Source: an uncultured delta proteobacterium (GTDB taxonomy: Bacteria > Desulfobacterota > Binatia > Binatales > Binataceae). Taken from it: a DNA stretch of 64,000 nt. The DNA is taken from the NCBI GenBank assembly GCA_963833025.1, contig CAWHWI010000003.1, positions 618,338-682,337 of the forward strand. Reading direction: 5' to 3'. Numbering within the stretch: position 1 is the first letter of the stretch; every line of letters starts with the position of its first letter. The position numbers and the translations under genes were made by a program. Under the pieces are notes generated by a model, which worked only from the letters and a program-made list of their open reading frames with translations, was not told the origin of the DNA and ran no database searches. Positions 1-64,000 of this stretch are shown one piece after another.

Positions 1-294
1 AAACGTACCCACCATCGGGCTTTCGATCAGCTTCTGATTCGGCGCGAGATCGATTTTGCCGGCAGCCTTGCGGCCTTCCTCCGCCGTCGCCTCGACGTGC
101 CGCGTCGCCATCTTGATTGGGGAGGCCGCGCGCGCCGCGACGTGCGCCTCCGAGCCCGACTCGGTAACGTCCACCGACGCGCGTCCGCCGCCGCGAACCA
201 ATCGCACCTTGCCCTTCTTGTCCTCGATTTCGAGTTCGACCAGCCCGTAATCCCGCATCAGGACCAGCAGGGTCTTCAGTTCGCGTACTTCCAT
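1..294 (-). CDS. accB: acetyl-CoA carboxylase biotin carboxyl carrier protein, 5' part only (gene continues past window start)
   Basis: Minus-strand translation from ATG at 294 gives MEVRELKTLLVLMRDYGLVELEIEDKKGKVRLVRGG...LIESPMVGTF. This matches the BCCP N-terminus and the SPMVGTFY motif. GGAG sits about 8 nt upstream. aroQ-accB adjacency is a common arrangement. Confidence 0.8.
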   Translation of the reverse strand, partial: MEVRELKTLLVLMRDYGLVELEIEDKKGKVRLVRGGGRASVDVTESGSEAHVAARAASPIKMATRHVEATAEEGRKAAGKIDLAPNQKLIESPMVGTF

Positions 295-359
295 CGCGTC
301 TCCGTGTCTTTCTGAAACGGCGGCTCGCCTGCCCGCTGGATCGTTGCTCGCCATTGGCG

Positions 360-887
360 TCACCCGCTTCGTCGACGCGACTCCTCGGCCATCGTGCGCG
401 CCGCTCTCAGTGCCAGGCTGTAGCTCTCAGCGCCGAATCCCATGATTCGGCCATGCGCGATATCCGCAATCGTCGAATGATGCCGGAACGGCTCGCGCCG
501 ATAGACGTTGGACAGATGCACTTCGATCACCGGTATATTCACGGCCGAAATCGCGTCGCGAATCGCCACGCTGGTATGCGTGTATGCGCCCGGATTGATC
601 AACAGCACGTCGCACTTGCCGCGCGCCTTCTGAATCCGATCGACGATCCCGCCTTCGCTGTTCGACTGAAACGTTTCGACTTTCATTTCCAGCGTGCGTC
701 CCAGGTTTTTCAGTTCCTTGTCGATATCGGTCAGGCGGGTTCGGCCGTAAACCTCGGGATCGCGCTCGCCGAGGAGATTCAGGTTGGGTCCATGGACCAC
801 CAGTACCGTTATAGGCCCACTCGCACTGCCCGACGCCGCTTGTTCCGCCATTTGCCGGGCCTTAGCCATCTCCGTCCCGCTCCGCAT
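360..887 (-). CDS. aroQ: 3-dehydroquinate dehydratase type II; true start may be an internal Met near 851
   Basis: ORF translation contains [23 protein letters not shown], typical of type II dehydroquinase. Confidence 0.88.
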
Positions 888-1033
888 CCTCTACTTCATT
901 GAACCGCACCCTCCACGCGACTGCAAGCACGCTCTTCGGACACTGTCCACCGGTCAGTAATCACTGGACTAATCAACGCGCGACTTGAGCGCATCCTGAT
1001 ACACTTCGCGACGCGTCGACCTTCCCCCAAGCT

Positions 1034-1160
1034 GTTCTAACAGGGACGAAGTCCCGCATCTTTATCTTAGTACTGGGTGCAGGGGTCACCCCTGCCCAAG
1101 GAGGTGTGGAACCCACGGTGGGTTCCACGTTTCAATTAAATGATTTACCCTTCCCCCTCC
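1034..1160 (+). repeat. multi-hairpin intergenic repeat element, copy 1 (modules B-C-D plus tail)
   Basis: Contains ctaacagggacgaagtcccgcatc, gcaggggtcacccctgc and gtggaacccacggtgggttccac followed by an attaaatgattt-cccttcc tail. Homologous to copies at 22803, 34116, 59631 and 60714. Confidence 0.85.
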
Positions 1161-2023
1161 TCGCTCGATTTGATCGCCCCCTGATACACTTCGCGACGCC
1201 CCATCCCGGTCAGCCGCGCGATCACCGCGCTCGCCTGTTTCAGCCCAAGTCCGGCCTCACGCAGCACCTCGAGCGCTTCATGCACGTCGATTGCGACGTT
1301 TCCCGCGTCCGGCTGCTCCGGCGCGCCCGCGACGACGATTACGATTTCTCCGAGCGCCGGCGTCGCGCGAAACCGCCGTTCCAGCTCACCGAGCGTCCCG
1401 CGCAACGTGCGCTCGTAGGTCTTGGTGATTTCGCAGACGACCGCCGCATCGCGCGATTCCCCGAATGCGGCCGCCATTGCGCCAATCGTATCGGCGACCC
1501 GACGCGCCGCTTCGTAAAAAACCATCGTGCGCGGCTCGCGACGCAGTTCTTCGAGCACCTTGCGTCGCGCCGCGTCGCGGGCCGGAACAAATCCCTCGAA
1601 GGTGAACTTGTCAGTCGGGATTCCCGCAATCGACAGCGCCGCGATCGCCGCCGACGCTCCCGGCACCGCGACGACTCGCACATTTGCCTCCAACGCCGCC
1701 CGCACCAGCCGAAAGCCGGGATCCGAAATCGCGGGCGTGCCCGCGTCGGTGACAAGCGCGATTTTTTCGCCCGCCTTCAGTCGCTCGACGAGCTCCGGCA
1801 CGCGCCGCTCTTCGTTGTGCTCGAAGTGGCTTACCGTCGGCGTGCGAATCTGATGGCGCGCGAGCATCTGCCCGGTGCGCCGCGTGTCCTCGCATGCGAT
1901 CAGCGCGACCTCCGCGAGCGTGCGGATCGCGCGCGCCGAGAGATCGTCGGGATTCCCGATCGGCGTCGCGACCACATACAAAATTCCGCCGGCCTCGGTT
2001 TGTCTATTTGCGCGAGTCGCCAT
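1145..2023 (-). CDS. rsmI: 16S rRNA (cytidine1402-2'-O)-methyltransferase
   Basis: ILYVVATPIGNPDDLSARAIRTL...ACEDTRRTGQML, tetrapyrrole-methylase fold typical of RsmI. Confidence 0.88.
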   Translation of the reverse strand: MATRANRQTEAGGILYVVATPIGNPDDLSARAIRTLAEVALIACEDTRRTGQMLARHQIRTPTVSHFEHNEERRVPELVERLKAGEKIALVTDAGTPAISDPGFRLVRAALEANVRVVAVPGASAAIAALSIAGIPTDKFTFEGFVPARDAARRKVLEELRREPRTMVFYEAARRVADTIGAMAAAFGESRDAAVVCEITKTYERTLRGTLGELERRFRATPALGEIVIVVAGAPEQPDAGNVAIDVHEALEVLREAGLGLKQASAVIARLTGMGRREVYQGAIKSSEEGEG

Positions 2024-2060
2024 TACAATTCACACTGACTATTCGCCCGGAGTAATCAGC

Positions 2061-2924
2061 GTGGCCGCAGGCAAAGCTACTCTCCTCATCTCGTGCATCG
2101 ACCGCCCCGGCATCATCGCCCGCGTCGCCACCCACCTGTTCACGCTCGGCTGCAATATTATCACCTCCGACCAGTACTCCGACGACGAGGACGGCCACTT
2201 CTTCTGGCGCATTCACTTCGAAAGCCTGCGGCTCCCCGTCGGTGAGCTCTCAAAAGAACTCGACGCGTCGATGCCCTCGTTGTTGCCGTGGGAGCGCCTC
2301 AAATGGGCTTGCTTCGACGCCGCCAAACGCGACCGCCTCGTCATTATGGTCTCGCGCCTGCCGCACTGCATGATGGATCTGTTGAGCCGCCATCACGTCG
2401 GCGAGCTCGACGGCGACGTGGTGGGAGTCGTCAGCAATCATCCCGACCTCAAGTCGCTGGTGCGCCCGTTCGAAGTCCCGTTCAAGGTGATTCCGGTTGA
2501 GAAGGATAGCAAGTCGGAGGCGGAAGCCGCGCTCATGAAGCATCTGGTTGAGCTTGGCGCGGACACCGTCGTGCTCGCGCGCTACATGCAGGTGTTATCG
2601 GGCGAATTCCTTCGCGCATGGAACAAGCCGATCGTCAACATTCACCACAGCTTCCTGCCCGCGTTCGCCGGCCAGCGCCCGCACAAGCAGGCGCACGACC
2701 GCGGCGTGAAACTAATCGGCGCGACCGCCCACTACGTGACCGAAGAACTGGACGCCGGCCCGATAATCGCGCAGGCCACCGCTCCGATGACCCATCGCGA
2801 CACCGTCGCCGACCTCGCCCGCAAGGGCAAAGATCTGGAAGTGATGGTCCTGGCCAAAGCCGTCCGAGCCCACCTGAAAAAACAGGTGCTCCTGCACCAT
2901 AACCGAACAATAGTCTTCGAGTAA
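2061..2924 (+). CDS. purU: formyltetrahydrofolate deformylase
   Basis: N-terminal ACT-domain region LLISCIDRPGIIARV and C-terminal formyltransferase motif HHSFLPAF...LIGATAHYVTEELDAGPII. GTG at 2061 with GGAG upstream gives 287 aa. Confidence 0.85.
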   Translation: MAAGKATLLISCIDRPGIIARVATHLFTLGCNIITSDQYSDDEDGHFFWRIHFESLRLPVGELSKELDASMPSLLPWERLKWACFDAAKRDRLVIMVSRLPHCMMDLLSRHHVGELDGDVVGVVSNHPDLKSLVRPFEVPFKVIPVEKDSKSEAEAALMKHLVELGADTVVLARYMQVLSGEFLRAWNKPIVNIHHSFLPAFAGQRPHKQAHDRGVKLIGATAHYVTEELDAGPIIAQATAPMTHRDTVADLARKGKDLEVMVLAKAVRAHLKKQVLLHHNRTIVFE

Positions 2925-2929
2925 CTTCT

Positions 2930-2990
2930 TCCCCTCTCCCTATCAGGGAGAGGTCGCGCCTCCGGCGCGGGTGAGGGTCCTCGCAAAAAG
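2930..2990. terminator. GC-rich tandem hairpins between convergent purU and nuoN; possible bidirectional terminator
   Basis: ctctccctatcagggagag (8-bp stem) followed by gcgcctccggcgc; no clear U tract. Confidence 0.35.
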
Positions 2991-3000
2991 ATGCCCTTCT

Positions 3001-4488
3001 TTACGTCGGTCCGGTAAAAAAACTCAGCGACCGATTCGCAAACGAAATGATTGGCGACCAGTACAGCCCGAACACGATCGTCGCGCAGGCCAGCACTCCC
3101 ATCAGCCCGTAATTCCACGCCTCGAAGCGTACAGTCCCCTCGTCGCCTCGCGGCTGCTCGAAGAACATCATCCGGATCGGCTTCAAGTAGTAATACAAAG
3201 ACACTACTGAATTGAGTATTCCAACAATAGCCAGTATGTAGAACTGACCTTTAATCACAGCAGCAAACAAATAGAATTTCCCGATAAACCCGACCGTCAA
3301 TGGGATACCCGTTAGTGAAAAGAGAAATATAGTCAGTGCGAGCGCCGGAACGATTCCGCCGCGCCACGCCAGCCCGCGATACGCCTCCACATCCTCGCGC
3401 CCGGTCGAGTTCGCCACGATCATCACCACCAGAAACGCGCCCGCATCCATTACATAGTAGGCAAACAGGTAGAAGAGCATCGCGCGAATGCCGTCGTTCG
3501 ACAGCACGACGAATCCCATCAGCGCGTATCCCGCCTGCGCGATACTCGAATACGCCAGCAGCCGCTTCATGTTGGTCTGCTGCAGCGCCGCAAGGTTGCC
3601 GAGCGTCATCGTGATGATGCAAACGAACAGCAGCAGTTGCGGCCAATCGACGCCCGCAAGAGCCGTCCAGCTTCCGCCCGCCGCCAGATGGGAAATCGCG
3701 GGAAAGAAAAATCGCGTCAGCAGCGCAAAGCCCGCCGCCTTCGATCCGATCGCCAGGAACGTCGTGATTGGAATCGGCGCGCCCGTGTAAACGTCCGGCG
3801 CCCACATATGAAACGGCACCGACGACACCTTGTAACCCATCCCGGTCAGGATCAGCACCAACGCGATAAACACGGCGAGCACCGGCAGATGCGCCGGCGT
3901 CGACAGCGCCTTGTTGATCACGCTGAAGTCGAGCGAGCCGGTGATTCCGAAAATCCAGCTCATCCCATAAATCATCGTGCCCGAAGCCACGCCGCCGTAA
4001 ATCAGGTACTTCAGCGCCGCTTCGAGCGAGCGCCGGTTATGCCGCAAAAAACCCGTCAGTATGTACGACGTCAGGCTGACGAACTCAAGCGCGAGATACG
4101 CCATCAGCAGGTTCGCCGACTCCGCCATCAAAAACATCGCAAACGTGCTCGCGAGCAAAATCGCGTAGTACTCGCCCTGGTCGCAGCCTCTCACTTCTTC
4201 CGAGCCAATCGACATCCAGATAGCCACGACCGCAGCCAGTGCGATCAGCGCGCGGAAATAAATCGCGAACGAATCGAACACCAGCATCCGATGGAACAGC
4301 CACGCGCCCGACGACGCCGGCTCCAGGCCAATCGCCACCAACGACGCCGCAGCCGCTATCAGTGCCAGCGCGCCGAGACGCAACTTGTCGCTCACCGCAA
4401 GATCGATGATCACGATGCCCAAAATCCCGGCCACCAGGATCATCTCCGGGACGAAATGTTTCAGGCTCGCGAAGTTTCCGAGATCCAT
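3001..4488 (-). CDS. nuoN: NADH-quinone oxidoreductase subunit N
   Basis: 495-aa polytopic membrane protein MDLGNFASLKHFVPEMILVAGILG...; last gene of the nuo operon. Confidence 0.93.
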   Translation of the reverse strand: MDLGNFASLKHFVPEMILVAGILGIVIIDLAVSDKLRLGALALIAAAASLVAIGLEPASSGAWLFHRMLVFDSFAIYFRALIALAAVVAIWMSIGSEEVRGCDQGEYYAILLASTFAMFLMAESANLLMAYLALEFVSLTSYILTGFLRHNRRSLEAALKYLIYGGVASGTMIYGMSWIFGITGSLDFSVINKALSTPAHLPVLAVFIALVLILTGMGYKVSSVPFHMWAPDVYTGAPIPITTFLAIGSKAAGFALLTRFFFPAISHLAAGGSWTALAGVDWPQLLLFVCIITMTLGNLAALQQTNMKRLLAYSSIAQAGYALMGFVVLSNDGIRAMLFYLFAYYVMDAGAFLVVMIVANSTGREDVEAYRGLAWRGGIVPALALTIFLFSLTGIPLTVGFIGKFYLFAAVIKGQFYILAIVGILNSVVSLYYYLKPIRMMFFEQPRGDEGTVRFEAWNYGLMGVLACATIVFGLYWSPIISFANRSLSFFTGPT

Positions 4489-4508
4489 CTAGTTAGTCCG
4501 AGCCAGAC

Positions 4509-6008
4509 TCAATGAAGCATCGCGACGGCCGCGCCCGAAGTCGACAGCACAACCTGGTTGAGATGCACCAGCGAAGTGTTGAGGAGGCCCAAAATCGCAT
4601 GCGGATAAACGCCGAGTATCAGCACGATCACGCCAAGTGGCACCAGCGTGAACGCCTCGCGAAACGACAAATCCGGAAGGTCCTTGTACTTCTCGTTCAA
4701 CGGCCCAAGATAGATTCGCTGGAACGTCCACAGCAGGTAGCCGGCCGTCAGTATCGCCGTCGCCGCGCCAAACACGACCATCAGCGGATGCGTCTGCCAC
4801 GCTCCGAGCAGCACCAGCACTTCCGAAATAAACGCGGACATCCCCGGCAGTCCCATGCCCGCGAAAAACGCGAAGCCCGTAATCGCCGTATAGATCGGCA
4901 TCTGCTGCGCCAGACCGCCGAAGCCGTTTATCTCGCGATGGTGTGCGCGATCGTAAATCACGCCGACCAGGATAAAGAGCATCGCGGTAATCGTTCCGTG
5001 ATTGAACATCTGCAGCACCGCGCCGTTGATCCCCGCCGCAGTGAACGCCGCCAGCCCGAGCATCACGTAACCCATGTGGCTAATCGACGAATAGGCAATC
5101 AACTTCTTATAGTCAGTCTGCGCCATCGCGCACATCGCGCCGTATACTATGTTGATAGTGCCGATCACCCCAAGGAACAGCCAAGCGAGCTGATAGCTCG
5201 CCGCTGGCAGCACCGCGAAATTGACGCGGAGAATTCCGTAGGTGCCCATTTTCAGTAGTACACCCGCAAGAATCACTGAGATCGCCGTCGGCGCTTCAAC
5301 GTGCGCGTCAGGCAGCCAGGTATGGAACGGGAACGCCGGAATTTTGATCGCGAAGCCGATGAATAGCGCGATCCAAGCTATTCGTTGGAATCCAATTGAG
5401 TAGTGACTCGAATTCGCCGCCAGCTCGGTCAAATCAAACGTCGGAGTCGCGCCATAGTAATACAGTCCGAGCATCGCCAGCAGAATGAGTACTGAGCCGA
5501 GTAGTGTGTACAGAAAGAACTTGATCGCCGCGTACTCGCGTCGCGGACCGCCCCAGATGCCGATGAGAAAATACATCGGCAGCAGCATCACTTCCCAGAA
5601 AATGTAGAACAGGAAGAAATCCAGCGACACGAACACGCCCATCATTCCGGTGTCGAGCATCAACAGCATCGCGTAATAGCCTTTCTCCGCGCGATTGATG
5701 CCGAAGCTCGCGAACACCGAGATGAACATGATGAGCGCGGTCAGCAGGATCATAGAGATGCTGATACCGTCCACGCCGATGAAGTAACTAATGTGGTATG
5801 CGGGCATCCACGACGCTTTCTCGGCGAACTGCACCGCGCTGGTCGTCGTGTCGAAGTTTTCGTAAAGGTAAATTGCGATTAGCAGCTGCGGTATCGTCGC
5901 CGCCACCGCGATCCACTTCGACGCGTTCTTCATCGAGTCGGGCAGCGCGAGAATCAGCACCATCCCGGCGATCGGAACAAAGGTTATCAGCGTAAGCGCG
6001 TGACTCAT
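4509..6008 (-). CDS. nuoM: NADH-quinone oxidoreductase subunit M
   Basis: 499-aa antiporter-like subunit; position and similarity to NuoM. Confidence 0.93.
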   Translation of the reverse strand: MSHALTLITFVPIAGMVLILALPDSMKNASKWIAVAATIPQLLIAIYLYENFDTTTSAVQFAEKASWMPAYHISYFIGVDGISISMILLTALIMFISVFASFGINRAEKGYYAMLLMLDTGMMGVFVSLDFFLFYIFWEVMLLPMYFLIGIWGGPRREYAAIKFFLYTLLGSVLILLAMLGLYYYGATPTFDLTELAANSSHYSIGFQRIAWIALFIGFAIKIPAFPFHTWLPDAHVEAPTAISVILAGVLLKMGTYGILRVNFAVLPAASYQLAWLFLGVIGTINIVYGAMCAMAQTDYKKLIAYSSISHMGYVMLGLAAFTAAGINGAVLQMFNHGTITAMLFILVGVIYDRAHHREINGFGGLAQQMPIYTAITGFAFFAGMGLPGMSAFISEVLVLLGAWQTHPLMVVFGAATAILTAGYLLWTFQRIYLGPLNEKYKDLPDLSFREAFTLVPLGVIVLILGVYPHAILGLLNTSLVHLNQVVLSTSGAAVAMLH

Positions 6009-6060
6009 TTCAGTTTCGCTCTTCCCGTTTTGCCTTGAATTGGCGCGGCCGCCGAATCCG

Positions 6061-8136
6061 TCATGCCCGCGCGACCGCGCGCACCAGCAGTATCAGCATC
6101 ACCGCGGCCAGGATTCCGTAGAGATATCCGTTAATCGAACCGGTCTGCAGCCGCCGGAGCCTGCCGCCAACGTCGAGCGTCAGGTTCGACGCGAAGTTCA
6201 CCAGCCCATCGACTATGTAATGGTCGAATAGTCCAGACAGCCAGGACAGAAATACTATTACCCGCGCCGCGAGATTAACTACTCCGTCAATTATATTCGT
6301 GTCGAACCAGGCCAACGCCCGCGTCGCGAATAGGTATGGCTGAATAACTACTCGATCGTAAAATTCATCGACATAGTATTTGTTGTATACCCATTCGTAA
6401 GGCACTCCGCCGAACATCTGGCTAAAGCGCGCGGGATCGAGCTTCTCTTGCCGATACATCAAATCAGCAAGGTACCATCCAGCGGCCACCACTATGAAAG
6501 TGACACCAGCGAACGTCCCCTCGACCAGATGATTGTGCATTCCCGACTCGGTAACGCGACGCGTGACGTCTGATCTGAGAATGGGCTCAAGGAATTCCTC
6601 GAACGGTTTGAACGCGATGATAAATTCCGGCCACTTCAACCATCCACCGACGACCGAAAGCGTGCCCAGCACAATCAGCACGTAAGCCATGGAGGGCGGC
6701 GATTCGTGCAGATGGTGCTCCTGCTCATGCGTGCCGCGAAATTCGCCGAAGAAAGTCATGTACACCTGACGCGACATGTAGAAGACGGTGAATCCGGCAC
6801 CTAGCAGCAGGAACGCCCACACGACGAAATGCCCATGCGAGAACGCCTGCCATATGATCTCATCTTTGGAGAAGAAGCCGGCAAACGGGAAAATGCCACA
6901 GAGCGCGAAGGTCGCTGCGACGAAGGTCCAGAACGTGATCGGCATCTTATGGCGCAGGCCGCCCATCTTGCGCATGTCCTGCTCGCCGCCCATCGCGTGA
7001 ATCACCGACCCCGATCCCAGGAACAGGCAGGCTTTGAAGAACGCATGCGTCATCAGGTGGAACACGCCGGCCGCGTATGCTCCGACGCCCATCGCCGCGA
7101 ACATGTATCCGAGCTGGCTCACCGTCGAGTACGCGAGCACCTTCTTGATGTCGTTTTGCGCGATGCCAATCGTCGCCGCGAACAGCGCGGTCATACCGCC
7201 CACCAGCGCAATCACGCCCATCGTGAAGGGCGACATCGAAAATAAAAAATTCAGCCGCGCCACCATGTACACGCCTGCCGTCACCATCGTCGCCGCATGG
7301 ATCAGCGCGCTGACCGGAGTCGGCCCGGCCATCGCGTCCGGCAGCCACACGTACAGCGGTATCTGCGCCGACTTTCCGGTCGCGCCGATGAACATCAACA
7401 GCGTGACGAATCCCACCAGCGTGTGCGCCGAATGGTAGCCTGCAAAATTTATCGGCACTCCCGACAGCAACGGCGCGTACTTCGCGACCTCGCGCGTCAC
7501 CAGCGTCGGATGCCCGAGCGCATCGAGTCCCGCGAACAAACTGTACAACGCGATCACGAACGCCAAGTCACCGACGCGGTTCACGATGAACGCCTTGTTG
7601 CCCGCCGTCGTGTTCGCCGTCACCTTGTACCAGAACCCAATCAGCGCGAACGAGCACAGCCCCACGCCTTCCCAACCCACAAACATCAGCCACAGGTTGT
7701 CGCCCAGCACCAGCACCAGCATCGCGAACGTGAACAGGTTGAGCCATCCGAAGAATCGCCAGTAGCCGTCGTCGTCGTGCATGTAGCCGGTCGAGTAGAT
7801 GTGAATCAGGCCGCCGACGCCGGTGATTATCAGCGTCATGATCATAGACAACGGATCGAGCCAGAACGCGATGTCGAGGTTCAGTCCGCCGACGTCGAAC
7901 CACTTCCACAAGTCGTCGAGCATGAAGCGGTTGTCCGGCGGCAACGTGAGCATCGCGAAAAACGCGCGCGCCGCCAGGATGAACGCCAGGATCACGACGC
8001 CGCATCCCACCAGGCTGATCGCGCGCTTGCCGAAGGTCTTCTGCAGCCACGCGCCGGCCAGGAAATTGACCGCCGCGCCCAAAAGCGGCAGCACCACGAT
8101 CAGTCGTATGAACGTAACCGGTATCGGGTGATCCAT
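6061..8136 (-). CDS. nuoL: NADH-quinone oxidoreductase subunit L
   Basis: 691-aa antiporter-like subunit with long C-terminal extension; position in operon. Confidence 0.93.
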   Translation of the reverse strand: MDHPIPVTFIRLIVVLPLLGAAVNFLAGAWLQKTFGKRAISLVGCGVVILAFILAARAFFAMLTLPPDNRFMLDDLWKWFDVGGLNLDIAFWLDPLSMIMTLIITGVGGLIHIYSTGYMHDDDGYWRFFGWLNLFTFAMLVLVLGDNLWLMFVGWEGVGLCSFALIGFWYKVTANTTAGNKAFIVNRVGDLAFVIALYSLFAGLDALGHPTLVTREVAKYAPLLSGVPINFAGYHSAHTLVGFVTLLMFIGATGKSAQIPLYVWLPDAMAGPTPVSALIHAATMVTAGVYMVARLNFLFSMSPFTMGVIALVGGMTALFAATIGIAQNDIKKVLAYSTVSQLGYMFAAMGVGAYAAGVFHLMTHAFFKACLFLGSGSVIHAMGGEQDMRKMGGLRHKMPITFWTFVAATFALCGIFPFAGFFSKDEIIWQAFSHGHFVVWAFLLLGAGFTVFYMSRQVYMTFFGEFRGTHEQEHHLHESPPSMAYVLIVLGTLSVVGGWLKWPEFIIAFKPFEEFLEPILRSDVTRRVTESGMHNHLVEGTFAGVTFIVVAAGWYLADLMYRQEKLDPARFSQMFGGVPYEWVYNKYYVDEFYDRVVIQPYLFATRALAWFDTNIIDGVVNLAARVIVFLSWLSGLFDHYIVDGLVNFASNLTLDVGGRLRRLQTGSINGYLYGILAAVMLILLVRAVARA

Positions 8137-8151
8137 TTTTTCGTTGCTCAG

Positions 8152-8466
8152 CTATCCACGCAGCGACTCGGCCGCGTCGACGTCGATCGTCTTGAAGTTC
8201 TGATAAATCGCCAGCACCACGGCCAACCCGATCACCGCCTCCGCGGCCGCCAGCATGATTACGAAAATCGCGAATATCTGTCCGTCGTATTTGCCGCCGC
8301 CGTAAAACGCAAACGCAAGGTAGTTGATATTGGCGGAATTGAGTATCAACTCGACGCCCATCAGGATTCCAATCGCGTTGCGCCGCGTCAGAACCGTGAA
8401 CAGCCCGAGCGAAAATACGATCAGGCTCAGCACCAGGAAGTGGTCAAGCGTTATTCCTCCGCCCAT
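8152..8466 (-). CDS. nuoK: NADH-quinone oxidoreductase subunit K
   Basis: Internal ATG at 8466 gives the ~104-aa product MGGGITLDHFLVLSLIVFSLGLFTVLTRRNAIGILMGVELILNSANINYLAF.... GGGGGA lies upstream. The longer ORF to 8643 is an upstream extension. Confidence 0.88.
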   Translation of the reverse strand: MGGGITLDHFLVLSLIVFSLGLFTVLTRRNAIGILMGVELILNSANINYLAFAFYGGGKYDGQIFAIFVIMLAAAEAVIGLAVVLAIYQNFKTIDVDAAESLRG

Positions 8467-8483
8467 CCCGATTCCCCCGCTCC

Positions 8484-8999
8484 CTACTCCCTCGCCTCGT
8501 GGCGCGAAATGACTATCGCGCCGATTAGCGCCGCCAGCAGCACCAGCGACGCAACCTCGAACGGCAACACGTAGTCGCCCAGGAACGCATTTCCGATCGC
8601 GTAGGTCGTCGGCGCAGGCGTGACTGCCGCCGCCTGATGCCACTGCGTTCGCCCTATCGCGTACAGCATCACCAGTCCGGCGATACCCACTGTGAAGAGC
8701 GCCGATCCCGTCCCGACCGCGCGATTCGATACCGTCACGTCCGCGATTCCCGCCGTCAGCATCACCGCGAAGATAGTCAGTACCAATATTCCACCGACGT
8801 AGACGAGTAGCTGTACCATCGCGACAAAGTCCGCCGCGAGCAGAATGTATATACCCACTACGCCCATAAACGCGCCGAGCAGCGCGAAGGTCGAATAAAC
8901 TATGTTGCGCGAGAACGCTACTAACATCGCCGACCCCACCGTCAACGCGGCCAGCGCATAGAATATTACCTGAGCGAGCATCTCTTCCCCGCGTTGCAA
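8484..8999 (-). CDS. nuoJ: NADH-quinone oxidoreductase subunit J (start may be Met at 8981)
   Basis: MLAQVIFYALAALTVGSAMLV... membrane subunit, operon position. Confidence 0.88.
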   Translation of the reverse strand: MQRGEEMLAQVIFYALAALTVGSAMLVAFSRNIVYSTFALLGAFMGVVGIYILLAADFVAMVQLLVYVGGILVLTIFAVMLTAGIADVTVSNRAVGTGSALFTVGIAGLVMLYAIGRTQWHQAAAVTPAPTTYAIGNAFLGDYVLPFEVASLVLLAALIGAIVISRHEARE

Positions 9000-9012
9000 G
9001 CAGCCGCGCGCG

Positions 9013-9582
9013 CTAAGCCGGCTCTTCTTCGGCCGGCTTTTCGCCGCCCGGCTGCGCCCATTGATCGAGGTAGGTCATGCCGCGATTCAGAATCGGCGCG
9101 ATTCTCGTGTCGGTCTCCGGCCCCTTCTTGGGCTTGTACGCCATCACCGGATCCGTGACGAAGCGGCGAATCAGGCTCTCCAGCGAATAGTCGGCGCCCT
9201 CGAACTCCGTCGTATGATGTATCGATCCGGTCGGGCACGGCTCGCTGCAGAGCCCGCAGTACATGCACTTTGCGATGTCGATGTCGAATTGCGACAGCAG
9301 CATCTGCCGCGTCTGCGGATCCTTGTCCACCACGATCACGATGCAATCGATCGGGCAGGCGCGCTCGCATGCCAGGCATCCCGTGCAGATTTCCAGATCG
9401 ACTTCCAGGATTCCGCGGTAACGGAACGGCAGCGTGTCCTGCACCCGCACCGGCATCCGGTCCGGATATTGCACCGTGTACGGCTTGCGCATGAAATGCG
9501 ACGCCGTGACCGCCATACCCTCGAATATACTCGAGACTGCGTCTTTTATATTAGTTACGTATTCGGAAACTGCGCTCATCAA
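9013..9582 (-). CDS. nuoI: NADH-quinone oxidoreductase subunit I (2x[4Fe-4S] ferredoxin)
   Basis: Two CxxCxxCxxxCP motifs: CTGCLACERACP and CMYCGLCSEPCP. Confidence 0.93.
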   Translation of the reverse strand: MMSAVSEYVTNIKDAVSSIFEGMAVTASHFMRKPYTVQYPDRMPVRVQDTLPFRYRGILEVDLEICTGCLACERACPIDCIVIVVDKDPQTRQMLLSQFDIDIAKCMYCGLCSEPCPTGSIHHTTEFEGADYSLESLIRRFVTDPVMAYKPKKGPETDTRIAPILNRGMTYLDQWAQPGGEKPAEEEPA

Positions 9583-9588
9583 TAGCCT

Positions 9589-10779
9589 CTATATAGTCGG
9601 ATTGAAGTATACTTCCATCCGCGAACGCCGGAGATAGTATATAACCCGCTGAGTAAACACCGCTGCCAGCGCAATCGCGGCCGCCAACATGATATACCCC
9701 ATCGCCGCGTTGCCGTCGGGCCAAATAGCTACCCACACCGCGGTTCCGATCATATCCACAAACGAAATCGGCACGAAGTATTTCCAGCAAAGCGTCATTA
9801 GCTGATCGATACGCACTCGCGGCAGCGTCGCGCGTATCCACATCGAAACGAACACCAGGATTAGTACTTTGACGTTGAATGTGATCGCCTGAAGTATATT
9901 CATCGCGACTACATTGTTCGTGATGTGCGGGAACTGCCATCCGCCGAGGAACAGCGTCGCGATTATCGCGCCGATGATGAACAGGTTGCCCCATTCCGCC
10001 ATGAAGAAGAACAGGTAGCGCATCCCGCTGTACTCAGTCGCGAAACCCGCTACCAGTTCCGACTCCGCTTCCGGCAAATCGAACGGCGTCCGGTTGCCCT
10101 CGGCCAACGCCGATATATAAAGGATGTTAGCCGCGACGAACGTGAACGGATTCGCGAACAAAAACCAATGCTGCGGCGCCCAGCCCTGCGCGCGAATGAT
10201 TCCCTGCATCGAGAGCGTGCCCGTCATCAGCACCACCGGGAATATCGAAAGCCCCGCCGGTATCTCGTAGCTGACTATCTGCGCCGCCGACCGGATTCCA
10301 CCGATCAGCGACCACTTGTCGTTCGACGCCCATCCCGCCATCAGCACGCCGACCACGGTGAGCGCAGTCACCGACGTCATATAGAGGATGCCCACGTTCA
10401 GGTCCGCCAGTATCAGCGACGACGAGAACGGCATCACCGCCCACGGCAGCGTGAACGCCAGCATCACCAGGTACGGCGCCATCTTGAACAGGGGAGCGTC
10501 GGATTCGTCGGGAATGATGTCTTCCTTGCAGACGTGTTTTACGCCGTCCGCCAGCCACTGGAGGAAACCCTGCGGGCCGACGCGATTCGGACCGACCCGC
10601 GACTGAATTCGCGCCCACACCCGCCGCTCCGCCCAGCTCACGATTCCCGCGAACGGAAACGCGACGCCCAGGAAGACCACCGCGCTCATCACGAACACGA
10701 CGATCGCGGCAACCAGGTGCGGCGACGCGTTCTTGCCGAACGCGCCCGACGCGATCAGATTGTGTACCAGTGTCTCCAT
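9589..10779 (-). CDS. nuoH: NADH-quinone oxidoreductase subunit H
   Basis: [24 protein letters not shown] motif and polytopic membrane protein. Confidence 0.93.
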
Positions 10780-10785
10780 CGAGGA

Positions 10786-11905
10786 TTAGCGATCGATCTC
10801 CGGCGCAATCACGTCCAGGCTCGCGATTAGCGTGACCAGGTCCGCGATCATCAAGCCCGCGCTCAGCTTCTGGATGATTCCCATCGCCGCAAACGATCCC
10901 GTACGTACGTGCACGCGCCACGGATACCCGGTGCCGTCGCTCACGAGGTACCATCCCATGTCGCCGCGTCCGCTCTCGAGCCTGAATCTGACATTCGCCG
11001 GCCGGCGGCTTGAAATTGCGCGCGACTTTCGCGAGCACCGGCCCCCCGGGAATCTTGTGCAGCGCCTGGCGCAGGATCTTCGACGACTCCGCCATCTCGC
11101 GAATCCGCACCACGTAGCGATCCATCGAGTCGCCGAGCTTGCCCCAATGCCCGTCGCCAATCGGCACGTCGAACTCGAACTCGGGATACACCGAATACGG
11201 GATGTCCTTGCGGATGTCCCACTTGATTCCGCACGCACGCAAATTCGGCCCGACCAGGTTGTAGTTGACGGCTTCCTCCGGCGTGATCACTCCGACGTTC
11301 GCCAGCCGCTCGATATAAATTTTGTTCCACGAGATCAGCGCGTTGTATTCCTCGAGAATTGGATCGAAATGATCGAGGTACGCGAGCGCCTTCTCGCGCC
11401 ATCCGGGCGGCAAGTCCCACGCCACGCCGCCGATTCGCATGTAGTTGAACGTGAGCCGCGCGCCGCACAGCTCCTCGATCAAATCGTTGATCATCTCGCG
11501 CTCGCGAATCGCATGCGTGAACGGCGTCACCGCGCCGATATCCATCGCCATCGCGCCCACCGAGAGCAGATGCGACGCGATTCGATTGAACTCCGCCGCG
11601 ATCACGCGACAGTACTCGCCGCGATGCGGCACTTCGATTCCCGCGAGCTTCTCGCACGCCATGCCCCAACCCTGGTTGGTGAACATCGCGCACACGTAAT
11701 CGACGCGATCGGTGTACGGCATGAAGCCGTGGTAGCCGACCTTTTCCGCAATTTTCTCGATCGACCGATGCAGGTAGCCGACGTCGGGGATCGCCTCGCG
11801 CATCACCTCGCCGTCGGCCCGCACCACGAAGCGCAGCACCCCGTGCGTCGACGGATGCTGCGGGCCCATGTTGAGCGTCATTTCTTCGGTGTGCAGCGTG
11901 CTCAT
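10786..11905 (-). CDS. nuoD: NADH-quinone oxidoreductase subunit D; reading frame is interrupted by an apparent single-base insertion near 10990-10996
   Basis: N-terminal ~300 aa ([20 protein letters not shown]...NFKPPAGE) are in one frame. The conserved C-terminus ([20 protein letters not shown]...[13 protein letters not shown], stop at 10786) is in another frame. The junction is gaa-t-gtc. Confidence 0.85.
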
Positions 11906-12411
11906 TTCTTTTTCGTGTCGAGCCGAATTATCGGGCTCTCTCTGACGGTTGAGATTCCGTGGTATTCGGCCGGCTCGACAAAATCCTTGCGTTGCGGATG
12001 ACCGATCCAGTCCTCCGGCATCAGGATTCGCCGCATGTCGCTGTGCCCTTCGAAATTCACGCCGATCAGATCAAAGATTTCGCGCTCCATCCAGTTCGCC
12101 GACTTCCACACGCCCTCGAGCGTCGCAACGCTCGGATTTTCGCGGGGCAGCTTTACCTTCAACACCGCAGTGTGCCGCTTCGAGTAAGAGAACAGGTGAT
12201 AGACCACCTCGATGCGGTCCTTGTAATCGACGCCGGTCTCGTTGGAGAGGCAGTCCATCGCGAGCTGGGGATCCTCGTTCATGAAGCGCCCGACCTCGAC
12301 CACCGACTTCGGATCGATCACCGCAAACGGATCCGGCTTCTTCTCCGAAATTTCCAGCACGCGATCGCCGAACTGGTTTTTCACCCGTTCGAGTATTTGA
12401 AGCGACTCCAT
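11902..12411 (-). CDS. nuoC: NADH-quinone oxidoreductase subunit C (alternative start at 12441 would overlap nuoB)
   Basis: [21 protein letters not shown]...[15 protein letters not shown], 30-kDa subunit family. Confidence 0.88.
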
Positions 12412-12415
12412 CTGC

Positions 12416-12928
12416 TCAGGCTGCGGCCACCTGCTTGCCATTGCCGTTGGGCGAGCGCACCAGCCAGCGCTCGGTCATCATCTTTTCCTGCAGCTTGAGC
12501 AGGCCCTCGGTCAGCGCCTCGGGGCGCGGCGGGCAACCGGGAACGTACACATCGACCGGCAGGATCTTGTCGACGCCGTCGCAGACCGAGTAGGCGAACT
12601 GGAACAGTCCGCCGCAGCTCGCGCACGAGCCCATCGAGATGACGTACTTCGGGTCGGGCATCTGATCGTAAAGCAGCCGTGTCCTGAGCGCCATTTTGAG
12701 CGTCAGCGTGCCCGCCACGATCATCAGGTCCGACTGGCGCGCCGACGCGCGCGGCGTCGCACCGAAACGATCGATGTCAGCGCGCGGGCCGCCCGTATGC
12801 ATCAGCTCGATCGCGCAGCAAGCCAGGCCGAACAGCATGTACCAGATGCTCGATTTGCGCATCCAATTCAGCAGCTCGTCCGTCTTGGTGGTCAAAACGT
12901 AATCGGGAAGCGTGTTCAACAAGGGCAT
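12416..12928 (-). CDS. nuoB: NADH-quinone oxidoreductase subunit B
   Basis: GLACCAIE...MGSCASCGG...VPGCPPRPE cluster N2 motifs. Confidence 0.94.
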
Positions 12929-12939
12929 AAAGACAAACC

Positions 12940-13332
12940 TCAGTCTTCGACCGGTACCTTCTTAATCCATTCCAGGTCGTGCTTGACCCAAACGTAAACC
13001 AGGCCGACGAACAGGATCAGCAGAAAAATTAAAATCTCGCTGAGCGCGTACAGGCGGCGTCCCGAGCGCACCCAGTCCAGGTAAACGGCGGCAATCGGAT
13101 AAACGAATGCGACCTCGACTTCGAACACCACGAAAATCAGCGCAATCAGGTAAAAGCGGACGTTGAAATTGATCCATGCGCGCCCGGTCGGCGGCTCGCC
13201 GCATTCGTAGGGAATCAGCTTCCGATCGTATGGATTTTGCGGCGCCAGCAGCTTCTGCAAGCCGAACATCAGCGCCACGAAGCCGATCCCGATGATCGTC
13301 AGAGCCAGCGGCACGCCAAAATTAAGATACAT
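12940..13332 (-). CDS. nuoA: NADH-quinone oxidoreductase subunit A
   Basis: 130-aa three-helix membrane protein, first gene of nuo cluster. Confidence 0.92.
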
Positions 13333-13448
13333 GCGATGTTACCGAGTCCTCATTAGTTGGACTGGACTAAGCTGTCAAGAAGGATCGCTTCACCTATGGT
13401 CAGTTTTGCTTAAGCCGAGCTTAATTTTGAATCGCCCCGCGGCTAACC

Positions 13449-13709
13449 TTATTTGCGCTCCTTCAGCACCGCCTTCAGCGCCGGTTCGTCCAGCCACGCG
13501 CCATGTCCATTCGGGCAGGCGTGTACGTGGACCCCGTTCTCGGTCTGCGCGACCAGAACCTGCTTGCATTTCGGACACACGTGATGGTGCAGGCGCTCGC
13601 GCATCTTCTCGAGCAGCTCTTCATCGCGCTGTCGCGCCCACTGATCTTCGCGCGCCTTCTCGGCATCGTGCAGCTTGTTACCCAGCCGGTCCTTGTGATC
13701 TTCCGCCAT
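13449..13709 (-). CDS. small zinc-ribbon protein (TFIIB-type zinc finger-like)
   Basis: 86 aa with paired Cys/His ligands HHHVCPKCK...VHACPNGHGAWLD. Confidence 0.55.
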   Translation of the reverse strand: MAEDHKDRLGNKLHDAEKAREDQWARQRDEELLEKMRERLHHHVCPKCKQVLVAQTENGVHVHACPNGHGAWLDEPALKAVLKERK

Positions 13710-13719
13710 GGTCCCGCCC

Positions 13720-14058
13720 TCAGGTCATCTCCTTGATCAGCTTGCCGCTGCGTGCTTTCTCGACCGTCGCCTCGAATTTCGATCCGAGATCGACGCCCAT
13801 CTCCTTGGCCCGCTTCTTTGCCCACAATCCAACGTTGCGCGAGTCGCGATAGTAAGAATCGTCGCGTGGCTTCGACGCGTCGAAACTCGCAAGCCGCGAC
13901 GCCTCGCTCTCGACCACCGCGAACGACGACATCACGCGCCGCAGCCGCGCCGACCCGCACTCGGGACATTCGCGACGCTCGCGGCGCCCTGACGAACCCA
14001 TCACGACGTGCGAGCTGACCAGCCCGCATCGCGCGCATTCGTACTCAAAAATCGGCAT
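13720..14058 (-). CDS. FmdB-family zinc-ribbon protein
   Basis: N-terminus MPIFEYECARCG...RECPECGS is the FmdB zinc-ribbon signature. Confidence 0.7.
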   Translation of the reverse strand: MPIFEYECARCGLVSSHVVMGSSGRRERRECPECGSARLRRVMSSFAVVESEASRLASFDASKPRDDSYYRDSRNVGLWAKKRAKEMGVDLGSKFEATVEKARSGKLIKEMT

Positions 14059-14099
14059 CTAAGGAAACAATATCCTGCCCGCACAACGCCCGCAATTCA

Positions 14100-14510
14100 G
14101 GCAGAATCAAGCGCGGGGCTGCGCGCCCCGCACCCGCGGCAGGGGTGACCCCTGCACCCGGTACGGGGAGAAGAGGCGGCCTTCGCCCTATTCCTAACCT
14201 CTCCTTGTCCGAGGAGAGGTCGGCGCGAGCCGAAGGTGAGCGACGGGAGAGGTGCAACGCTGGCCGAACAGTTGCGCGTATTTGTGCTGCTGTCGGGCGG
14301 TGGAGTCAGTGTCTTTGCATTGCGGTTAAACGAGTCGGTCTGGTGGGCTGTCAGGCGTTGCACCTCACCCGGCGACACCGCTGCGCGGCTTACGCCGACC
14401 TCTCCTCGGACAAGGAGAGGTTAGGAACAGCGCGTCAGCCCGCATCTTTCTTCTTTCTTGAAACTGGGTGCAGGGGTCACCCCTGCCGAGGGTGCGGGGC
14501 GAGGAGCCCC
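14100..14510. repeat. composite foldback element with ~115-bp inverted-repeat arms, each containing an A-module and a C-like hairpin, around a ~170-bp centre
   Basis: Left arm 14100-14220 is the reverse complement of right arm 14394-14510. Both include cctaacctctcc..ggagagg and gcaggggt(c/g)acccctgc. The centre has a nested inverted repeat ggtgcaacgc / gcgttgcacc. Confidence 0.8.
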
Positions 14511-14514
14511 GCGT

Positions 14515-14748
14515 CTAATTCTTCCTCCAGCGCTCGCGGACGTCGAGCGCTGGCCCCGCCAGCGGGTTGCCGACCAGTAGCAGAAGTCCGACCGCGCCGA
14601 CCGCCAGCCCGCATCCAAGCCACCAGAGCGAGCGGTACTCGACGCCGAGTGCCAGCATCGCCAGCGCCCACAACGGAATGATTAGCGAGGCGACGAAGCG
14701 CATCAGCGCGCTAATCGCATGCTCGGCCTGTTCAGCGCGGTCATCCAT
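14515..14748 (-). CDS. small membrane protein (2 predicted TM helices), hypothetical
   Basis: 77-aa ORF with hydrophobic segments LIIPLWALAMLALGV and LAVGAVGLLLLV; stop abuts the foldback element. Confidence 0.4.
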   Translation of the reverse strand: MDDRAEQAEHAISALMRFVASLIIPLWALAMLALGVEYRSLWWLGCGLAVGAVGLLLLVGNPLAGPALDVRERWRKN

Positions 14749-14756
14749 CGATCAAT

Positions 14757-16496
14757 CTATTTAGCCCCTGCAGGCGAAATTTCAAAGAGCGCTGGCGGTC
14801 CGCCACCACCGATCAAATTGGACTTCGCGACGAGTTTAAGCCGCGCCCGATACTCAGGCGTCATAGCGTCCATCTCGCGCGGTGTCGCGATCAGATAGGC
14901 GCACTTGGAACTTTTGATATCAGGAACCGCAGTCCCGTAGTAGTACGACAGCTCGTAGTTGAGGCCGCCCGGAACACACAACTGGTCGCCTCTGACATAC
15001 TGCGCAACGGTCGGCACAAAACTCTTCACGCTGCGCATTTCGGCGAGACGGGGACGCATCGTCATGGTCCAGAAAAGGCAGAGAACAAGCGCGGTGAGAC
15101 CGAATGCAAGGCCGCCTCCGATCGCACTAGGTCCTGTCCGTCGGCTCAGGACCAATACTTCGATCGCGACGGCCGCCAGCCAAACATCGAACAAATCGGA
15201 GACGGGTCTCGCCCAGCGCATCGACTTGAAGAGCGAGTAGTAGGTCGCGTCACTCGATTGAAGGTTGAACTGCGGAAAGTGGCCACGGACTAAGACGATG
15301 AAAATAACTGCGAATATCGGGACCAGCACGAATAGCGCGACGAGTACGTCGCGCAACTTCGATGCTGCGCCGCGTGCGTTCAGCATGAACACCGATGCGC
15401 ACAGAATCGCGATTCCCGGTAGCGCGGGCAGGATGTAATCGTCGCGCTTGACGCTTGCGATCGAAAAAAACAGTAACACTGCGAGCGACATGCTCACCTG
15501 GTAGATCACTACGCGGCGTTTCTCGGCCGCGATCTCACCGGTGTAGAAGGCGAGCGCGGCCGGGAGGATCAGGAGCGTCATCGGGAAAGCGCCGCCTAGC
15601 AGGCGCACGGCAATGAAATAGAAGGGACGATAGCTCTCGCCCGTTCCGCCGAGCCGCTCGGGCATGAAATGCCCGAAATTCTCCGCGAAGATGATCCTGA
15701 GGATTTTGTGGCCGCCAACGATCGCCGCCGGCACGTACCAGGCTGCGCCGATTGCGACTGCAATCGCGACGACCTGCCAGGGCCATCGCTGAAGCAACAG
15801 CGCAATCGGATTGCGGCGCTCCATCAACAGATAGATCGACGCGGCAAGCGCGCACAGCACGATTGCTACCGGGCCTTTGGCTAAGATGCCAAGCCCGAGT
15901 ATCACGCCCACAAAAATCTTCCTGCGCGAAGAGCCCGGTGACGCTGTCGCCTCGTCGAGTAGCGGATAAATCTCCGCGTACGCCGCGAAGAGCAGCAACG
16001 TGAGCAACATGTCGGTCAGTGCTTCGGTCGCGCGCGACGCAAATCCGTAGGTGCCGAGCATCAATAGAAAAGCGAGCCATCCTTCGGATGCGCCGACGTT
16101 GGCAGCCGTCCACGCGAGTACGGCAACTGCGAGCACGGTGCCTGCCACGACAGACACTGCGCGTGCGCGAACCTCGTCGACGGCGCCGCCGGTGGATTTC
16201 GCGACGATTGCTGCGAGCCAGTAAAAGAGCGGAGGCTTGCGATCGTTGAAGCCGTACGCGTCCTGCGGTATCAGCCAGCGCCCGTCGCGAACGATGCTCT
16301 GAATCCACTCGGCCGATTGCGGCTCCGCGTCCTTCTGAAACGGCGCGCTGATTCCCTGCGCGAGAACGACGAAGGCGAACAAGGCGGCAATCGCAAGCAT
16401 CGCAGGATGCAGGACCGCGGCGCGACTCGAGGGCGCGGGAGTTTCGGGAGGCTCGAGAGTCACGGACGGCGGGCCGTCGCGACCGGCTCGAGCCAC
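14757..16496 (-). CDS. glycosyltransferase family 39 (ArnT/PMT-like) membrane protein; start may be internal
   Basis: Polytopic 579-aa protein with DRKPPLFYWL and periplasmic-loop features typical of GT39/ArnT-like transferases. Confidence 0.75.
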   Translation of the reverse strand: MARAGRDGPPSVTLEPPETPAPSSRAAVLHPAMLAIAALFAFVVLAQGISAPFQKDAEPQSAEWIQSIVRDGRWLIPQDAYGFNDRKPPLFYWLAAIVAKSTGGAVDEVRARAVSVVAGTVLAVAVLAWTAANVGASEGWLAFLLMLGTYGFASRATEALTDMLLTLLLFAAYAEIYPLLDEATASPGSSRRKIFVGVILGLGILAKGPVAIVLCALAASIYLLMERRNPIALLLQRWPWQVVAIAVAIGAAWYVPAAIVGGHKILRIIFAENFGHFMPERLGGTGESYRPFYFIAVRLLGGAFPMTLLILPAALAFYTGEIAAEKRRVVIYQVSMSLAVLLFFSIASVKRDDYILPALPGIAILCASVFMLNARGAASKLRDVLVALFVLVPIFAVIFIVLVRGHFPQFNLQSSDATYYSLFKSMRWARPVSDLFDVWLAAVAIEVLVLSRRTGPSAIGGGLAFGLTALVLCLFWTMTMRPRLAEMRSVKSFVPTVAQYVRGDQLCVPGGLNYELSYYYGTAVPDIKSSKCAYLIATPREMDAMTPEYRARLKLVAKSNLIGGGGPPALFEISPAGAK

Positions 16497-17476
16497 AGAT
16501 GCTGCAGTCCGCCGACAGTATCGTATCTCGCCACCTGCATCGAGGCGGCGTTGTGCGCGTAACCGATTCTGCCGCGGCGATCGACGAGAATTATTCCCGC
16601 CTCAGCGCCGGTCGCATCGATCATTTCGGCGATCGCTTCGCGCGCAACCGCCTGGGGCGACGCGTCCGCGAGCGCCAGTACCGCCTCGCGGCAGAGCGCA
16701 GTCAGGATGATCGCCTCGCCCTGCCCGGTCGCCGACGCCGCTCCGAATGCGTGCGCGAAAGTCCCGGCTCCGATCAGCGCCGAGTCTCCCACGCGGCCGA
16801 AGAGTTTGCCAGGCACGCCGCCGGTCGAGGTCGCCGCCGCGATTCCGCCGCGCACATCGACAGCGGCCGCGCCGACCGTGCCATGTCCGATTGCGGCCCG
16901 CGCGGCGGCCTCGGCCTCGAGCATGCCGGTCTGCTGTTTTCGCGTGCGCCATCGTTCGCGCGAGCGCTCGGTAACCATTTCCTCGGGCCGCACCAGCCGG
17001 ATACCGACCTTGCGTGCGAAATTTTCCGCGCCCGCGCCCGCCATCATGATGTGCGGCGAATGTTCCATCACGGCGCGCGCGAGCATGATCGGATTTCGCA
17101 CGCGGCTGACCACGGCAACCGCGCCGGCCGAGACAGTGTAGTCGGCGCCGTTGGAAAGATCGGCGCGGCGCGCGCGTTTGCCGCGATGTGTCGAGTCTAA
17201 GACGGGCTCGGCGAACATCACGGACGCGTCCATTTCGACGTTGCCCTCGGAGTTGAGCAACGAGCCGTAGCCGGCATTGAAGAGCGGATGGTCCTCGAGC
17301 GCCGCGACCGTCGCGACCACGGCTTCAAGCGCGCTGCCGTTGTGGCGAAGAATGCTCGCGCCGAGGCGTATCGCAGCCATCATCGCGCGGCGGCGCTCGG
17401 GACGCTCGGCGCCGGGACCGACGGAACCGGCGCCGCCATGCGCCACGAGCGCGGGACGATTGCGCGCGCGCGCCAT
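16460..17476 (-). CDS. isoaspartyl peptidase / L-asparaginase (Ntn hydrolase)
   Basis: HGGAG...GTVGAAAVD...GAGTF motifs of the asparaginase_2 family. Confidence 0.83.
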   Translation of the reverse strand: MARARNRPALVAHGGAGSVGPGAERPERRRAMMAAIRLGASILRHNGSALEAVVATVAALEDHPLFNAGYGSLLNSEGNVEMDASVMFAEPVLDSTHRGKRARRADLSNGADYTVSAGAVAVVSRVRNPIMLARAVMEHSPHIMMAGAGAENFARKVGIRLVRPEEMVTERSRERWRTRKQQTGMLEAEAAARAAIGHGTVGAAAVDVRGGIAAATSTGGVPGKLFGRVGDSALIGAGTFAHAFGAASATGQGEAIILTALCREAVLALADASPQAVAREAIAEMIDATGAEAGIILVDRRGRIGYAHNAASMQVARYDTVGGLQHLWLEPVATARRP

Positions 17477-17477
17477 C

Positions 17478-18323
17478 TTAGGGTCCGGGACGGCGCCCCC
17501 AGATAAACAGCCGCTTGAAGTCGAATGTCATGGGCCCGGAAGTGCCGTACGCCGCGTTGAGCCGCGCCGTCAACCGGTCGAGAAATTCTTCGTGACGATC
17601 TTTTGGGAGCGCGTCGAGAAACGGCCGCAGGCCGGTCGAGCGGTACCATTGAACAACGTCGGCGGGGCGATCCATCGGATGATGAAACGTCAGGTGATAA
17701 CAGTCGATTCGATCGTAGCCGAGCTTCGCCAGCATCGCGGCGTAAAACTCCGGCGGCTCTTCGTGAAACGCGCGTTCGCGCCCACCCAGCATCGTGTTCC
17801 ACGGCGCCTCGCGCGCAAGCCGGCCGATTTCCATCTTCGCGGTCTCGGTTTCGTTGGCGGGCATCTGCACGACGATCGTTCCGCCCGGACGAAGCGCGTC
17901 GAAGCACGTGGCAAACAATGCGCGATGGTCAGGAATCCATTGAAAGGTCGCGTTCGAGAAGATCAAGGTGTAGACGCGATCGGCGCGAAACTCGGGGACA
18001 TTGAGCAACTCGAAGGAGACGCGACGCTTAAGCTCGGCAGGCTCGGCGTCGAGCAGCTTGCGAGCCGCCTCGACCATCGCGGGTGAGCCGTCGACGCCGA
18101 GCGCCGAGCTATGCGGGCTGCGGCGAGCGAGTTCGAGCGTGTTCTCGCCGGAGCCGCATCCGAGGTCGATGATTTTCTCGTTTTCGTGGTCGTCGAGCTG
18201 CAGGCGCGACAGAATATGCACGACGGGCTCCGCGCGGTAGCGGCGAAAGCGGTTGTAGAGTTCGGGATCCCAATCTGACACGAGCGTCGCCTTCCTGTGA
18301 GGCAGCATAAGTGGCAAGTGCAA
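17478..18323 (-). CDS. class I SAM-dependent methyltransferase (trans-aconitate 2-methyltransferase-like)
   Basis: DLGCGSGENTLELARR motif I and Tam-like length and architecture. Confidence 0.75.
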   Translation of the reverse strand: MHLPLMLPHRKATLVSDWDPELYNRFRRYRAEPVVHILSRLQLDDHENEKIIDLGCGSGENTLELARRSPHSSALGVDGSPAMVEAARKLLDAEPAELKRRVSFELLNVPEFRADRVYTLIFSNATFQWIPDHRALFATCFDALRPGGTIVVQMPANETETAKMEIGRLAREAPWNTMLGGRERAFHEEPPEFYAAMLAKLGYDRIDCYHLTFHHPMDRPADVVQWYRSTGLRPFLDALPKDRHEEFLDRLTARLNAAYGTSGPMTFDFKRLFIWGRRPGP

Positions 18324-18375
18324 CGCTCACAAGCACGCTTGCGGCGGCTTGCGCACTCGTGCACAAGCATAGCGG

Positions 18376-19386
18376 ATGCACGATCGCGCGGAATCTCAAC
18401 CGGCGGCGCCGAAGCGCGGGCCGCGGCGCATCTTTGGCGTCGGCGCGATCCTGCTGAGCGTCCCGGTCCTGCTCTGGATGGGCGCGGCTTTCTTCGTCGC
18501 TCGATCGCTCCGATACCCGGACTTTCTCCGGCGCGGCGGGCAGGACGTCTTCGGCGAGCATGTTGCGTCTTTCCAGGGAGGCTCGATCAAAGACATCGCG
18601 GCCCCGCTCGGCGTCGAGCCGGAGCGACTGGACTGCGGTGTGGTCGAGGAAGACGGTTTTCGCCATCGTCAGGTAAGTGTTATCGGATGGTATTTTCCCG
18701 GTAAGCGGCACGAGGTGGTGGTTATCGTGCCGGCGGAGGGATCGCCGGAAGCCGGCATGATTCCGTACGTGAAGTTTCTGCTGGGCGCCGGCTATTCCGT
18801 GGTCGCAACGTTTAGCGCCAACAGTCGGAGCGACGGAACCGACTGGGGAATGCTCAAGCGCAAACTCGCGCTGGCGACCGCGCACAAGTTGATGCATGAC
18901 GGCTTCGACAAAATCGCGGCGCTCGGAATTTCCGATGGCGCTGCCGGCGCGATCATGGCGCAGGCCGAGCAGCCCGTCTTCACCGCAATCGTCGCCGACA
19001 GCTCCTACGCGAACCTCGAGCAACTGTTCATGCGCAGCCCGTCAATGTCGGGTCTGAATCCCGCGTTCGGCGGCACCGTGATGTGGGAGGCTCAGCTATG
19101 GTTCGGCCGCTCGCCGTACAAGATCTTGCCGGTGACGGACGCGGGCAAGCTCGGCGATTGCTCGTTGCTGATCATTCAGAATCGCGACGACCAGATAACT
19201 CCTCTTGCCGACGGCCAGAGGCTGCTCGCCGCCGCCGGCTTCCGCGCGCAGATGTGGACGGTGCCGTCGGGCGGCCACGGCGACGCGATCTACGAGGATC
19301 CCGCCGGATACGCCGCGCGAGTTGTTAAATTCCTCGACGCGAGTTTTGAGAGTGAAACGCCCACCGCCAAGTCGCAAGCACATTGA
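18376..19386 (+). CDS. membrane-anchored alpha/beta hydrolase
   Basis: N-terminal TM helix, GISDGAAGA nucleophile elbow-like motif, C-terminal His. Confidence 0.65.
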   Translation: MHDRAESQPAAPKRGPRRIFGVGAILLSVPVLLWMGAAFFVARSLRYPDFLRRGGQDVFGEHVASFQGGSIKDIAAPLGVEPERLDCGVVEEDGFRHRQVSVIGWYFPGKRHEVVVIVPAEGSPEAGMIPYVKFLLGAGYSVVATFSANSRSDGTDWGMLKRKLALATAHKLMHDGFDKIAALGISDGAAGAIMAQAEQPVFTAIVADSSYANLEQLFMRSPSMSGLNPAFGGTVMWEAQLWFGRSPYKILPVTDAGKLGDCSLLIIQNRDDQITPLADGQRLLAAAGFRAQMWTVPSGGHGDAIYEDPAGYAARVVKFLDASFESETPTAKSQAH

Positions 19387-19395
19387 CGGCGCGCG

Positions 19396-19440
19396 GAACC
19401 TAACCCCTAACCCCTTCCCTAGAGGGAAGGGGAACCGTCG
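19396..19440. repeat. GC-rich palindrome ccccttccc-taga-gggaagggg preceded by cctaacc cctaacc direct repeat (A-module-like)
   Basis: 9-bp perfect stem between convergent genes; shares the cctaacc motif with the repeat family. Confidence 0.5.
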
Positions 19441-19453
19441 TTGAAAAAAACAG

Positions 19454-20347
19454 CTACATACGAGGCTGGCTTAGATCTACCAGCAGCGTGTTCTTGAGCC
19501 GATCGAACAGTTCGTCGACGTTCCACGGGCCGTTGTTGTAGAGAACCTTGTCGGGCGCGATGTGCCGATAGCGCATGATGCGAAAGCCCGACGCACCGAA
19601 GACCTGGCCGGTGACGTTCGCGGCGTCGTCGCTGGCGAGGAAAACCACAATCGGCGCGACGTTGGCCGGATCGCGCGGCGTGCCCTCGACCTTGTCCGAC
19701 TGCGGGAGGCCGGTTGCGCCGGGCATCCTGCCCGCGGGAATCGTGTCGGTCATTCGCGTCGACGCACCCGGCATGATCGCGTTGACCGTGATTCCATACT
19801 TGTGCAGCGAGTTCGCGCTCGAGTACGTCAGTCCCAGGATTCCCGCCTTGGCCGCGGCGTAGTTGGGTTGGCCGGGACTGCCGAGCGCCGAGTTCGACGA
19901 GAAGTTGATAATCCTGCCGTACTTGCGCTCGCGCATGTGCGCCGATGCGGGTTTGATCGTGCAGTAGTGCCCCTTCAGGTGCACGCGGATCACGTCGTCC
20001 CATTCCTGTTCGGACATGTTGAAGATCATGCGGTCGCGCAGGATGCCGGCGACGTTGACCAGGATATCGAGCTTGCCGAATTCCTTGATCGCCTGGTTGA
20101 CGAGACCCTCGCCGCCTTCGACAGTGGCGATATCCATGTGATTGGAGACGGCGTTGCCGCGCGCGGCCTTTATTTCTTTGACGACGTCGTCAGCAGGCGA
20201 TTGAGTTTCCTTCTGGCCCGCGACTGTGACGCCAAGATCGTTGACGACCACGGCGCATCCCTGCGCGGCGAATGCCCTCGCGATGCCGCGGCCGATGCCG
20301 CGACCGCCGCCGGTGATGGCGGCTACTTTTCCGTCGAGCTTGCCCAT
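19454..20347 (-). CDS. SDR family oxidoreductase
   Basis: TGGGRGIGRGIA Rossmann motif, YxxxK active site. Confidence 0.83.
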   Translation of the reverse strand: MGKLDGKVAAITGGGRGIGRGIARAFAAQGCAVVVNDLGVTVAGQKETQSPADDVVKEIKAARGNAVSNHMDIATVEGGEGLVNQAIKEFGKLDILVNVAGILRDRMIFNMSEQEWDDVIRVHLKGHYCTIKPASAHMRERKYGRIINFSSNSALGSPGQPNYAAAKAGILGLTYSSANSLHKYGITVNAIMPGASTRMTDTIPAGRMPGATGLPQSDKVEGTPRDPANVAPIVVFLASDDAANVTGQVFGASGFRIMRYRHIAPDKVLYNNGPWNVDELFDRLKNTLLVDLSQPRM

Positions 20348-20488
20348 CGGTCAATTCTCCCTTGCGGCATAATGCCGGAATCCAAACGCGCACAGCGTTT
20401 TGGTTCGTGTGTTAAAGCGCTTATACCGCAAAACTTGGCGAACGGAACAGACGCGCCACCACTCCTGTGATGCCGCTTCTCGGCGCGC

Positions 20489-21541
20489 TCACCTGTCCAC
20501 GTGCTCCGTGTAAGGACTGGAAAAGACGAATTCCGTGACGTCGCCCGCGGTCGTGATTCGCCCCACCTTGCCGTTGGGCTCGGTGAACCAGAGGTTGCCG
20601 TCGGGGCCGGCCGTGATGAAAGTTGCCATCGACTTTGCGGGCATCGGGAACGCCGTGAAGTCGCCGCCGGGAGTCAGGCGATAGATCAGTTGCGCGCGAA
20701 TCACAGTGATCCAGAGATTTTTGTCGGCGCCCGCCGCGATTCCGAGAGGCACTCCTGTCGTGGGCAGCGCGAACTCCGTGATGAAACCGTCGGGTGTGAT
20801 CCTGCCAATTTTGCTGGCCTGCGGCTGGGTGAACCACACGTTACCGTCGGCGCCTAGCGCCATCATCGCGGGGCGGCTGTCGGGCAGCAGGATTGCGAAT
20901 TCCTTGACGTTCCCCGAGATGGTGACGCGCGCGATACGATTAACCTTGTCTTCGGCGAACCACAGATTGCCGTCGCTGCCACCGACTATTTCGGCGGGAC
21001 CCGTCCCCTTGAGCAGCTCGATCTCGGTCAGAGTGCCGGTGGTGCTGAGGCGTCCGATGCGATTGCCGGAATGCTCGGTGAACCACAAATTGCCGTCGCG
21101 ACCCGAAGTGATTCCCGCCGGTCCGCTGTCCGAATGAGGCAATTTGACGTACGCGATTTTTCCGTCGGGAGCGACGCGGCCGATGCGGTTGCCGAGCGTA
21201 TCGGTGAACCACACTGCGCCGTCGGGGCCGGCGGTGATTCGCTCGGCGAATCCGTCGGGATCGATCCGAAAACGCTTGGTGGCGCCGTACGGAGTCATCT
21301 GTCCTATCGCGTCGCCCTGGTACTCGGTGAACCACAGGTTGCCGTCGAGGCCCGCCGTGATTGCGTACGGCGCATGCGTGCCGACGGGCGCTCCGGTCGG
21401 CGTCGGCTGCGCGCTCGGAACGGCCGCGGCGCTGATGTTCCCCGAGGGCGACGGTCGCTTCGCGGCGCATCCCGCTACGATCGCGAGCGCGGCGGCAAAA
21501 ATCGTGACCGTCAGTGCGCGGCTGATCGAGGGATTGCTCAA
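20489..21541 (-). CDS. Vgb (streptogramin lyase)-like beta-propeller lipoprotein; likely TTG start at 21541 overlapping upstream stop (TTGA)
   Basis: Signal peptide with lipobox AIVAGC and repeated DGNLWFTE propeller motifs. Confidence 0.68.
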   Translation of the reverse strand: MSNPSISRALTVTIFAAALAIVAGCAAKRPSPSGNISAAAVPSAQPTPTGAPVGTHAPYAITAGLDGNLWFTEYQGDAIGQMTPYGATKRFRIDPDGFAERITAGPDGAVWFTDTLGNRIGRVAPDGKIAYVKLPHSDSGPAGITSGRDGNLWFTEHSGNRIGRLSTTGTLTEIELLKGTGPAEIVGGSDGNLWFAEDKVNRIARVTISGNVKEFAILLPDSRPAMMALGADGNVWFTQPQASKIGRITPDGFITEFALPTTGVPLGIAAGADKNLWITVIRAQLIYRLTPGGDFTAFPMPAKSMATFITAGPDGNLWFTEPNGKVGRITTAGDVTEFVFSSPYTEHVDR

Positions 21542-22725
21542 TTGACGATCCGATTGGCTCTCAACTCGGAAATCTCGCCCGCGCCGAATCCGAACTCGCC
21601 GAGAATTTCGTCGGTGTGCTGTCCCAGGTCGGGCGCATGGCGCCATAACTCCGGCTCGGTGCGCGAAAATCGCGCGGGCGATCGCACGGCGCGGACGCGT
21701 CCCGCCCGTGGATGCTCGTATTCGAAAAACGTTTCATTCGCGACGAACTGCGGATCGTTCCAGATCGAGTCGTAGTCGTTGACCGGCCCGCATGGAACGT
21801 CGGCGGCCTCGATCCGCTCGAGCCAATACGCAGAGGGCTGAGTCGGGAACAGCGTGATCAGGCTCTTGATCGATCGCCTCACTCGGTCCGGCCGCGGCTC
21901 GTCGCCTTCGAACCATTCCGGATGCCCAACCGCCTTGAGAATCGCCGTCCAATGCTTGTCGGTCAGCGGTGCAATCGTAATGAAGCCGTCCGCCGTCTGA
22001 AACGGCTCGAGCGTGTTCATCGACGGTGGCACGCCGGCGTCGTGCGGAAGATAAGTGTGGCGCGACGCCGTGTCGGGCATCAGGTAGTAGGCGACGGCGT
22101 CGATCATCGCGATCTTGAGATGCTGTCCTTTGCCACTGCGCTGCGACTCGGTCAGCGCCGCGAGTATCGAAATTGCTGCCGTCATGGCAGTGACCTTGTC
22201 GCCGAGAATATTCTTGACGGCGCGCGGCCGGCCCTGCGTGCGCTGCGAGGTCATCACTCCCGCCATCCCCTGGATAATCGGATCGTAAGCGGGCTTGTTG
22301 ACCGACGGCCCCGAAAAACCGTAGCCGGCGATCGAGCAATAGACAATTTTCGGATTGCGCGCCGCGACCGCCTCGTAGCCGACGCCCAGCCGATCGACAA
22401 CTCCGGGCCGTACGTTCTGCACGACGACGTCGGCCCGCTCAGCCATCTTGAGAAAGACCTCAGCGGCGCCCGGCTGCTTGAGGTCGAGCATCATCGCGCG
22501 CTTGTTGCGATTCCAGTTCAGGATGCTCACCGTGACGCCGCCACGCTCGCGCCCGGTCAGCATCCGCGACACGTCGCCGTCGGGCGGCTCGATTTTTATT
22601 ACGTCGGCGCCGAGGTCACCGAGCATCATGGTGCAGAACGGTCCCGACACCACCATGCTCAAATCAAGTACGCGGATTCCTTCCAGCGGTCCCATCGATG
22701 CCTCCGGGAAAATTGCTCCAAGCAC
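21538..22725 (-). CDS. CoA transferase family III (CaiB/BaiF)
   Basis: GIRVLDLSMVVSGPFCTMMLGDLGADVIKIEPP signature. Confidence 0.85.
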   Translation of the reverse strand: MLGAIFPEASMGPLEGIRVLDLSMVVSGPFCTMMLGDLGADVIKIEPPDGDVSRMLTGRERGGVTVSILNWNRNKRAMMLDLKQPGAAEVFLKMAERADVVVQNVRPGVVDRLGVGYEAVAARNPKIVYCSIAGYGFSGPSVNKPAYDPIIQGMAGVMTSQRTQGRPRAVKNILGDKVTAMTAAISILAALTESQRSGKGQHLKIAMIDAVAYYLMPDTASRHTYLPHDAGVPPSMNTLEPFQTADGFITIAPLTDKHWTAILKAVGHPEWFEGDEPRPDRVRRSIKSLITLFPTQPSAYWLERIEAADVPCGPVNDYDSIWNDPQFVANETFFEYEHPRAGRVRAVRSPARFSRTEPELWRHAPDLGQHTDEILGEFGFGAGEISELRANRIVN

Positions 22726-22802
22726 TGCCGATCAAACGGCGCAGCCAGTGTTGCTTATAGTTCAACCCTCATTCGACTCACAACGACCTGACGTTTTCCC
22801 CC

Positions 22803-22912
22803 TCTAACTTTTAACAGGGACGAAGTCCCGCATCTTCTCTTAATACTGGGTGCAGGGGTCACCCCTGCCGAAGGAAGCGTGAAACCCACCGCGGGTTTCA
22901 CATCTAATTACG
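22803..22912 (+). repeat. multi-hairpin intergenic repeat element, copy 2 (B-C-D)
   Basis: ttttaacagggacgaagtcccgcatc...gcaggggtcacccctgccgaaggaagcgtgaaacccaccgcgggtttcac. Confidence 0.85.
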
Positions 22913-24449
22913 TGAACCGCCCACTCTTGACTGCGATTTCGCGCAGCTTCACGACGCGCGATTGTATCGCGCGGCTCCGGCGCATCCGCTCCAGCGTCAG
23001 CGGTATCCGATACGTCCAGTTCGAATCGCTGATCGTTCCCGGCCGATTGATTCGCGCACTCCATCCGAACAAATCCTGAATCGGAATGATCACCAGCTGC
23101 GACGGCGCCGCATACAGCATGGCCAGGATTGCATCGCGCGCCGATTCCTCGAGCATCCGGCGCGGATTCACTTTGCCCTCGAGCCCGAGCTCGCGCACGA
23201 ACTTCTCGCGCTCTGCGATAGGCTGCGAATGCCACCAAACGGTCAGAGGTTCAGTGTCATGCGTGCCGGTAGTCGCGAGCGAAAGTTCGGGATAGGTCGA
23301 CGGGCCGAGAAATGGTTCGTCGGCGTGGCCCCAGTCGCGCTCCCACTGCATCACCTTATATCCCGGCACGCCCAGCCGCGTGAGCGATTGGCGCACCCAC
23401 GGCGGCACGGTGCCGAGGTCTTCCGCGATCAGCTCGGTCGCCCCGACCTCCTGCTTGATAGTGCGAATCACTTCTTCGCCCTGGCGCAGTTGATCGACTT
23501 CGTCTATCGGCGTGAAAATTCCCGGCGCGTCCAGTTCGGAGCCGAAATTGAAAGTTCGATAAAGCCCAACGACGTGATCGATTCGAAGCAAATCGTAAAG
23601 CGCGCTGGCATGACGCGCACGCGCGCGCAGCACCTTGAATCCCTCCGCGCGCATCTGAGACCAGTTCGGCAGCGGCAGGCCCCATCGCTGTCCCTTGGGA
23701 TTGAAACCGTCGGGGGGAGCGCCCACGGTGCGCGACAAATCGAACTCGCCCTGGTTTGCCCACACCTCGGCGCTGTCGCTGCACGGCGAGAACGCGAGAT
23801 CTCCGCCGATAAACGCGCCGTGCGACGATGCGTACGCGCGCATCTCCGACCACTGCCGATGCGCGACGAACTGCCAGTGGCAGTACATCTCGATCGCGTC
23901 GGCCAGATCGCGGCGCGCGAGCGCGAGCGCGGCGGAATCGCGCTTCGCAATTTCAGCCGGCCACGTTTCCCAGCTGGTCCAGTTGAAGCGCTCCTTGAGC
24001 GCGCGAAACAGCGCATAGTCATGAAGCCAGTACGAGTTGGCCTCGATGAAGGCGTCGAGCTGCGCGCCGTCATCGCGTCCGCCGCGCGCGCGAGTCGCCC
24101 GGTACGCGCGCTCGAGCAACACAAACTTCTCCCGCCGTGTGATCGCGCGCGGCACAAAGCGCGCCTTCCCGACCGCCTGGCGTGCGCGCGCCTGCACGAC
24201 CCGCCCGACTCCCGGCAGCCCGCTTACCGATATGTACATCGGATCGATCGCCATCACGCTCATCGCGCTGTACGGGCTGAGATCGTCAGGCCCCGTCTCG
24301 TCCAACGGCAGCAGCTGAATCACGCGATGACCCATCGACAGCGCGAAGTCGATCATCGGCGCGAGACTGAGGATTTCGCCGCGTCCGAGATCGTCGCGCG
24401 TGCGAATCGAGAACAGTGGAATCAGGATTCCCGCGGACCGCGTCAGCAT
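22908..24449 (-). CDS. malQ: 4-alpha-glucanotransferase (amylomaltase, GH77)
   Basis: MLTRSAGILIPLFSIRTRDDLGRGEI...GDLAFSP...IIPIQDLFGW GH77 motifs. Confidence 0.9.
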   Translation of the reverse strand: MLTRSAGILIPLFSIRTRDDLGRGEILSLAPMIDFALSMGHRVIQLLPLDETGPDDLSPYSAMSVMAIDPMYISVSGLPGVGRVVQARARQAVGKARFVPRAITRREKFVLLERAYRATRARGGRDDGAQLDAFIEANSYWLHDYALFRALKERFNWTSWETWPAEIAKRDSAALALARRDLADAIEMYCHWQFVAHRQWSEMRAYASSHGAFIGGDLAFSPCSDSAEVWANQGEFDLSRTVGAPPDGFNPKGQRWGLPLPNWSQMRAEGFKVLRARARHASALYDLLRIDHVVGLYRTFNFGSELDAPGIFTPIDEVDQLRQGEEVIRTIKQEVGATELIAEDLGTVPPWVRQSLTRLGVPGYKVMQWERDWGHADEPFLGPSTYPELSLATTGTHDTEPLTVWWHSQPIAEREKFVRELGLEGKVNPRRMLEESARDAILAMLYAAPSQLVIIPIQDLFGWSARINRPGTISDSNWTYRIPLTLERMRRSRAIQSRVVKLREIAVKSGRFT

Positions 24450-24483
24450 CGTGGCAACTTATGCGGTCCGCAGTACCCGCGGT

Positions 24484-25242
24484 TCAAATCACGTAGCCGC
24501 CGTTGGGACTGAGCACCTGGCCAACCATGAACTTGGAGTCCTCGCAGGCCAGGAAAAGCGCCGCGGCCGCGATGTCGCGCGGCTCGCCGAACCGCCCAAT
24601 CGGCGTGATCGCTTCAATCTGCTTCCGCATCTCGCTGTCGACGATCGACGTCATCGGCGTGTCGATGAATCCCGGCGCGATGCAGTTGACCAGGATCCCC
24701 AGCGGCACCACTTCGCGCGCGACCGACTTGGTGAACGCGATGATCCCGCCCTTCGCCGCGCAGTAGTCCGACGCGAACGCCAGCCCCGTGGTCCCGGCGA
24801 TCGATCCCATATTAATGATGCGTCCCGACTGCTTCGGAATCATCACTTTCAGCGCCTCGCGCGTGCAGTAGAACGTCGAGTCAAGATGCGTCGCGAGCAT
24901 CTTGCGCCAGTCCTCGTCGGTCTTTTCGTGAGTGGGAGTCGCCACGCTCGTCTCGCGGCTGCGTGCGATACCCGCGTTGTTGATCAGTATGTCGATAGTG
25001 CCGAACGCCGCGATAAACTCCGCGAACATCTTGCCGACGGCCGCGCTGCTCGATACGTCCGCGACGAACGGCCGCGCCATCCCGCCCGCGCGCTCGATTT
25101 CCGTCACGACATTTTGCGCCGACTCGGGCCTGATGTCGTTGACGCCGATTTTCGCGCCTTCGCGCGCGAACGTCAGTCCCATCTCGCGCCCGAGTCCCGA
25201 GCCGCCGCCGGTGATCAGTACAACTTTGTCCTTGAGCTTCAT
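24484..25242 (-). CDS. SDR family oxidoreductase (3-oxoacyl-ACP reductase-like)
   Basis: MKLKDKVVLITGGGSGLGRE, NNAG motif, YxxxK. Confidence 0.83.
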   Translation of the reverse strand: MKLKDKVVLITGGGSGLGREMGLTFAREGAKIGVNDIRPESAQNVVTEIERAGGMARPFVADVSSSAAVGKMFAEFIAAFGTIDILINNAGIARSRETSVATPTHEKTDEDWRKMLATHLDSTFYCTREALKVMIPKQSGRIINMGSIAGTTGLAFASDYCAAKGGIIAFTKSVAREVVPLGILVNCIAPGFIDTPMTSIVDSEMRKQIEAITPIGRFGEPRDIAAAALFLACEDSKFMVGQVLSPNGGYVI

Positions 25243-25250
25243 CGCCGCCA

Positions 25251-25589
25251 CTACTTCTTGCCTTCCTTGAGTTGCCGCTTCCAGTCCAGCCGCCGCGCCT
25301 CGGCGCCGGCCGCCTCAGCTTCTGGCACCATGCCCTTCTTCTGATAAAACATGCTGAGGTTGGTGTACGCCAGGATGTCTTCCGGCTCCTGCGCGATATA
25401 TTTTTTCGTCAGCTCGATCGCCGCGTCGAGATCGCCCTTGGCCTGGTAGCACATCGTCATTCCGTGGATCGCATCGACGTACTTCGGATCGATCTCGAGC
25501 GCTTTTTTGTAGAGTTCGATCGCTTCGTCGAACTTGTCGTCGGCGTATGCGTCGATCGCTTCGTCGTATAGTTCTTCTTTGTCGGGCAT
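25251..25589 (-). CDS. tetratricopeptide repeat protein
   Basis: TPR-like repeats AIELYKKALEIDPKYVDA.... Confidence 0.65.
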   Translation of the reverse strand: MPDKEELYDEAIDAYADDKFDEAIELYKKALEIDPKYVDAIHGMTMCYQAKGDLDAAIELTKKYIAQEPEDILAYTNLSMFYQKKGMVPEAEAAGAEARRLDWKRQLKEGKK

Positions 25590-25658
25590 CCCGGACCTCC
25601 GCTGGATGCGCGCCGCATATCGCGCACACCCACCCTCTTATATACTAGACTCTGCGCT

Positions 25659-25976
25659 ATGGAGAATTCGCCCGCACCGACCGAAGCCGACGTTTACGAA
25701 GTGCTGCGCGAGTGCTACGACCCCGAGATTCCCGTCAATCTCGTCGACCTCGGACTCATCTACGGCGTCGCGATCGACAACCGCGTCGTCAACGTCACGA
25801 TGACGCTCACCGCGCCGGGCTGCCAGATGGGCATGTCGATCACGCAGGACATCCAGGACAAGCTGCTCGGCATCCCCGGCTGCGACGACGCCTGCGTCGA
25901 AATCGTGTGGGATCCGCCATGGACGCCGCACATGATGAGCGACGCCGCAAAAAAACAACTAAAGATCGACGACTAG
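25659..25976 (+). CDS. Fe-S cluster assembly protein (DUF59/MIP18 family, SufT-like)
   Basis: EVLRECYDPEIPVNLVDLGLIY...TAPGCQMG DUF59 signature. Confidence 0.8.
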   Translation: MENSPAPTEADVYEVLRECYDPEIPVNLVDLGLIYGVAIDNRVVNVTMTLTAPGCQMGMSITQDIQDKLLGIPGCDDACVEIVWDPPWTPHMMSDAAKKQLKIDD

Positions 25977-26212
25977 TCTTCCGCTACGATTCGCAGATCG
26001 GCAGTCACCGGCAATTCAAACAAGTCGCCGCGTAAGAGCCGCGTCGAGAAGAACAAACCCTCGACGTTCTCGATTTCGCGCGATTCAGGATTGAGCCGCA
26101 CCACGACTTCGTCGGGTGACTCCTCCGACTCCTGCGCCGGATATGGATCGCGCTTGTTGATGTACAAGATGTCGGCATCGCGGTCGTATTTGAAACTTAA
26201 CTTCGCTTCCAT
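25973..26212 (-). CDS. DUF2283 domain protein
   Basis: KYDRDADILYI motif. Confidence 0.6.
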   Translation of the reverse strand: MEAKLSFKYDRDADILYINKRDPYPAQESEESPDEVVVRLNPESREIENVEGLFFSTRLLRGDLFELPVTADLRIVAED

Positions 26213-26240
26213 TCGACATCTCCTAGTTGCCGCTCGCCTT

Positions 26241-27854
26241 TCAATCCGGATCGATCAGCACGCCCGGATTAAGAATCCCGCGCGGATCGAGCGCTCGCTT
26301 CGCGGCCTTCAGCGCCAGCGCGAATCCATCTGGACGTTGACGATCGTACCACGGCCGATGATGTCGCCCGACCGCATGATGATGCGTGATCGTGCCGCCC
26401 AGCTTTATGAGCCTGTCCGACACCGCAGCCTTTATCTCATCCCATTGCTCGATCTCGGAGCCGCGCTTCCCCGGCGCGAGGATCGTGTAGTACGGCGCCG
26501 GCCCGTCGGGATAAACGTGCGTGAATCGGCACGTCACCGTGCCCTTGCCGCATACTCGCGCGATCGCCTCGCGCGCGCACTCCATCATCTGGCGATGGAA
26601 TTCCGGGAATCGCTCCCACGTGATCGACGTCTCGAACGTGTCGCTCACCATTCCCATCGCGGCCACCGTGTCCATCAGGTACGGCGCGTTCAGAAACGCG
26701 TTGCGCCACGCGCCCGCCGATCCCTCGTGCGTCGCCTCGGCGTCGGTGCGAGTCTTCGCCGCATCGGCCGGAATTTTTCCGCCATGATCGGCGCAGCACT
26801 CCAGCGCCCGCTTCATCCACGGCTCCAGCGGATGGTCCGCGGACTCGAATGCGAGCACCAGCACGGCCTCGTCGCCGTTACCCGCGCCGGAGTTGAACGC
26901 CTCGCCTTCGTCGAGCACGCGGCAGTTCGCCGGATAGATTCCCGCCTGCGAAATCTGTCGCACCGCGTCCGCCGCCTTGAAAATACTCGGAAACGGCACC
27001 GACGCGCCCGCGCGAAACGTCGGCCGATCCTGAAGCCGCATCCACGCCTCGGTGATGATGCCGAGAATTCCCTCGGAGCCGATGAACATCCGATCCGGGC
27101 TCGGACCCGCGCCCGAGCCGGGCAAGCGGCGCGACTCGACGATTCCCGCCGGCGTCACGACACGCAGCGATTCGACGAAGTCGTCGATATGCGTGTAGAG
27201 CGTCGCGAAATGCCCGCCAGAGCGTGTCGCGATCCATCCGCCGAGGGTAGAGAACTCGAACGACTGCGGAAAATGCCGAATCGTCAGGCCATGCGGCTTC
27301 AACTGCGCGTCGAGCGCCGGACCGTACACCCCGGCCTGGATTCGCGCTGCGCGCGAGACCTTGTCGACCTCGACGACCTTGCCCAAGTGCATCAGATCGA
27401 TCGACACCGCGCCGCGATAGCGGTCGCCTGCGGGCGGCTCTACGCCACCGACGACGCTCAAGCCGCCGCCATATGGCATTGCCGCAATATTCGCGCCGTC
27501 GCACCATTCGAGCACGCGGATCAACTCTTTCTCATCGCGCGGAAATGCGACGACGTCGATCGGATTCGGGTAGTCGCGCCGGAACGCGCGCCTTATATCG
27601 CGCGAGCCCTTGCCGTACGTATGTCCCGCTCGCTCGTGCGTGGCCGTCGAGCAAATCCCCTCGAGCGCCGACGGCGGCTTGACGCGCGGCGCGCGCAGAT
27701 TCAGCTCGCTTTCCTTCGGCGGCGGCGTGAGCTCGAGCGGCCCGAGCCCGAATCGCTTGGCCATTCGCTCGGCCATATGCTTTTGCTGTTCGGGAGTCGG
27801 CCCCTGGTCCTCGTAGCCCCATCCCCAGAACTTTCGCTTGCGATTCTCGGCCAT
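26241..27854 (-). CDS. FAD-linked oxidase (alkyldihydroxyacetonephosphate synthase-like)
   Basis: N-terminal KFWGWGYEDQ motif and FAD-binding PCMH domain features. Confidence 0.78.
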   Translation of the reverse strand: MAENRKRKFWGWGYEDQGPTPEQQKHMAERMAKRFGLGPLELTPPPKESELNLRAPRVKPPSALEGICSTATHERAGHTYGKGSRDIRRAFRRDYPNPIDVVAFPRDEKELIRVLEWCDGANIAAMPYGGGLSVVGGVEPPAGDRYRGAVSIDLMHLGKVVEVDKVSRAARIQAGVYGPALDAQLKPHGLTIRHFPQSFEFSTLGGWIATRSGGHFATLYTHIDDFVESLRVVTPAGIVESRRLPGSGAGPSPDRMFIGSEGILGIITEAWMRLQDRPTFRAGASVPFPSIFKAADAVRQISQAGIYPANCRVLDEGEAFNSGAGNGDEAVLVLAFESADHPLEPWMKRALECCADHGGKIPADAAKTRTDAEATHEGSAGAWRNAFLNAPYLMDTVAAMGMVSDTFETSITWERFPEFHRQMMECAREAIARVCGKGTVTCRFTHVYPDGPAPYYTILAPGKRGSEIEQWDEIKAAVSDRLIKLGGTITHHHAVGRHHRPWYDRQRPDGFALALKAAKRALDPRGILNPGVLIDPD

Positions 27855-27997
27855 CGGATTGGTCCTCGCGATACTCGACGTTGCTGACAGCCGCGATTCT
27901 GCGCCCGCCGCGCCCGCGGGGGCAACCGCATCGTTCTCGCTTGCGCGCGAGTTGGCGTCGTCGTATCAGTCGAATATCTTCGCCGAGGTAGACCATC

Positions 27998-28885
27998 ATG
28001 AGCGATATCGACACGACAATTTCCGCGGCGGATCCACATCCGCGCAAAAAACTCGAGCTCATCAACACCTGGATTTCGTATGCCGACACCGGCGCCGGGG
28101 ATCCGATCGTGTTTCTCCACGGCAACCCGACCTCGTCGTACTTGTGGCGCAACATAATCCCGCACCTCGCGCCGCATGCGCGATGCGTCGCGCCTGATCT
28201 CATCGGGATGGGCGCGTCCGGGCGGTCTGCGACCGGCGCGTATCGCTTCGAGGATCATTCGCGGCACCTCGACGCCTTCTTCGAGGGCCTCAATCTCAAG
28301 CGCAACGTCACGCTCGTCGTGCACGACTGGGGCTCCGCGCTGGGCTTTCACTGGGCCGCGCGCCATCCCGAGTCCGTCAAGGGAATCGCTTACATGGAGG
28401 CGCTCGTCAGGCCGCTGCAATGGTCGGAATGGTCGAATGCCGCCGTCAACGTCTTCAAGGCGCTTCGCAGTCCGGCCGGTGACGACATGATTTTGAAAAA
28501 TAATTTTTTCGTCGAGGTCATCCTGCCGCGCAGCGTCATCCGCAAGCTCAGCGATGAGGAAATGAGCGCGTACCGAAAACCTTTCCTGCAGCCTGGCGAG
28601 TCGCGGCGCCCGACGCTCACCTGGCCGCGCGAAATACCGCTCGAAGGCGAGCCCGCCGACGTCGTCGCGATCGCCGACCGCTATTCGCGATGGCTCGAAA
28701 AAAGCGCGATACCGAAGTTGTTCGTCAACGCCGACCCCGGCGCCATCCTGACCGGCGCTCAGCGCGAGTACTGCCGCAGATGGCCGAATCAGCGCGAGGT
28801 GACGGTCAAGGGCATCCACTTCATCCAGGAAGATTCGCCCCACGAGATCGGACGCGCGCTCGCCGATTGGTACAAATCGATCTGA
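27998..28885 (+). CDS. haloalkane dehalogenase-like alpha/beta hydrolase
   Basis: HGNPTSSYLWRN and VVHDWGS motifs of haloalkane dehalogenase subfamily II. Confidence 0.83.
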   Translation: MSDIDTTISAADPHPRKKLELINTWISYADTGAGDPIVFLHGNPTSSYLWRNIIPHLAPHARCVAPDLIGMGASGRSATGAYRFEDHSRHLDAFFEGLNLKRNVTLVVHDWGSALGFHWAARHPESVKGIAYMEALVRPLQWSEWSNAAVNVFKALRSPAGDDMILKNNFFVEVILPRSVIRKLSDEEMSAYRKPFLQPGESRRPTLTWPREIPLEGEPADVVAIADRYSRWLEKSAIPKLFVNADPGAILTGAQREYCRRWPNQREVTVKGIHFIQEDSPHEIGRALADWYKSI

Positions 28886-28904
28886 AAAAAATAGTTGCGG
28901 GCCA

Positions 28905-28958
28905 CCACTTGACATGCGCCGTGACCGGATGTATTTAACCTGTAGGTTATTTAACTGA
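28905..28958 (+). promoter_or_regulatory. putative sigma70-type promoter with overlapping palindromic and direct-repeat operator candidate for the ArsR-family regulator
   Basis: TTGACA (28909-28914), a 17-nt spacer, then TATTTA. Palindrome TAACCTGTAGGTTA (28936-28949) follows. tatttaac occurs twice (28932, 28948). Confidence 0.4.
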
Positions 28959-29339
28959 ATGGTTCAGCAGCACACATCGTCCGAGCACCTCAACGCGACT
29001 TTCTCGGCGCTCGCCGATCCCACTCGCCGCGCGATCCTCGCTCGCCTCGCGTCGGGCGAGACTTCCGTGTCCGAGCTGGCCGAGCCCTTCGAGATGAGCA
29101 TGCCCGCCATCTCCAAGCACCTGAAGGTGCTGCAGCGCGCGGGCCTGATCGAACGCGGCCGCGAGGCGCAATGGCGTCCGTGCCGGCTCGCCGCCGGTCC
29201 GCTCAAGGACGCCTCGGACTGGCTCGATCGCTATCGCCGTTTCTGGGAGGAGAGCTTCGATCGCCTCGAGGATTATCTGCGCGAGCTGCAGAAGCGCGAA
29301 TCACAAAAGAAGGAGACCAAAAATGGCCGCAAAAAGTAG
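28959..29339 (+). CDS. ArsR/SmtB family transcriptional regulator
   Basis: FSALADPTRRAILARLASGETSVSELAE...SMPAISKHLKVLQRAGLI wHTH. Confidence 0.85.
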   Translation: MVQQHTSSEHLNATFSALADPTRRAILARLASGETSVSELAEPFEMSMPAISKHLKVLQRAGLIERGREAQWRPCRLAAGPLKDASDWLDRYRRFWEESFDRLEDYLRELQKRESQKKETKNGRKK

Positions 29340-29844
29340 CGCCGCCGCTCAATCCGACTCGCGCGAGCTGGTCGTCACCCGCGTCCTCGACGCGCCGCGC
29401 GCCCTGGTGTGGAAAGCACTCACCGAGCCCGAGCGCCTCGAGCACTGGTGGGGGCCGAAGGGCTTCACTTCAAAGGTCCACAAGCTCGAGCTGCGCCCCG
29501 GCGGCATCTTCCTCTACAGCCAACGCACGCCTGACGGCCGCGAGATGTGGGGCAAATGGGTCTATCGCGAAATCGTCGCGCCCGAGCGGCTGGTGAGCGT
29601 CTCTTCCTTCACCGATGAGAAGGGTAATTCGATCCCGCATCCTTTGATCCCGAACTGGCCGCTGGAGATTCTGGGCGTGTCCACGTTCACCGAGCGTCAG
29701 GGCAAGACCACGATGGTCGTGCGGATGGTCCCGGTAAACGCGACCGAGTCGGAGCGCAAGACTTTCGAAGAACACCTCAATTGGATGGAAGAGGGTTTTG
29801 CCGGAACTCTCGAAAAGCTCGACAAATACCTGGCGTCACTCTGA
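29323..29844 (+). CDS. SRPBCC/AHSA1 (Aha1-like) domain protein, paralog 1
   Basis: RVLDAPRALVWKALTEPERLEHWWGPKGF signature. Confidence 0.8.
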   Translation: MAAKSSAAAQSDSRELVVTRVLDAPRALVWKALTEPERLEHWWGPKGFTSKVHKLELRPGGIFLYSQRTPDGREMWGKWVYREIVAPERLVSVSSFTDEKGNSIPHPLIPNWPLEILGVSTFTERQGKTTMVVRMVPVNATESERKTFEEHLNWMEEGFAGTLEKLDKYLASL

Positions 29845-29878
29845 GGCATCATCACCAACAGGCTGAAGGAGAGCAGCT

Positions 29879-29989
29879 ATGCAACTCAATCCCTATCTGA
29901 ACTTCGATGGCAACTGCGCCGCCGCGTTCAAGTTCGTCGATCAATTCGGCACGCCCTGGATGATCAACTGCGAGGGCGAAGCGCGATGA
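29879..29989 (+). pseudogene. 36-codon remnant of a PhnB/VOC-like gene (N-terminus only), translationally coupled (ATGA) to next gene
   Basis: MQLNPYLNFDGNCAAAFKFVDQFG matches the conserved N-terminus of PhnB-like VOC proteins, then stops. GAAGGAG SD upstream. Confidence 0.5.
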
Positions 29990-30480
29990 CTTCCGCAAGG
30001 CCGACGATATCCGATTCCGCGCCGGAAGATACCTCGGATCGCGAGATCGTCGTCACCCGAGTTTTCGACGCGCCGCGAGCGCTCGTGTTCAAGTTGTGGA
30101 CTGATCCGCAACATGTCGCGCGATGGTGGGGGCCGAATGGCTTTAGCACCACGACTTATGAGATGGACGTGCGGCCGGGCGGCGTGTGGCGCTTCGTCAT
30201 GCACGGACCCGACGGCCGGGATTATCAGAACAAGGTCGCATATGTCGAAATCGCCGAGCCCGAGCGACTGGTTTACAAGCATGTCTCCGGTCCGCAATTT
30301 CAAATGACGGTGACCTTTGCCGACGCCGGCGACAAGACGAGGCTCACGGCGCGGATGCTCTTCGAGTCAGCCACCCTGCGCAACAAGGTCATCGAAGAAT
30401 TCGGGGCCGTCGAGGGACTCAAGCAGACTCTCGGACGCCTCGACGATTATGTGAACCATACTAAGGAGAGCATCCGATGA
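29986..30480 (+). CDS. SRPBCC/AHSA1 domain protein, paralog 2
   Basis: RVFDAPRALVFKLWTDPQHVARWWGPNGF. Confidence 0.8.
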   Translation: MTSARPTISDSAPEDTSDREIVVTRVFDAPRALVFKLWTDPQHVARWWGPNGFSTTTYEMDVRPGGVWRFVMHGPDGRDYQNKVAYVEIAEPERLVYKHVSGPQFQMTVTFADAGDKTRLTARMLFESATLRNKVIEEFGAVEGLKQTLGRLDDYVNHTKESIR

Positions 30481-30929
30481 CTTCAAACACCGAAGTTACA
30501 GTTGGCGATCGCGAGCTCACCATCACGCGCATCTTCGACGCGCCCCGCCCGCTGGTTTTCTTCGCGTGGTCAAGACCCAAACATCTGATGCGTTGGTTCG
30601 CGCCCAACAACTTCACCGTGTCGGAGTGCGAGATGGACTTCCGCGAGGGCGGAAAGTTCCGGCTGTGCATGCGCGGCTTCGGCAAGGACCATTGGATGAA
30701 CGGCGTCTTTCGCGAAATCGTCAAGCCGGAGCGAATCGTCTGGAGCAGCTTGTTGGATAACGACACCAACGAAGTGGTCACGACGGCGACGTTCACCGTT
30801 ATGGGCGGCGGCAAGACCATGCTCACAGTGCATCAGACCTACTCGATCGAAACTGATTCGACCCGCGGTGCACCACAGGGATGGTCCGAAACCCTCGATC
30901 ATCTCGCCGAATTACTGGCGGACGCCTGA
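30477..30929 (+). CDS. SRPBCC/AHSA1 domain protein, paralog 3
   Basis: RIFDAPRPLVFFAWSRPKHLMRWFAP; ATGA overlap with paralog 2. Confidence 0.8.
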   Translation: MTSNTEVTVGDRELTITRIFDAPRPLVFFAWSRPKHLMRWFAPNNFTVSECEMDFREGGKFRLCMRGFGKDHWMNGVFREIVKPERIVWSSLLDNDTNEVVTTATFTVMGGGKTMLTVHQTYSIETDSTRGAPQGWSETLDHLAELLADA

Positions 30930-30954
30930 CGGAATCGACTGAAGGAGAATTATT

Positions 30955-31425
30955 ATGGGAGCAGCAGTTAACCTGGTAAGCGAGCCTGCGGATCGCGTGC
31001 TTAAAATCGAGCGCGTCTTCGACGCGCCGCGCAGTCTCGTCTTCAAAGCCTGGACCGAGCCCGAGCACATCGCGAAATGGTGGGGTCCGCGCGGCTTCAC
31101 CAGCACCGTTCTCAAAAACGATCTGCGCCCGGGCGGCGCCTATCGAATCCACATGCGCGGACCCGACGGCGATCACTGGACGCAGGGCATCTATCGCGAA
31201 GTGGTCCCTCCCGAGCGGCTGGTCATGGTCGGGAGCTGGGCCGATGCGCAGGGCAATCCAACGCGCCCCGAAACGACGCTGACGCTGCTGTTCGAGGATC
31301 TCGGCGGCAAGACCAAGCTCACTCTGCACAACGCGGTCTTCGAATCGGTCACGGCGCGCGATTTGCACCAGGGCGGATGGACCAGCGCGCTCGATTGTCT
31401 CGCCGAATACCTGGCAACTGCCTGA
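30955..31425 (+). CDS. SRPBCC/AHSA1 domain protein, paralog 4
   Basis: RVFDAPRSLVFKAWTEPEHIAKWWGPRGF. Confidence 0.8.
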   Translation: MGAAVNLVSEPADRVLKIERVFDAPRSLVFKAWTEPEHIAKWWGPRGFTSTVLKNDLRPGGAYRIHMRGPDGDHWTQGIYREVVPPERLVMVGSWADAQGNPTRPETTLTLLFEDLGGKTKLTLHNAVFESVTARDLHQGGWTSALDCLAEYLATA

Positions 31426-31449
31426 ACTACGCTGACGCTTTTCCTCGAG

Positions 31450-32580
31450 GTGATTATGGAGCACGCCGAATCAATCACGCCACAAAGCGGCGACCTGATC
31501 GTGATTGTCGGGACCGTCAAGGGCCTGTTCATTTTCAGCAGCGATCGCAATCGCCGCCAGTTCCGCATCGCCGGGCCCTACTTCAAGGGTCAGGCGGTTT
31601 ATTCGACGGCGTATCTTCCGGACGGGCGAGCGCCGCGCATCCTCGTCGGCCACATGAGTATGCACTGGGGCGCGCTGGTGAGCTGGTCGGACGATTTCGG
31701 CGCGAACTGGCACGAGCCCGACGACGGCAATGTCAAGTTTCCCGCCGGCAGCGGTCTCACGTTGAATGCGGTGTGGGCGCTCGAGCCCGCCCCGCTCATC
31801 GGCCCTGACGTAGTATTCGCGGGCGCCGATCCCGCCGCGCTCTATCGCTCCGATGATCGCGGCGAGACGTTTCATCCCGTCGAGTCCCTGCTCAATCATC
31901 CCGAGCGTCCGTACTGGATGCCCGGAGCCGGCGGGCTCTGCCTGCATACCATCCTGCCCGACCCGCGCGATCCGAAGCGTATCCTCGTCGGCATTTCGTC
32001 GGCCGGTATGTATCGCAGCGACGACGGCGGTGAGTCGTGGACGCGCCGCAACAAGGGCGTGAAGATGGAGGGCGGTCCGCCGCACGCGCCGCATTTCGGT
32101 CCGCAATGCGCGCACAAGATGCGCTACGATGCGAAAAATCCCGCGCGCATCTACCTCCAGAATCACCCCGGCGTCTATCGCAGCGACGACGGCGGTGATT
32201 CATGGATCGATATCGCCGCAGGACTGCCGTCGGTGTTCGGCTTTCCCCTGGTCGCCCATCCCAGCCTCGGCGATACCGCGTACCTGATACCGCTCGAATC
32301 CGATCAGTTTCGCGTGCCGCTCGAAGGCGCCGTCAAGGTCTGGCGAACGCGCGACGCCGGCGCGTCATGGGAGCCGCTCGGGGTCGGCCTCCCCCAACGC
32401 GACTGCTATTTCTCCGTGCTCCGCGACGCGTTCGCGTCCGACCGCCTCTCTCCCGCGGGGCTCTATTTCGGCACGCGCGGCGGACAACTGTTCGCGTCGC
32501 GCGACGAAGGAGAGAGTTGGAATTCGATCGCGGATTGGCTGCCCGCGGTGCTGTGCGTGAAAGCCGTCGAGGTCGCCTGA
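31450..32580 (+). CDS. BNR/Asp-box repeat protein (sialidase/Ycf48-like beta-propeller)
   Basis: Repeated YRSDDGGESW / YRSDDRGETF Asp-box motifs. Confidence 0.7.
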   Translation: MIMEHAESITPQSGDLIVIVGTVKGLFIFSSDRNRRQFRIAGPYFKGQAVYSTAYLPDGRAPRILVGHMSMHWGALVSWSDDFGANWHEPDDGNVKFPAGSGLTLNAVWALEPAPLIGPDVVFAGADPAALYRSDDRGETFHPVESLLNHPERPYWMPGAGGLCLHTILPDPRDPKRILVGISSAGMYRSDDGGESWTRRNKGVKMEGGPPHAPHFGPQCAHKMRYDAKNPARIYLQNHPGVYRSDDGGDSWIDIAAGLPSVFGFPLVAHPSLGDTAYLIPLESDQFRVPLEGAVKVWRTRDAGASWEPLGVGLPQRDCYFSVLRDAFASDRLSPAGLYFGTRGGQLFASRDEGESWNSIADWLPAVLCVKAVEVA

Positions 32581-32588
32581 GACCGGTG

Positions 32589-32873
32589 ATGCTCTTTCAT
32601 CTGCCATCTGCGCTCCGTCGATTTGCCCGCGACAGCGAGGTCGTCGAGATGCGGCTACCGCTCGACGCGCGAATGACGATTGGCGAGGCCTTCGTGATGC
32701 TCGGCCGCGACTATCCCGGAATCCGGCAGCGCGTGCTCGACGATCAGAACAATATCCGCCGCCACGTCAACGTATTCGTCAACGGCGAGAACGTGCGCTT
32801 CATGCAAGGTGGCTCGACGCAGGTTTCGAATAGTTCCGAAGTGTGGATTTACCCGGCGCTTTCAGGTGGATGA
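32589..32873 (+). CDS. MoaD/ThiS-family ubiquitin-like protein ending in Gly-Gly
   Basis: 94 aa, ...VNVFVNGENV...SEVWIYPALSGG-stop; 8 nt after the BNR gene stop. Confidence 0.72.
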   Translation: MLFHLPSALRRFARDSEVVEMRLPLDARMTIGEAFVMLGRDYPGIRQRVLDDQNNIRRHVNVFVNGENVRFMQGGSTQVSNSSEVWIYPALSGG

Positions 32874-32956
32874 CTTGTCGATTTCGGGATCCGTCGAACG
32901 ACTATACAGCAGAGAAGTCGAGAGACTGAGTCAAAGTATTTCGCGAGGATAAAGTC

Positions 32957-33205
32957 ATGCGGATCAGCAAACATCACTTAGGCATCGGTTTCGAAGTGTG
33001 GAACGCTCAACAGAGCTGGTTCTGGTTCGTGGCCAATACCAGTCGCAACGGCATGATTGGCGCGGCCGCTACCGAATCAGATGCGGTGCGCGAGGCGCAT
33101 GCGTCGATCGAAGAGATTTCCAATTCGAATATGCGGGCAGGCTGGGAATGTTCGCTCGGCAAGCTCGCGAAGTATCTCGCGTCTGTCTGCGACGCGACCG
33201 CATAA
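32957..33205 (+). CDS. hypothetical small protein
   Basis: 82-aa ORF with GAGGA SD 8 nt upstream; no recognisable family. Confidence 0.45.
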   Translation: MRISKHHLGIGFEVWNAQQSWFWFVANTSRNGMIGAAATESDAVREAHASIEEISNSNMRAGWECSLGKLAKYLASVCDATA

Positions 33206-33214
33206 TAGCTCAAA

Positions 33215-34105
33215 ATGCAAAACCCGCAGGAATACTATAAGAGCGAAGGGCCAATGACAGCTCTGGGAGCGCACGCGGAAGAATTCCGCGCGATGCCCAC
33301 GGACCTCGCCTCGCTATGCGAGGTCGTACAGGGCTTGCTGATTCATCGCGATATTGCGCCATGGCTGTACGGCCTCACGCTGACCGAGGCGCAGCGCGAC
33401 GACGGCAACATCCGCCCGATCGCGAAAATGCTGACGCGCATTCACGAGCTCGATTCGCGCCCGATCACGAGCGCGCGCGACGTCGGCCACCGGCTCCCCA
33501 GCGTATGCCGTCATTTTTCGCTGATGCTCAGCGCCATACTCCGGTATCAGGGCATACCGGCGCGGCCGCGATGCGGCTTCGGCGCCTACTTCACGCCGGG
33601 CAAGTTCGAAGACCATTGGGTGTGCGAGTATTGGAACGCCGGCGAGAAGCGCTGGATATTGGTGGACGCGCAGCTCGACTCGATTCAGCGCAAAGCCTTG
33701 AACATCAATTTCAACCCGCTCGACGTGCCGCGCGACCGCTTCATAATCGCGGGCAACGCGTGGCAGATGTGCCGCACCGGCGCCGCCGATCCCGCCAACT
33801 TCGGGCTCACGCACGTCCACCTGCAGGGGATGTGGTTCATCGCCGGCAACGTGGTCCGCGATCTCGCGTCGCTCAACAAAATGGAACTGCTACCATGGGA
33901 CGTCTGGGGCTTGATGGATATGAACGACGCCGCACTGACCGACGAGAAAAAATCCCTACTCGATCGCGTCGCAACTCTAACCCTCGCGGGCGACAACGCG
34001 TTCCCCGAAGTCCGCGCAATCTACAACGACGATCGCCTCCGCGTCCCACCACTTGTCTTCAACGCACTGCGCAACGCCCCCGAACCAATCGCGAGCGAGA
34101 ACTAA
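33215..34105 (+). CDS. transglutaminase-like cysteine protease domain protein (start may be ATG 33254)
   Basis: CRHFSLMLSAILRYQGIPARPRCGF...HWVCEYW...WILVDAQ, consistent with the Cys-His-Asp transglutaminase core. Confidence 0.72.
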   Translation: MQNPQEYYKSEGPMTALGAHAEEFRAMPTDLASLCEVVQGLLIHRDIAPWLYGLTLTEAQRDDGNIRPIAKMLTRIHELDSRPITSARDVGHRLPSVCRHFSLMLSAILRYQGIPARPRCGFGAYFTPGKFEDHWVCEYWNAGEKRWILVDAQLDSIQRKALNINFNPLDVPRDRFIIAGNAWQMCRTGAADPANFGLTHVHLQGMWFIAGNVVRDLASLNKMELLPWDVWGLMDMNDAALTDEKKSLLDRVATLTLAGDNAFPEVRAIYNDDRLRVPPLVFNALRNAPEPIASEN

Positions 34106-34115
34106 CGCTTAACAA

Positions 34116-34230
34116 GTTCTAACAGGGACGAAGTCCCGCATCTTCTCTTGGTACTGCGTGCAGGGGTCACCCCTGCCGAAGGAAGCGTGAAACCCACCGC
34201 GGGTTTCACATTCAATTGAGTTCCTCCGCC
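34116..34230 (+). repeat. multi-hairpin intergenic repeat element, copy 3 (B-C-D)
   Basis: gttctaacagggacgaagtcccgcatc...gcaggggtcacccctgccgaaggaagcgtgaaacccaccgcgggtttcacattcaattga. Confidence 0.85.
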
Positions 34231-34240
34231 CTCTCCTGTC

Positions 34241-35752
34241 TCACCGACCGCCCGCTGCTGGCGCCGGCGCCGCCGGGCGCGACGGCTTTGGCATGTGGAT
34301 GTAGAGCTTGTCCGCCGCCGGACGGCCGTCGGTATGCATCGACGGCGGACGCATCGCGTACTTCACTTCGCGCGCGTGCTCGGCGAACTGCCGATCCGGG
34401 TTGTACACGCTGTTGAACTTCCACAGCATCTTGATGAAGTTGGTCTGCCCCTTCAGCGCGAGCTTGCCCGCGATCGACGCTACCGACTTCAGCGCCGCGA
34501 ACCCAAGATGCTTGCGGTTGAGCACGTCCTGCGTCTTCACCAGCTCCTGGTAGAACTGCAGCAGCGGCAACTTGGTCGGCAGCACCGCGTGCTGGATGTC
34601 GTACAGCCGGTAGTCGAGCGTCGTCAGCTTGCGCGATTCGGTGAACCACAGCTCGGTGCCGGGATACGGCGTCGCCACCGTCAGATGAACGATCTCGGGG
34701 ATGCTGATCGCCCATTCGCGAATCACCTCGAAGCGCTTCACGTCCCACGACGGGTCCGCGATCAGGTTGACCGCGACGGTCAAGCCAATCTCGCGCGCCA
34801 CTTCGAGCGCCTTGAAGTTGACGCCCATCGACGAGCGCTTGCGATGCAGCTTCAGGCCTTCTTCGTCGATCGCTTCGAGGCCCAGGAACATGTACTCCAT
34901 GCCGAGCTTGCGCCAGTAGCGGAACACTTCCGGATTGCGGCACAGTACGTCGGCGCGAGTCTCGAGGTAGTACTGCTTTTTGATTTTGCGCTTTTCGATT
35001 TCGTGCCCGATCGCGAATCCATGCTCCGGATGGATGAACGCGACGTCGTCCACGATGAAGACGTTCGGCTCTTTGATCGACAGCATGTCTTCGGCCGCCG
35101 CTTCCGGCGTCGATTTGCGGTAGCTGCGTCCGTAAAACGTCCACGCGCTGCAGAACGAGCAATCCCACGGGCATCCGCGGGTGAACTCGATCGACGCGCA
35201 CGGATCGAGCACGCCGATAAAATATTTGTTGCGCCGGCGCCCGAGATCGCGCGCGGGAAAAAACTTGTCGAGATCGTCGAGCATGACCGGCGTCGGCCCG
35301 GAGCCTTGCGTCGTCAACACGCCCGGAACTTTGCCAATCGAGCCGGTGCCGATTGCGTCGAGGAGCATCGGGGTCGCCGTCTCGCCCTCGCCGCGGATGA
35401 CCGCGTCGATCGCGCCGTCCGCATGCTCCAGAATTTCGTCGGCGACGAAGGAGCCGCTGTGCCCGCCGGTGAAGACGAAGCAGTCCTTCATCAGGCGCTT
35501 CACGTCCTTGGCGAGATCGATCACCTCGGGCACGTTGGCGAGGTAGTTGAGCGAGAAGCCGACCGCATTGGGCCGGAAGCTCTCGAGCTCGGCAAACAGA
35601 TCACGATGCTTGAAAATCTGCAGGTCGAGGATTCTGACGTCATGGCCGGCCGCGCGCGTGGCCGCCGCCACCCGCTCCATTCCCAGCGGTTCGAGCCGCA
35701 AATAAATCTCGCTGTACATAAGCGGACTTGGATGTACGAATAGGACCCGCAT
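34241..35752 (-). CDS. B12-binding domain radical SAM protein (candidate hopanoid-associated HpnJ-like)
   Basis: N-terminal B12-binding region (VLFVHPSPLMYSEIYLRL) and CxxxCxxC motif FTRGCPWDCSFC. Lies near hpn genes. Confidence 0.78.
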   Translation of the reverse strand: MRVLFVHPSPLMYSEIYLRLEPLGMERVAAATRAAGHDVRILDLQIFKHRDLFAELESFRPNAVGFSLNYLANVPEVIDLAKDVKRLMKDCFVFTGGHSGSFVADEILEHADGAIDAVIRGEGETATPMLLDAIGTGSIGKVPGVLTTQGSGPTPVMLDDLDKFFPARDLGRRRNKYFIGVLDPCASIEFTRGCPWDCSFCSAWTFYGRSYRKSTPEAAAEDMLSIKEPNVFIVDDVAFIHPEHGFAIGHEIEKRKIKKQYYLETRADVLCRNPEVFRYWRKLGMEYMFLGLEAIDEEGLKLHRKRSSMGVNFKALEVAREIGLTVAVNLIADPSWDVKRFEVIREWAISIPEIVHLTVATPYPGTELWFTESRKLTTLDYRLYDIQHAVLPTKLPLLQFYQELVKTQDVLNRKHLGFAALKSVASIAGKLALKGQTNFIKMLWKFNSVYNPDRQFAEHAREVKYAMRPPSMHTDGRPAADKLYIHMPKPSRPAAPAPAAGGR

Positions 35753-36480
35753 TAGATTCCCTCCAGCGCCGCGTTTTTCAGACCCGCGACGCCTTCGCGC
35801 AATTCGCTAATCTTCGGTCGCGATTATCCCCGCCTGACCAATCGGCCAGTGGCGATTGGGAGCATCCTAATATTCTGACCGAGGCAATGAAATAGCGCCA
35901 CTGCGCCAAAACCGGCTTCGTGCTATTAATAGTTCTTATGGCCACGCGCGATGCTCCCCAGCCGGGCGGGTACCGATTCATCGCCGTTATTTTTATCGCG
36001 ATACTGATCGACGCCTTCCTGTTGGCGCAGGTGCACGCAAACTTTCTTCACGACCACGGCTACGACCCCTTCCCTCGACACCCCGCCGTCGCCAGGCTCG
36101 TACCACCCTGACGCCGCGGATTGCGCACCGAGTTCAGGGATGAACTGTTCAGCCTGACGCCGGCTGATTGGACCTGCTACACATAGAGCATGGACTACTG
36201 TCAGGATGCCGCAAACTCGCGCCGCTGGCACACAGTCGTGTGGAGCCCGCTTCCGACGAAAAATGAATTTTGACGGAACGAAGCTACCGATAGTGGCTGA
36301 GCCGTCTGAAGACACACCATATGGTATGAGATTGCTGTTTTCGACTGAACTCGGTTAGTCGAAAACGCCTGTATCTAAGTATGATCCCACCCCAATTCCA
36401 CCTTGACTCGCGAGCGCGAGCGCCGGAGTTTTGGCTCAAGGCTGACTATTCTAAAAAATCTAAAAAAATTCGGAGAAACC

Positions 36481-37494
36481 ATGCATTACTCGAAATTGGG
36501 CAAAACCGGAATCACCGTCTCTCGCATCTGCCTCGGATGTATGAGCTACGGCGATAAGAAATGGCGCGACTGGGTGCTGACGATGGACGAGGCGCGCGAA
36601 CACTTCGCAGCCGCCGTCGAGTCGGGGATCAATTTCTTCGACACGGCCAACGTCTACTCGGTCGGCGCGAGCGAGGAGGTCACCGGGCGATGGCTCGGCG
36701 AGATGGCGAAGCGCGACGAGATCGTCGTCGCGACCAAGGTGCACGGCCCAATGGCGTCGGGTCTCAATCGCGCGGGCCTCAGCCGCAAAAATATCCTCGA
36801 AGCGTGCGACGCGTCGCTGCGCCGCCTCAAAATGGATTTCATCGACCTCTACCAAATCCATCGATGGGACTACACGACGCCGATCGAGGAAACGCTCGAG
36901 GCGCTCGACTCGTTGGTGCGCGCCGGCAAGGTGCGCTATCTCGGCGCGAGCTCGATGGCGGCGTGGCAGTTCGCCAAGGCGCTCGCGATACAAAAGGAAA
37001 ACGGCTGGCACCGCTTCATCTCGATGCAAAACCATTACAACCTCGTCTATCGCGAAGAGGAACGCGAGATGAATCCTCTCTGCCTCGACAACGGCGTCGG
37101 CTTGATCCCGTGGAGCCCGCTCGCGCGCGGATTCCTGGCGGGCAATCGCGAAAAAGGCGGCAGCGGTCCGACCGCCCGCGCGAAGACCGACGATTTCGCC
37201 AAGAATATGTACTTCCGCGAGTACGACTTCGAAGTGCTGAGCGTGGTCGAGCAGATCGCCAAGGAGCGCAGCGTCACGCCATCGCAGATCGCGTGCGCGT
37301 GGATCCTGCAGGCGCCGGGCGTCACCGCGCCGATAATAGGCGCGACCAAGCTCGCGCATCTGAAGGAGGCAATCGCGGCCGTCGACGTGAAACTCACCGC
37401 GGACGAAGTCGCCGCGCTCGAAAAGCCGTACCGGCCGCATCCGATTCTCGGCCACGAACAGCCGCGACCGTCGCGCATGGTCCAGGCGCGCTGA
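36481..37494 (+). CDS. aldo/keto reductase
   Basis: MHYSKLGKTGITVSRICLGCMSYG...IDLYQIHRWD AKR signatures; GGAGAAACC SD. Confidence 0.9.
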   Translation: MHYSKLGKTGITVSRICLGCMSYGDKKWRDWVLTMDEAREHFAAAVESGINFFDTANVYSVGASEEVTGRWLGEMAKRDEIVVATKVHGPMASGLNRAGLSRKNILEACDASLRRLKMDFIDLYQIHRWDYTTPIEETLEALDSLVRAGKVRYLGASSMAAWQFAKALAIQKENGWHRFISMQNHYNLVYREEEREMNPLCLDNGVGLIPWSPLARGFLAGNREKGGSGPTARAKTDDFAKNMYFREYDFEVLSVVEQIAKERSVTPSQIACAWILQAPGVTAPIIGATKLAHLKEAIAAVDVKLTADEVAALEKPYRPHPILGHEQPRPSRMVQAR

Positions 37495-37585
37495 CCGCGG
37501 CCTATGGCCAGCAGGAATAGAAGTTAAAGCGTTGCTTGAGATTACCCGTGCGGGCGGCAGCGGTGCCGAAACTGGAGAAAATGAG

Positions 37586-37999
37586 ATGGAGATCAACGGC
37601 GTCGCGCATGTGATGCTCACGGTCAGCAACTTCGAGGCGTGCTTTCCATTCTACGAAAAGCTGCTTATGTATCTCGGCCTCAAGCCCGTCATGCGCAGCG
37701 AAGAGATGCTGTACTGCGTGGGCGGAAGGACGGCGGTGGGAATCATGCGCGGCGACGATTCTTATCGCGCTGAAAAATTCCAGCAGCGGCGCGTCGGGTT
37801 GCATCACGTGTGTCTGCGCGCGCGCGAGCGTGGCGACGTCGACGAGATTTACAGCTTCCTCAAAACGATCGGCGCAAAGATTGTGCATCCGCCGGAGGCC
37901 GGCCCGTGGGCGCCGGGATACTACTCGGTGTTGTTCGAAGATCCCGACGGCATCCGCCTCGAGGTGAATCATGTGCCGGGCAAAGGTCTGCTGGCGTGA
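37586..37999 (+). CDS. VOC (glyoxalase/bleomycin resistance/dioxygenase) family protein
   Basis: MEINGVAHVMLTVSNFEACFPFY...GLHHVCL; GGAGAAA SD before ATG 37586. Confidence 0.7.
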   Translation: MEINGVAHVMLTVSNFEACFPFYEKLLMYLGLKPVMRSEEMLYCVGGRTAVGIMRGDDSYRAEKFQQRRVGLHHVCLRARERGDVDEIYSFLKTIGAKIVHPPEAGPWAPGYYSVLFEDPDGIRLEVNHVPGKGLLA

Positions 38000-38009
38000 T
38001 GCGATTGTT

Positions 38010-38720
38010 CTACGAGCGGTCGAGCTTTGCGCGCAGGCGCGAGGCCAGATCTGGCGCGGAGGTTTCGTGTTTGAAATAGACGAAGATTTCATCAGCGCTC
38101 GACGCGAGACGATCGAGATTCTTCACCCATTCGTCGAGGCCCGCGTCGTCGTAGGTTTCTTTGCGCAGGCGGACGTAGACGTATGGCGCGGTTCGCTCGA
38201 GTGGCGACGCGAGCTTTTCTGTTTCCGCGATGCAAAGCGCGACGCTATGGTCTGCGAGCGCGGTCATGACGGAGTCGTCGAACCAGCTTCGATTTCTGAA
38301 TTCGAATGCTGCGCGGACCCTGCCCTTCACAATCGCGAGAAAGTCGCGCAGCAGCGGGAGATCGAGTTTCAAGTCGGGCGGGAGCTGGAACAGTGCGGGC
38401 GCGAGCCGCTCGCCCATGACCGACGCGCGCTCGATGAACGTGTCGGTGGTCTCTTTGACGTCGCGCAGCTTGGCGAAGTGCGTGATGCGCTGCGGGGCCT
38501 TGAGCGCGAAGCGAAAATTCGCCGGCGTACGCGCGGCCCATCCTTCCAGCATCGCGCTCTTCGGCATCGCGCGGAACGTGTAGTTGATCTCGACCGTCGG
38601 CATCCGCTCGGCGTAGTACTCGAGCATTTTGGCGCCGGGGAGTTTCTCCGGATAAAAGCCCCCAAGCCATTCCTTGTACGAAAAGCCCGAGGTGCCGATC
38701 AGGATGTCCGCCTTCGCCAT
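38010..38720 (-). CDS. DUF72 (YecE-like) domain protein
   Basis: ILIGTSGFSYKEWLGGFYP...ALFQLPP DUF72 signature. Confidence 0.8.
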   Translation of the reverse strand: MAKADILIGTSGFSYKEWLGGFYPEKLPGAKMLEYYAERMPTVEINYTFRAMPKSAMLEGWAARTPANFRFALKAPQRITHFAKLRDVKETTDTFIERASVMGERLAPALFQLPPDLKLDLPLLRDFLAIVKGRVRAAFEFRNRSWFDDSVMTALADHSVALCIAETEKLASPLERTAPYVYVRLRKETYDDAGLDEWVKNLDRLASSADEIFVYFKHETSAPDLASRLRAKLDRS

Positions 38721-38766
38721 CGCGCCATCCTAGCCTATGCCGAAGTTCGGTCGAGAGCCCGACAGT

Positions 38767-39939
38767 CTATTGGCTGCGTCCCTCGACCAGTTTGCGCAGG
38801 CGCTCAGCGCCTTCCTTCGCGACCTGCTCCTGCTCCGGGTTGCTCCCAGAGCCATCGAGGTCGAGCAAGTCATAATACAGCCTGCCTTGCAGCTTCGCGA
38901 CTTCGTTGACGAAGGTCGTGCCGTAATCGCGCTCCGGATCGCCCATCGCAAACGCCTGCCGCGTGATCGTCCAGCTCTCGGGGCGCAGTTGCCGCGCGCG
39001 CTTGAAGTATGGCACCGCGTCCGGCGCGTGACCGGTCTCGCACAGATACTCCGCCAGCCTGAAGTACGCGGCGGCTTGCGCATGCTCGCGGGTCGGCAGT
39101 TTGAGCTTGCGTTTCACCTCGCCGGGCTTCATCACGAAGCGGCTGTTCGCGCCGAGCTTCGCCCAATCTCGAAGCGCGTCGAGATATCGCGCCGAATCGA
39201 GACCGGTGATCGCGCGGAAGGTGTCGAGCGCGTACGCGACTTCGTTGGGCCGCACGATCGCTCCCGATTCATCGATCCACACGGCGGTCGGCACGTTGAC
39301 CATGTTGTAGAGTTCGGCGACGACGTGCCGGGTGTCGATCAACGAAGGATGCGCCGGCTTGCCGGCCTTGATGAACGGGCCTGCCGCGGCGGCGCCGCCG
39401 GTGTCGAGCGCGACCGTGACAATCGTGAAGTTGAGATCCTTGAGTTCTTCGTACAGCGCCTGCCACCCGGGCAGGTCAAGGGAGCATCCTCACCAGGACG
39501 CCCATGCCAGTAAAAGGACTTTCTTGCCGCGGTAGTCCGACAGGCGATGCAGTTTGCCTTCAAGGTCGGGCAATTGAAAATCAGGAGCTTCGAGCGAGCC
39601 CAGCGCGTTGTCGCGCTCGGCGGCGTCGGCGCCGAAGTACCATACGCGATTCTTTTGGTCGCCGGCCCACGGCTTGCCCATCTGGTCGGCGAGCGCGGTG
39701 AAGTTGAGCCACGCCGCGCCGTCATGCTTCGAGGAGAATTGGTTCTCGCGTCCCGGCGGAATCGGCACGCACAAATCGCCGCGGCAGATTCCCTCCGGCT
39801 TGAGCTCCCATTCCGCGAGCTTTTTCAGTTCCGCCGCGTCGAGCCACAACGCATTCGAGTCCGCGATCGCGCGCTCGAAATGCAGCGGCTTGTCGTCGTG
39901 AATGATCGTGGCGGCGCCCGGCGTTGATTCAGTTGTCAT
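38767..39939 (-). CDS. thioredoxin-fold (redoxin/TlpA-like) protein with in-frame TGA at 39490-39492 in the active-site position; candidate selenoprotein, or split pseudogene
   Basis: Upstream part ends ...DYRGKKVLLLAWASW-TGA. The same frame continues GCSLDLPGWQALYEEL...VPTAVWIDESG (Trx-fold cis-Pro region) to the stop at 38767. GGGAGGA SD before ATG 39939. Confidence 0.6.
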
Positions 39940-39956
39940 CGAATCGTCCTCCCGGT

Positions 39957-42524
39957 TCATCCCTTCAGCGTGGCCTGCAGATTTTTGCCTTCGCGTTTGC
40001 GGAATCCGACCGCGACGCTCAGCCGCTCGAGGTGTTGATCGATTATCTTGCCGCCGAGACGCACGCGATGCTCGACGAAGAACTTCTTGACCTCGTCCTC
40101 GCGATCGAGCAGCGCGACAACCGCTTCGCACATCCGCGGCAGCGCGTTGTCGGGATACTTTTGAATCATCTCGTCCCAATGCGCGCGCGCAAAATCCCAC
40201 GCTTCGTAGCGGCTCGCGGGATTGAGCAGCAGCGAATGCATCAGGTACGGCGCGTTTTGCGTCCGCACCTGCCCGTCGAGCGTCATCTCCATGGTTTTTT
40301 TCAGCAGTTCGCGATCGCGGAAATTCGCCAGCGCGAACAGGTAGCGCTGCTCTTCCTGCGGCGTGCGCGGCGCTTTGAACTTTCGCTTGAACTCCTCGTA
40401 ACGCGCGGCGTCGCCCGAGTGCGCGAGGATATTTACCAGCGGCGGCACTAAATCACGATCCGCGGACTCGGGATTGTCCTCGAAGCGCGCGTACAGATCG
40501 CGTGCACGCTTCTGCACCTCGGGATCGTCGCCGAGCGTGCCGAGCGCGCCGATGAGCGTGCCACGCAGTTGGCGCACAAGCTCGCTCTCGCCGGGCTTTG
40601 GCTCCCAGCCGAGACGCGCGGCGGCGGGACCGACACTCTCGCGCACGGTTGCAGCGAGCGCGGGCCGGTCGCCGTCGGACGCGATCATGTCGAGGTATGC
40701 GAACGCACCGATCAAGGCGCGCCACACGTTGATGTCGGTTTCGTTGGTGAACAACCGCGCCATCTTGAGGAACTCGCTGAGCGGGCCCAGACCCGCGACG
40801 GTCGCCGACCACGTATCGCTCACCAGCCCGAACCGCTCGATCGGTTGCAGCGCGCCAAGGTTCTTCGTAATCGCCGCGAGCAACTGCGGCGCGTAGTGCA
40901 CGCGATAGAATCCGTGGCCGCCCTCGTTCAGCAGCGCCCATTCGAGCTTGCCCGGGATATCGACGGTCGTCTCTTTCGTGGTGAGCAGCACCTTGTGGGT
41001 CGCGACGCCCTTGTCCGTCTTCGCGCGAACCATCACGGGCACATGCCAAAGCTGATTGTTGTCCTCGACGAGATAGAAGAAGCGTCGCTGAGAAAGTTTC
41101 AGTCCGCGGCCGTCGGGGGCTGGCGACGCGTCGATGATCGGGAAGCCGGGCTGGAAAATCCACGAGTCCATCATCTTGCGCACGGGCTCGCGCGACGCCG
41201 CCTCGAGCGCGTCCCACAGGTCGCCGGTCTCGGTGTTGCTGAACTGATGCTTCTTGAGGTAAAGGCGAATGCCGTCGCGAAAAATGTCGGCGCCAAGGAA
41301 CTGCTCGAGCATCCGCAACACGGCCGCGCCCTTCTCGTAGGTCAGGATGTCGAACATCGCGCGGCAATCCTCGGGACTGCGCACCTCGTATTCGATCGGG
41401 CGCGTGCTGCGCAGTCCGTCGATCGCCATCGCGGCCGCGCGCGAGACGCTGAAGCTCTCCCATCGCTTCCACTCCGGCTTCCACGCGTCGACCGCGAGCA
41501 TTTCCATGAAGGTGGCGAACGCCTCGTTGAGCCAGATGCCGTTCCACCATCGCATCGTGACGAGATCGCCGAACCACATGTGCGCGTTCTCGTGCGAGAC
41601 GACGTCGGCGACGCGCTCGAGCTCGGCGCGCGACGCGGATTTTTCGTCGGCAAGCAGCGCGGTCTCGCGAAAAGTAATCGCGCCGAGATTTTCCATCGCG
41701 CCCGATGCGAAGTCGGGAATCGCGATCAGGTCGAGCTTGTCGCCGGGATACTTGAGGCCGTAGTAGCCGGCGAAATATTTGAGCGAGAACGCGCCGATCT
41801 GCTTCGCCCAACTGGTCAGCGACTCCTTGTCGGGAACGTGAACGATGCGCAGCGGCGTGCCCGCATCGACCGGCGCGGTCGCATCGAACTCGCCGACGAT
41901 GAACGCGACGAGGTAGGTGGACATCGCGATCGTCTCCTTGAAGACGACCTCCTTCTTGCCGCCGGCCAGCTTGCGCTCGCTCTCCTGTCCGCCATTGGAA
42001 ATCGCGGTCAGGCCCTCATCGACGACGAGGGTCACTTTGTAACTCGCCTTGAGCTCGGGCTCGTCCCAACACGGAAACGCGCGGCGCGCGTCGGTGGATT
42101 CGAACTGCGTCGTCGCAGCGACATGCGTGTTGCCGGAAGCGTCGTGGTACTGGCTGCGATAAAAGCCGTGCAGCTTGTCGTTCAGGATTCCGCGAAATGC
42201 AATCTTCAGCGTCCATTCGCCCGGCGAAAGTTTCCCGGCGAATCGCAGATGCGCGCGTTCCCTGGCCGCTTCCATCTCGGCCTTCGCGGTGAGCGATTTT
42301 CCGCCGCGCTCCGCGGTGACCTGGTCGATTTCCAGCTCGAGCGCGTTCAGCACGACGTCGTCGGTCGCTTCGTTGACGACGACGGCGATATTCACTTCGC
42401 CTTGAAACGTGAACGCCTTGAGATCGGGCGTAAGGCGAATGTCGTAGCGCCTGGGCGTGACGTTTTTCGGCAGGCGATAGTCCTGCGACGTATCGGCGAG
42501 GGGAGCTCCATCCTGATCGAGCAT
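39957..42524 (-). CDS. pepN: aminopeptidase N (M1 family metallopeptidase)
   Basis: GAMEN exopeptidase motif and HENAHMW(x18)E zinc-binding motif (HExxH-x18-E). Confidence 0.92.
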   Translation of the reverse strand: MLDQDGAPLADTSQDYRLPKNVTPRRYDIRLTPDLKAFTFQGEVNIAVVVNEATDDVVLNALELEIDQVTAERGGKSLTAKAEMEAARERAHLRFAGKLSPGEWTLKIAFRGILNDKLHGFYRSQYHDASGNTHVAATTQFESTDARRAFPCWDEPELKASYKVTLVVDEGLTAISNGGQESERKLAGGKKEVVFKETIAMSTYLVAFIVGEFDATAPVDAGTPLRIVHVPDKESLTSWAKQIGAFSLKYFAGYYGLKYPGDKLDLIAIPDFASGAMENLGAITFRETALLADEKSASRAELERVADVVSHENAHMWFGDLVTMRWWNGIWLNEAFATFMEMLAVDAWKPEWKRWESFSVSRAAAMAIDGLRSTRPIEYEVRSPEDCRAMFDILTYEKGAAVLRMLEQFLGADIFRDGIRLYLKKHQFSNTETGDLWDALEAASREPVRKMMDSWIFQPGFPIIDASPAPDGRGLKLSQRRFFYLVEDNNQLWHVPVMVRAKTDKGVATHKVLLTTKETTVDIPGKLEWALLNEGGHGFYRVHYAPQLLAAITKNLGALQPIERFGLVSDTWSATVAGLGPLSEFLKMARLFTNETDINVWRALIGAFAYLDMIASDGDRPALAATVRESVGPAAARLGWEPKPGESELVRQLRGTLIGALGTLGDDPEVQKRARDLYARFEDNPESADRDLVPPLVNILAHSGDAARYEEFKRKFKAPRTPQEEQRYLFALANFRDRELLKKTMEMTLDGQVRTQNAPYLMHSLLLNPASRYEAWDFARAHWDEMIQKYPDNALPRMCEAVVALLDREDEVKKFFVEHRVRLGGKIIDQHLERLSVAVGFRKREGKNLQATLKG

Positions 42525-42640
42525 CTGTTCTCTCTTCCTTATATGTGCAGATCGAGTCTCGAAACGTGAAAAATGAAAATTGCGGGACGCGGGCCTCGTA
42601 ACAGCTAGCCTAGTTCAAACCTTGCCGCAGGGCGAGCCAT

Positions 42641-43156
42641 TCATTCGCCGGCGAGCCGCAGCGGACGCTCCATCCACACAACGTCCCAGTAGCGGTCGAA
42701 CTTGCGGCCGCATTCGGTGAAGACGCCGACATCGGTGAAGCCGAACTTGCGATGCAACTTGATCGAGGCCTCGTTGGGAAGCGTGATGCCGGCAAAAAGG
42801 CGATTAATGTCCTCGTTCTTCAGCGCGTCGAAAAGCGTGCGGTACAAAATCGAACCGATTCCGAGGCCCTTCGCGTCGTATGCACAATAGATCGACGTCG
42901 CGACGCTCGTGTCGTACGCCGCTCGGTCGTGAAACTGCCCCGAGTATGCATAGCCAGCGACCCGGCCACTGTCTTCCGCGACGACCATGCGATGGCGCTT
43001 GGTGCCGGTATGCTCGTCGAACCACCCGACGCGCTGCTCGACCGTCCAAGGCTGGACGTCGAACGTGATCGGTGTGTTGACGATGTAGTAGTTGTAAATC
43101 TCGGTCAGGCGCGGCAGGTCGTCGCGGACCGCGGGCCGAATTTTTACGTCCGCCAT
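42641..43156 (-). CDS. GNAT family N-acetyltransferase (PAT-like)
   Basis: Acetyl-CoA binding region RMVVAEDSGRVAGYA...GLGIGSILY. Confidence 0.8.
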   Translation of the reverse strand: MADVKIRPAVRDDLPRLTEIYNYYIVNTPITFDVQPWTVEQRVGWFDEHTGTKRHRMVVAEDSGRVAGYAYSGQFHDRAAYDTSVATSIYCAYDAKGLGIGSILYRTLFDALKNEDINRLFAGITLPNEASIKLHRKFGFTDVGVFTECGRKFDRYWDVVWMERPLRLAGE

Positions 43157-43219
43157 GAAGTTGTCTCCTGCGCGGAAAGTTTTCGTCGATTGACAGGCAA
43201 CGCGAGATGCAAAGTTGAA

Positions 43220-44089
43220 TCAAGCGGCGATTTTGCTCTTCGCAAGATCGGCAAACGTGATCAGCTCGATTCCATTTCGAGCGATCGCATCGCGCACGCG
43301 CGCGCTGGTGAGAATCTCGACCTCGAGCTGCGCCTCGGGCGCGGGCGGGACTCCGCCGATATCGGCGGCCGGATGAAAATAAAGCTCCGTCGCACCATCG
43401 CGGATACGATCGATCACGCCCACGACATAGTCCTCGCTCAGATGACCGCTCTGATGAAGTCCAAACAGCGCGTCGGTCGAGGTTAGGCCGCGTTCTGTCA
43501 TCATGCGGTGTGTTCGGCGCGACAGCGTGCGGAAAATGATCGACTCGACGAGCTTACGCGGCGCATTGTCGCGGCGCAGCCGGATCGTTGTCATCACGCG
43601 CTCGCGCGGCAGCCTGATGCACGGCACTTTGTATTCCACCGCGAGGTCAACCAGAATATCGGCGAACAGCGGATGGACGTGGAAGTTCAGATGGCCGTCG
43701 ATATGGTTGAGGTAGCCGACCAGCTCGAGATGCCGCTCGACTTGCGCGCGCAGCTCGTCGGTCATCGCGGCGCGCATCGAGCGGTCGAAAAAATATCGCA
43801 TCCCCGCAGTCACGGGACTGTCGATGAACTCGCCCGAGGCGTTGACCGCGGCGCCGAGCCTCGAGGCATCGAGCACACTGCGTCCGCGGCATACAACGGC
43901 ATGCAGCCCCACGTCGAGCGCGGGATCGTCGCGTGCCAACTCGGCAGCGGCACGCGCGGCAGGCTCGGCGACCATCAGGCTCGCACTGCGCAAAATTCCG
44001 TCGCGACGCGCGCGCATGACGCCGGCGTTGACCTCAGGCGACAAGCCGAAGTCGTCGGCGTTAACGATCAGGCGCTTCAAACCGCCCAA
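43220..44089 (-). CDS. hpnK: ChbG/HpnK (YdjC-like) family deacetylase, hopanoid-associated
   Basis: N-terminal LIVNADDFGLS hallmark of YdjC/HpnK; divergent from hpnG. Confidence 0.75.
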   Translation of the reverse strand: MGGLKRLIVNADDFGLSPEVNAGVMRARRDGILRSASLMVAEPAARAAAELARDDPALDVGLHAVVCRGRSVLDASRLGAAVNASGEFIDSPVTAGMRYFFDRSMRAAMTDELRAQVERHLELVGYLNHIDGHLNFHVHPLFADILVDLAVEYKVPCIRLPRERVMTTIRLRRDNAPRKLVESIIFRTLSRRTHRMMTERGLTSTDALFGLHQSGHLSEDYVVGVIDRIRDGATELYFHPAADIGGVPPAPEAQLEVEILTSARVRDAIARNGIELITFADLAKSKIAA

Positions 44090-44184
44090 CCGTGGTCACT
44101 GAAAAGGAACACCGGCACAATTTTGCTAGCATCGCACGGTTCGCTCAAGCGCTGACTCCGAAAAATCAAAATGAGACGACGCGA

Positions 44185-44988
44185 TTGATTCTTCTCTTTT
44201 ACGCCTTCGCACGCGAGATCGCGCCTTTCAAGCGCCGACTGCGAAATCGCACTCCGCTCGCTCTGGACGGCTTACATGGCTTTCGCGCAGAGATCGGCGG
44301 CAAACAGTTTGCCATTGTCGGGCACGGAATCGGTCATCGGCGCGCGACCGAAACCGCGCGCCGCGCGTTCGATTTGATGCCCGGGGCGGAGTTGGTGATC
44401 GGCACGGGCGTCGTCGGCGCGCTCTCGAGTGGACTGAAGCCGGGCGACCTCGTTCTCTCCGACCGCGTTCTGACAATTGACGCTGACGGGCGAGTTGAGG
44501 AACAAATGACCGCCGTCGGCGACGCGCATCTGCGCGCAACCGGCCGCGCGCTTGCGTCCGCAGGTATCGCATACTCGACCGGCGCGATTTTGACATCGCA
44601 TCGCGTGCTCGCGACGGGCGCCGAGAAACGCCGCGCCAAGGAAAGCACCGGCGCGATCGCCGTGGACATGGAAACCGCCGCGATAGCCGCGGAAGCCGCC
44701 GTGCGCGGACTCCCGTTCGTCGCGATTCGCGCGGTGCTCGACGAAGTTGACGACGAAGTGGTCGGCGCCGCGATGGCCGACCAGGACGGCAACGTGCGGC
44801 CGCTCGCCGCGACGTCCTACCTCCTGCGCAATCCGGGCACTATGCTCAAGCTGCCGCGGATGATTCGAAACCTCTCGCGCGCGACTGCCGCAATCGCCGA
44901 CGCACTCACGGCGATCGCGCACGACGGCAAGGTTCCCGCGGCGGCTAAGCGTGCTCTCGCGCCGGCGGAGCGAAAGCGCCCGCGCTGA
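44185..44988 (+). CDS. hpnG: hopanoid-associated phosphorylase (PNP/MTA-nucleosidase family); start uncertain (44092 or TTG 44185)
   Basis: Nucleoside phosphorylase-like fold motifs GIGHRRA...AVDMETAAIA. Confidence 0.7.
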   Translation: MILLFYAFAREIAPFKRRLRNRTPLALDGLHGFRAEIGGKQFAIVGHGIGHRRATETARRAFDLMPGAELVIGTGVVGALSSGLKPGDLVLSDRVLTIDADGRVEEQMTAVGDAHLRATGRALASAGIAYSTGAILTSHRVLATGAEKRRAKESTGAIAVDMETAAIAAEAAVRGLPFVAIRAVLDEVDDEVVGAAMADQDGNVRPLAATSYLLRNPGTMLKLPRMIRNLSRATAAIADALTAIAHDGKVPAAAKRALAPAERKRPR

Positions 44989-45739
44989 AACCGCCGTCAA
45001 TCGGCACCGCGACGCCCGTGATGAAGCCCGCCTCGTCCGACGCGAGGAACGCCGCCAGCGCGCCGACCTCTTCCGGCTTGCCGTTGCGCCCCAGTGGATG
45101 CATGTTGCCGGTGCGCTCCCAAACTAACTGCGACGCGCCGGCGGGAACGGTGTTGCAATTCTCGGCGATCGGCGTTTCGATCACGCCTGGGCAAATCGAC
45201 ACGCATCGAATCTTGTGACGCGCGAAGTCGAGCGCGATTCCCTTCGACATGATCACGACGCCGCCCTTCGCCGCCTGGTAGGCGCCGAGATTCGGCACGC
45301 CTTCGATGCCCGCGCCGCTGGCGGTGTTGATAATCACGCCGCCGCCCTGCTTGATCATTTGTGGGATCGCATACTTGCAGCCGAAAAATACGCCTTTCAG
45401 GCACACGTCCACGACCCAGTCCCATTCTTCCTCGCTCGTGTCCACGACAGTTTTGGGCACGAAGACGCCGGCGTTGTTGAACAGGATGTCGAGACGGCCG
45501 AACGCGGCGATCGTTTCGTTGACCATGCGCTCGACTTCGGCGCCGATTCGCACGTCCACCGATATCGATTTCGCGACGCCGCCCGCCTTCTCGATCTCAG
45601 CCGCGGTGTTGCTCGCCGTTTCCGCGCGCACGTCGGCGACCATCACCTTCGCGCCTTCTTGCGCGAACCGAATCGCGCTGGCGCGCCCGATTCCCGAACC
45701 CGCGCCGGTTATCAACGCAACCTTGTCCTTGAGCAGCAT
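44945..45739 (-). CDS. SDR family oxidoreductase
   Basis: MLLKDKVALITGAGSGIGRA, NNAG, YxxxK. Confidence 0.83.
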   Translation of the reverse strand: MLLKDKVALITGAGSGIGRASAIRFAQEGAKVMVADVRAETASNTAAEIEKAGGVAKSISVDVRIGAEVERMVNETIAAFGRLDILFNNAGVFVPKTVVDTSEEEWDWVVDVCLKGVFFGCKYAIPQMIKQGGGVIINTASGAGIEGVPNLGAYQAAKGGVVIMSKGIALDFARHKIRCVSICPGVIETPIAENCNTVPAGASQLVWERTGNMHPLGRNGKPEEVGALAAFLASDEAGFITGVAVPIDGGFSAGAFAPPAREHA

Positions 45740-45817
45740 GCTGAGTCACCTCGCCCGCCTAACCTTGGCTCGACGATCGACGCTTGCCACAGTTGGCGAA
45801 AATTTGGAAGGGCGGCG

Positions 45818-46717
45818 CTACGCGGTGGCGCGATGCAACTCGTGCTTGCGACCGCTCGTTGGCTTCCAGACAGGAAGATCGCGCTCGTAGGGAAAATCCG
45901 CGAGATGGCGTTCGATGGCGGCGGCGTCGCCCCAGGATTCGCGGCGGGTGAGGATGTGAATCGCGAGCACGGTGAACGGCAGATAGATAAACACGGCAGC
46001 CCACCCGATATTCGGCGCGTTGACTCGGAACAGCATCGCGATTCCGAAGATCACGATCCCTGCGTAGAGCGCCGGCCCCAGCAGCGCGCGCGAGGGCATG
46101 ACGGGAACCGAGCCGGCCGGCTTGTTCGCGCCGCGATTGAGTGCAGCGTCGAGCCACTGGAAAATCGCAATTGTGATCGCGGCGACGAAATACCATCCAA
46201 GATAGTTGCTGATCGGCACGCCGAAGTGCGGCCCCGGCGGATCGTACCAGAAAATTTTGCCGAGGAACCATCTTTCGCCGAGCACGCTCAACGGATCGAC
46301 GACCATGTCCACCATCACCATGAACAGCGCCGCCATCAGCCATACGCGCGGCGCTCGGCGAATCTCCCACGTGTCGAGAATCCGAATATCAACACCGCGC
46401 TGATAAAGCGGCGAACTCAGCAACAGCGCGACGGTGTAGCTGGCGAACGCGAGGAACGTGAACGACAGCGAATCCATGAACGGCACGCCGAACACCCAAA
46501 TCTCGCGCGCGCGACTCGCGTCAATATAGTGATACAGCCCGAATGGGAATCCGTTGTGGACCGAAGACCACTCGCACGCGAGCGACACGGCGTAGGTCAG
46601 CACCGTAAACAGCAGCGTCGTGCGCAGGCCAAAGTTCACAATCGCGATCAAGAGAAAACTCGCCAGGAAGATGAACACGTACGGGCGCAGCGCGATCGTG
46701 GATAGCAGCAGATGCAT
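45818..46717 (-). CDS. polytopic membrane protein (carotenoid-biosynthesis-protein/DUF422-like), downstream of hpnA
   Basis: 299 aa with ~7 hydrophobic helices; family assignment tentative. Confidence 0.45.
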   Translation of the reverse strand: MHLLLSTIALRPYVFIFLASFLLIAIVNFGLRTTLLFTVLTYAVSLACEWSSVHNGFPFGLYHYIDASRAREIWVFGVPFMDSLSFTFLAFASYTVALLLSSPLYQRGVDIRILDTWEIRRAPRVWLMAALFMVMVDMVVDPLSVLGERWFLGKIFWYDPPGPHFGVPISNYLGWYFVAAITIAIFQWLDAALNRGANKPAGSVPVMPSRALLGPALYAGIVIFGIAMLFRVNAPNIGWAAVFIYLPFTVLAIHILTRRESWGDAAAIERHLADFPYERDLPVWKPTSGRKHELHRATA

Positions 46718-46725
46718 CGCGGGGC

Positions 46726-47730
46726 CTATGCGGCGCTCTTGGTCGTCCCTTTGGATCTGAAAAATTCTATCGCCGACGCAATCGCCGCGTCGATCGGCCC
46801 CGGCGAATAGCCCAGCTCCGCGCGCGCCTTCGACGAGTCGAAAAACATCCGCTTGCGCGCCATCCGCACCTCGGTCAGACTGGCGCGCGGCGCGCGGCGC
46901 GTGACGGTGCGCGCGAACGCTTCAGCGCCCAGCGCATAGCCGAGAGCCACCGCGTAAGGAATTCGGATCTTCGGCGCAGGCAGCCCGGAAATTGCTGCGA
47001 GCCGTCCAAGAAATTCCTTGAGCGTGAGATTGTCGCCGCCCAGAATATATTTCTCGCCGATTCGGCCGCGCTCCGCCGCCAGCAGATGGCCGCGCGCGAC
47101 ATCCTCGACATCGACAATGTTCAACCCCGTTTCTAGATACGCGGGCATCCGCCGGCTCAGAAAGTCTACGATGATTCGGCCGGTCGGCGTCGGCTTGAAG
47201 TCGAGCGCGCCAATAGGCGTCGACGGATTCACGATCACCACCGGCGCGCCGGCGCGCGCGGCTTCCAGCGCCGCCTGCTCCGCCAGATACTTCGATCGCT
47301 TGTAGTGACCCGGCATGTCGGCGAGCGACGACGGCGTGTCCTCGCGTCCCGCTCCGCCGTGCGGAATCCCGAGCGCCCCCACCGTGCTGGTGTGAACGAT
47401 TCGCGAAACTCCCGCGGTGACCGCGGCCCGGATAACATACTGCGTGCCGGTAACGTTGGTCGCATACATCGGCGCCGAATCTGTAAGCCAGAGCCGGTAA
47501 TCCGCGGCGACGTGATAAACTTCGTCGCATCCCTTCACCGCGCCTTCGACCGAATCGAAGTACCGGAGATCGCCGCGCACCACCTCGATCGGCAGACCTA
47601 CCAGCGCGCTCAAATCCGCGTTCTCGCGCACCAGCACTCGTACCCGATCGCCTCGGGCAAGCAACGCCCGTACCACGTGGCAACCAACGAATCCGTTGCC
47701 GCCCGTCACCAATGCTAACTTGGTAGTCAT
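46726..47730 (-). CDS. hpnA: hopanoid-associated NAD-dependent sugar epimerase/dehydratase
   Basis: LVTGGNGFVGCHVVRALLARGD Rossmann N-terminus and YxxxK motif; operon context. Confidence 0.75.
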   Translation of the reverse strand: MTTKLALVTGGNGFVGCHVVRALLARGDRVRVLVRENADLSALVGLPIEVVRGDLRYFDSVEGAVKGCDEVYHVAADYRLWLTDSAPMYATNVTGTQYVIRAAVTAGVSRIVHTSTVGALGIPHGGAGREDTPSSLADMPGHYKRSKYLAEQAALEAARAGAPVVIVNPSTPIGALDFKPTPTGRIIVDFLSRRMPAYLETGLNIVDVEDVARGHLLAAERGRIGEKYILGGDNLTLKEFLGRLAAISGLPAPKIRIPYAVALGYALGAEAFARTVTRRAPRASLTEVRMARKRMFFDSSKARAELGYSPGPIDAAIASAIEFFRSKGTTKSAA

Positions 47731-47746
47731 TCGACTCGACGAATAG

Positions 47747-49111
47747 CTATTCGGCGGCCCGCGCGATTACGGCGGCGGCTGCGGCCCGTCCCGAAATCAC
47801 CGCGCTCTCAATCGTCGCCGGCAGCCCGGTCTGTATCCAGTCGCCGGCCAAAAAGAAATTCGCAATCGGCGTTTTCGCCATTGGACGCAGCTCATGCGAT
47901 CGAAGGTCTGGCGCCATCGTCGCGTTTTTCTCCTTCAGCACCAGCGACTTGACGACCTTCGCCGCGCGCGATACTGGAATCATCGCGTGGAGATCGTTTA
48001 TAACGATATCGAGGATCTCCTGGTTGCTGCGATCGACCAGCTTCCGCGCGCCGCTGATCACGAAGCTCAAGTAGCCCGGATGCGCCTCGCCGCGCTGCGC
48101 GAATATCTGACGTTTGTTGAATAGCCACTGAGTAGTGGTGCCGATAAACCCGATGAACGGTGAATTAGTCACTTCGCGATCGAGCCAGACGTGGACGCAG
48201 ATGATCGGCGAGCTCGAAAGACCTGTAAAGCGCGAGAAGAATGGATCTGCGACCGCGTTCTCGGGCAGAAACCGGAGCAGCTGAGGCGCCGGGACCGCGC
48301 TGATGAAGTCCGACGCCTCGATTCGCCGCCCGTCGCGAAGCCGCACGCTTTCGACCTGGCCCCGCTCGCCAACTTCCAGCATCTCGACGATCGAATGCGT
48401 CGCCACCGTCCCGCCGGCGCGCTCGACCAGCCGCTTCGCGCCCGTGCAGTACAAGTCGGTGAGGCCGACGCGGGAGTAAACGAACGCCGAGTCGCGGCGG
48501 CGCGAAAAAAACGCGCGCTTCAGGACTTCGGCCAATAGCTGCGCCGACGACAATTCCGGCTCGTCGTTCAGCGTCGCGATCGACATCGGGTACCAGAAGC
48601 ACCGGCGCGCGTGTTCCGACTGCCCGAGGCGATCCATCAGTTGCGCAACGGTCATAGTGCGGAGTTCGCCGCCGCCAAACCGTCTCATCGTGAGCATGCG
48701 AAGGCCGCCGCGCATAACGGAGATTCGCTCCGCGACACTCAGATGCCGGTAGCCGAGCAACGCCGCCGTCATGTGCAGCGGCCCTGGCAGCCGCGCCGTT
48801 TTCAGAGTCGCGCTCTGTCCGGGACCTGCGAGCATTTCGATCTCCAAATCCTCGTGAAACACCAACTGGTCGTACGCACCGATCCGCTTGAGGAAGTCGA
48901 GCGTCTCGCCGTAACAGCCCATCAGGACGTGCTGTCCGTTGTCGACGAAATCGCCGGTGTCCGCATCGGCGAACGAATACGCGCGCCCGCCGAGCGCCGG
49001 TTTTCCCTCGAGCACCGTGACCCGCATGCCGCGCTCCGCCAGCGCGACCGCGGCGCTGAGCCCGGCGAACCCGGCGCCGATCACGACCGTGTCTTTGATT
49101 ACGCGCGCCAT
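47747..49111 (-). CDS. hpnE: hydroxysqualene dehydroxylase (FAD-dependent amine-oxidase fold)
   Basis: VVIGAGFAGLSAAVALAERGMRVTVLEGKPALGGRA FAD dinucleotide-binding motif; adjacent to the two squalene-synthase-like genes. Confidence 0.8.
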   Translation of the reverse strand: MARVIKDTVVIGAGFAGLSAAVALAERGMRVTVLEGKPALGGRAYSFADADTGDFVDNGQHVLMGCYGETLDFLKRIGAYDQLVFHEDLEIEMLAGPGQSATLKTARLPGPLHMTAALLGYRHLSVAERISVMRGGLRMLTMRRFGGGELRTMTVAQLMDRLGQSEHARRCFWYPMSIATLNDEPELSSAQLLAEVLKRAFFSRRRDSAFVYSRVGLTDLYCTGAKRLVERAGGTVATHSIVEMLEVGERGQVESVRLRDGRRIEASDFISAVPAPQLLRFLPENAVADPFFSRFTGLSSSPIICVHVWLDREVTNSPFIGFIGTTTQWLFNKRQIFAQRGEAHPGYLSFVISGARKLVDRSNQEILDIVINDLHAMIPVSRAAKVVKSLVLKEKNATMAPDLRSHELRPMAKTPIANFFLAGDWIQTGLPATIESAVISGRAAAAAVIARAAE

Positions 49112-50035
49112 TTATCCGCGCAGCGAGCCGAAGCGGCCCACCGCCCACGCCCGGCCGACCAGGTAAAGCTTGTGCGGCGCGGAGAGGCTGTGGCGGCGGT
49201 CGAGCACGCGATAATTCGACTTGACGATTCGTCCGAGCAACGCGGCGTAGATCAGCCGCATCGCCTCCGCGGTCAACAGCGTCGCGCGATCTTCCGGCGC
49301 CAGCGCGCGCCGCGCCGCCGCGTAGAGTTCCTGCGCGCGTCGCGCCTCGAAGTCCATCAGGTTGACGAAGTTCGGCGTGTACACGCCGCCGATGATTTCC
49401 TCCTCGCTCACGTTAAATCGCGCGAGGTCTTCGAGCGGAAGATAAATTCGCCCGCGCGCCGCGTCCTCTCGCACGTCGCGAATAATATTCGTCAACTGAA
49501 GCGCGAGCCCGAGGTTCTCCGCGTAGGACTTCGCCGACGGATTGCGGTAGCCGAAAATCTCGATGCAGATGAGGCCGAGCGCCGACGCAACGCGATAGCA
49601 GTACGGCCGCAGCTCTTCCCAGCTTTGGTAGCGGTTGCGCGAGAGATCCATCTCCACGCCGTTGATGATTTCCTCGAACAGCTCCCGCGGAATGTTGAAT
49701 CGCCGCGCGCTATCGGTGAGCGCGCGTGAGAGAGCACGTGTCGGCGCGCCCGCATACACCCGGTCGAGTTCCTCGCGCCACCGCTTGAGCTGCAGCGCCG
49801 GCTCGCGAATCGATTCGTCGTCGGCGATATCGTCGATGAAGCGGCAGAATGCATAAACGGCGTGGAGCGCGCGGCGCCGTTCGGGCGGTAGCAGGATGAA
49901 CGCGTAGTAAAAGCTCGACCGCGAGCGCCGCGTGATTTCCGCGCAGCGTTCATAGTCGGCTTCGAGCGACGTGCCGTCGCGCCCGGCCGCTTGCTCGACG
50001 CCGGCGTCGCCGCCGTCAGACTTCAAGTCGTCCAC
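49112..50035 (-). CDS. hpnD: squalene/phytoene synthase family enzyme, presqualene diphosphate synthase-like
   Basis: YAFCRFIDDIADD and second Asp-rich motif region; HpnD assigned by gene order. Confidence 0.72.
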   Translation of the reverse strand: MDDLKSDGGDAGVEQAAGRDGTSLEADYERCAEITRRSRSSFYYAFILLPPERRRALHAVYAFCRFIDDIADDESIREPALQLKRWREELDRVYAGAPTRALSRALTDSARRFNIPRELFEEIINGVEMDLSRNRYQSWEELRPYCYRVASALGLICIEIFGYRNPSAKSYAENLGLALQLTNIIRDVREDAARGRIYLPLEDLARFNVSEEEIIGGVYTPNFVNLMDFEARRAQELYAAARRALAPEDRATLLTAEAMRLIYAALLGRIVKSNYRVLDRRHSLSAPHKLYLVGRAWAVGRFGSLRG

Positions 50036-50942
50036 GAATCGCGCTCCATCCGAGTTTCAGGTAGTCGAGTTTCGCTAATTCCGGACGCATCCGGAACACG
50101 TCGTAGTTGACGCGATCGATCGCGCGCAATATCGCCAGCCCGCCGCCCGCGAACATCACGATGTCGCGCCGCAGCCGCTTGTCGACGCGCTTGTGCAATT
50201 CTCCGCCCTCGACCAGCATCGCGCGCGCGACTCCCACCTCATGACGCATCAACTCCACGAATTCGCGCGACGACGTATGCGCCGCCAGATCGGCCGGCGT
50301 CACACCGAATCGTTCCATGTCGCGCCGCGGAAAATAAATTCTCCCCTTGTCGAGATCGACCGCAACGTCCTGCCAGAAATTGGCGAGCTGCAGGCCGCTG
50401 CAGACCAGATCCGACAGATGCTGCCGTTCGGGGTCGCGGTAGCCGAACAAATAAAGCACCAGCCGACCGACCGGGTTCGCCGAGTAGCGCGAATAGCCGA
50501 GCAGAGCTTCGAGCGTGTCGAAGCCCTTGAAATCCACGTCAGATCGAAACGCCGTCAGCAGGTCCTTGAACGGCTCGCGCGGAATATCAAAGCGGCGCAC
50601 CGTATCCGCCAGCGCGATAAACACCGGATGGCGCGGCGTGCCGGCGTACGCCAAATCGAGCTCGCGCTCCCATTGGTCGAGCATCTCGCGGTCATGATGC
50701 TCGTCGGCAAAGTCGTCGGCCATCCTCGCGTACGCATAAATCGCATACATGTGCGGGCGCATCTCGCGCGGCATCAGCCACGACGCGACGGTGAAATTTT
50801 CGTAGTGCGACTTCGCCAGCCGCGCGCAAAATTCGTACGCGCTCGCAACGTCGAACGTTCCCGGCGGCATCGACGCGTCACGCACCGCGCTCGATGTGTA
50901 CGACGCTGCTCCGCCCTGCACGTTGGCCCGCGCGCTTGCCAT
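50016..50942 (-). CDS. hpnC: squalene/phytoene synthase family enzyme, hydroxysqualene synthase-like
   Basis: HYENFTVAS...YARMADDFADE motifs; first of the SQS-like pair. Confidence 0.72.
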   Translation of the reverse strand: MASARANVQGGAASYTSSAVRDASMPPGTFDVASAYEFCARLAKSHYENFTVASWLMPREMRPHMYAIYAYARMADDFADEHHDREMLDQWERELDLAYAGTPRHPVFIALADTVRRFDIPREPFKDLLTAFRSDVDFKGFDTLEALLGYSRYSANPVGRLVLYLFGYRDPERQHLSDLVCSGLQLANFWQDVAVDLDKGRIYFPRRDMERFGVTPADLAAHTSSREFVELMRHEVGVARAMLVEGGELHKRVDKRLRRDIVMFAGGGLAILRAIDRVNYDVFRMRPELAKLDYLKLGWSAIRGRLEV

Positions 50943-50946
50943 CGTC

Positions 50947-52116
50947 TCAGGCTGCGACCGGTCGCGCTCCGATAAGTTCGCGCGCGGTGGCTCGCGCCCA
51001 TCCGTCGGTTTCGAGCAGATCTTCGATTGTTCGCGCCGCGGGATTGTGATGCCGATTCATCACCGTCTCGATATGACGCGGGATGTCCACGAATCGCACG
51101 CGCCCGGCCAGAAAACTCGCCACCAGTTCCTCGTTGGCGGCGTTGAGGCACGCGGTCATCGTGTTCCCCGCCGCCAGCGCCTCGTACGCGAGCCGCAGAC
51201 ACGGGAAGCGCCGCAGGTCGGGCTCCTCGAATGTCAGCCGCGAATTTTCCGCGAGCGAGAGCGGCTTCAGATGCGTCATCGGCAGCCGCTCCGGGTACGC
51301 CAGCGCGTACGCGACCGGAATCGCCATGTCGGGAATCGCCATCTCCGCGATCACCGAGCCGTCGATCATTTCCACCATCGAATGGATCACGCTCTGCGGA
51401 TGGATCACCACCGAGACTTCGCCCGCCTTGAGATCGAACAGCCAGCGCGCCTCGATCACCTCGAGCCCCTTGTTCATCAGCGTCGCGGAATCGATCGTAA
51501 TCTTGCTGCCCATCACCCAGGTTGGATGCTTCAGCGCTTGCTCGACCGTGATCGATTCGAAGCTATCGGTCGGCAGCTCGCGGAACGGCCCGCCCGACGC
51601 GGTCAGAATGATCCGCTTCATCGACTCGCGCCCGCGTCCTTCCAGGCATTGAAAAATCGCGTTGTGCTCGCTGTCCACCGGCAGCAGCCGCACTCGATTC
51701 TCGCGCACCGCCGCCGTGATCAGCTCGCCCGCAATCACCAGCACTTCCTTGTTGGCGAACGCGATGTCCTTGCCGGCCTTGATCGCGGCAAGCGTCGGCT
51801 GCAGGCCCATCGCACCGACCAGCGCCGACATCACCAGCTTCGCCTCGGGATGCGTCGCCACCGCGATCGCGCCGTCGAGTCCGTGCACAATCGTCACGCG
51901 CTGCGCACCGAGACGCGTCGCGAGTTCGCGCGCGAGTTCGGGCGTCGCGACCGACACGAGTTCGGGATGAAAGCGCTTCACTTGCTCAGTCAGCAGATCG
52001 AGGTTGCGTCCCGCCGCCATCGCGACCACGCGAAATCGATCGCTGAATCGGCCGGCCACGTCCAGCGTCGTGACGCCGACCGATCCGGTTGAGCCGAGAA
52101 TTGAAATCGCTTTCAT
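50947..52116 (-). CDS. dxr: 1-deoxy-D-xylulose 5-phosphate reductoisomerase
   Basis: ISILGSTGSVGVTTLDV...LLPVDSEHNAIFQCL signature. Confidence 0.92.
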   Translation of the reverse strand: MKAISILGSTGSVGVTTLDVAGRFSDRFRVVAMAAGRNLDLLTEQVKRFHPELVSVATPELARELATRLGAQRVTIVHGLDGAIAVATHPEAKLVMSALVGAMGLQPTLAAIKAGKDIAFANKEVLVIAGELITAAVRENRVRLLPVDSEHNAIFQCLEGRGRESMKRIILTASGGPFRELPTDSFESITVEQALKHPTWVMGSKITIDSATLMNKGLEVIEARWLFDLKAGEVSVVIHPQSVIHSMVEMIDGSVIAEMAIPDMAIPVAYALAYPERLPMTHLKPLSLAENSRLTFEEPDLRRFPCLRLAYEALAAGNTMTACLNAANEELVASFLAGRVRFVDIPRHIETVMNRHHNPAARTIEDLLETDGWARATARELIGARPVAA

Positions 52117-52126
52117 CGCGACTCGC

Positions 52127-54085
52127 TCAATGTGCCGCCGTCTCCGCCAGCCTCCGACGGAACCGCCCGAGCGCCATCAGCGGAAAGTAATGCGGGTACA
52201 TGTGGTAGCGAAGATAAAAATGATTCGGAAACCCGTTGCCGGTCGATTCTCTTTCGTCCCACGCGCCCTCGTCGTTCTGCCGCTCTGAGAGCCACTGCGC
52301 GCCGCGCATCGCAGGTTCGGTGATCTCCGACTCGCCCGCGATCAATCCGATTAGCGCCCACGCCGTTTGCGACGCGGTGCTGGTCCCGCGTCCGTGCCAC
52401 GCCGGATCTTTGTCCGACAGCGGGCTCTCGCCCCAGCCGCCGTCGGGATTCTGCTTCGACTTGAGCCACGCGACCGCACGCTTGATCCACGGCTCGTTGA
52501 TATCGACGCCGATCGCGCACAGCCCCGCCAGCGCCGAGTACGTACCGTAAATATAGTTGATACCCCAGCGTCCCCACCATCCACCCGCCGGCGATTGATT
52601 TTTCTTGAGCCAGTCGATCGCGTTCTTCGCCACCGGATGGTTGCTGCGGTAGCCGACCGAGGCCATCATCTCGAGCACATGGCCCGTGAGATCGGGGCAC
52701 GACGGATCAGTCACCGCTTCGACGTCCGCCAGCGGCAGATGATTGAGCCAGGTTGAATTGTTGTCGGCATCGAATGCCGCGAAGCCGCCGTCCTTCGACT
52801 GCATTCCCATCACCCAGTTCGCGCCGGCGCGGATCGCGCGTTCCCTCGCCGCGGCATCGTCGGCTTTCGAGTCCGCCATCACCGACAGGATCACCGCCGA
52901 ATCGTCCACGTCAGGATAGCAATCGTTGTAAAACTCGAACGCCCATCCGCCCGGCTCGAGCGCGGGCCGTTTCACCGACCAATCTCCCTTCTTGAAAATC
53001 TGATGATCGATCAGCCATTGCGACGTGTGCTTGAGCGCCGGGTGGTCGCCAGGCAATCCCGAGTCCAGCAACGCCCGTCCCGCCAGCGCCGTGTCCCAGT
53101 TGACCGACACGCACGGCATGTACATGTCGTTGTCGCTGAAATGCCAAATCAGTTCGTGCGATGCCTCGATCGCTTTCTTCAGCACCGGATGGTCGTTGCG
53201 GTAGCCGTTGGCTTTCAGAGCCATCGCGCTCAGCAGGTAGCACGGCTCGATTCCACCCCATGAGCCGTTGGCCTCCTGATGCTCGAGGAGCCAGTTTTCC
53301 GTGCGCCGCAGCGCACGTGCGCGCAAGGATTTGATTTGGTGCCGATCGTAAAGGCGCAGCGCCTTGTCGGCGAAATTGAGCGCGTTGCGCAGCGACAGCA
53401 ATTGTTTTCCGCGCGGCTGTTTGAACTTCGTGAAATGCGGCGGCTCGATGTACAGCTCGAGCACTCCCCGCTGGTAGTCGATTTTTTTCTCGGGACGCGC
53501 CGCCTGCAGCATCATCAGTCCCATCATTGTCCCGCGCGCCCACGATCCCAGCTCGTAAATATTGAACGGGAACCAGTTCGGAAAGAGCGCCAGCTCTACC
53601 GGCAGCGCGGCCGTCGCATCCCACGTTATCTGCCCCATCGACGCGAGGTAAAAGCGCGCGAGCGTCCCGCAGTTGACGATGCCGCCCTTCGACAGAATCC
53701 AGCGGCGCGCAGCCGCCAGCGGCTCGTCACCAGCGCGCATGCCGGTGAGCTTCAGCGCAAAATAACTTTCGATGGTCGTCGACAGATACCCTTCGCCGCC
53801 CTGGTAGAGCGCCCAACTCCCGTCCGGACTCTGCGTGTCCAGCAGATACTTCTTCAGCCGCGCTTCGAGCTCGACGTCAACCGTGTCCATGAAATGGTTG
53901 AAGATGATGAACTCCGCGTTCATCTCCGCATTCGCCTCGAGCGGCGCGTGCCAGTAGCCCTCGGGCTTCTGCAGCGCCAGCAGCGCGCGCTGGGCGCGAT
54001 CGACGGTGTAGTCAATCTTCGCGACGAACTCGTCATGCGGCGACATCGCAATCGCCGTGTTTCCAATTTCAATTGCCTGGCTCAT
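52127..54085 (-). CDS. shc: squalene-hopene cyclase
   Basis: 652 aa with multiple QW motifs (e.g. QNPDGGWGE, QSPDGSW) and DxDDTA-type active site region (DVDDSAV). Confidence 0.95.
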   Translation of the reverse strand: MSQAIEIGNTAIAMSPHDEFVAKIDYTVDRAQRALLALQKPEGYWHAPLEANAEMNAEFIIFNHFMDTVDVELEARLKKYLLDTQSPDGSWALYQGGEGYLSTTIESYFALKLTGMRAGDEPLAAARRWILSKGGIVNCGTLARFYLASMGQITWDATAALPVELALFPNWFPFNIYELGSWARGTMMGLMMLQAARPEKKIDYQRGVLELYIEPPHFTKFKQPRGKQLLSLRNALNFADKALRLYDRHQIKSLRARALRRTENWLLEHQEANGSWGGIEPCYLLSAMALKANGYRNDHPVLKKAIEASHELIWHFSDNDMYMPCVSVNWDTALAGRALLDSGLPGDHPALKHTSQWLIDHQIFKKGDWSVKRPALEPGGWAFEFYNDCYPDVDDSAVILSVMADSKADDAAARERAIRAGANWVMGMQSKDGGFAAFDADNNSTWLNHLPLADVEAVTDPSCPDLTGHVLEMMASVGYRSNHPVAKNAIDWLKKNQSPAGGWWGRWGINYIYGTYSALAGLCAIGVDINEPWIKRAVAWLKSKQNPDGGWGESPLSDKDPAWHGRGTSTASQTAWALIGLIAGESEITEPAMRGAQWLSERQNDEGAWDERESTGNGFPNHFYLRYHMYPHYFPLMALGRFRRRLAETAAH

Positions 54086-54138
54086 CTTTCACCCTTGCTT
54101 CGACTTAAGCCCACCCGTGAGCGCTCGCCGCGACCCGC

Positions 54139-55206
54139 TTACGGAATCACGGCGCATTTCAGAACTACTCCACGTTCGAGCATCTCAAACACTTCGGTCA
54201 GATCGTCAAGCCGCATTCGCGCGTTGACGATCGCGCCGGCATTCAGCGCACGCCCCGCCAGCAACTCGTAAGCGCGCCGCACGTCGCGCGGCCGAAAGTG
54301 AAACGGCGCCATCAACGTCAGATTGTCGTAATGCATCCGGCGTGTATCGACGCTGAGCGCAGTGCCTTCCGGACAGCCGCCGAAAAATACCACCCGCCCT
54401 CCGCGACGCACCCGCGCCAGCGCATCCTGCCATCCCTCGACTTGCCCCGTGCACTCGATCACCATGTCGGGGCCGAAGCCGCCGTTGAGCCGCGCGATTT
54501 CTGCGGCCGCATCGACGCTCCGCGCGTCGACGACGCGGTCCGCGCCCAAATCCTGCGCCCACTTCAGCCGCTCGGCGCCGCGCCCCACGACCGTCACCTC
54601 GCGCACGCCGGCCGCCTTCAGCACCAGCATGTGCAACAGGCCGAACGCGCCGCCGCCGATTATCGCCACCGTCTCGTGTTTGTCGGGACGTGCCATCTCC
54701 TGCGCGTACACCACGCACGAGAGCGGCTCGAGCAGCGCCGCTTCCTCGAACGGCAGATCCCCGGGTTTGATAAACGTGTTGCGCGCGACGACGTGCGCCG
54801 GCAACAGCAGCATGTCCGCGTACCCGCCATGCACCATTCGCCCGACCGCGTCGTCGCAAAGATTTTCCTGGCCATGCTGGCAGTAAAAACAGATTCCGCA
54901 CGGCGCAGTCGGCGCCGCCATGATTTCGTCGCCGGCCTTGAACGCCGTCACGCCCTCGCCCGCTTCGACCACGACGCCGGAAAACTCATGCCCGAATGGC
55001 ATCGGAAGTTTCCACATCGGATGTCCGCGCCGAAAGGTTTTCAGATCGGTGCCGCAACTCAATGTGCAGCGAATTTGAATCAGCAATTCGCCAGGCCCCG
55101 GATGCGGCGCGACGTAATCGCGCAACTCGAGGCGTCCCGGCTCGACCAGCACGGCCTGGCGCGAACGCGCGCCCGCTATTTCCGCCGCCGCTTCGAACGC
55201 GCTCAC
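54139..55206 (-). CDS. zinc-binding alcohol dehydrogenase (MDR family); GTG start overlapping ispA stop (GTGA)
   Basis: CGTDLKTFRRGHP...GHEFSGVVVEAGEGV zinc motif; GGGAFG Rossmann. Confidence 0.8.
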   Translation of the reverse strand: MSAFEAAAEIAGARSRQAVLVEPGRLELRDYVAPHPGPGELLIQIRCTLSCGTDLKTFRRGHPMWKLPMPFGHEFSGVVVEAGEGVTAFKAGDEIMAAPTAPCGICFYCQHGQENLCDDAVGRMVHGGYADMLLLPAHVVARNTFIKPGDLPFEEAALLEPLSCVVYAQEMARPDKHETVAIIGGGAFGLLHMLVLKAAGVREVTVVGRGAERLKWAQDLGADRVVDARSVDAAAEIARLNGGFGPDMVIECTGQVEGWQDALARVRRGGRVVFFGGCPEGTALSVDTRRMHYDNLTLMAPFHFRPRDVRRAYELLAGRALNAGAIVNARMRLDDLTEVFEMLERGVVLKCAVIP

Positions 55207-56180
55207 AGCTTGCGCTCCACGACGAACGTCGCGATATGCCGCAACGCGTCGGCGCGAGCGCCGAAGTCCGCAATCGCGCGATGAGCGCGGGTCTCGAGCT
55301 CGCGCGCCAGGTCCATCGAGCGCTCGATTCCCAGTATCGCCGGATACGTCGCCTTGCCGCGCTCGAAGTCCTTTTGCGTGCGCTTGCCCATCTGCTCGGG
55401 CGTGCCTTGAACGTCCAGCAAATCGTCGACGACCTGGAACGCCAACCCGAGCGCGCGCGCGTACGCGTCGAGCGACTCGATCTGCGATGTGGTCCCGCCG
55501 CCCAGGCGCGCACCGCCGCGCACCGACGCCAGGAACAGCGCCCCGGTCTTCTTGCCGTGCAGTTCTTCGAGCTCCTCGACCGTCTTCGACTTGCCCTCGC
55601 CGAGCAGATCGATCACCTGCCCCGCGACCATCCCGCTCGATCCCGCCGCCGTCGCGAGCTCCGCGACTGTCTCGAGCACCAGTGCCGGCGACGCGCTCCG
55701 GTCCGCCGACAGCGCCAGCACCTTGAATGCGTCCGTCAACAGCGCGTCGCCCGCGAGCGTCGCGATCGCTTCGCCGTAGACTTTGTGATTGGTCGGGCGT
55801 CCGCGCCGCATGTCGTCGTCGTCCATGCATGGCAGGTCGTCGTGGATCAGCGAGTAGGTGTGAATCATCTCGACTGCGCACGCGAGGCCCATCGCCGCTT
55901 CGATCTTGCCGCCGACCGCTTCGCACGCCGCAAGCACGAGCACCGGCCGCAGCCGCTTGCCGCCCGCCAGCAGCGAGTAGCGCATCGCTTCATGCAAGCG
56001 GGCCGCCGCGCCGGTAGGTTCCTCGACGCTATGTTTGAGCGCGAGCTCGATCGTGCGAGCGCGCTCCTTCAAATAGCTGTGCAAGTCGAACACGTTTCGT
56101 CTCTTATTGGATGCGGGCGACGCTTCTTTGATGCGGGATTTTTCCGCACGCGAACCTCCCCGCGCATCGCGAGCACTCAC
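55203..56180 (-). CDS. ispA: polyprenyl (farnesyl/geranylgeranyl) diphosphate synthase
   Basis: FARM LIHDDLPCMDDDDMRRG and SARM VVDDLLD. Confidence 0.87.
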   Translation of the reverse strand: MSARDARGGSRAEKSRIKEASPASNKRRNVFDLHSYLKERARTIELALKHSVEEPTGAAARLHEAMRYSLLAGGKRLRPVLVLAACEAVGGKIEAAMGLACAVEMIHTYSLIHDDLPCMDDDDMRRGRPTNHKVYGEAIATLAGDALLTDAFKVLALSADRSASPALVLETVAELATAAGSSGMVAGQVIDLLGEGKSKTVEELEELHGKKTGALFLASVRGGARLGGGTTSQIESLDAYARALGLAFQVVDDLLDVQGTPEQMGKRTQKDFERGKATYPAILGIERSMDLARELETRAHRAIADFGARADALRHIATFVVERKL

Positions 56181-56199
56181 GGGTTATCCGCTCGATTTC

Positions 56200-57204
56200 T
56201 CACGCCACGTAGTGCCGCACCATCCGCCACGAGTCCTTCAGATTCTTCCCGAACTCGAGCGCCACGGTGCCTTCGAATCCCGAATGCAGCTTGCAGTCGC
56301 GGCAGCGAAAATCCTGCTTGGTGCGATAGTACTCCCAATCCGTCGCCGCGTGCATCTCGTCGAGCGTCTTGTAGTGCCCGTTCGTGATCAGGTAGCAAGG
56401 CCCTTTCCATCCTTGCGGATTGCGCGTCACCGTCGTCCACGGACTGCACTGCATGTCGCGTTTGCCGACCAGGTAGTCCAGGTAAATCGGCGTGTTGATT
56501 ATCTTGTAGTCGTTCGCCATGTCGCGGACCTTGAAGAACTTCGCCGGCATCTCTTCCTTCTTCAGATACTCGTCGTCGTTCTGCAGCACCTGGTAGTGAT
56601 AGCCGGGACTGAGCAGCATCCCATCGACGCCCAGGCTGGTCAGGTACTTGACCATGTCCTCGAGCTCCTGGCCACTGGTCTCGCGGAACACGGTCGTGTT
56701 GGTCTGCACCCGGTAGCCCTTCTCCTTCAGCATCTTGATCATCTTCACGACGATGTCGAAATGCCCCTGCCTGTCGGTCACGCGATCGTTGGTCTCGCGC
56801 ATCCCGTCCAGATGCAGGTTGAAGCTGAGGTACGGACTGGGCGCCACCTGCTTGACGAATCGCTCGAGCAGAATCGCGTTCGTACAAATCATCACGTGAC
56901 GCTTCTGATCCTCGATCAGCCCTCGCGTCAGCGCCGCGATATGCTTGTACATCAGCGGCTCGCCGCCGCAGATCGACACGATCGGCGCGCCCGCCTCCTC
57001 CGCCGAATGCAGCGCCTCGTCGAGCGGCATCATGTCGCGGATCGTGTCCTTGTACTCGACGATTCGCCCGCATCCGATACATGCCAGGTTGCACGCATGC
57101 AGCGGTTCGAGCATCAGTACCAGTGGAAAATATTTTTCGCCCGCCCGCTTCTTCGCGCGGATGTAGCGGCCCAAGTCGATCATCTGTCTCAGCGGAATGC
57201 GCAT
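56200..57204 (-). CDS. hpnH: adenosyl-hopene transferase (hopanoid-associated radical SAM protein)
   Basis: CNLACIGC radical SAM motif in a ~334-aa HpnH-like protein; operon context. Confidence 0.85.
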   Translation of the reverse strand: MRIPLRQMIDLGRYIRAKKRAGEKYFPLVLMLEPLHACNLACIGCGRIVEYKDTIRDMMPLDEALHSAEEAGAPIVSICGGEPLMYKHIAALTRGLIEDQKRHVMICTNAILLERFVKQVAPSPYLSFNLHLDGMRETNDRVTDRQGHFDIVVKMIKMLKEKGYRVQTNTTVFRETSGQELEDMVKYLTSLGVDGMLLSPGYHYQVLQNDDEYLKKEEMPAKFFKVRDMANDYKIINTPIYLDYLVGKRDMQCSPWTTVTRNPQGWKGPCYLITNGHYKTLDEMHAATDWEYYRTKQDFRCRDCKLHSGFEGTVALEFGKNLKDSWRMVRHYVA

Positions 57205-57237
57205 AGCTCTCCTGCGATCAGGTTGAAGAAAAAAAAT

Positions 57238-57948
57238 TTAGGAGGACGGCGTGCTGCCGCCCTCCGATGTGGATGTCGCCGACGGACCGAACAGCCACTC
57301 GCCCACCATCGCCACCGCCCCTTCGGGGTCGATCGCATTTGCGCCCATGAACAAATATTCGATCAGCAATCCGTTCAGCGCCGACAGCAGGAACGCCGCC
57401 GCCGACTCGGGAGTCGTCCGCCGCGCGCAGATTCCCTTCTGCTGCGCGCCCGCGATCAGCTCGACCAGCATCGCGCGATACCCGCTGTAGAGCTTGAGCA
57501 CCTGCTCGTTCATGCTCTCCGACAGCTTCTGGTCGTGAAGCATCTGTGCCAGAAAAAAACGCACCGAGCTCGCGTTGTCGCGCACGAACGACAGGTACGA
57601 CTCGACCAGCTTCTCGATCTGCGCGCGCTCGTCCATCACCGCCGCTTCTTCCGCAAAATCGATAAAGTACGGCTCCAGCAGACGGTTCAGCACCGCCACG
57701 AACAGCTCTTCCTTGGTCTTGAAATGCCAGAAAATCAGTGCCTTGCTGACGTGCGCCTCGCGCGCCACTTCCGACATCGACGTCTCATGAAACCCGCGAC
57801 TGGCAAACAGCCGCATCGCCGCCTTCAGGATCTCGTCGCGCGAATCCTGAGACACCGTCCGCGGCTCCGCAATACCCACTTTGATCTGCGAAACGCCCAT
57901 ATCCCGGCTTCCGACCCCCGCTCTACTCCTATCGTCGCCAGTAGCCAC
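57238..57948 (-). CDS. TetR/AcrR family transcriptional regulator
   Basis: N-terminal HTH ...FASRGFHETSMSEVAREAHVSKALIFWHF. Confidence 0.8.
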   Translation of the reverse strand: MATGDDRSRAGVGSRDMGVSQIKVGIAEPRTVSQDSRDEILKAAMRLFASRGFHETSMSEVAREAHVSKALIFWHFKTKEELFVAVLNRLLEPYFIDFAEEAAVMDERAQIEKLVESYLSFVRDNASSVRFFLAQMLHDQKLSESMNEQVLKLYSGYRAMLVELIAGAQQKGICARRTTPESAAAFLLSALNGLLIEYLFMGANAIDPEGAVAMVGEWLFGPSATSTSEGGSTPSS

Positions 57949-58137
57949 AAAAATTCGCCCGATACGCGCTAAACCGAGCCGCCGTCATCCTGCGGTCTCG
58001 AAATAGCCGCTAACCATTCGGTCAATGGAAACTTGCCCGTCACACTCTCGAAAGTCAAGAGCGACAGTCCGAGCGGTCAGTCGGTCAGCGCGAACAAAAT
58101 GTTCCGCGCGAAACTATTTCGCTCTAACTATTTGATT

Positions 58138-59169
58138 TTATGGGAGATTTATCTCAACGCCGCAGCCAATAGATGACTTCCGCGCAGCGTCAATTAGCAC
58201 CAGTGCAACACGCGCCTCGGCTAGGTTACGCTTCGCGACAACGGAATTGGTTCCTTCGGTGACCGCTCGCTCGAACTCCTCTGCCACCCCGCCGAACCAC
58301 GCCGAATGGTACGAGTCGTCGGCCATGTCCGCCTCCGACAGGTCTTCGACCTTCCCGGACCGATCGGTAAGCGTCACCCGATCCCCCTCAATCTCGATAC
58401 ACGCGCGCTCTCCATAGATTAACGCCGAGGTCCTGCGCACCGGCGCGCGCCACGAAAGATGTGCCCGGGAGAACGATCCGTCTCCGAAACGGATTCGCAC
58501 GTCCGCAACATCATCGACGTCCACGCCCGCTGGCGATTCGAGCCGCGCCGAAACCGACACCGGTTTTTCGTAGCCTATAAGCCAATACATAAGGTAGAAG
58601 ACGTGCCATCCGTGATCGATCAGAATCCCGCCCCCCGACGCCGCCGACGCCCGCCACTTCCCGCCGCTGCCGCCAGCGCCGGCTGGCTCGGTCCTCAGTC
58701 GATCGATCGACACAAATCGAATCGCGCCCAGCATGCCGGTCTCGATCGCGCGCCGCGCAGCTGCGTACGATGGCGCGTACTTCCAATTGTGAACGCACAT
58801 CAGAATGCGCCCCTTCTCCGCCGCGAGCGCGGCAAGTTCATCGAACTCGCCAAGCGAAAGCGCAAGCGGCTTCTCGACCATCACATGCGCCCCCGCGCCC
58901 AATGCAGCGAGAGCAGCCTGATGATGCATCCCAGGCGGGCTCGCAACATCCACAAAATCAGGCGCCTCGCCGTCAAGCATCAGCTCGAGGTCGTCATACA
59001 CGCGAACACTCTTGATAAGCCGAATAGCCTCGTGCCGCCGCTCGGAAACAGGATCATGAACCGCGCAGATAGAAACATTCTCGCGCAAGCGCCACCCCGG
59101 CAGATGAGCCCGAGCAGCGACCTCGCCAAACCCGGAAAAAGCCCCCCGCAATTTTGATTCGATAGCCAC
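58138..59169 (-). CDS. Gfo/Idh/MocA family oxidoreductase
   Basis: N-terminal Rossmann fold and EKP motif (HVMVEKPLALS). Confidence 0.8.
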   Translation of the reverse strand: MAIESKLRGAFSGFGEVAARAHLPGWRLRENVSICAVHDPVSERRHEAIRLIKSVRVYDDLELMLDGEAPDFVDVASPPGMHHQAALAALGAGAHVMVEKPLALSLGEFDELAALAAEKGRILMCVHNWKYAPSYAAARRAIETGMLGAIRFVSIDRLRTEPAGAGGSGGKWRASAASGGGILIDHGWHVFYLMYWLIGYEKPVSVSARLESPAGVDVDDVADVRIRFGDGSFSRAHLSWRAPVRRTSALIYGERACIEIEGDRVTLTDRSGKVEDLSEADMADDSYHSAWFGGVAEEFERAVTEGTNSVVAKRNLAEARVALVLIDAARKSSIGCGVEINLP

Positions 59170-59363
59170 CGCGCCGCTAAGTGTCGACTAAAGCGATCGC
59201 CCGAGCAAGTTAGCCCGCAGCACGAACTCTGCACCGCAGCAGAAACACGGCATCTGCGCCGTCGCATTCGTCCCGATTCACCCAGCAATCGCTCACTCCC
59301 CTACAATGGCAGCGCTCTTGCTCTCTACCTCAACGAACGCGCAAGCGGGAGGACAAACGAATA

Positions 59364-59603
59364 ATGTTCGCATGGATTCTAATCGGACTAATCTCGGGAT
59401 GGCTGGCCGGCAAAATCCTCAACGGCAACGGCTACGGAATGATGTGCGACATCGGACTAGGCCTGCTCGGCGGAGTAGTCGGCGGAATGATATTTCAAGT
59501 GCTGGGCGTGCAAGCCCACAACTTCATAGGCGCCATCCTGATGTCCACGGCAGGCGCCACCGCACTGGTGGTAGCAACCAGGATACTACGCGACGAAATC
59601 TGA
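59364..59603 (+). CDS. GlsB/YeaQ/YmgE family small membrane protein
   Basis: MFAWILIGLISGWLAGKIL...GLLGGVVGGMIF; GGGAGGA SD. Confidence 0.82.
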   Translation: MFAWILIGLISGWLAGKILNGNGYGMMCDIGLGLLGGVVGGMIFQVLGVQAHNFIGAILMSTAGATALVVATRILRDEI

Positions 59604-59630
59604 AAAAGTCTTCTCGTATTTCTTGTCCTG

Positions 59631-59797
59631 ATCCTAAGCTCTCCTTGTCCGAGGAGAGGTTAGGATCTTCCCCTTTACAAACTTCTAACAGGGACGAAGT
59701 CCCGCATCTTTCTTAGCACTGGGTGCAGGGGTCACCCCTGCCGAAGGAAGTGTGAAACCCACCGCGGGTTTCACATTAAACAATTGATTTCCCCTTC
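59631..59797 (+). repeat. multi-hairpin intergenic repeat element, copy 4, full length (A-B-C-D-tail)
   Basis: tcctaagctctccttgtccgaggagaggttagga...ctaacagggacgaagtcccgcatc...gcaggggtcacccctgc...gtgaaacccaccgcgggtttcacattaaacaattgatttcccc. Confidence 0.88.
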
Positions 59798-60649
59798 CTA
59801 TACATACAACGACGCGATCTTCTTCAGCGTCCCCTCCGCACTCTCGAACGTGAGAGCTCCCAACCCCGCGACAAACCGCCCCGCGCCCGCCGCGGCAAAC
59901 TCCTTCAGCCCGTCCTGCACCTGCGCGCGATCGCCGCGGATTCCGCCCATGATCGTGATGTCCAACTCCGCGAAATTCCTGCCGGCCGCCGCGCACTCGC
60001 GCTTGAGTTCATCGACGCGCGTTTTCAATTGCGCCGCGTTCAACGCGATAGGGCACCATCCGTCCGCCCACTTCGCCACGCGCTTGAGCGCGTTCTTGTC
60101 CAGGCTGCCGATCAGCACGGGAGGCCCCGACTTCTGCGCCGGTTTCGGCAGCGACTTCACCGGCGGAAACTTGACGTACTTGCCGTCGCATGACGATTGA
60201 TCTTCGGTCCACAGCTTGCGCATCGCGGCGACAATCTCGGCGGTTTCGCTCCAGCGATGAGGGAAATCGACGCCGAACAAATCGCTCTCCTCGCGCAGCC
60301 ATCCCGCGCCGATCCCGAACAGCAAGCGGCCGCCCGAGTACGTGTCCAGAGTCGCGATCTGCTTGGCCAGCGCAAGCGGCTCATGCTCCGGGACGAGACA
60401 GATTCCGGTGGCAAGTTTCAGATTTTTGGTAACCGCAGCCGCCATGCTGAGCGCGATCATCTGATCGGCCATCGTGAAGTACTGCGGCGGAATCGGCCCT
60501 CCGGTAGGAAACTGCTGGACGGGATTAGCGGGCATCGCCGGATGCTCAGGCACCCAAATCGACTCGAACCCAAGCGATTCTGCGACTCGTGCAAATTCCG
60601 CAGGATGAGCATTCGTGCCGGTGAACGGCGTCAGCAATCCAATTTTCAT
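59798..60649 (-). CDS. LLM class (luciferase-like) F420-dependent oxidoreductase
   Basis: MKIGLLTPF...LPKPAQ.. LLM fold; AAGGAG SD before ATG 60649. Confidence 0.8.
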   Translation of the reverse strand: MKIGLLTPFTGTNAHPAEFARVAESLGFESIWVPEHPAMPANPVQQFPTGGPIPPQYFTMADQMIALSMAAAVTKNLKLATGICLVPEHEPLALAKQIATLDTYSGGRLLFGIGAGWLREESDLFGVDFPHRWSETAEIVAAMRKLWTEDQSSCDGKYVKFPPVKSLPKPAQKSGPPVLIGSLDKNALKRVAKWADGWCPIALNAAQLKTRVDELKRECAAAGRNFAELDITIMGGIRGDRAQVQDGLKEFAAAGAGRFVAGLGALTFESAEGTLKKIASLYV

Positions 60650-60713
60650 TTTTTCTCTCCTTGTCAGAGTCCCCAGTTCTAACAAATCCTCCCGTGAATA
60701 ACCTCACGCCCGG

Positions 60714-60882
60714 GTCCTAACCTTTCCTTGTCCGAGGAGAGGTTAGGATCTTCCCCTAACAAAGTTCTAACAGGGACGAAGTCCCGCATCTTTTCTTAGT
60801 ACTGGGTGCAGGGGTCACCCCTGCCCAAGGAAGCGTGAAACCCAGGAGGAGTTTCACATTAAATTAAGTGATTTCCCGTTCC
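60714..60882 (+). repeat. multi-hairpin intergenic repeat element, copy 5, full length (A-B-C-D-tail)
   Basis: gtcctaacctttccttgtccgaggagaggttagga...gttctaacagggacgaagtcccgcatc...gcaggggtcacccctgc...gtgaaacccaggaggagtttcacattaaattaagtgatttccc. Confidence 0.88.
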
Positions 60883-61359
60883 CTATTTCCACCCGAAGAA
60901 ATCCTTCGCAGTGACGAACTTCGCGACGCCGGCTGCTTCGCCCGCCAGCCGGTCGACTTCCTGATCGCCGACCATTGTCGACGACGCCAGATCGACGCCG
61001 TACAAATCCGCGAGCTCCGTGATCATGCCGCCCTTCGGCTTGCGACATTCGCAGTAGTCGTCGTCCGTATGCTGGCAGACTTGCCATCCGGTCAGGATAT
61101 CGCCGAGTTGGTTGTCGAGTTCCTCGAGCGCAGCCTCGACTTTCTCCGCCGTGAGACGGCCGCGCCGGATTCCGGCCTGGTTGGTCACGACGAACATCAG
61201 ACGGTTATGCAGTGGCCGGAGCTTCTCGGCCACGCCGGGCAGCAGTTCGACTACGATATTTCCGTCGGCGTCGAGCGGAATCTCGCGCGACTCGTTCAGC
61301 TTGACGAGCGTGCCGCCCAGATCGAAGAACAGCGCCGCGTTGCCATTCGGATTGGCCAT
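60883..61359 (-). CDS. HAD-IIIA family phosphatase (GmhB/histidinol-phosphatase-like)
   Basis: FFDLGGTLV motif I and VTNQAG motif II. Confidence 0.72.
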   Translation of the reverse strand: MANPNGNAALFFDLGGTLVKLNESREIPLDADGNIVVELLPGVAEKLRPLHNRLMFVVTNQAGIRRGRLTAEKVEAALEELDNQLGDILTGWQVCQHTDDDYCECRKPKGGMITELADLYGVDLASSTMVGDQEVDRLAGEAAGVAKFVTAKDFFGWK

Positions 61360-61374
61360 CGAAAAAGATTTCGC

Positions 61375-62751
61375 TTACGCGTGGCGCCAGTCAACGTGGT
61401 CGCGAACGTGCGCGAACACTTCGTCCATTATTTCGACGCCGGCTTCGGCCTGCGCCTCGGTAATCACCAGCGACGGGTTGATTCGAATCTTTGGAAAGTA
61501 ACCCATGATCACCAGCCCGCGCTTCAGGCATTCGGTGAAGATCAGCTCGGTGACTTTTTTGCTGAACAGTTCCCTGGTTTCGAGATCCCGCACCAGCTCG
61601 ACGCCTATCAGCAGCCCCTTGCCGCGGACGTCGCCGACAAATTCGTATTTTTCCTTGAGCTGCACCAGCCGCGACAGCATCATCGCGCCGACCTTGCGCG
61701 CGTTTTCCACCAGATGCTGCCGCTGAATTGCGCCGATCGTTTCCGACACCGCGACCGCCGCCAGCGGATTTCCGCCGTAGCTCGACGACGACGCGCTCGG
61801 CTTGCCGAACGGCTCCGCCTTGCCCAGCTCATCGCTAAGCAACACGCCCGAAACCGGGAATCCCGAGCCCATCCCCTTGCCGACGGTGACGATATCGGGA
61901 CGAGTGCCGCTGTGCTCGACGCCCCACCATTTTCCGGTCCGTCCGAAGCCGGTGATCATCTCGTCGGCAATCAACAGCGCGCCGAAATCCTTCGCCACCG
62001 ACTTGACCGCGGGCAGCCAGTCGTCGGGCGGAATCACGTTGCCGGCCGTGCCCTGCATCGGCTCGGCGACGATCGCGGCGAGCGCGCCGCTGGAACTCAT
62101 CTTGATCTGCTGACGCGCAAAATCGACGCAGTAAAGCCCGCAGTCTGGATACTTCAGCTTGAACGGGCATCGGTAGCAGTCCGCGTACGGAACCGTATAT
62201 TGCCCGCCCTGCAACGGCCCGTAGCCTTGCTTCGATTCGTCGCCGATAAGTCCCAAAACGCCGCCGGTCTTGCCATGGAACCCGCCCCAGAAACTCACCG
62301 CCTCATGCTTGCCGGTCGCGGAACGCGCCAGCCTGAGAGCGGCTTCGACCGCCTCGGCGCCGCCGCTATACAGATGTGCGCGAGTAAGTCCCGCGGGCGC
62401 GACTTCGGCCAGCGCCTTGAACGCGGCCGCGCGCTCTTTGGTCGCAAACGTGCCGACTATCAGCCGCGACGCCTGCTTGGACAGCGCCTGCGCGAGGCCA
62501 GGATGCGCATGACCCAGGCTCGCGACCGCAACTCCCGCGAAGAAATCGACGTAGGTGTTGCCGTCGGCGTCGGTGAGGGTTGCGCCCTCGCCATGATCGA
62601 ACGCGAGGCCGGCGAGCAGCGAGATTCGCTGGCGGCCCGGCGCGATATATTTTTGTTCGAGGTCGAAGATCTCCTTCGACTTGGGTCCCGGAACTGATGT
62701 CTTGATTGAAGGAAGCTTTCCGTTGGTGGTTGTCTTCAAGGTGGTTGTCAT
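61375..62751 (-). CDS. class III (PLP-dependent) aminotransferase; candidate hopanoid aminotransferase HpnO-like
   Basis: GGAEAVEAALRLAR, ADEMITGFGRTG and VTVGKGMGSG (PLP-binding Lys) signatures. Confidence 0.83.
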   Translation of the reverse strand: MTTTLKTTTNGKLPSIKTSVPGPKSKEIFDLEQKYIAPGRQRISLLAGLAFDHGEGATLTDADGNTYVDFFAGVAVASLGHAHPGLAQALSKQASRLIVGTFATKERAAAFKALAEVAPAGLTRAHLYSGGAEAVEAALRLARSATGKHEAVSFWGGFHGKTGGVLGLIGDESKQGYGPLQGGQYTVPYADCYRCPFKLKYPDCGLYCVDFARQQIKMSSSGALAAIVAEPMQGTAGNVIPPDDWLPAVKSVAKDFGALLIADEMITGFGRTGKWWGVEHSGTRPDIVTVGKGMGSGFPVSGVLLSDELGKAEPFGKPSASSSSYGGNPLAAVAVSETIGAIQRQHLVENARKVGAMMLSRLVQLKEKYEFVGDVRGKGLLIGVELVRDLETRELFSKKVTELIFTECLKRGLVIMGYFPKIRINPSLVITEAQAEAGVEIMDEVFAHVRDHVDWRHA

Positions 62752-62798
62752 TAAATGGTGTGCGATTCGATTCCTCGTTTTAATTACCGGCGCGATTT

Positions 62799-63620
62799 CT
62801 AGCGCGGGCGACCCAGCAGACTTATCGCACGGCGCGCAATCGCGCGAGCGGCCGGTCCGCGCACGCGACTGTAGCTGGGCCAGTCGTTAAAATCGATAAT
62901 CGCAAACCGATCGCCACTCAAGACCGCGTCTCCGCCCCACGCTTCGAGTCCGAGCGCGCCGGCGGCAGCCGAAGCCGCTTCCGACAGCGCGCGCACGGCG
63001 GCTTCGGCAACTTCCTCGCCGTCGGGATGCACGCTGAAATGCGCCCCGCCGCTGACGCCGTAGAATTTGACGACGCGGCCGAGCACTTCCTGCTGCACGT
63101 ATGCGAAGCGGATTCCGCGCCGCGCGAAGTTGGCCAAAATCGACTCGATCTCGGCGCGATCGGCCGCATGCTGCACGTCTTCGGGCGCCAGCGCATGCAA
63201 GTCGCCGCGCTTGACGAACACGCCCGCCGACAAATCAAGGCCGGCCAGTTTGCGCGCATCGAGTGGCTCGTCCGCCGCGATCAGCGCCCCCGGCGGAGTC
63301 GGCACGCCGGCGCGCTCGAGGCCGGGCGCGAGCAGGTCGCGGTAACAGTTGCGAATCGACAACGCGGAGTTGATCGCGACCGCGCCCGCCTGCTCGACTG
63401 CGGCCAGCCGCTTGAGCGCGCGCGGGCCCTGGCACATCGGCAGCACGAGATCCACGCGCGGCGCTGCGCCCGACGCGAAGCTCACCGCATCGACCGCATC
63501 GGTCTCGACCCCTTCGCGCTTCAGCTCCGCCAGGGTCGCGTCGAGAATCGCGGCGTCGGCCTCAACCTTGCCCGGTGAAAACTCGGGTTCCCGGTAAATT
63601 CCCAAAGCTCGATTGCTCAT
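62799..63620 (-). CDS. hypothetical protein, possibly ATP-grasp-like
   Basis: 273-aa ORF co-oriented and near-contiguous with neighbours; only weak ATP-grasp-like features. Confidence 0.35.
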   Translation of the reverse strand: MSNRALGIYREPEFSPGKVEADAAILDATLAELKREGVETDAVDAVSFASGAAPRVDLVLPMCQGPRALKRLAAVEQAGAVAINSALSIRNCYRDLLAPGLERAGVPTPPGALIAADEPLDARKLAGLDLSAGVFVKRGDLHALAPEDVQHAADRAEIESILANFARRGIRFAYVQQEVLGRVVKFYGVSGGAHFSVHPDGEEVAEAAVRALSEAASAAAGALGLEAWGGDAVLSGDRFAIIDFNDWPSYSRVRGPAARAIARRAISLLGRPR

Positions 63621-64000
63621 GGCATCTTCCGTATTGCGAGGCGCGCGGCGTCGAGGTCCGACGCTTCATCCACGTCGATCGATCCTTCGATCTCGATCGC
63701 ATCCAGCCGCATCCCGCGTTCGATGATCATCGCGAGGAAGCGGCGGAGTGCGTCGAGGCCCGTGCGGCGCGCATCGGCGGCGAAGTTGAAAATGCTGGTC
63801 GACAGGAAATACAGTCCCGCCGTCACCAAAGAAGTCTGACCGCTACCCAGCCGCTGGATCAAGCCGTTTTCTGTTACATCTGCGAAAAGCGGTTTGGCCT
63901 CACCACGCCATCGCGTGACGGCCAGCACGCCCACCAGACTTTTGTCGCCACACTCCTCGATTTTCCGCCGCGACTCATTAACAAAACGCGCCAATTCCGC
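63617..64000 (-). CDS. sugar-phosphate nucleotidyltransferase, 3' part only (gene continues past window end)
   Basis: C-terminal region GLYFLSTSIF...IEIEGSIDV resembles NDP-sugar pyrophosphorylases; N-terminus outside window. Confidence 0.45.
   Translation of the reverse strand, partial: AELARFVNESRRKIEECGDKSLVGVLAVTRWRGEAKPLFADVTENGLIQRLGSGQTSLVTAGLYFLSTSIFNFAADARRTGLDALRRFLAMIIERGMRLDAIEIEGSIDVDEASDLDAARLAIRKMP

Follow-up and report, generated by a model that had tools for sequence, protein, structure and literature searches.

In a Candidatus Binatus genome (Binataceae), the methyltransferase gene rsmI ends in a short hairpin repeat, here named BinRep, which lies between two imperfect copies of a 34-nt sequence. 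Comparison with related genomes suggests that the two copies are probably paralogous rsmI 3′ ends, produced by one recombination at a short identical core, and that BinRep came to this site later. The analysis started from a stretch of 64,000 nucleotides (the window), in which the nearest homologs of RsmI bear the name Candidatus Binatus sp. and the first 12 kb share 93–94% DNA identity with two metagenome-assembled genomes.

The rsmI locus and its duplicated 3′ end

The gene order in the window was aroQ, rsmI, purU (2061–2924), and nuoN (3001–4488), with purU on the plus strand and the other genes on the minus strand (Table 1). The identification of rsmI was based on the list of open reading frames, 7881 homologs at E ≤ 1e-30, the Pfam families PF00590 and PF23016, and the name RsmI in NCBI and JGI. 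For aroQ, PF01220 was found on the orthologs of three related loci (L001, L006, and L087). An arrangement of rsmI and then aroQ with a spacer of 85–120 nt between them was the rule in approximately 55 Binataceae species, and the conserved spacer followed the rsmI stop codon directly at approximately 55 aligned Binataceae loci. A scan of positions 850–1250 with promoter and terminator consensus sequences yielded only one weak terminator-like hairpin, located on the strand opposite to rsmI.

Table 1. Positions of the rsmI-aroQ features and of the BinRep copies in the window.
Feature	Position	Strand	Remarks
aroQ, type II 3-dehydroquinate dehydratase, conserved downstream neighbour	360–887	minus	ORF list; tblastn synteny
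Conserved rsmI-aroQ spacer, CCGGTGGACAG...CTTGCAGTCGC...GGTTCAATGAAG	888–953	minus	Follows the relic; intact
Relic of the native rsmI 3′ end, RREVYQDALKSRVD-stop-SSDY-stop	954–1013	minus	In-frame TAG at 971–969; original TGA at 956–954
Short junction GTCGA, first bases of GTCGAC (1015–1020), from the far end of BinRep to the relic	1015–1019		
BinRep copy 1, three hairpins	1020–1156	minus	Co-oriented with rsmI; repeat families D1/D5 and alignments; nhmmer match 1020–1167
rsmI, 16S rRNA C1402 2′-O-methyltransferase	1145–2023	minus	292 codons; present C-terminus ...RREVYQGAIKSSEEGEG-stop
Foreign-type tail codons GGG GCG ATC AAA TCG AGC GAG GAG (G A I K S S E E)	1157–1180	minus	
Identical 20-nt core, in-gene copy, minus-strand GCGTCGCGAAGTGTATCAGG	1180–1199	minus	Native-type rsmI upstream, foreign-type downstream
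Two partial BinRep copies, central hairpin module, inverted	14137–14492		14137–14192 (minus), 14439–14492 (plus)
BinRep copy	22794–22927	minus	Stop of gene 22908–24458 (minus) inside the tail; no long flanking repeat
BinRep copy	34102–34235	minus	Gene 34241–35806 (minus) ends 6 nt outside the copy, whose outer edge is 34235; no long flanking repeat
BinRep copy	59667–59800	minus	Stop of gene 59798–60703 (minus) at the tail edge; no long flanking repeat
BinRep copy	60750–60883	minus	Stop of gene 60883–61374 (minus) at the tail edge; no long flanking repeat

The direct repeat around BinRep copy 1, which a first-pass annotation of this DNA had described as an imperfect repeat of about 34 bp, is real and far above chance. 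Positions 981–1014 and 1166–1199 were identical at 30 of 34 positions, an extended alignment of 977–1014 with 1162–1199 at 33 of 38, and the flank-to-flank local alignment scored 25.5, compared to a maximum of 11.5 in 200 shuffles. The identical block within the repeat consisted of 20 nt (995–1014 and 1180–1199). The annotation had placed the repeat at 981–1016 and 1160–1200 around an identical core of 19 nt; the left start and the identity of the core were confirmed, whereas the right copy begins at 1166 and the core is one nucleotide longer. When the flanks of copy 1 were aligned to approximately 35 related genomes with an empty site, a comparison that the annotation had proposed, they overlapped by approximately 31 nt, and thus approximately 31 nt of the target are truly present twice.

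Such an overlap is expected if a repeat of about 140 nt was transposed into the 3′ end of rsmI and generated a target-site duplication of 32–34 nt, the copies of which then diverged, an explanation in line with the annotation, which had suggested a target-site duplication or a duplicative insertion. The location of BinRep exactly between the copies, with just 5–7 nt of other sequence, and the clear dispersal of the BinRep family also agree with this explanation. However, the differences between the two copies were patterned in a way that fits it poorly. The right copy, which lies inside rsmI as annotated, encodes ...GRREVYQGAIKS (RREVYQGAIKS), while the C-terminus was ...RREVYQDALK(S/A)R(D/V)DDSSDD (also written DALK(S/A)RDDDSSDD) in 115 of the 120 closest RsmI homologs. 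Tails with QGAIK were found only in the clade of the window (L006/L021, L002, L087, and L088). This comparison of the last RsmI residues among orthologs bore out the view that the site is an insertion footprint with a rebuilt RsmI C-terminus. The left copy continues in frame as a relic, which had been overlooked: its first 20 nt (995–1014) form the second copy of the core, and the following 24 nt showed one mismatch to the functional tails of L010, L020, and L047. Because the relic matches the C-terminus of the 115 homologs, the left copy is the original rsmI end, cut off and carrying a premature TAG. The copy still under selection is thus the one that has left the clade consensus (D to G, L to I), and the dead copy has remained canonical, which speaks against a target-site duplication.

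The 24 nt that follow the core in the in-gene copy were only marginally closer to L095 (five mismatches) than to the native tails (six), which is a point against the reading preferred below. L095, which possesses a gene of 438 codons behind rsmI, had the tail nearest to the foreign-type tail of the window outside its clade. The relic is near-native, and the in-gene copy has a tail of the "AIK" type, which in other lineages goes together with the 438-codon gene. Upstream of the core, rsmI of the window, L087, and L021 was 92–100% identical to that of L007 in most 60-nt segments and 60–88% identical to those of the lineages with the 438-codon gene. Since rsmI upstream of the core is of the native type in these three genomes, the switch from native to foreign lies at the core.

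The same locus in related genomes and the 438-codon gene

The empty site was represented by L001 and L007 (93.6% DNA identity over 11.9 kb), which have one native tail, ...DALKSCDDDSSDD-stop, followed by an 85-nt spacer and aroQ, a layout in common with approximately 55 Binataceae loci. L087 had the layout of the window, with an in-gene ...QGAIKSGDEEEGEG-stop, BinRep, and then the same relic. In L002–L005 and L088, BinRep followed the QGAIK tail, and the contigs ended inside BinRep. In L006/L021 (94.15% identity), the same duplication was present and the relic began at the same base (...AATAGAG followed directly by CGTCGCGAAG). No BinRep copy was detected by nhmmer at this duplication; the copies were separated by a 1.37-kb low-GC stretch with two ORFs, which together correspond to a frameshifted 438-codon gene. 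The sequence corresponding to the GTCGA junction was GTCGGC in L087 and ...CCGGAATAGAG in L006. The relics of the window, L087, and L006/L021 carried the same premature TAG and the same T[AG]C change.

These results largely refute the target-site-duplication model, since L006/L021 shows the same boundary and the same relic mutations around a protein-coding gene and contains no element there. Of the two features by which the annotation's view would have been refuted, the flanking duplicate is thus present without the element in L006/L021, where it has an identical first nucleotide. The results also bear on the proposal that the residues AIKSSEEGEG and the stop codon of RsmI are read from the tail of the element. 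The GEG-stop portion (GGG GAA GGG TAA, 1156–1145) is supplied by BinRep, because an unrelated gene at locus L209 ends ...PGEG-stop on the same BinRep tail, GGGGAAGGGTAAATCAC; AIKSSEE (1177–1157) is not, as QGAIK codons occur in the element-free L006.

The intact 438-codon gene was found only behind rsmI, exactly between rsmI and aroQ (L089–L095 and one further contig), and only four clusters of its product were present in a collection of 5.8 billion proteins. It begins 12–15 nt past the rsmI stop codon and ends on the TGA of TGACCGGTGGACAG, the normal post-rsmI sequence. Neither a duplication nor a second core was found at these loci. The rsmI tails ahead of the intact gene were ...DALKSRDDDDADD-stop (ending DDDDADD-stop) or ...QEAIKSSEGDEVADD-stop, followed by AGGAGAA as a ribosome-binding site (RBS). 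The in-gene tail of L006, ...QGAIKVRGDDDAADD-stop, is also followed by AGGAGAA, and both this tail and the QGAIKSSE of the window, which there breaks off, resemble the tails ahead of the intact gene. The 438-residue protein had no match in Pfam, PADLOC, PHROGs, NCBIfam, or a PDB profile search, and its AlphaFold model was unusable (pLDDT 47). A D...E-V-K motif, as in PD-(D/E)xK nucleases, was noticed by eye in its C-terminal part.

A local tandem duplication of the native tail by slippage or unequal exchange, with divergence in place and later insertion of the element and the gene, would require short sequences only; small tandem duplications are common, and the core is identical in both copies. 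However, the VRGDDDAADD-stop, RBS, and ATG of L006 reproduce the arrangement of duplication-free lineages, which is hard to reach by divergence in place. The tail is also otherwise strongly conserved (in 115 of 120 homologs), while the rest of rsmI differs by only 5–8%, and the model would call for two subsequent insertions into precisely one position. We consider this explanation very improbable.

Our preferred reading, which we hold to be probable, is that the two 34-nt copies are paralogous rsmI 3′ ends resulting from one recombination at the core and that BinRep arrived afterwards. As judged by comparison of the loci, the first step would have been one recombination at GCGTCGCGAAGTGTATCAGG near the rsmI end in the ancestor of the window, L087, and L006/L021. 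The donor would have been another Candidatus Binatus lineage, and the fragment would have comprised its rsmI tail (Q-x-AIK...ADD-stop), the 438-codon gene 12–15 nt behind it, and TGACCGG, with which the spacer begins. A single crossover with a circularised fragment could have achieved this, as could a one-ended break repair in which the donor was copied and the product was then end-joined; sequence alone cannot separate the two, and the mechanism is inferred from the scar. The recipient's own tail would have been displaced downstream intact, giving the order core, foreign tail, gene, core, native tail, spacer, and aroQ. In the second step, which can be seen in the sequences, the displaced native tail turned into the dead relic, with the same premature TAG in all three lineages; this shared TAG argues for one event in their common ancestor. 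In the third step, whose order is deduced, the orphan gene would have been lost in the lineage of the window, L087, L002, and L088, and BinRep would have come to lie between the truncated foreign tail and the relic, its own tail replacing the last foreign-tail codons with GEG-stop. As a guess, BinRep may have inserted twice, after rsmI and after the orphan gene, and the two copies may then have recombined with loss of the gene. In sum, the catalytic body of RsmI would have been preserved, its acidic tail would have become shorter, and aroQ would still have its conserved upstream spacer.

Several observations complicate this history. The relic and spacer of L087 were 94% identical to those of L021 and 92% identical to those of the window; the locus is therefore a mosaic, and the events were ordered by parsimony. 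The foreign tails of the window and L021 differed, when compared by eye, at 10 of the 24 positions after the core, in view of which there may have been two separate acquisitions of a foreign tail. No donor with the exact QGAIK tail and no intermediate allele, such as rsmI-BinRep-gene-relic, was found among the genomes compared. In the window and L087, only 5–7 nt lie between BinRep and the relic; so neat a replacement would not be expected from a simple deletion and counts against the preferred reading.

The same anatomy could be that of an attachment site. The core would be the site at which a recombinase acting in trans, or the orphan protein as a homing-type nuclease or recombinase, inserts cassettes with a replacement rsmI 3′ end, and the BinRep-only insert and the gene insert would be alternative occupants. 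The arrangement fits attL and attR, with the identical 20-nt core at both junctions and similarity extending from the core to the stop codon of the gene. The insert supplies a replacement 3′ end, with the change from native to foreign at the core and the native tail displaced, and two different contents are found between the same repeats. The restriction of the orphan gene to the rsmI locus, its patchy distribution, and the nuclease-like motif seen by eye in its product are also in accordance with such a site. On the other hand, Pfam and PADLOC scans detected no integrase or recombinase gene in the L006 insert or within 10 kb of it, where the neighbours were nuo, purU, aroQ, accB, and accC. 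The orphan protein has neither a family match nor a usable predicted structure, the intact orphan genes are not flanked by the core repeat, and the 20-nt core had no match in 2.9 million viral contigs. The derived mutations shared by the relics point to one ancestral event and not to recurrent integration. Taken together, we regard an attachment site as unlikely.

Structure, flanks, and stop-codon association of BinRep

BinRep is approximately 135 nt long (roughly 135–140 nt), and the window contained seven copies, five full and two partial. Its central palindrome was found in at least 120 metagenome contigs in unrelated contexts, and nhmmer gave 186 matches in 215 loci, many of which covered just one or two of the three modules. 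The family was confined to Binatus-like soil and peat bacteria, and one subfamily carries GGGGAAGGGTAAATCA, on which both rsmI of the window and the unrelated gene of L209 terminate. In contrast to the window, the 20-kb loci L007 and L021 contained no copy, and L007–L071 yielded just a few matches to short modules. In the three hairpins, 97.9% of the cells were paired and 28 double-sided changes were counted, compared to 4.1 in shuffles (0 of 500), which shows that the hairpins are maintained through compensatory changes; the invariance of the central hairpin is partly due to its use as the search pattern. Alignments of 30–43 copies revealed no terminal inverted repeats, the ends being direct-like (CTTCCCC... 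and ...CCCTTCC), and no conserved target tetra- or pentanucleotide could be defined next to one end. No match to Rfam 15 was obtained for the whole window at gathering thresholds or for positions 900–1300 at E ≤ 10, and no publication on repeats in Binatus turned up in a literature search. BinRep is an undescribed family of short interspersed hairpin repeats, and as such is mildly interesting.

The flanks of the 87 BinRep copies with at least 80 nt on each side were scored. A flanking direct repeat above the shuffles was detected in only two, the rsmI copies of the window (25.5) and L087 (18.5), and the remaining 85 scored 12 or less, within the shuffle range. BinRep was also present directly behind rsmI in L017 and L076, in opposite orientations, where it replaced 27–50 nt at the rsmI end and duplicated nothing. 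Because 85 of the 87 copies have no such repeat and L017 and L076 show replacement at the same gene end, the long duplications are not a product of BinRep. These results, together with the absence of terminal inverted repeats, leave transposition with target-site duplication a very low probability. The duplication had also been taken as direct evidence that the repeat is mobile; since BinRep did not make it, it proves nothing of the kind. The mobility of BinRep is instead supported by its presence or absence at the rsmI site, by the two orientations found there (L017 and L076), and by its occurrence in unrelated contexts in at least 120 contigs. No pair of filled and empty sites was found at other BinRep positions among all 215 loci.

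Two short sequences were considered in connection with BinRep insertion and set aside. The 13-mer GGCGTCGCGAAGT, located 41–43 nt from the tail in copy 1 and in the copy at 60.8 kb, was rejected as a target motif; it had four matches at ≤1 mismatch, compared to 0.51 expected, and was taken as an unexplained coincidence because it was absent from 70+ other tail flanks. The 12-nt repeat GTATCAACAGGC around the truncated BinRep of L017 was not counted as a second duplication, because its score of 12 was lower than the shuffle maximum of 14.5 and it overlapped with sequence resembling the BinRep spacer.

At the tail of BinRep, a co-oriented stop codon was found within 30 nt in 42 of 86 copies, 22 of them with the stop inside the element, compared to 6 of 62 at the other end (counting ORFs with coding-type GC3 and a length of 80 codons or more). 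Each of the window's five full copies obeyed this rule. The stop-codon habit of BinRep is unusually strict, with a fixed orientation just 3′ of genes.

This habit also enters a combined reading, in which BinRep rewrites gene ends at stop codons and the core is the target of a single-gene cassette that has no recombinase of its own. BinRep, being orientation-specific, could seek stop codons or be retained at them, either as an element mobilised as single-stranded DNA or through RNA or as a structured 3′-UTR module. The 438-residue protein would promote its own spread in a homing-like manner, with the rsmI tail co-converted, and the duplication would be an aberrant homing product. We regard this combination as decidedly improbable.

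Relation to known systems and implications

In genomic islands, displaced gene 3′ ends are found at attL and attR of tRNA or protein genes, and SCCmec is inserted at the 3′ end of rlmH/orfX. The rsmI locus is similar to these in that the insert lies at the 3′ end of an rRNA methyltransferase gene between direct repeats with an identical core, and in that the incoming DNA provides a replacement 3′ end, which preserves the gene, and the original end comes to lie beyond the insert on the downstream side. In contrast to genomic islands, no recombinase gene was found in or near the insert, which is a single orphan gene or a repeat of 135 nt; intact orphan genes elsewhere are not bounded by the core, and the decay mutations common to the relics point to one old event.

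Homology-facilitated illegitimate recombination and the formation of merodiploids or duplications on uptake of related DNA are described in two reports as laboratory observations in competent bacteria or in Escherichia coli conjugation (PMC3240628, PMC3784515). As in those reports, the rsmI locus combines DNA of a related lineage, a short anchor of identity on one side, and a non-homologous join on the other, and a duplicated recipient sequence can remain (PMC3240628, PMC3784515). It differs from the cases described there in that the event was inferred from its scar and in that the anchor is unusually short, 20 nt in DNA that is 60–88% identical. As a trace of recombination between related lineages, the rsmI scar is nothing out of the ordinary.

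BinRep resembles REP/BIME, ERIC, and MIRU in being short, modular, built of hairpins, and present in high copy number, with a fixed orientation 3′ of genes to which it often gives the stop codon. MIRUs have been reported within operons, oriented with the genes and overlapping stop codons. However, BinRep has no sequence similarity to any described family and is not tandem like MIRU. With the palindrome-associated elements derived from IS200/IS605, it shares a hairpin close to either end and a strong strand bias, and in neither case are there terminal inverted repeats or a target duplication that could be detected; it differs from them in that no conserved target tetra- or pentanucleotide could be defined next to one end. 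To our knowledge, stop-codon adjacency is not a property of miniature elements derived from IS200/IS605.

A repeat found between direct repeats is not necessarily what produced them. Had the sister genome L006/L021 not been available, this site would have been taken for a long target-site duplication, and the way in which the family moves would have been misjudged. The oriented association of BinRep with stop codons (22 of 86 genes end inside it) is worth a systematic look; BinRep affects the annotation of C-termini in Binatus metagenome-assembled genomes and breaks short-read assemblies, as in L002–L005 and L088, whose contigs end inside it. The locus itself is a compact, datable record of gene gain, gene-end displacement, pseudogenisation, and repeat replacement in a recombining, uncultured soil population.

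BinRep copies and their flanks

The BinRep copies (a three-hairpin repeat family of about 135 nt) at positions 22794–22927 of the window and 877–960 of L123, one of the comparison loci, represented the same insertion, located 3′ of orthologous genes ending in ...LREIAV(K/R)SGRFT. The stop codon of the window ortholog directly followed SGRFT, and the reading frame of the L123 ortholog ran eight codons further into the repeat than that of the window gene. The copy at 22794–22927 is an old, retained one. In the L088 locus, the third hairpin of a BinRep copy held extra sequence (1190–1236; gcgggcggagtttaccctgagtactcgtagggtccc). The interior of BinRep was also the end point of short-read contigs from the related genomes L002–L005 and L088, and the assemblies of related genomes appear to have been broken by this family.

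The 13-mer GGCGTCGCGAAGT was found exactly at window positions 1188–1200 and 60918–60930 (minus strand), inside unrelated genes and in different reading frames, 41–43 nt before the BinRep tail at both sites. It was not found in more than 70 other BinRep tail flanks.

Palindromic and in-frame repeats

The arms of the composite inverted structure consisted of partial BinRep central modules and a second palindromic module. Two BinRep copies were adjoined at their far ends by the second palindromic repeat, which was also found alone. A similar palindrome was present at 2930–2950, directly 3′ of the purU stop codon. The in-frame repeats, which carried the motif ...GTGAACCACAG.TTGCCGTCG...., are probably blades of a repeat protein.

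Features of the window and related loci (L-numbers)
Feature	Location	Description
Composite inverted structure	14099–14526	two arm pairs
Outer arms	14099–14162 / 14463–14526	64 nt, 88%
Inner arms	14184–14232 / 14386–14434	49 nt, 92%
Second short palindromic repeat	59627–59674, 60710–60757, 14187–14234, 14388–14435	CCTAACCTCTCCTTGTCCGAGGAGAGGTTAGG
In-frame repeats	20552–21363	inside ORF 20489–21733(-); seven to eight units of 123–126 nt
Tandem paralogous gene array	29149–31425	four to five genes of ~155–230 codons; repeat families D2, D6, D8, D13, D15
438-codon orphan gene	L006:3919–5236; L089:230–1546; L095:294–1613	between rsmI and aroQ

The rsmI–aroQ spacer in relatives

In L035 (10900–12700), the spacer contained a 1.8-kb insertion distinct from the 438-codon orphan gene and encompassing three ORFs, and the layout of L038 was the same. 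This insertion sat 3′ of the intact native rsmI tail, without any duplication.

The sole location of the 438-codon orphan gene was the rsmI–aroQ interval of a few Binatus lineages, and its L006/L021 version was frameshifted. The encoded protein was represented by four clusters among 5.8 billion proteins and had no match in Pfam, PADLOC, PHROGs, NCBIfam, or PDB. On visual inspection, the C-terminal part of the protein carried a conserved D...E-V-K motif like that of PD-(D/E)xK nucleases.

Enlarged rsmI–aroQ gaps were also observed in L051, L054, L058, L060, and L069. The rsmI–aroQ spacer is a recurrent gene-gain site.

Follow-up and report, generated by a model that had tools for sequence, protein, structure and literature searches.

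Compensatory base changes keep the hairpins of a modular intergenic repeat paired in Binataceae

In this work, we followed up a hairpin with apparent compensatory base changes in a 64,000-nucleotide stretch of Binataceae DNA (the window) and found that this hairpin, here called D, is the third stem-loop of a modular intergenic repeat of ~120 to 170 bases with the order A1 - C - D - T tail. Pairing in the stems of the repeat is maintained through compensatory change and in situ purifying selection, while its spacers drift approximately neutrally. We consider it probable, at roughly 60%, that D is one palindromic unit of a new mosaic, high-copy extragenic family of Binataceae, a functional analogue of the enterobacterial REP/BIME elements, whose hairpins must fold as single strands, be it as RNA or as single-stranded DNA. 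The compensation in the D stem is real yet usual for REP/BIME-like repeats; the family itself is new and comes from an uncultured phylum.

A degenerate search for the D pattern matched the window at exactly five places, all of them on the plus strand, compared to no match in dinucleotide-preserving shuffles of the same DNA. These five sites share a repeat of ~123 nt, and two further units, of a different type (E), bring the number of C cores to seven in 64 kb (Table 1). The polarity of the unit is fixed: a 5' hairpin (A1, A2, or A3) is followed by a spacer, the C hairpin, a linker, a 3' hairpin (D, E, or F) and, often, the T tail. A1 has a 5-bp stem and a 3-nt loop, with the consensus TTCTAACA-GGGAC-GAA-GTCCC-GCATC, and precedes a pyrimidine-rich spacer. 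C, the almost invariant centre of the unit, has 7 bp and 3 nt (CTGG-GT-GCAGGGG-TCA-CCCCTGC-C) and is joined by a purine-rich linker (GAAGGAAGC or CAAGGAGGT) to D, with 9 bp and a 5-nt loop. On the 3' side of D come an A/T-rich stretch (ATTnAATnAAGT) and then, often, the T tail GATTTnCCCTTCCCC. In the two E-type units, which lie head-to-head with their A sides facing, the 3' module of the C hairpin is GCGGGGC-GnGnA-GCCCCGC, realized as GCGGGGC-GAGGA-GCCCCGC in the plus-strand unit. Folded as a single strand, the unit forms three hairpins on either strand, and the plus strand folds with a z score of -4.1.

Table 1. Positions of repeat units, their modules and associated features; positions refer to the window unless a locus is named
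Feature	Position	Strand	Modules	Remark
Duplication arm 1	973-1014	+		Decaying remnant of the original rsmI 3' end; 995-1014 identical to 1180-1199
Whole repeat unit, copy 1	1015-1157	+	A1 1035-1060, C 1073-1096, D 1106-1128, T tail 1140-1154	143-nt insertion relative to five related genomes
rsmI stop codon	1145-1147	-		Inside the T tail of copy 1
Duplication arm 2	1158-1199	+		Now encodes the last conserved rsmI codons (minus strand)
Inverted E-type partner	14113-14223	-	E 14113-14131, C 14138-14161, A1-like 14173-14191, H 14193-14223
E-type unit	14395-14512	+	H 14395-14425, A1-like hairpin, C 14464-14487, E 14494-14512
Repeat unit, copy 2	22791-22913	+	A1 22809-22834, C 22846-22869, D 22879-22901	Stop codon of a malQ-like gene (22908-22910) inside the D tail
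Repeat unit, copy 3	34099-34232	+	A1 34117-34142, C 34154-34177, D 34187-34209	Tail variant AGTTCCTCC; between convergent genes, hpnR stop at 34241
Composite unit, copy 4	59627-59798	+	H 59633-59663, A1 59683-59708, C 59719-59742, D 59752-59774, T 59784-59798
Composite unit, copy 5	60710-60881	+	H 60716-60746, A1 60765-60790, C 60802-60825, D 60835-60857, then T	Inner stem of D damaged
Toxin-antitoxin locus 3' of hpnR, L239	2535-3121
Toxin-antitoxin locus 3' of hpnR, L241	3310-3606
Toxin-antitoxin locus 3' of hpnR, L242	1751-2433

Several further features of the window accompany these units. A further kind of hairpin, H (CCTAACCTCTCC-ttgtccg-GGAGAGGTTAGG), lies 5' of A1 in some of them. Copies 4 and 5 are composites of ~170 nt (H-T-A1-C-D-T) that stand as direct repeats 1083 nt apart and bracket a single luciferase-like monooxygenase gene, a layout that looks like a cassette. 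Other hairpins that directly follow stop codons, CCCTCTCCC-tatca-GGGAGAGG and CCCCTTCCC-taga-GGGAAGGGG (window ~2935-2956 and ~19411-19433; also L015 and L108), are seemingly unrelated to the repeat; the latter arm of the second, however, matches the T tail and recurs in other genomes. The T tail (GTGAtttCCCCT) is also complementary to AGGGGTCAC, the 5' arm and loop of C (A3 columns 74-82 with 134-145), and this alternative pairing (window ~1080-1088 with ~1141-1152) is favoured by RNAalifold on the plus strand, with a variable position that pairs poorly (GC 8, GU 5, GA 3). Of the long-range helices that RNAalifold suggested, GCAUCU/GGGUGC and the pairing of the T tail with the C 5' arm, we adopted neither, as they are invariant or poorly supported.

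D reads GTGGAACCC-ACGGT-GGGTTCCAC in copy 1 and GTGAAACCC-ACCGC-GGGTTTCAC in each of copies 2, 3, and 4. Both paired positions thus differ at stem pair 4, A:T having become G:C, just as the first-pass annotation had stated for a hairpin that it rightly placed within 1101-1130. This G:C state marks a subfamily (~17% of copies) and is linked to an A-to-G change in the linker; being tied to a subfamily and to changes that do not pair, it represents one inherited event as far as the window is concerned, and not a local compensation. Copy 5 (GTGAAACCCAGGAGGAGTTTCAC), which had been taken for another structure-preserving variant, is instead a damaged copy: its loop variant, GTGAAACCC-AGGAG-GGGTTTCAC, is intact in other genomes (L008, L104, and L167), and copy 5 adds to it a single G-to-A change that disrupts the inner stem, so that 7 bp remain, or 9 bp if an A is bulged out. 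The open reading frame called mechanically at 1106-2038 (plus strand), with the GTG of the D hairpin as its start, is a spurious shadow of rsmI (1145-2023, minus strand). A coding reading of the element in general, either as a frame running through it or as a Shine-Dalgarno-like GGAGG with a start codon after it, was rejected on the grounds of frame-breaking indels in the loops, variation that follows pairing instead of codons, and wrong spacing.

Copies beyond the window were gathered with the C hairpin as the only seed, from at least 117 loci of a genome collection and at least 120 loci of a metagenome collection; since D took no part in the seeding, the resulting D set is unbiased. Together, they comprise at least 302 unique C-core copies from Binataceae metagenome-assembled genomes (MAGs) and soil metagenomes, and almost all genome matches listed come from Candidatus Binatus or from Binataceae MAGs. 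The proteins of the window are 89 to 100% identical to Binataceae or Binatus proteins. Of the 302 copies listed, 194 have D on the 3' side of C, 30 have F, 26 have E, and 52 have another neighbour there; on the 5' side, C is preceded by A1 in 97 and by A2 or A3 in 49 of the copies listed, with something else in the rest. With its varied neighbours on both sides of C, the element is a mosaic, whose A1/A2/A3, C, D/E/F, T, and H modules are combined in many ways, with swaps between orthologous sites. The copies are nearly identical in sequence across copies and species and are flanked by unrelated housekeeping genes, and extrapolation suggests a few hundred of them per genome. A search of a plasmid collection gave no match to the element, and viral contigs gave only five, three of which are ordinary Binataceae-like units and therefore indicate no phage link.

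The 20-nt C hairpin (GTGCAGGGGTCACCCCTGCC) was also seen, in identical form, in Polymorphobacter (Alphaproteobacteria) and in similar metagenome contigs (L221 ~5902-5990; L072 ~7141; L132 ~1278-1382 and ~4953-5018; L005, L030, L058, and L077). There, it is flanked by CGCCGGAGGCyCTT and arranged in tight, REPIN-like inverted doublets with a spacer of 12 to 27 nt, without A or D modules. That different phyla share an exact REP core suggests either horizontal transfer or a recognition protein common to them.

In the sets seeded solely on C, the D stem is 97 to 99% paired, and in the genome set (n = 100 D copies) 98.7% of all stem cells pair. Three of the nine pairs switch Watson-Crick type (A:U/G:C, U:A/C:G, and G:C/U:A/A:U). 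In the genome set, pair 1 is GC in 92 copies, AU in 3, and UA, CG, and GU in 1 each; pair 2 is UA in 84, CG in 13, and UG in 2; and pair 4 is AU in 74, GC in 21, GU in 1, and something else in 3. The independent metagenome set (n = 80) gives the same picture, with GC 63, UA 8, and AU 3 at pair 1, UA 70 and CG 6 at pair 2, and AU 67 and GC 12 at pair 4. In the pooled copies (n = 190, DNA letters), the counts are G:C 163, T:A 9, A:T 8, and C:G 1; T:A 164 and C:G 19; and A:T 149 and G:C 33, respectively. The first-pass annotation had argued that the hairpin itself is selected, as opposed to just its primary sequence, and had named substitutions random with respect to pairing in a larger copy set as the outcome that would speak against it; in these ~190 copies, the substitutions follow the pairing. 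That argument is supported, with the caveat that the inner five D pairs are 97 to 99% invariant and the flanks almost invariant, which indicates that the primary sequence is constrained as well.

The covariation score of the genome set is 0.117, compared to 0.050 ± 0.003 in column shuffles (reached by 0 of 500), although related sequences can exceed such shuffles even without structure; partners slid out of register score at most 0.038, and the metagenome set scores 0.114 compared to 0.048. The behavior of related sequences in shuffles is also what lends some credit to a reading without any structural selection, in which a repeat was amplified recently and the paired differences are just linked mutations that its subfamilies inherited, as is the fact that the G:C state of pair 4 comes with linked changes that do not pair. 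This reading has difficulty in explaining why three pairs change, through several Watson-Crick types and on several backgrounds (every compensated type of pair was seen on two or more haplotype backgrounds, as defined by the other variable sites), why the signal collapses in the slid-partner controls, and why stems that are one pair shorter have lost the C and the G together. Nor does it account for the orthologous copies and the other modules described below, which all behave alike. We regard it as already largely refuted and its remaining probability as minimal.

Seven pairs of copies could be assigned to the same intergenic site in different genomes by their flanking proteins. In the D stems of these orthologous pairs, four of the five changed base pairs are compensated and one is not, while unpaired positions differ at 59 of 195 (30%) and the flanking genes have an identity of 0.80 to 0.83 at 4-fold sites. 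Copy 4, for example, has GTGAAACCC...GGGTTTCAC where its orthologue in L057 has GCGGAACCC...GGGTTCCGC. At one and the same site, the A-side module may be swapped or absent in different genomes. The insertion of copy 1 is shared with L254, and here the A1, C, and D stems show 0 changes in 42 positions, compared to 11 in 101 for the non-stem positions. The latter rate is about that of the 4-fold sites, which differ between the window and L254 at 22 of 148 and 10 of 90. Stems that remain unchanged while the spacers change at about the neutral rate argue for purifying selection on the stems after insertion, and both the orthologous pairs and the shared insertion thus stand against an origin of the paired differences by inheritance alone.

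Compensatory change is a property of all modules and not special to D. A1 occurs as GGGAC/GTCCC in 55 copies (with a GAA loop), GGGC/GCCC in 15, GGCGC/GCGCC in 6, GGCC/GGCC in 5, and GGGGC/GCCCC in 3; the A2, E, and F stems covary in the way that A1 does; and even the C stem has the variants GCAGGGC...GCCCTGC and GCAGGGT...ACCCTGC. On the plus strand of the unit, the loops of A1, E, and F nearly always have G first and A last, as at window 1043-1055 (GAA 75, GTCA 9, GTAA 4; also GCGCA and GAGGA), while the D and C loops are without such strand asymmetry. CGAAG is the core of the very stable DNA mini-hairpin d(GCGAAGC). As for the type of strand that folds, single-sided changes of the G.U type, set against those of the A.C type, are equally frequent on the two strands (12 compared to 11), with no relation to the transcribed strand, and offer no positive evidence for RNA over single-stranded DNA.

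A second kind of covariation connects the linker with the D loop. The nucleotide that directly follows the C stem and the third one of the loop covary (A2 columns 27 and 51; in copy 1, window 1097 and 1117; in copy 3, 34178 and 34198). The genome set has G:C 43, C:G 42, and other 4, and the independent set has C:G 41, G:C 28, and other 3, so that ~95% of the copies are complementary across the two. We rely here on fixed-column counts, since a generic statistic of linker-loop complementarity is significant but dominated by trivial 2-bp matches. This pair has the highest mutual information of the alignment and both of its states occur on both pair-4 backgrounds; the pair beside it is a nearly invariant C:G, and the variants GCGG/GCGGA and ATCGC lengthen the complementarity to 3 to 4 bp. 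Together with the folding score of the plus strand, these features would fit C and D being a dedicated structured RNA instead of a generic palindromic repeat, locked by a linker/D-loop pseudoknot and recognized by a protein, for example in 3'-end processing, termination, or localization. Yet a linkage of equal strength exists between positions that cannot pair, linker position 35 (A or G) and stem position 41, the fourth of the stem (A:A 152, G:G 32, 5 exceptions), so that subfamily structure alone can mimic the linker/loop signal. In E-type modules, moreover, the corresponding linkage is one of identity and not of complementarity, and a pseudoknot helix of just 2 bp is marginal. Given also that the units occur in both orientations relative to genes, that G.U changes show no strand asymmetry, and that Rfam gives no match, we judge a dedicated RNA of this kind to be quite improbable.

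The spacer between rsmI and aroQ measures 257 nt in the window but 18 to 85 nt in five relatives without the element, in which rsmI is 85 to 94% identical and the order purU-rsmI-aroQ-accB-accC is kept. The additional DNA consists of the 143-nt unit, lodged in the last rsmI codons, and of a flanking 42-nt duplication of the rsmI 3' end, whose arms are still identical over 20 nt; the T tail of copy 1 now encodes the last six rsmI codons and the TAA stop. After the stop codon of hpnR, next to copy 3, four orthologues (83 to 91% identity) have no unit. Insertion at the 3' ends of genes, or into them, is thus how units are gained, and orthologous sites exchange modules. The stretch that follows hpnR is variable in other respects, too: it carries toxin-antitoxin pairs that differ between Binataceae genomes (BrnT/CopG, HicA, and Gp49/HTH; Table 1).

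How the units insert is less uniform. Repeats of at least 13 nt between the two flanks were found at 5 of 264 copies (13 to 28 nt), compared to 2 of 1315 controls, indicating that duplication is not a constant signature of insertion, and a search for a short target-site duplication at the copies found none, only the occasional long duplications. For copy 1, allele replacement by recombination is an alternative to transposition. Of the two arms, the one nearer to its insert is similar to another rsmI allele (as found in L253), a hint of recombination with foreign DNA rather than of transposition. Two further sites have duplications of their own: in L085 (~380-1000), a unit is flanked by a 28-nt direct duplication inside a duplication of at least 150 nt that includes an older, decayed D-T module, and in L024 (minus strand, around the core at 7305-7324) a unit is flanked by a direct duplication of ~13 to 22 nt.

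If the linker/loop covariation and these duplications are taken together, C and D could be conceived as a discrete folded module, of RNA or single-stranded DNA, that contains a covarying pseudoknot of 2 to 4 bp, is recognized by a dedicated protein, and spreads by a RAYT-independent templated copy-in that leaves target duplications of 20 to 42 nt and is able to rewrite the last codons and the stop of the recipient gene. We consider this very doubtful; if true, the C-D pair would not be an ordinary REP but would represent a new class of structured, mobile modules at 3' ends. Should either the long flanking duplications or the pseudoknot-like covariation turn out to be a general feature, this would point to an unknown mechanism of recognition or spreading.

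More weight has to be given to the idea that the repeat is a purely selfish, non-autonomous mobile element, either a MITE or a PATE-like derivative of IS200/IS605, whose hairpins are needed as single-stranded DNA for transposition and have no function for the host. Insertion polymorphism and near-identical sequences across copies and species are what such an element would produce, the REPIN-like tight inverted doublets of the identical C hairpin in Polymorphobacter would suit it as well, and the G...A loops of A1, E, and F on one strand, with their CGAAG motif, suggest a defined top strand. A transposase, however, was not found in a 1.58-Mb sample of element-rich loci: tblastn with E. coli RayT against this thin sample and the window gave a best E value of 0.34, a spurious hit inside an SDR gene, for a RAYT/Y1 gene. 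The units have neither terminal inverted repeats nor a short constant target duplication, and their D ends are placed beside stop codons in a strong and polar manner. The old shared insertion of copy 1 keeps its stems while its spacers drift neutrally, which points to selection after insertion and is unexpected for a purely selfish, immobile copy unless it still serves as a source copy. For these reasons, we hold a purely selfish element to be unlikely.

The polar placement became apparent from the genes around the copies, which were called with a crude codon-bias gene caller written for this analysis, on which the following counts rest. The D side points toward a stop codon in 105 copies and toward a start codon in 55, and the distance from the stop codon to the C core (interquartile range, 48 to 64 nt) corresponds to the end of the D module or of the T tail. 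By gene context, 43 copies lie between convergent genes, 38 between co-directional genes with D toward the upstream gene, 23 between co-directional genes the other way around, and 14 (12%) between divergent genes. Neighbouring units less than 600 nt apart are head-to-head in 27 cases, tandem in 4, and tail-to-tail in none. In the window, each of the five D copies follows a minus-strand gene. Since about one-third of the D copies face the start of a gene and 12% of the contexts are divergent, a role in the upstream mRNA cannot hold for every copy. Two repetitive coding regions of the window are recorded here for completeness, an open reading frame at 20489-21646 (minus strand) with internal repeats of a 123- to 126-nt period and four tandem paralogous frames of ~150 to 170 amino acids at 29323-31425 (plus strand).

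These observations allow us to speculate on what a REP/BIME-like Binataceae repeat might do. The conservation of its stems suggests that the element acts as a folded single strand. As the D/E/F end lies directly against the stop codon of whichever gene reads into the unit, its most likely role for the host would be that of a stem-loop cluster in the 3' untranslated region of the mRNA that reads into this end, where it may form a barrier to 3'-to-5' exonucleases and/or a site of termination or processing independent of a U-tract, as for REPs. The near identity of the inner stems and of C across hundreds of copies and many species implies, in addition, a sequence-specific partner, which might be a RAYT-like single-stranded DNA enzyme or another binding protein, and/or homogenization by copy-and-paste.

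The present work provides the first described extragenic palindromic repeat family for Binatota, a widespread uncultured soil phylum, and defines its module grammar, boundaries, and polarity. For annotation, it matters that spurious reading frames, such as the one starting in the D hairpin of copy 1, cross the elements and that the T tail supplies genes with real stop codons; repeats of this kind also matter for the assembly and binning of MAGs. Moreover, filled and empty orthologous sites offer a clean natural experiment, in which stems are under selection after insertion and spacers drift.

Compared to known elements, some classes can be set aside. Integron attC sites were rejected because the units are dispersed among syntenic housekeeping genes (purU-rsmI-aroQ-accB-accC) and have three hairpins each instead of one, and a MITE assignment was rejected because the unit ends carry a direct motif, CCTTCCCC, and not inverted repeats. 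Intrinsic terminators are similar in being stable, GC-rich stem-loops right after stop codons, often between convergent genes, but their hairpins are idiosyncratic, whereas the Binataceae repeat reuses a few near-identical sequences at many genes. It also has no U-tract in the gene-sense orientation, D being followed by GCUUCCUUC and E by ACCCGC, and a terminator and promoter scan called none of the element's hairpins, with total calls equal to the shuffle expectation. Among known RNA families, Rfam 15 has no match in the window at the gathering score and, in a permissive scan of copy 3, only chance-level matches with E values of 8 to 10; a search for tRNA and tmRNA found none.

The pneumococcal BOX elements (boxA-boxB-boxC) and the neisserial Correia elements are composites of separable modules that are dispersed between genes, are predicted to fold, and can affect neighbouring transcripts. 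In composite make-up, intergenic dispersal, predicted folding, and possible influence on nearby transcripts, the Binataceae repeat resembles both, with no sequence relation to either. Neither the terminal inverted repeats nor the TA duplications of Correia elements occur here, and the modules of BOX are not known to be independent covarying hairpins each.

The REPIN/RAYT system of Pseudomonas fluorescens and others is closer, as it likewise combines repetitive, extragenic, palindromic sequences with compensatory changes and insertion polymorphism. Compensatory changes have been described as common in REPIN hairpins (PMC3116915). In this system, a single-copy RAYT gene (Y1/HUH transposase) is flanked by REPs, which occur mainly as inverted doublets with a short, fixed spacer that form one long hairpin, whereas the Binataceae copies are overwhelmingly single; their inverted pairs, ~23 among the ~290 copies listed, have a variable spacing of 75 to 490 nt and look like two independent units at 3' ends. 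Some Binataceae insertions are, furthermore, flanked by duplications of 20 to 42 nt, and the one of 42 nt is unlike any known signature of REP/RAYT insertion.

The closest parallel is found in the enterobacterial REP (PU) sequences and BIMEs, including those of Escherichia coli. Here as there, imperfect palindromes that are short (~20 to 40 nt) and rich in GC occur in many, strictly extragenic copies, mostly 3' of genes or between convergent genes, and both families form mosaics with other short motifs and preserve their stems. Work by Higgins, Gilson, and Bachellier reportedly proposed protection of mRNA 3' ends and protein binding as roles of REP. The sequences of the Binataceae repeat are unrelated to those of enterobacterial REPs, a RAYT was not found in the sample, and its host belongs to an uncultured phylum. 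While a classical BIME alternates the orientation of the same palindrome, the Binataceae unit combines three different hairpins in fixed order and polarity, and it swaps A1/A2/A3 and D/E/F as cassettes. It nevertheless shares with REP/BIME a stem-loop palindrome, a high and dispersed copy number, an extragenic bias toward 3' ends with divergent sites being rare, and a mosaic combination of modules.

What the first reader, a model, noticed from the sequence alone, without database searches (positions are those of the whole stretch)
10786..11905. Apparent +1 frameshift in nuoD (essential complex I subunit)
The conserved NuoD C-terminus ([20 protein letters not shown]...[11 protein letters not shown], stop at 10786) is in a different frame from the N-terminal 300 residues, which end ...NFKPPAGE. 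Joining them requires removing one base at gaa-t-gtc, on the minus strand at about 10990-10996. Without correction the N-terminal frame runs on as a spurious 592-aa ORF overlapping nuoH. Candidates are a sequencing or assembly error, a real inactivating mutation, or programmed frameshifting; error is the most likely given that every other nuo gene is intact.
Basis: seen in the sequence. Interest (0 to 1): 0.5.

Follow-up and report, generated by a model that had tools for sequence, protein, structure and literature searches.

The report
One-base insertion splitting nuoD, probably artefact
A respiratory-complex gene (nuoD) in this soil-bacterium assembly is broken by one extra base that none of 104 related sequences carries, and it is most likely an assembly consensus error, not biology.

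Summary
The frameshift is in the sequence. nuoD (minus strand, 11905..10786) reads in frame for 307 codons (…PPAGECQI). It then needs one base skipped to reach the last 65 codons (RLESGRGD…PEIDR, stop at 10786). Uncorrected, it runs on as a 592-aa ORF over nuoH.

The junction is not at gaa-t-gtc (10993). It lies in ATTCAGG (10987..10981), because relatives also read GECQI.

None of 104 related Binatus/Binataceae loci has the extra base. All encode an intact 372-aa protein.

After the shift, differences from relatives are 7-14 synonymous against 0-1 non-synonymous codons. All ten other nuo genes are intact, and no other frameshift showed up in the 64 kb.

Relatives carry two synonymous haplotypes at the site, ATT-CGG and ATC-AGG. 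The window's ATTCAGG is their column-wise merge.

The window's proteins map to a single unannotated 1.08-Mb contig. Its nearest relatives are Nanopore-only (Flye + Medaka) soil MAGs.

Best reading: a consensus or polishing artefact in a strain mixture (about 0.65). A very recent real loss-of-function allele is about 0.3. Programmed frameshifting is about 0.02: it is not conserved and has no slippery site, stimulator or nearby 0-frame stop. Interest is low.

The parts
10985..11905 (-). nuoD codons 1-307 (MSTLHTEE…PPAGECQI), the correct reading frame before the extra base
   Evidence: translation. (PF00346 positions 1-182). (orthologues read GECQI). (coding signal 11914..10994).
10981..10987 (-). 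ATTCAGG, a 7-nt stretch where every relative has 6 nt (ATTCGG, the major haplotype, or ATCAGG in L027 and L048). It holds the one extra base: T at 10985/10986, C at 10984 or A at 10983.
10786..10983 (-). nuoD codons 308-372 plus stop ([12 protein letters not shown]…IAPEIDR*), in the +1 frame relative to the N-terminal part
   Evidence: (PF00346 positions 203-271). (7-14 synonymous against 0-1 non-synonymous codon differences from the closest relatives). (residues 293-372 of the corrected protein, which include this part, align to the C-terminal 80 residues of NdhH 6HUM_H).
10127..10984 (-). Spurious run-on of the N-terminal frame (285 Arg/Gly-rich codons plus stop) overlapping nuoH. Together with 10985..11905 it forms the 592-aa ORF.
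   Evidence: (864-nt tail with no coding signal). (the 592-aa product is not in the 15-billion-protein collection, although nuoH from the same contig is).
9589..10779 (-). nuoH, intact, 396 aa. It starts 6 nt after the nuoD stop.
   Evidence: PF00146. (99.2-99.5% identity to L027 and L028 over the full length).
11902..12411 (-). nuoC, intact, 169 aa. Its stop overlaps the nuoD start (ATGA).
   Evidence: PF00329. (169 aa in relatives)..
12416..13332 (-). nuoA (12940-13332) and nuoB (12416-12928), both intact
3001..9579 (-). nuoI (9013-9579), nuoJ (8484-8981), nuoK (8152-8466), nuoL (6061-8136), nuoM (4509-6008) and nuoN (3001-4488). All are intact. No nuoEFG lies between nuoD and nuoH.
   Evidence: same gene order and lengths in relatives..

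Best explanation
The organism's nuoD is intact. The extra base is an artefact of consensus building in a metagenome assembly.

The window comes from an uncultured soil Binatus (Binataceae). It very probably belongs to a long-read, Nanopore-only MAG.

The population carries two synonymous haplotypes for the Ile-Arg codon pair at this spot, ATT-CGG and ATC-AGG. Written with gaps they are ATTC-GG and AT-CAGG. A consensus that keeps both the T column and the A column yields ATTCAGG, which is one base too long.

That string is one deletion away from each haplotype. Under an error model that favours indels it is therefore the 'median' of a balanced strain mixture.

**Shown**
- The base is unique to this sequence.
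- The rest of the gene and of the operon is intact and under selection.
- Both haplotypes exist in relatives.
- The window equals their merge.

**Inferred**
- The source assembly is long-read only.
- Both haplotypes co-occurred in the sample.
- The polisher produced the hybrid.

A plain random indel error falls under the same explanation.
For: 1. **Uniqueness.** None of the 104 related loci carries the extra base. These are 80 Binatus/Binataceae contigs from the species-representative genome collection, 21 metagenome contigs and 3 contigs found by protein look-up. Every tblastn match spans at most 372 codons with no extra base. Every locus captured at the site by pattern or regex has a 6-nt Ile-Arg pair. 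The regex caught 61 loci.
2. **Selection after the shift.** Against the 8 closest relatives, the 65 codons after the shift differ at 7-14 synonymous and 0-1 non-synonymous codons. The three nucleotides unique to the window in the whole gene are all synonymous, and two of them lie after the shift.
3. **Intact operon.** The other ten nuo genes are intact, colinear with relatives and mostly 97-100% identical in protein (nuoL is 91.7% to L028).
4. **Only one break.** The codon-usage scan finds no other high-scoring ORF with a non-coding tail in 64 kb. One frameshift per 64 kb is inside the range I would expect from memory for a Nanopore-only MAG.
5. **Haplotype merge.** 26 of 61 loci read CAG ATT CGG CTC GAG. 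L027 and L048 read CAG ATC AGG CTC (both give I-R-L). L027 is the closest genome over 20 kb, at 93.7% identity. The window reads CAG ATT C AGG CTC. About 30 of 1118 dinucleotide positions in the gene carry such 'shift-like' allele pairs. A random insertion reproducing one exactly has a chance of roughly 1-3% (my estimate).
6. **Provenance.** Eight of the nine window proteins found in the collection (exact matches) sit on one contig of 1,084,594 bp. That contig is held by NCBI and ENA without names or protein accessions. Most near relatives are 'MFD…bin' MAGs. [quoted passage not shown]
Against: - No reads are available, so the artefact is not demonstrated.
- The extra base is not in a long homopolymer, the commonest site of Nanopore indels. 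At most it is T→TT.
- The provenance of the contig is inferred, not shown. Three look-ups of the source contig failed.
- If the assembly were short-read (de Bruijn graph), a hybrid k-mer absent from all reads could not arise, and the base would be real.
- The ATC-AGG haplotype is rare (2 of 61 loci). Its presence in the source sample is not shown.
- The 1-3% coincidence estimate is post hoc.
- Low dN/dS after the shift equally fits a very recent real mutation.
Confidence: 0.65

Rival explanations
1. The insertion is a real, very recent single-base mutation in this strain or in the dominant genotype of the sample. It could be a T→TT slip on an ATC-AGG allele or an A insertion on an ATT-CGG allele. 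It truncates the functional NuoD after residue 307 and sends ribosomes across the nuoH start. This inactivates the 11-subunit NDH-1-like complex. The loss would be tolerated because other quinone reductases exist.
For: - The base is in the deposited sequence.
- It is not at a long homopolymer.
- The rest of the window shows no other frameshift, so the assembly is not obviously noisy.
- The cluster lacks nuoEFG and its NuoD is closest to NdhH. It may therefore be an accessory complex and not the sole complex I.
- Published Binatota genomes also encode complex II and respiratory uptake hydrogenases (PMC8262859).
Against: - There is no decay of any kind: 0-1 non-synonymous changes after the shift and ten intact, highly conserved neighbouring nuo genes.
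- 0 of 104 relatives share the insertion or lack the gene.
- The exact coincidence with the merge of two known haplotypes is unexplained by a random mutation.
- The prior for a single indel error in a long-read-only MAG is, from general knowledge, higher than for a fixed fresh null allele in a conserved respiratory operon.
Confidence: 0.3
2. Programmed +1 ribosomal frameshifting, or another recoding event at AUU-C-AGG, produces full-length NuoD from the shifted gene.
For: - The shift is +1.
- Skipping C after AUU gives exactly the orthologous protein (I-R-L-E).
- The downstream frame is perfectly conserved.
Against: - It is not conserved: all 104 relatives encode NuoD in one frame.
- The 0-frame A-site codon CAG is the preferred Gln codon (19.8 per 1000 against 4.6 for CAA), so it is neither a hungry codon nor a stop.
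- By my own base-pairing reasoning, tRNA-Ile on AUU would re-pair poorly on UUC.
- No Shine-Dalgarno-like stimulator lies in the 30 nt upstream.
- The 0 frame stays open for 285 more codons, whereas known sites end at or near a stop.
- There is no homopolymer that could support transcriptional slippage.
Confidence: 0.02

Closest known systems
NuoD / NdhH (49-kDa subunit, Pfam PF00346) of 11-subunit NDH-1-type complex I
   Same: - The corrected protein is 372 aa and 94-96% identical to intact Binataceae orthologues from the protein search. tblastn best-segment identity reaches 99% in the genome collection.
- It matches PF00346 at E = 2e-86.
- It aligns end to end with solved NdhH (6HUM_H, E = 3e-101) and with T. 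thermophilus Nqo4 (2FUG_4, E = 1e-92).
- The gene order is nuoA-B-C-D-H-I-J-K-L-M-N.
   Different: In the window the gene carries one extra base, so no single ORF encodes the protein.
Residual indel errors and strain-collapse consensus errors in Nanopore-only metagenome assemblies (Flye + Medaka, as in the Microflora Danica long-read MAGs, PMC12313526)
   Same: - It is a single isolated 1-nt insertion, unique to one assembly, in an otherwise conserved gene.
- It lies at a polymorphic dinucleotide.
- The source contig is longer than 1 Mb and unannotated.
- The closest relatives are from that project.
   Different: - The error is not in a long homopolymer.
- The source assembly method is inferred, not verified.
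- No reads could be inspected.
prfB-type programmed +1 frameshift (CUU UGA C with an upstream Shine-Dalgarno-like element)
   Same: The direction of the shift (+1) is the same, and the downstream frame is conserved.
   Different: There is no conservation across orthologues, no stop or rare codon in the A site, no Shine-Dalgarno-like stimulator and no nearby 0-frame stop.

Membership tests
NuoD/NdhH (Complex1_49kDa) | Significant match to PF00346 over the whole domain | tested here: met
   the two pieces match profile positions 1-182 and 203-271; the corrected protein scores E = 2e-86 (289.8 bits).
NuoD/NdhH (Complex1_49kDa) | Colinear, same-length orthology with intact family members, and a position between nuoC and nuoH | tested here: met
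   relatives are 372 aa, and the 1119-nt genes align with a single 1-nt gap; the nuoC-nuoD-nuoH order is conserved.
NuoD/NdhH (Complex1_49kDa) | A single uninterrupted ORF encoding the protein | tested here: not met
   the frame changes at 10981-10987.
Programmed +1 ribosomal frameshift site | The shift is conserved in orthologous genes | tested here: not met
   0 of 104 related loci carry the extra base.
Programmed +1 ribosomal frameshift site | A slippery P-site codon followed by a stop or rare 0-frame codon | tested here: not met
   the A-site codon CAG is common (19.8 per 1000). The next 0-frame stop is 285 sense codons away.
Programmed +1 ribosomal frameshift site | An upstream Shine-Dalgarno-like stimulator | tested here: not met
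   the upstream 30 nt are AATTTCAAGCCGCCGGCCGGCGAATGTCAG, with no AGGAGG- or GGGGG-like element at the right spacing.
Decaying pseudogene | Relaxed selection or several disabling lesions, or decay of partner genes | tested here: not met
   7-14 synonymous against 0-1 non-synonymous codon differences after the shift; the ten partner genes are intact.
Assembly or consensus artefact | The lesion is unique to one assembly and absent from all relatives | tested here: met
Assembly or consensus artefact | The sequence at the lesion can be explained as a merge of co-existing alleles | tested here: met
   ATTC-GG plus AT-CAGG gives ATTCAGG.
Assembly or consensus artefact | The assembly was made from error-prone long reads without short-read polishing | tested here: inconclusive
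   the source is a single 1,084,594-bp contig, held unannotated by NCBI and ENA; the near relatives are Nanopore-only MFD MAGs. The source record itself could not be retrieved.
Assembly or consensus artefact | Reads disagree with the consensus at the site | not testable with these tools
   No read data are accessible.

The most novel reading that the evidence does not exclude
The extra base is real, and this Binatus strain still makes full-length NuoD by a non-canonical, lineage-specific +1 recoding at AUU-C-AGG. This would explain why the downstream frame and the whole operon show no decay. A milder version is that the window caught a real frameshifted intermediate of an insertion-then-deletion path between the two synonymous haplotypes ATT-CGG and ATC-AGG.
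Probability: 0.02. Interest if true: 0.55.

Novelty: not a real feature. Interest (0 to 1): 0.07.

Why it matters
The value is mainly annotation hygiene.

- The 592-aa ORF is spurious.
- nuoD should be annotated as a 372-aa gene with a probable sequencing frameshift.
- Metabolic reconstructions of this MAG should not score the NDH-1-type complex as incomplete.

It is also a concrete, checkable example of a consensus error. Two synonymous haplotypes that differ by an adjacent double substitution can be merged into a frameshift when strains are collapsed in a long-read metagenome assembly. This kind of error is not tied to homopolymers.

If the base proved real, it would be a fresh null allele of a conserved respiratory complex in a soil bacterium. 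That would be of modest interest.

Tried and rejected
- **Exact-protein look-ups of the source contig.** Queries with nuoH, nuoC and the M1 aminopeptidase returned nothing, although the same sequences are in the protein collection. The source record and its sample could not be read.
- **Simple GC3 frame plots and GC3-filtered ORF lists**. These were too noisy in this 62% G+C sequence. A codon-usage log-odds scan replaced them.
- **Six-frame tblastn of relatives' ORFs against the window**. It gave many shadow-frame hits. Among real genes only nuoD changes frame. The other 'multiple frame' flags were shadow ORFs or an indel near the 2029/2040 gene boundary.
- **A second nuo cluster.** None is in the window. 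The Binatota papers give no copy number.
Rejected because orthologues read GECQI.
- **Programmed frameshifting and transcriptional slippage.** Rejected on conservation and sequence features.
- **A split but functional NuoD made as two polypeptides.** Rejected. The +1 frame shows no coding signal upstream of 10980, and no relative is split.
- **Stability of a selenocysteine-insertion (SECIS) hairpin for the side finding.** The fold was no better than shuffled controls.

Full report
**1. The observation**

On the minus strand an ORF starts at the ATG at 11905, overlapping the nuoC stop. It stays open for 592 codons to 10127 and covers two thirds of nuoH.

Its first ~300 residues match Pfam Complex1_49kDa positions 1-182. 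The last part of the domain (positions 203-271, …[15 protein letters not shown]…IAPEIDR) lies in the +1 frame and ends at the stop at 10786-10788.

I trained a codon-usage log-odds scan on long ORFs of the window. It places the coding signal on 11914..10994 in the first frame and on 10980..10795 in the second. The 864-nt run-on has no coding signal.

**2. Where the extra base is**

The closest orthologues are 372 aa and 94-96% identical. They read …[12 protein letters not shown](I/L/V)[10 protein letters not shown]…. The residues 'CQI' after 'PPAGE' in the window's first frame are therefore genuine.

DNA alignment with three orthologues shows one gap column inside ATTCAGGCTCGAG. In window coordinates the 7-mer ATTCAGG is 10987..10981.

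Deleting T, C or A from it gives ATC-AGG, ATT-AGG or ATT-CGG. All three encode Ile-Arg and restore the same 372-aa protein. Codons 1-307 lie at 11905..10985, and codons 308-372 plus the stop lie at 10983..10786.

The corrected protein matches PF00346 at E = 2e-86. It aligns through to the C-terminus with solved NdhH (6HUM_H, E = 3e-101) and Nqo4 (2FUG_4, E = 1e-92).

**3. Context**

The gene sits in an 11-gene cluster, nuoA-B-C-D-H-I-J-K-L-M-N (13332..3001, minus strand). No nuoE, nuoF or nuoG is in the locus. Relatives have the same order and gene lengths.

All ten other genes are intact and mostly 97-100% identical in protein to those of the closest genomes (nuoL is 91.7% to L028). The window holds no second nuo cluster.

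The organism is an uncultured soil member of Candidatus Binatus (Binataceae), judging from the titles of the matching genome records.

**4. Comparison with relatives**

A scan of the species-representative genome collection returned 80 Binatus/Binataceae loci. Their tblastn matches cover (nearly) all 372 residues, and no match is longer than 1116 nt, so none carries an extra base.

A gapped DNA pattern allowing 3 or 4 bases at the site found 21 metagenome contigs. All of them have 3 bases.

Together with three contigs fetched by protein look-up, that makes 104 loci. None has the 7-nt allele. A looser regex tabulated the site in 61 of them.

The nearest genomes are 93-96% identical in DNA. No second assembly of the same species was available.

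**5. Selection**

Against the eight closest relatives, the 65 codons after the shift differ at 7-14 synonymous and 0-1 non-synonymous codons. The ratio before the shift is similar, at 23-42 against 1-4.

Only three nucleotides in the gene are unique to the window. All three are synonymous, and two lie after the shift.

The out-of-frame part has therefore not drifted. The lesion is either extremely young or not real.

**6. The site is the merge of two haplotypes**

Among the relatives the commonest sequence is CAG ATT CGG CTC GAG (26 of 61 loci). L027 and L048 instead carry CAG ATC AGG CTC. L027 is the genome closest to the window over 20 kb, at 93.7% identity. Both versions encode Q-I-R-L.

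Written with gaps the two are ATTC-GG and AT-CAGG. The window has ATTCAGG, with both optional columns filled. This string is one deletion from each haplotype.

By my reasoning, an error model that makes indels cheaper than substitutions would favour it as the consensus of a roughly balanced mixture of the two.

About 30 of 1118 dinucleotide positions in the gene carry allele pairs of this 'shift-like' form among 27 relatives. I estimate that a random insertion reproduces such a merge exactly about 1-3% of the time. The estimate is post hoc, so it is suggestive and not decisive.

**7. Provenance**

Nine of ten window proteins are found by exact sequence in the large protein collection. Eight of them, including NuoB, C, H, L, M and N and the M1 aminopeptidase, are seen on exactly one contig of 1,084,594 bp. 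That contig is held by NCBI and ENA without names or accessions. The 592-aa run-on product is not in the collection.

A megabase contig from a soil MAG points to long-read assembly. Most of the nearest relatives are 'MFD…bin' MAGs. [quoted passage not shown] The authors also note microdiversity within the MAGs (PMC12313526).

That the window's contig belongs to this or a similar data set is an inference. Three attempts to fetch it failed.

**8. Programmed frameshifting is rejected**

- The shift is not conserved in any orthologue.
- The 0-frame codon after AUU is CAG, the preferred Gln codon (19.8 per 1000 against 4.6 for CAA).
- The 30 nt upstream hold no Shine-Dalgarno-like element.
- The 0 frame continues for 285 sense codons.
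- No homopolymer is present that could support transcriptional slippage.

**9. Verdict**

- **Most likely (about 0.65):** nuoD is intact in the organism, and the extra base is a consensus or polishing artefact. Specifically it would be the merge of two co-occurring synonymous haplotypes, or a plain residual indel.
- **Main rival (about 0.3):** a real, very recent 1-nt insertion that knocks out this NDH-1-type complex. Only reads can separate the two.
- **Recoding (about 0.02).**

The junction position and the word 'essential' need correction. Interest is low.

**10. Seen in passing**

*Probable selenoprotein.* A probable selenoprotein gene lies at about 39939..38767 on the minus strand.
- An in-frame TGA at 39490-39492 sits in the motif WASW-U-GC of a TlpA/redoxin-TPR protein.
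- Joined with Cys in place of the TGA, the protein gives one continuous AhpC-TSA match at E = 1.3e-16.
- Full-length homologues have Cys at that position.
- Many clusters of ~218-225-aa proteins match only the part after the TGA. The four aligned that reach this region begin right after it, at (M/L)PGWQ. This looks like gene calls truncated at a conserved TGA.
- A 6-bp hairpin starts 17 nt downstream, but the fold of the region is no better than shuffled controls.

*Hopanoid-type cluster.* The window also holds a hopanoid-type biosynthesis cluster at about 44-57 kb.

*SRPBCC paralogues.* Four tandem AHSA1/SRPBCC paralogues lie behind an ArsR-type regulator.

Noticed in passing
window 38767-39939 (minus strand); TGA at 39490-39492: This looks like a selenocysteine-containing TlpA/redoxin-TPR protein. 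Two same-frame ORFs are separated by a single TGA, in the context LLLAWASW-TGA-GCSLDLPGWQ. With Cys in place of the TGA, the joined protein gives one continuous AhpC-TSA/Redoxin match (4-122 of 124, E = 1.3e-16). Full-length homologues have Cys there (WASWCGC). Many ~218-225-aa database proteins match only the part after the TGA, and the four I aligned across this region begin right after it, which suggests the TGA is conserved. A hairpin CCUGCC-CGGGU-GGCAGG starts 17 nt downstream, but its stability is not above shuffled controls.
   Followed up: partly
window ~44092-57204: A hopanoid/isoprenoid biosynthesis neighbourhood. It holds squalene-hopene cyclase (52127-54085), two squalene/phytoene-synthase paralogues (49112-50942) and an amine-oxidase-type flavoprotein (47747-49111). 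It also holds DXP reductoisomerase (50947-52116), a polyprenyl synthetase (55203-56180), a radical-SAM + DUF3463 protein (56200-57204) and a PNP_UDP_1 phosphorylase (44092-44988).
   Followed up: no
window 28959-31425 (plus strand): An ArsR/HTH_20 regulator is followed by four tandem AHSA1/SRPBCC-domain paralogues: 29323-29844, 29986-30480, 30477-30929 and 30955-31425.
   Followed up: no
P0001 (ENA protein, 530 aa, on a 2049-nt contig), not in the window: The top-scoring NuoD homologue in the protein search contains an internal duplication of about 150 residues (the stretch LSVGTFGQDIGAITPF… to …GTLGDS occurs twice). It probably reflects an assembly artefact in another data set, so database NuoD entries of odd length need care.
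   Followed up: no
window 3001-13332 (minus strand): The nuo cluster is the 11-gene type, with no nuoEFG between nuoD and nuoH. Its NuoD scores better against cyanobacterial and chloroplast NdhH (6HUM_H, E = 3e-101) than against T. thermophilus Nqo4 (E = 1e-92). The electron-input module of this complex in Binatus is not evident from the locus.
   Followed up: partly

Follow-up and report, generated by a model that had tools for sequence, protein, structure and literature searches.

An imperfect foldback upstream of fmdB in a Binataceae genome, probably a REP-like doublet with a nested MITE-like element

The imperfect nested inverted repeat of about 428 bp found at positions 14099-14526 of the window (the whole 64-kb stretch of DNA analysed here) is most probably non-autonomous mobile DNA in two layers, a reading to which we assign a probability of roughly 80% from sequence comparison: an inverted doublet of a dispersed repeat unit, named Y, in whose centre a second element, named X, has been inserted. 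The composite is a REP/BIME/REPIN-like doublet plus a nested MITE-like insertion, and represents an undescribed family of a known kind. Since the Y doublet and X are both inverted repeats themselves, their nesting accounts for the long palindrome. The preliminary description of the locus had suggested a MITE-like foldback insertion; insertion and polymorphic presence have held, whereas the single element has given way to a Y doublet with X nested inside it.

The outermost segments of the foldback (14099-14162 and 14463-14526) are 88% complementary over 64 nt, the next pair (14184-14232 and 14386-14434) 92% over 49 nt, and the innermost, ggtgcaacgc...gcgttgcacc (14241-14260 and 14355-14374), 90% over 20 nt, the last being the separate inverted repeat already recognised in the centre. 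The arms consist of two well-paired blocks with a poorly matching segment between them (14163-14183 against 14435-14462). In a gapped alignment, 14099-14260 and the reverse complement of 14355-14526 match in 139 of 173 columns (about 80%). The arms do align as reverse complements, but in view of this figure and of the poorly matching segment the term near-perfect first applied to them was an overstatement. The extent originally given, about 14100-14510, was right as to location but stopped short of the right end at 14526, the right arm overlapping the last codons and stop of mem77. Both gcgggg...ccccgc hairpins were located, at the H4b positions of Table 1. The predicted RNA fold of 14059-14530 is a single long hairpin of -303 kcal/mol, against -191 +/- 6 for shuffled sequences (z = -18.4), and the DNA fold gives z = -16.7, in agreement with the initial view that the whole region could form one long imperfect hairpin. 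The gene context is also as first stated, the foldback lying between the stop of the 77-aa gene and the start of the fmdB-like/zinc-ribbon/nuoA series: on the minus strand throughout, the order is mem77 (the 77-aa ORF), the fmdB-like gene (ATG at 14056-14058; product matching PF09723, Zn_ribbon_8, E = 3e-11), a second zinc-ribbon gene and nuoA. Neither mem77 nor the ORFs within the composite have a Pfam match.

Table 1. Features of the composite and of its immediate surroundings (window coordinates)
Feature	Position	Strand	Remarks
fmdB promoter-like motif, not part of the mobile DNA	14067..14095	-	conservation across orthologs
-35 TTGCGG	14095-14090	-	followed by 17-nt spacer
-10 TATTGT	14072-14067	-	followed by 8 nt to ATG at 14058
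Outer left arm, one Y unit	14099..14191	-	aligns with the window's five solo units and with units of other Binataceae genomes
Left-arm outward A/T-rich tail	14099-14112		
Left-arm hairpin H4b	14113-14131		GCGGGGCTGCGCGCCCCGC
Left-arm H3 palindrome core	14139-14155		invariant
Left-arm H2 hairpin	about 14163-14189		degenerate
X	14192..14426	.	bounded by TCCTAACC...GGTTAGGA; imperfect TIRs of about 70-73 nt, 85% identity
X left terminal hairpin H1	14197..14220	.	ACCTCTCC-TTGTCCGA-GGAGAGGT
X inner part	14241..14374	.	TIR inner ends 14241-14260 / 14355-14374 around 94-nt centre
X right terminal hairpin, H1 inverted	14398..14421	.	ACCTCTCC-TCGGACAA-GGAGAGGT
Outer right arm, one Y unit	14427..14526	+	
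Right-arm H2	about 14430-14446		degenerate
Right-arm H3 core	14470-14486		
Right-arm H4b	14494-14512		GCGGGGCGAGGAGCCCCGC
Right-arm tail	14513-14526		carries last codons and TAG stop (14515-14517) of mem77
mem77, 77-aa hydrophobic ORF	14515..14748	-	stop 14515-14517; ORF conserved in relatives

Judged by their alignments, the two outer arms are inverted copies of one unit, Y. This is a modular chain of hairpins organised around H3, an invariant 22-nt palindrome (GGGTGCAGGGGTCACCCCTGCC), with interchangeable hairpin modules H2 and H4 on its sides. The 17-nt core of H3, GCAGGGGT(C/G)ACCCCTGC, has seven sites in the 64-kb window against none expected; the Y copies of the window, units of about 120 nt, are the two composite arms and five others, and Y tails adjoin the stop codons of five other window genes. 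An H3 20-mer occurs at at least 117 loci of the genome collection, nearly all in Candidatus Binatus/Binataceae MAGs, and the H3 palindrome is common to Binatota and the alphaproteobacterium Polymorphobacter. A census of H3 cores covered about 200 loci (numbered with an L below), as 8-kb stretches around pattern matches. Y units are mosaics, with H2a, H2b or another module on the left and H4a, H4b, H4c or another on the right, in many combinations. H3 is identical in 41/41 aligned units, and the H4 stem has covarying pairs (22 units with AU and 19 with GC in one instance). The consensus flank of H3 is ACTGGGT...CCGAAGG. Only 8 of 155 cores fall within crude gene calls, so that Y is mostly extragenic. 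A strand preference of Y as a sign of RNA function was considered and rejected: orientation relative to transcription, scored with a crude home-made gene caller, is divided 36 to 31 over all units and 25 to 18 for H4a units in tandem-gene contexts, with no clear bias.

In the sampled stretches 16 of 155 H3 cores belong to doublets less than 350 nt apart, about 139 being single. Nine inverted H3 pairs are separated by less than 700 nt, and all of them share one arrangement, with the H2 ends facing. One centre, c1, recurs in doublets at separate loci whose flanks differ (L036, L084, L037 and L065), and the doublets at L037, L065 and L084 sit between convergent genes. The doublet of L149 is a heterodimer of an H4b arm with an H4a arm. 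This combination and the unequal terminal hairpins of one X copy (L199, below) argue that what is conserved is the local hairpins and not arm-to-arm pairing.

Presence or absence of the insertion is clearly polymorphic among the orthologous mem77-fmdB spacers, with empty, doublet and single-hairpin alleles, which answers the question put at the outset of whether relatives differ at this site; orthologs do not keep the region as coding sequence. The ortholog L036 has the same gene order (identity to the window 98% for nuoB, 98% for nuoA, 93% for FmdB and 86% for mem77), and its spacer holds a c1-centred doublet that lacks X; conservation of H3 and H4b between L036 and the window is about 90%. 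Among metagenome orthologs, the spacer is empty in about 20 close relatives and contains a Y-Y' doublet, its centre unlike that of the window, in about 12; L124 and L147 have a single H4b hairpin only, and L133 is decayed. The doublet centre has been replaced, inverted or deleted among these spacers. X occupies the spacer in the window only, among the orthologs compared, being absent from 80/80 orthologous metagenome loci and from L036. In the fmdB tree empty and filled states are interspersed, and all outgroups are empty. Empty alleles of mem77 end in ...ESWRPLSPPKPGADKNHIT, filled alleles in ...ERWRKN or a like sequence, their stop immediately preceding H4b; by this comparison the 3' end of mem77 is remodelled by the insertion. 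In empty alleles the stop is also followed by a native GC hairpin (e.g. GGCGCGCGAGCCGCGCC in L118), which L036 keeps; the window has lost it, and the composite is the sole structure that remains there. Insertion of the doublet goes with the loss of about 50 nt, and no target-site duplication of the doublet is visible.

The core of the composite, 14192-14426, is identified by its homologues as a separate 235-bp element with terminal inverted repeats, X. Four full copies (in the window, L098, L100 and L199) have the same termini and unrelated flanks: that of L098 (3536-3771) is 89% identical to the window copy, that of L100 (7335-7570, opposite orientation), which lies in the same MAG as L036 at another locus, 84%, and that of L199 (about 5396-5632) is on a Mu-like phage contig without an exact H3 core. 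The 94-nt centre is the least conserved part, and the junctions of all four copies lack any visible direct repeat indicative of target-site duplication. A variant of H1, CCTCCCC/GGGGAGG, occurs in L100 and L199 with the stem kept; the two hairpins of L199 differ, with CCTCCCC/GGGGAGG on the left and CCTCTCC/GGAGAGG on the right. In L098 and L100 X has a Y unit on one side only, and collapsed solo H1 hairpins are present at window positions 59630 and 60713 and in L101. At five of seven loci the distance between X, or its solo hairpin, and the inner end of a Y unit is 0 to about 120 nt, and X and Y may for this reason be functionally linked rather than fully independent. BLAST found no match to the composite in annotated collections of plasmids and phages. 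The TCCTAAC/GTTAGGA ends recall integron attC sites, each matching RYYYAAC/GTTRRRY in 6 of 7 positions, but by eye the size and architecture are wrong and this assignment was discarded.

These comparisons indicate the following course of events. In an ancestor within the Binataceae an inverted Y doublet landed in the 3' end of mem77, shortly before the fmdB promoter, where it replaced the last 15 or so codons of the gene and provided a different stop. In the window lineage the 235-bp X then landed in the doublet centre, exactly between the inner ends of both Y arms and without target duplication; this order, doublet first and X second, is suggested by the distribution among relatives. The units may be mobilised by an enzyme acting in trans on the local hairpins and the invariant H3. 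A REP-associated HUH/tyrosine transposase would be the obvious candidate, and none was found in the sampled loci: a phmmer search with E. coli RayT gave no match among the ORFs, 70 aa or longer, of the window and of the roughly 200 loci (about 1% of each genome), and, within the same 1%, ORFs enclosed by wider inverted H3 pairs were unrelated (a metalloprotease-like ORF in L079, a beta-propeller repeat protein in L071) and included no transposase.

At the mem77-fmdB locus itself, the composite would have no dedicated regulatory role for fmdB-nuo. The most likely consequence would be a side effect at the end of the GT39-mem77 transcript, where the composite replaces the native post-stop hairpin and a stable 3' stem-loop could act as an mRNA end protector or as a weak terminator or insulator before the fmdB promoter. 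The case from sequence for a terminator role is weak, since on the mem77 strand no hairpin plus T-run passes terminator criteria. It is possible, if on balance unlikely, that the composite, or the outer doublet at least, is an exapted 3' stem-loop, terminator or insulator kept by selection, a proposal that overlaps the side effect just described and differs in whether the role is selected. Its position exactly between the mem77 stop and the fmdB promoter would fit such a role, as would the loss of the native hairpin in the window, the outward ends of the arms (a GC hairpin and then an A/T-rich tail, with 14490-14516 called terminator-like on the plus strand), the Y tails at stop codons of five other window genes and the doublets between convergent genes. 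Moreover, the doublet has been retained in several diverged lineages with the roughly 90% conservation of H3 and H4b noted above, so that it could be useful to the host and not merely tolerated. However, many close relatives lack it, its centre varies freely by replacement, inversion or deletion, the gene-sense strand has no canonical U-tract after the structure, and the tandem-gene counts given above reveal no clear orientation preference.

Nested mobile DNA, in two parts with separate histories, has also to be weighed against a single MITE of about 430 bp with TIRs of about 125 bp, moving as a whole and leaving shorter forms as deletion derivatives. Such an element is very unlikely. The proximity of X or solo hairpins to Y inner ends at five of seven loci and the H4b variant common to both arms agree with it, but no second Y'-X-Y was seen among about 200 loci, the orthologous site is Y'-c1-Y in about 12 relatives, X is found in L199 on a contig without an exact H3 core and in L098 and L100 with one-sided Y, and Y solos far outnumber doublets.

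A conserved motif separates the composite from fmdB. The pattern TTGnnn-17-TAnnnT, 7-10 nt before the fmdB ATG, is found in 76 of 79 orthologs, against 0.2 expected from shuffled sequences, and a Shine-Dalgarno-like motif precedes fmdB in 0/79. A sigma-70 consensus scan of 13600-14900 called no promoter, since the window motif scores only 7/12, and the promoter call thus rests on cross-species conservation. The motif points to a conserved, putative leaderless-type promoter for fmdB-nuo, which constitutes a concrete and testable statement on transcription in Binatota. The composite would then precede the -35 hexamer and form no part of the fmdB transcript. For this reason it should not be a 5' leader, and the suggestion of a structured leader influencing the nuo-proximal genes is abandoned. 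A cis-regulatory RNA of riboswitch or attenuator type for fmdB, the zinc-ribbon gene and nuo is most improbable: the location upstream of fmdB, the very stable predicted fold and a weak match to the Rfam family anti-hemB (20 bits, E = 0.03; its terminator-like 3' hairpin overlaps 14065-14169) are set against the absence of the composite from most orthologs, the conserved downstream motif without Shine-Dalgarno sequence, and the recurrence of its parts as dispersed repeats beside unrelated genes. In addition, no Rfam family reaches its gathering threshold anywhere in the window, and at permissive E-values the locus and two further X copies gave sub-threshold matches only, among which MIR1858 on L100 (50 bits against a gathering score of 137) was set aside as a long-hairpin artefact. 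With a palindromic duplication of local origin, or an artefact of assembly in the form of a chimeric foldback, the symmetry is consistent, but nothing specific points that way; this reading is effectively refuted by the doublets at the same orthologous site in many independent assemblies, as well as by arms that are only about 80-90% complementary, with indels, and by the independent homologues that each part has elsewhere.

Comparison with known repeat systems places Y near the REPs. REPs, which in Enterobacteria are organised as BIMEs (bacterial interspersed mosaic elements), are GC-rich imperfect palindromes of 20-40 bp. They are located mostly after genes and between convergent or co-directional ones (PMC3733652, PMC2817692), and in the two described superfamilies one end of the palindrome bears an unpaired tag, GTAG or CGTC (PMC3733652). 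Y shares with REPs and BIMEs a short GC-rich palindrome (H3), high copy number and an extragenic location, mostly after genes and between convergent or co-directional ones, and with BIMEs the arrangement of the palindrome in mosaics with a few alternative flanking motifs and of units in alternating orientation. It differs in sequence, in its host phylum (Binatota), in having three or four hairpins over about 100-150 nt instead of the single 35-nt REP, and in lacking the tag: GTAG, CTAC, CGTC or GACG occurs within 10 nt of the H3 core in at most 5 of 150 units. REPINs are REP doublets that form hairpins and are mobilised by RAYTs (Bertels & Rainey 2011, PMC3116915). Like them, the Y doublet consists of two inverted copies and a spacer predicted to form a single hairpin, recurs with the same spacer at different loci and is polymorphic between relatives, and its singlets (L133, L124, L147) look like decay products. 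On the other hand, doublets are a minority of H3 cores, whereas REPINs predominate in Pseudomonas fluorescens; the arms are multi-hairpin structures of about 90-100 nt in elements of 260-430 bp, against about 100 bp; and heterodimers with different H4 modules exist (L149). Membership in the REPIN class would further call for a cognate RAYT (a Y1 HUH transposase, PF01797) in the genome, typically REP-flanked, and no RAYT match was obtained in the roughly 1% of each genome sampled.

Bacterial MITEs such as Correia/CREE of Neisseria, ERIC and RUP, for which nested insertions are also recorded (PMC10969869, PMC3184786), are the nearest relatives in kind of X. X is likewise short and non-coding, with long TIRs, sharp conserved ends and copies in unrelated flanks, and is found in intergenic DNA, with one copy on a phage contig. 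It departs from them in the absence of a visible target-site duplication, in having no known parent IS with matching TIRs and no match in the plasmid and phage collections, and in that each TIR ends in a hairpin of its own, evolving by compensatory change. This last property makes X more like hairpin-recognised elements than like DDE-type MITEs. Y can also be likened to BOX elements, both having a conserved module combined with variable ones, a strong predicted structure and an intergenic location. The BOX elements of Streptococcus pneumoniae are modular and intergenic, with boxA, boxB and boxC in the fixed order A-Bn-C, whereas the modules beside H3 in Y are alternatives; sequences and hosts are unrelated.

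Taken jointly, these features would allow a more ambitious and rather doubtful reading, in which Y represents a third, untagged REP superfamily, defined by GGGTGCAGGGGTCACCCCTGCC and neither GTAG nor CGTC. Its reader would be a novel one, an unrecognised sequence-specific hairpin-binding enzyme or host protein; the series of mem77-fmdB spacers (empty, single hairpin, doublet, doublet plus nested MITE) would display the building of the mosaic, and the host would have put the doublet to use as an insulator directly before the leaderless fmdB-nuo promoter.

For the locus under study, the reading as nested mobile DNA implies that the composite does not regulate nuo and amounts to mobile junk or, at the most, to a transcript end that has been co-opted. 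The Binataceae are an uncultured lineage, globally common in soil and peat, and for them an abundant and apparently undescribed REP/BIME-like mosaic repeat family with a companion MITE-like element is documented here; a literature search for repeats in Binatia found nothing. Such repeats will confuse gene callers through their overlap with stop codons and long spurious ORFs, and are likely to complicate assembly. One orthologous site followed through about 80 metagenome contigs displays nearly every stage of gain, decay and nesting, which makes the mem77-fmdB spacer well suited to the study of the origin and erosion of REP doublets. One end of X also bears a faint resemblance to whalefall-1 (RF01762). 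The full-length matches in three copies (15.2, 14.8 and 15.5 bits) are weak, far under the gathering score of 37, and are not independent evidence since the copies are homologous to each other; the likeness resides in a CUCUCCUUG...GGAGAG hairpin and a downstream GGGUGAGG.

The foldback upstream of the FmdB-like gene is a real, non-random feature. It sits in the 456-nt spacer between this gene and mem77, a 77-aa hydrophobic ORF, among genes that all lie on the minus strand, and it consists of three nested inverted repeats. Gapped pairing of 14099-14260 with 14355-14526 matches 139 of 173 columns, with a poorly matching stretch in the middle of each arm, so the arms are good reverse complements but not the near-perfect ones of the preliminary description. 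The proposal of one long imperfect hairpin holds, such a fold being predicted for 14059-14530 (z = -18.4 for RNA, -16.7 for DNA). The location at 14100-14510 also stands, but the right end is at 14526, covering the final mem77 codons and the TAG stop (14515-14517).

Features of the composite, its neighbourhood and related copies (window positions unless a locus is named)
Feature	Position	Strand	Remarks
nuoB	12416-12928	-	
nuoA	12940-13332	-	PF00507
Zinc-ribbon gene	13449-13709	-	PF13453
FmdB-like gene	13720-14058	-	PF09723, E = 3e-11
fmdB promoter-like motif	14095-14090; 14072-14067	-	TTGCGG; TATTGT; ATG at 14058
mem77	14515-14748	-	no Pfam match
PMT/ArnT-like glycosyltransferase (GT39)	14757-16496	-	
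Outer inverted repeat	14099-14162 / 14463-14526		64 nt, 88%; repeat finder
Middle inverted repeat	14184-14232 / 14386-14434		49 nt, 92%; repeat finder
Innermost inverted repeat	14241-14260 / 14355-14374		20 nt, 90%; repeat finder
X	14192-14426		235 bp
X copy	L098		89% identity
X copy	L100		84%; opposite orientation
X copy	L199 5396-5632		Mu-like phage contig IMGVR_UViG_3300050821_022995; between Gp27-like gene (PF11985) and 507-aa ORF
Solo Y units	~1018-1140; 22791-22913; 34099-34221; 59664-59786; 60747-60869		
Weak whalefall-1 matches	14361-14423	-	
	L098 3705-3771	-	
	L100 7338-7400	+	

Two independent repeat families make up the composite. Each arm is a unit of Y, a dispersed family of modular repeats whose core is the H3 palindrome GCAGGGGT(C/G)ACCCCTGC, present at seven window sites with none expected. 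On either strand, a solo Y unit forms a chain of three separate hairpins, H2 (GGGAC-GAA-GTCCC), the invariant H3 and H4 (GTGAAACCC...GGGTTTCAC), followed by an A/T-rich tail; the composite arms have a degenerate H2 and an H4 of the variant form GCGGGGC...GCCCCGC. With one genome scanned per species, the invariant H3 20-mer was found at at least 117 loci, and nearly all the matches listed were in Candidatus Binatus/Binataceae MAGs, many of which had been submitted as 'uncultured delta proteobacterium'. A comparison of 150 oriented units shows a mosaic family in which H3 is constant while left modules (H2a, H2b (GCAAAATGGCG...CGCCATTTTGC) and others) and right modules (H4a, H4b, H4c and others) vary in many combinations. 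In a 41-unit alignment the H4 stem has three covarying pairs (UA 26 / CG 14, AU 22 / GC 19 and AU 32 / GC 8) and the H3 stem is invariant; H2 stems occur as GGGAC/GTCCC, GGGGC/GCCCC, GGGC/GCCC and GGCC/GGCC. The hairpins are thus kept as structure and H3 as sequence, and it is these local hairpins and the H3 sequence that are conserved in the composite.

Nine inverted H3 pairs less than 700 nt apart were present among the fetched loci, and all nine are arranged as in the window, with H2 ends facing each other and H4 tails outward. A homologous centre, c1, in either orientation, is common to four of these loci (L036, L084, L037 and L065) with different flanks and neighbouring genes, indicating that arms and centre of the doublet have spread together. 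The genes on either side of a doublet are convergent at L037, L065 and L084 and co-directional at L087, L111 and the window locus.

The centre of the window composite is instead occupied by X (TCCTAACC...GGTTAGGA), three further copies of which have the same ends in unrelated flanks. Its terminal inverted repeats (~73 nt, 85% identity) each end in a hairpin, CCTCTCC-loop-GGAGAGG. Both hairpins are CCTCCCC/GGGGAGG in L100, and L199 combines this form on the left with CCTCTCC/GGAGAGG on the right; changes within each local stem are therefore compensatory, even where the left and right ends no longer complement each other. A target-site duplication is not visible at X. The Mu-like phage contig, which has no exact H3 core, is a possible vehicle for the spread of X between genomes. 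Collapsed 'solo' X hairpins (TCCTAAC-stem-loop-stem-GTTAGGA) occur at window positions 59630 and 60713 and in L101. At five of seven loci X or a solo hairpin is close to a Y unit, 0 to ~120 nt from its inner (H2) end; this proximity suggests either a preferred target or some link between the X and Y families. Two direct ~160-bp copies of a solo X hairpin plus Y unit (59627-59786 and 60703-60869, 1083 nt apart) bracket a single luciferase-like monooxygenase gene (59798-60685, PF00296), and may represent a duplicated or mobilised gene cassette.

Comparison of orthologous sites establishes that the ancestral site lacked the composite, which was inserted later. In L036, the orthologous locus from a different Binataceae genome, the gene order is the same (nuoB 98%, nuoA 98%, FmdB 93% and mem77 86% identical) and both Y arms (H3-H4b parts ~90% identical to the window) are present around c1, with X absent; the same MAG has X elsewhere, at L100. 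Searching metagenomes with the FmdB-like protein added 80 orthologous loci, and site states were scored among close relatives (FmdB 88-96% identical). Presence/absence polymorphism was found. About 20 close relatives are empty, with 75-120 nt from the codon aligned to the window mem77 stop to the fmdB ATG, a stretch that includes a longer mem77 C-terminus, ...WRPLSPPKPGADKNHIT*. About 12 have doublets, 260-380 nt long, that vary: c1 occurs in both orientations, some are partly deleted, and some combine an H4b with an H4a arm. In L133 the doublet has decayed, and a single H4b hairpin is left in L124 and L147. The stretch separating two GCCCCGC repeats is exactly what distinguishes the near-identical sisters L131 (doublet) and L147. 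A weakly resolved fmdB tree shows the states intermingled, with every outgroup empty. These varied states mark the site as an insertion hotspot with gain, internal deletion and centre replacement, and unrelated structured inserts upstream of fmdB, with hairpins of the type CCTCTCCC...GGGAGAGG, in L132/L154 (spacer of 293 nt) and L151 (272 nt) make it a general hotspot for small repeats. X was in none of the metagenome orthologs of close relatives, and its nesting at this site is seen only in the window. Filled alleles have a shortened mem77 (...ERWRKN*) whose stop immediately precedes H4b, so the insertion replaced the 3' end of the gene and supplied the stop. L036 also carries, at 6377-6934 (MAG MFD09286.bin.2.99), the second zinc-ribbon gene in two paralogous copies between fmdB and nuoA, 80% and 56% identical to the protein of the single window gene.

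A structured 5' leader influencing the nuo-proximal genes had also been suggested; a conserved promoter-like motif argues against it. Of 79 orthologs (FmdB 64-96% identical), 76 have, within 60 nt upstream of the fmdB ATG, TTGnnn, a 17-nt spacer and TAnnnT (mostly TATTCT, TATTGT or TATCCT), 7-10 nt from the ATG, compared with 0.2 hits in shuffles and 0.2% at random positions; an SD-like motif was found upstream of fmdB in none of the 79. A stricter consensus promoter scan did not call the window motif, so we infer the fmdB promoter from the comparison. The motif would appear to serve the fmdB, zinc-ribbon and nuoA genes. From its position the fmdB mRNA would be nearly leaderless, and the composite, ending at 14099, would lie just upstream of the putative -35 hexamer and outside the predicted transcript. 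In empty alleles the mem77 stop is followed by a native GC hairpin, which L036 retains downstream of its doublet; the window has lost it, so that no structure other than the composite separates the upstream operon from the fmdB promoter. Its likeliest, incidental function would be as a stable 3' structure or weak terminator/insulator of the GT39-mem77 transcript. The terminator test accepts no hairpin plus T-run on the gene-sense strand; on the plus strand it accepts H4b at 14490-14516.

The composite is a bacterial repeat of an already known kind, closest to REP/BIME mosaics and REPINs (PMC3116915, PMC3733652, PMC2817692), and X is closest to bacterial MITEs (PMC3184786, PMC10969869). Like the former, it combines a high-copy extragenic GC-rich palindrome, mosaic organisation and insertion polymorphism, and inverted Y doublets fold and spread as units as REPINs do. 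However, a GTAG/CGTC tag is present in at most 5 of 150 Y units, doublets are not predominant (16 of 155 H3 cores) and, unlike in MITEs, no target-site duplication is visible for X. The earlier term 'MITE-like foldback insertion' was thus right in kind but incomplete, because the feature combines two families, one nested in the other. The repeats would be mobilised in trans by a hairpin- and sequence-specific enzyme. Given the palindromes, doublets and absent target duplications, a RAYT-like Y1 transposase is the obvious candidate; none was found in a very small genome sample. No Rfam family matches the composite at threshold, annotated plasmid and phage collections gave no match to it, and the searchable Binatota literature does not mention repeats. 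In three X copies (window, L098 and L100) one end gives a weak full-length match to the orphan Rfam motif whalefall-1 (RF01762); at ~15 bits against a gathering score of 37 this is not membership, and it may be a hint that whalefall-1 belongs to a repeat of a related kind.

Elsewhere in the window, and unrelated to the composite, are a coding 123-126-nt periodic repeat (20552-21363, ~8 copies), whose minus strand encodes a ...DGNLWFTE...-like motif, and, at 29359-31328, three or four paralogous genes in an array, each ~480-680 nt long. Outward Y tails adjoin or contain the stop codon of a neighbouring minus-strand gene at 1140-1147 (rsmI-like, 1145-2023), 22906-22910 (malQ-like, 22908-24449), 59796-59800 (the luciferase-like gene) and 60881-60885 (HAD phosphatase, 60883-61359), and the repeat seems to encode some C-terminal residues (e.g. 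...EEGEG* in the rsmI-like protein). Four putative viral contigs from IMG/VR (L200-L203) carry the H3 20-mer. The H3 palindrome, in identical 22-nt form (GGGTGCAGGGGTCACCCCTGCC), is also repeated in Polymorphobacter (Alphaproteobacteria; L005, L030, L058, L068, L072, L077) in different flanks (AAACAACC...CGCCGGAGGC), an unexpected exact cross-phylum match that suggests a shared recognising protein or horizontal transfer.
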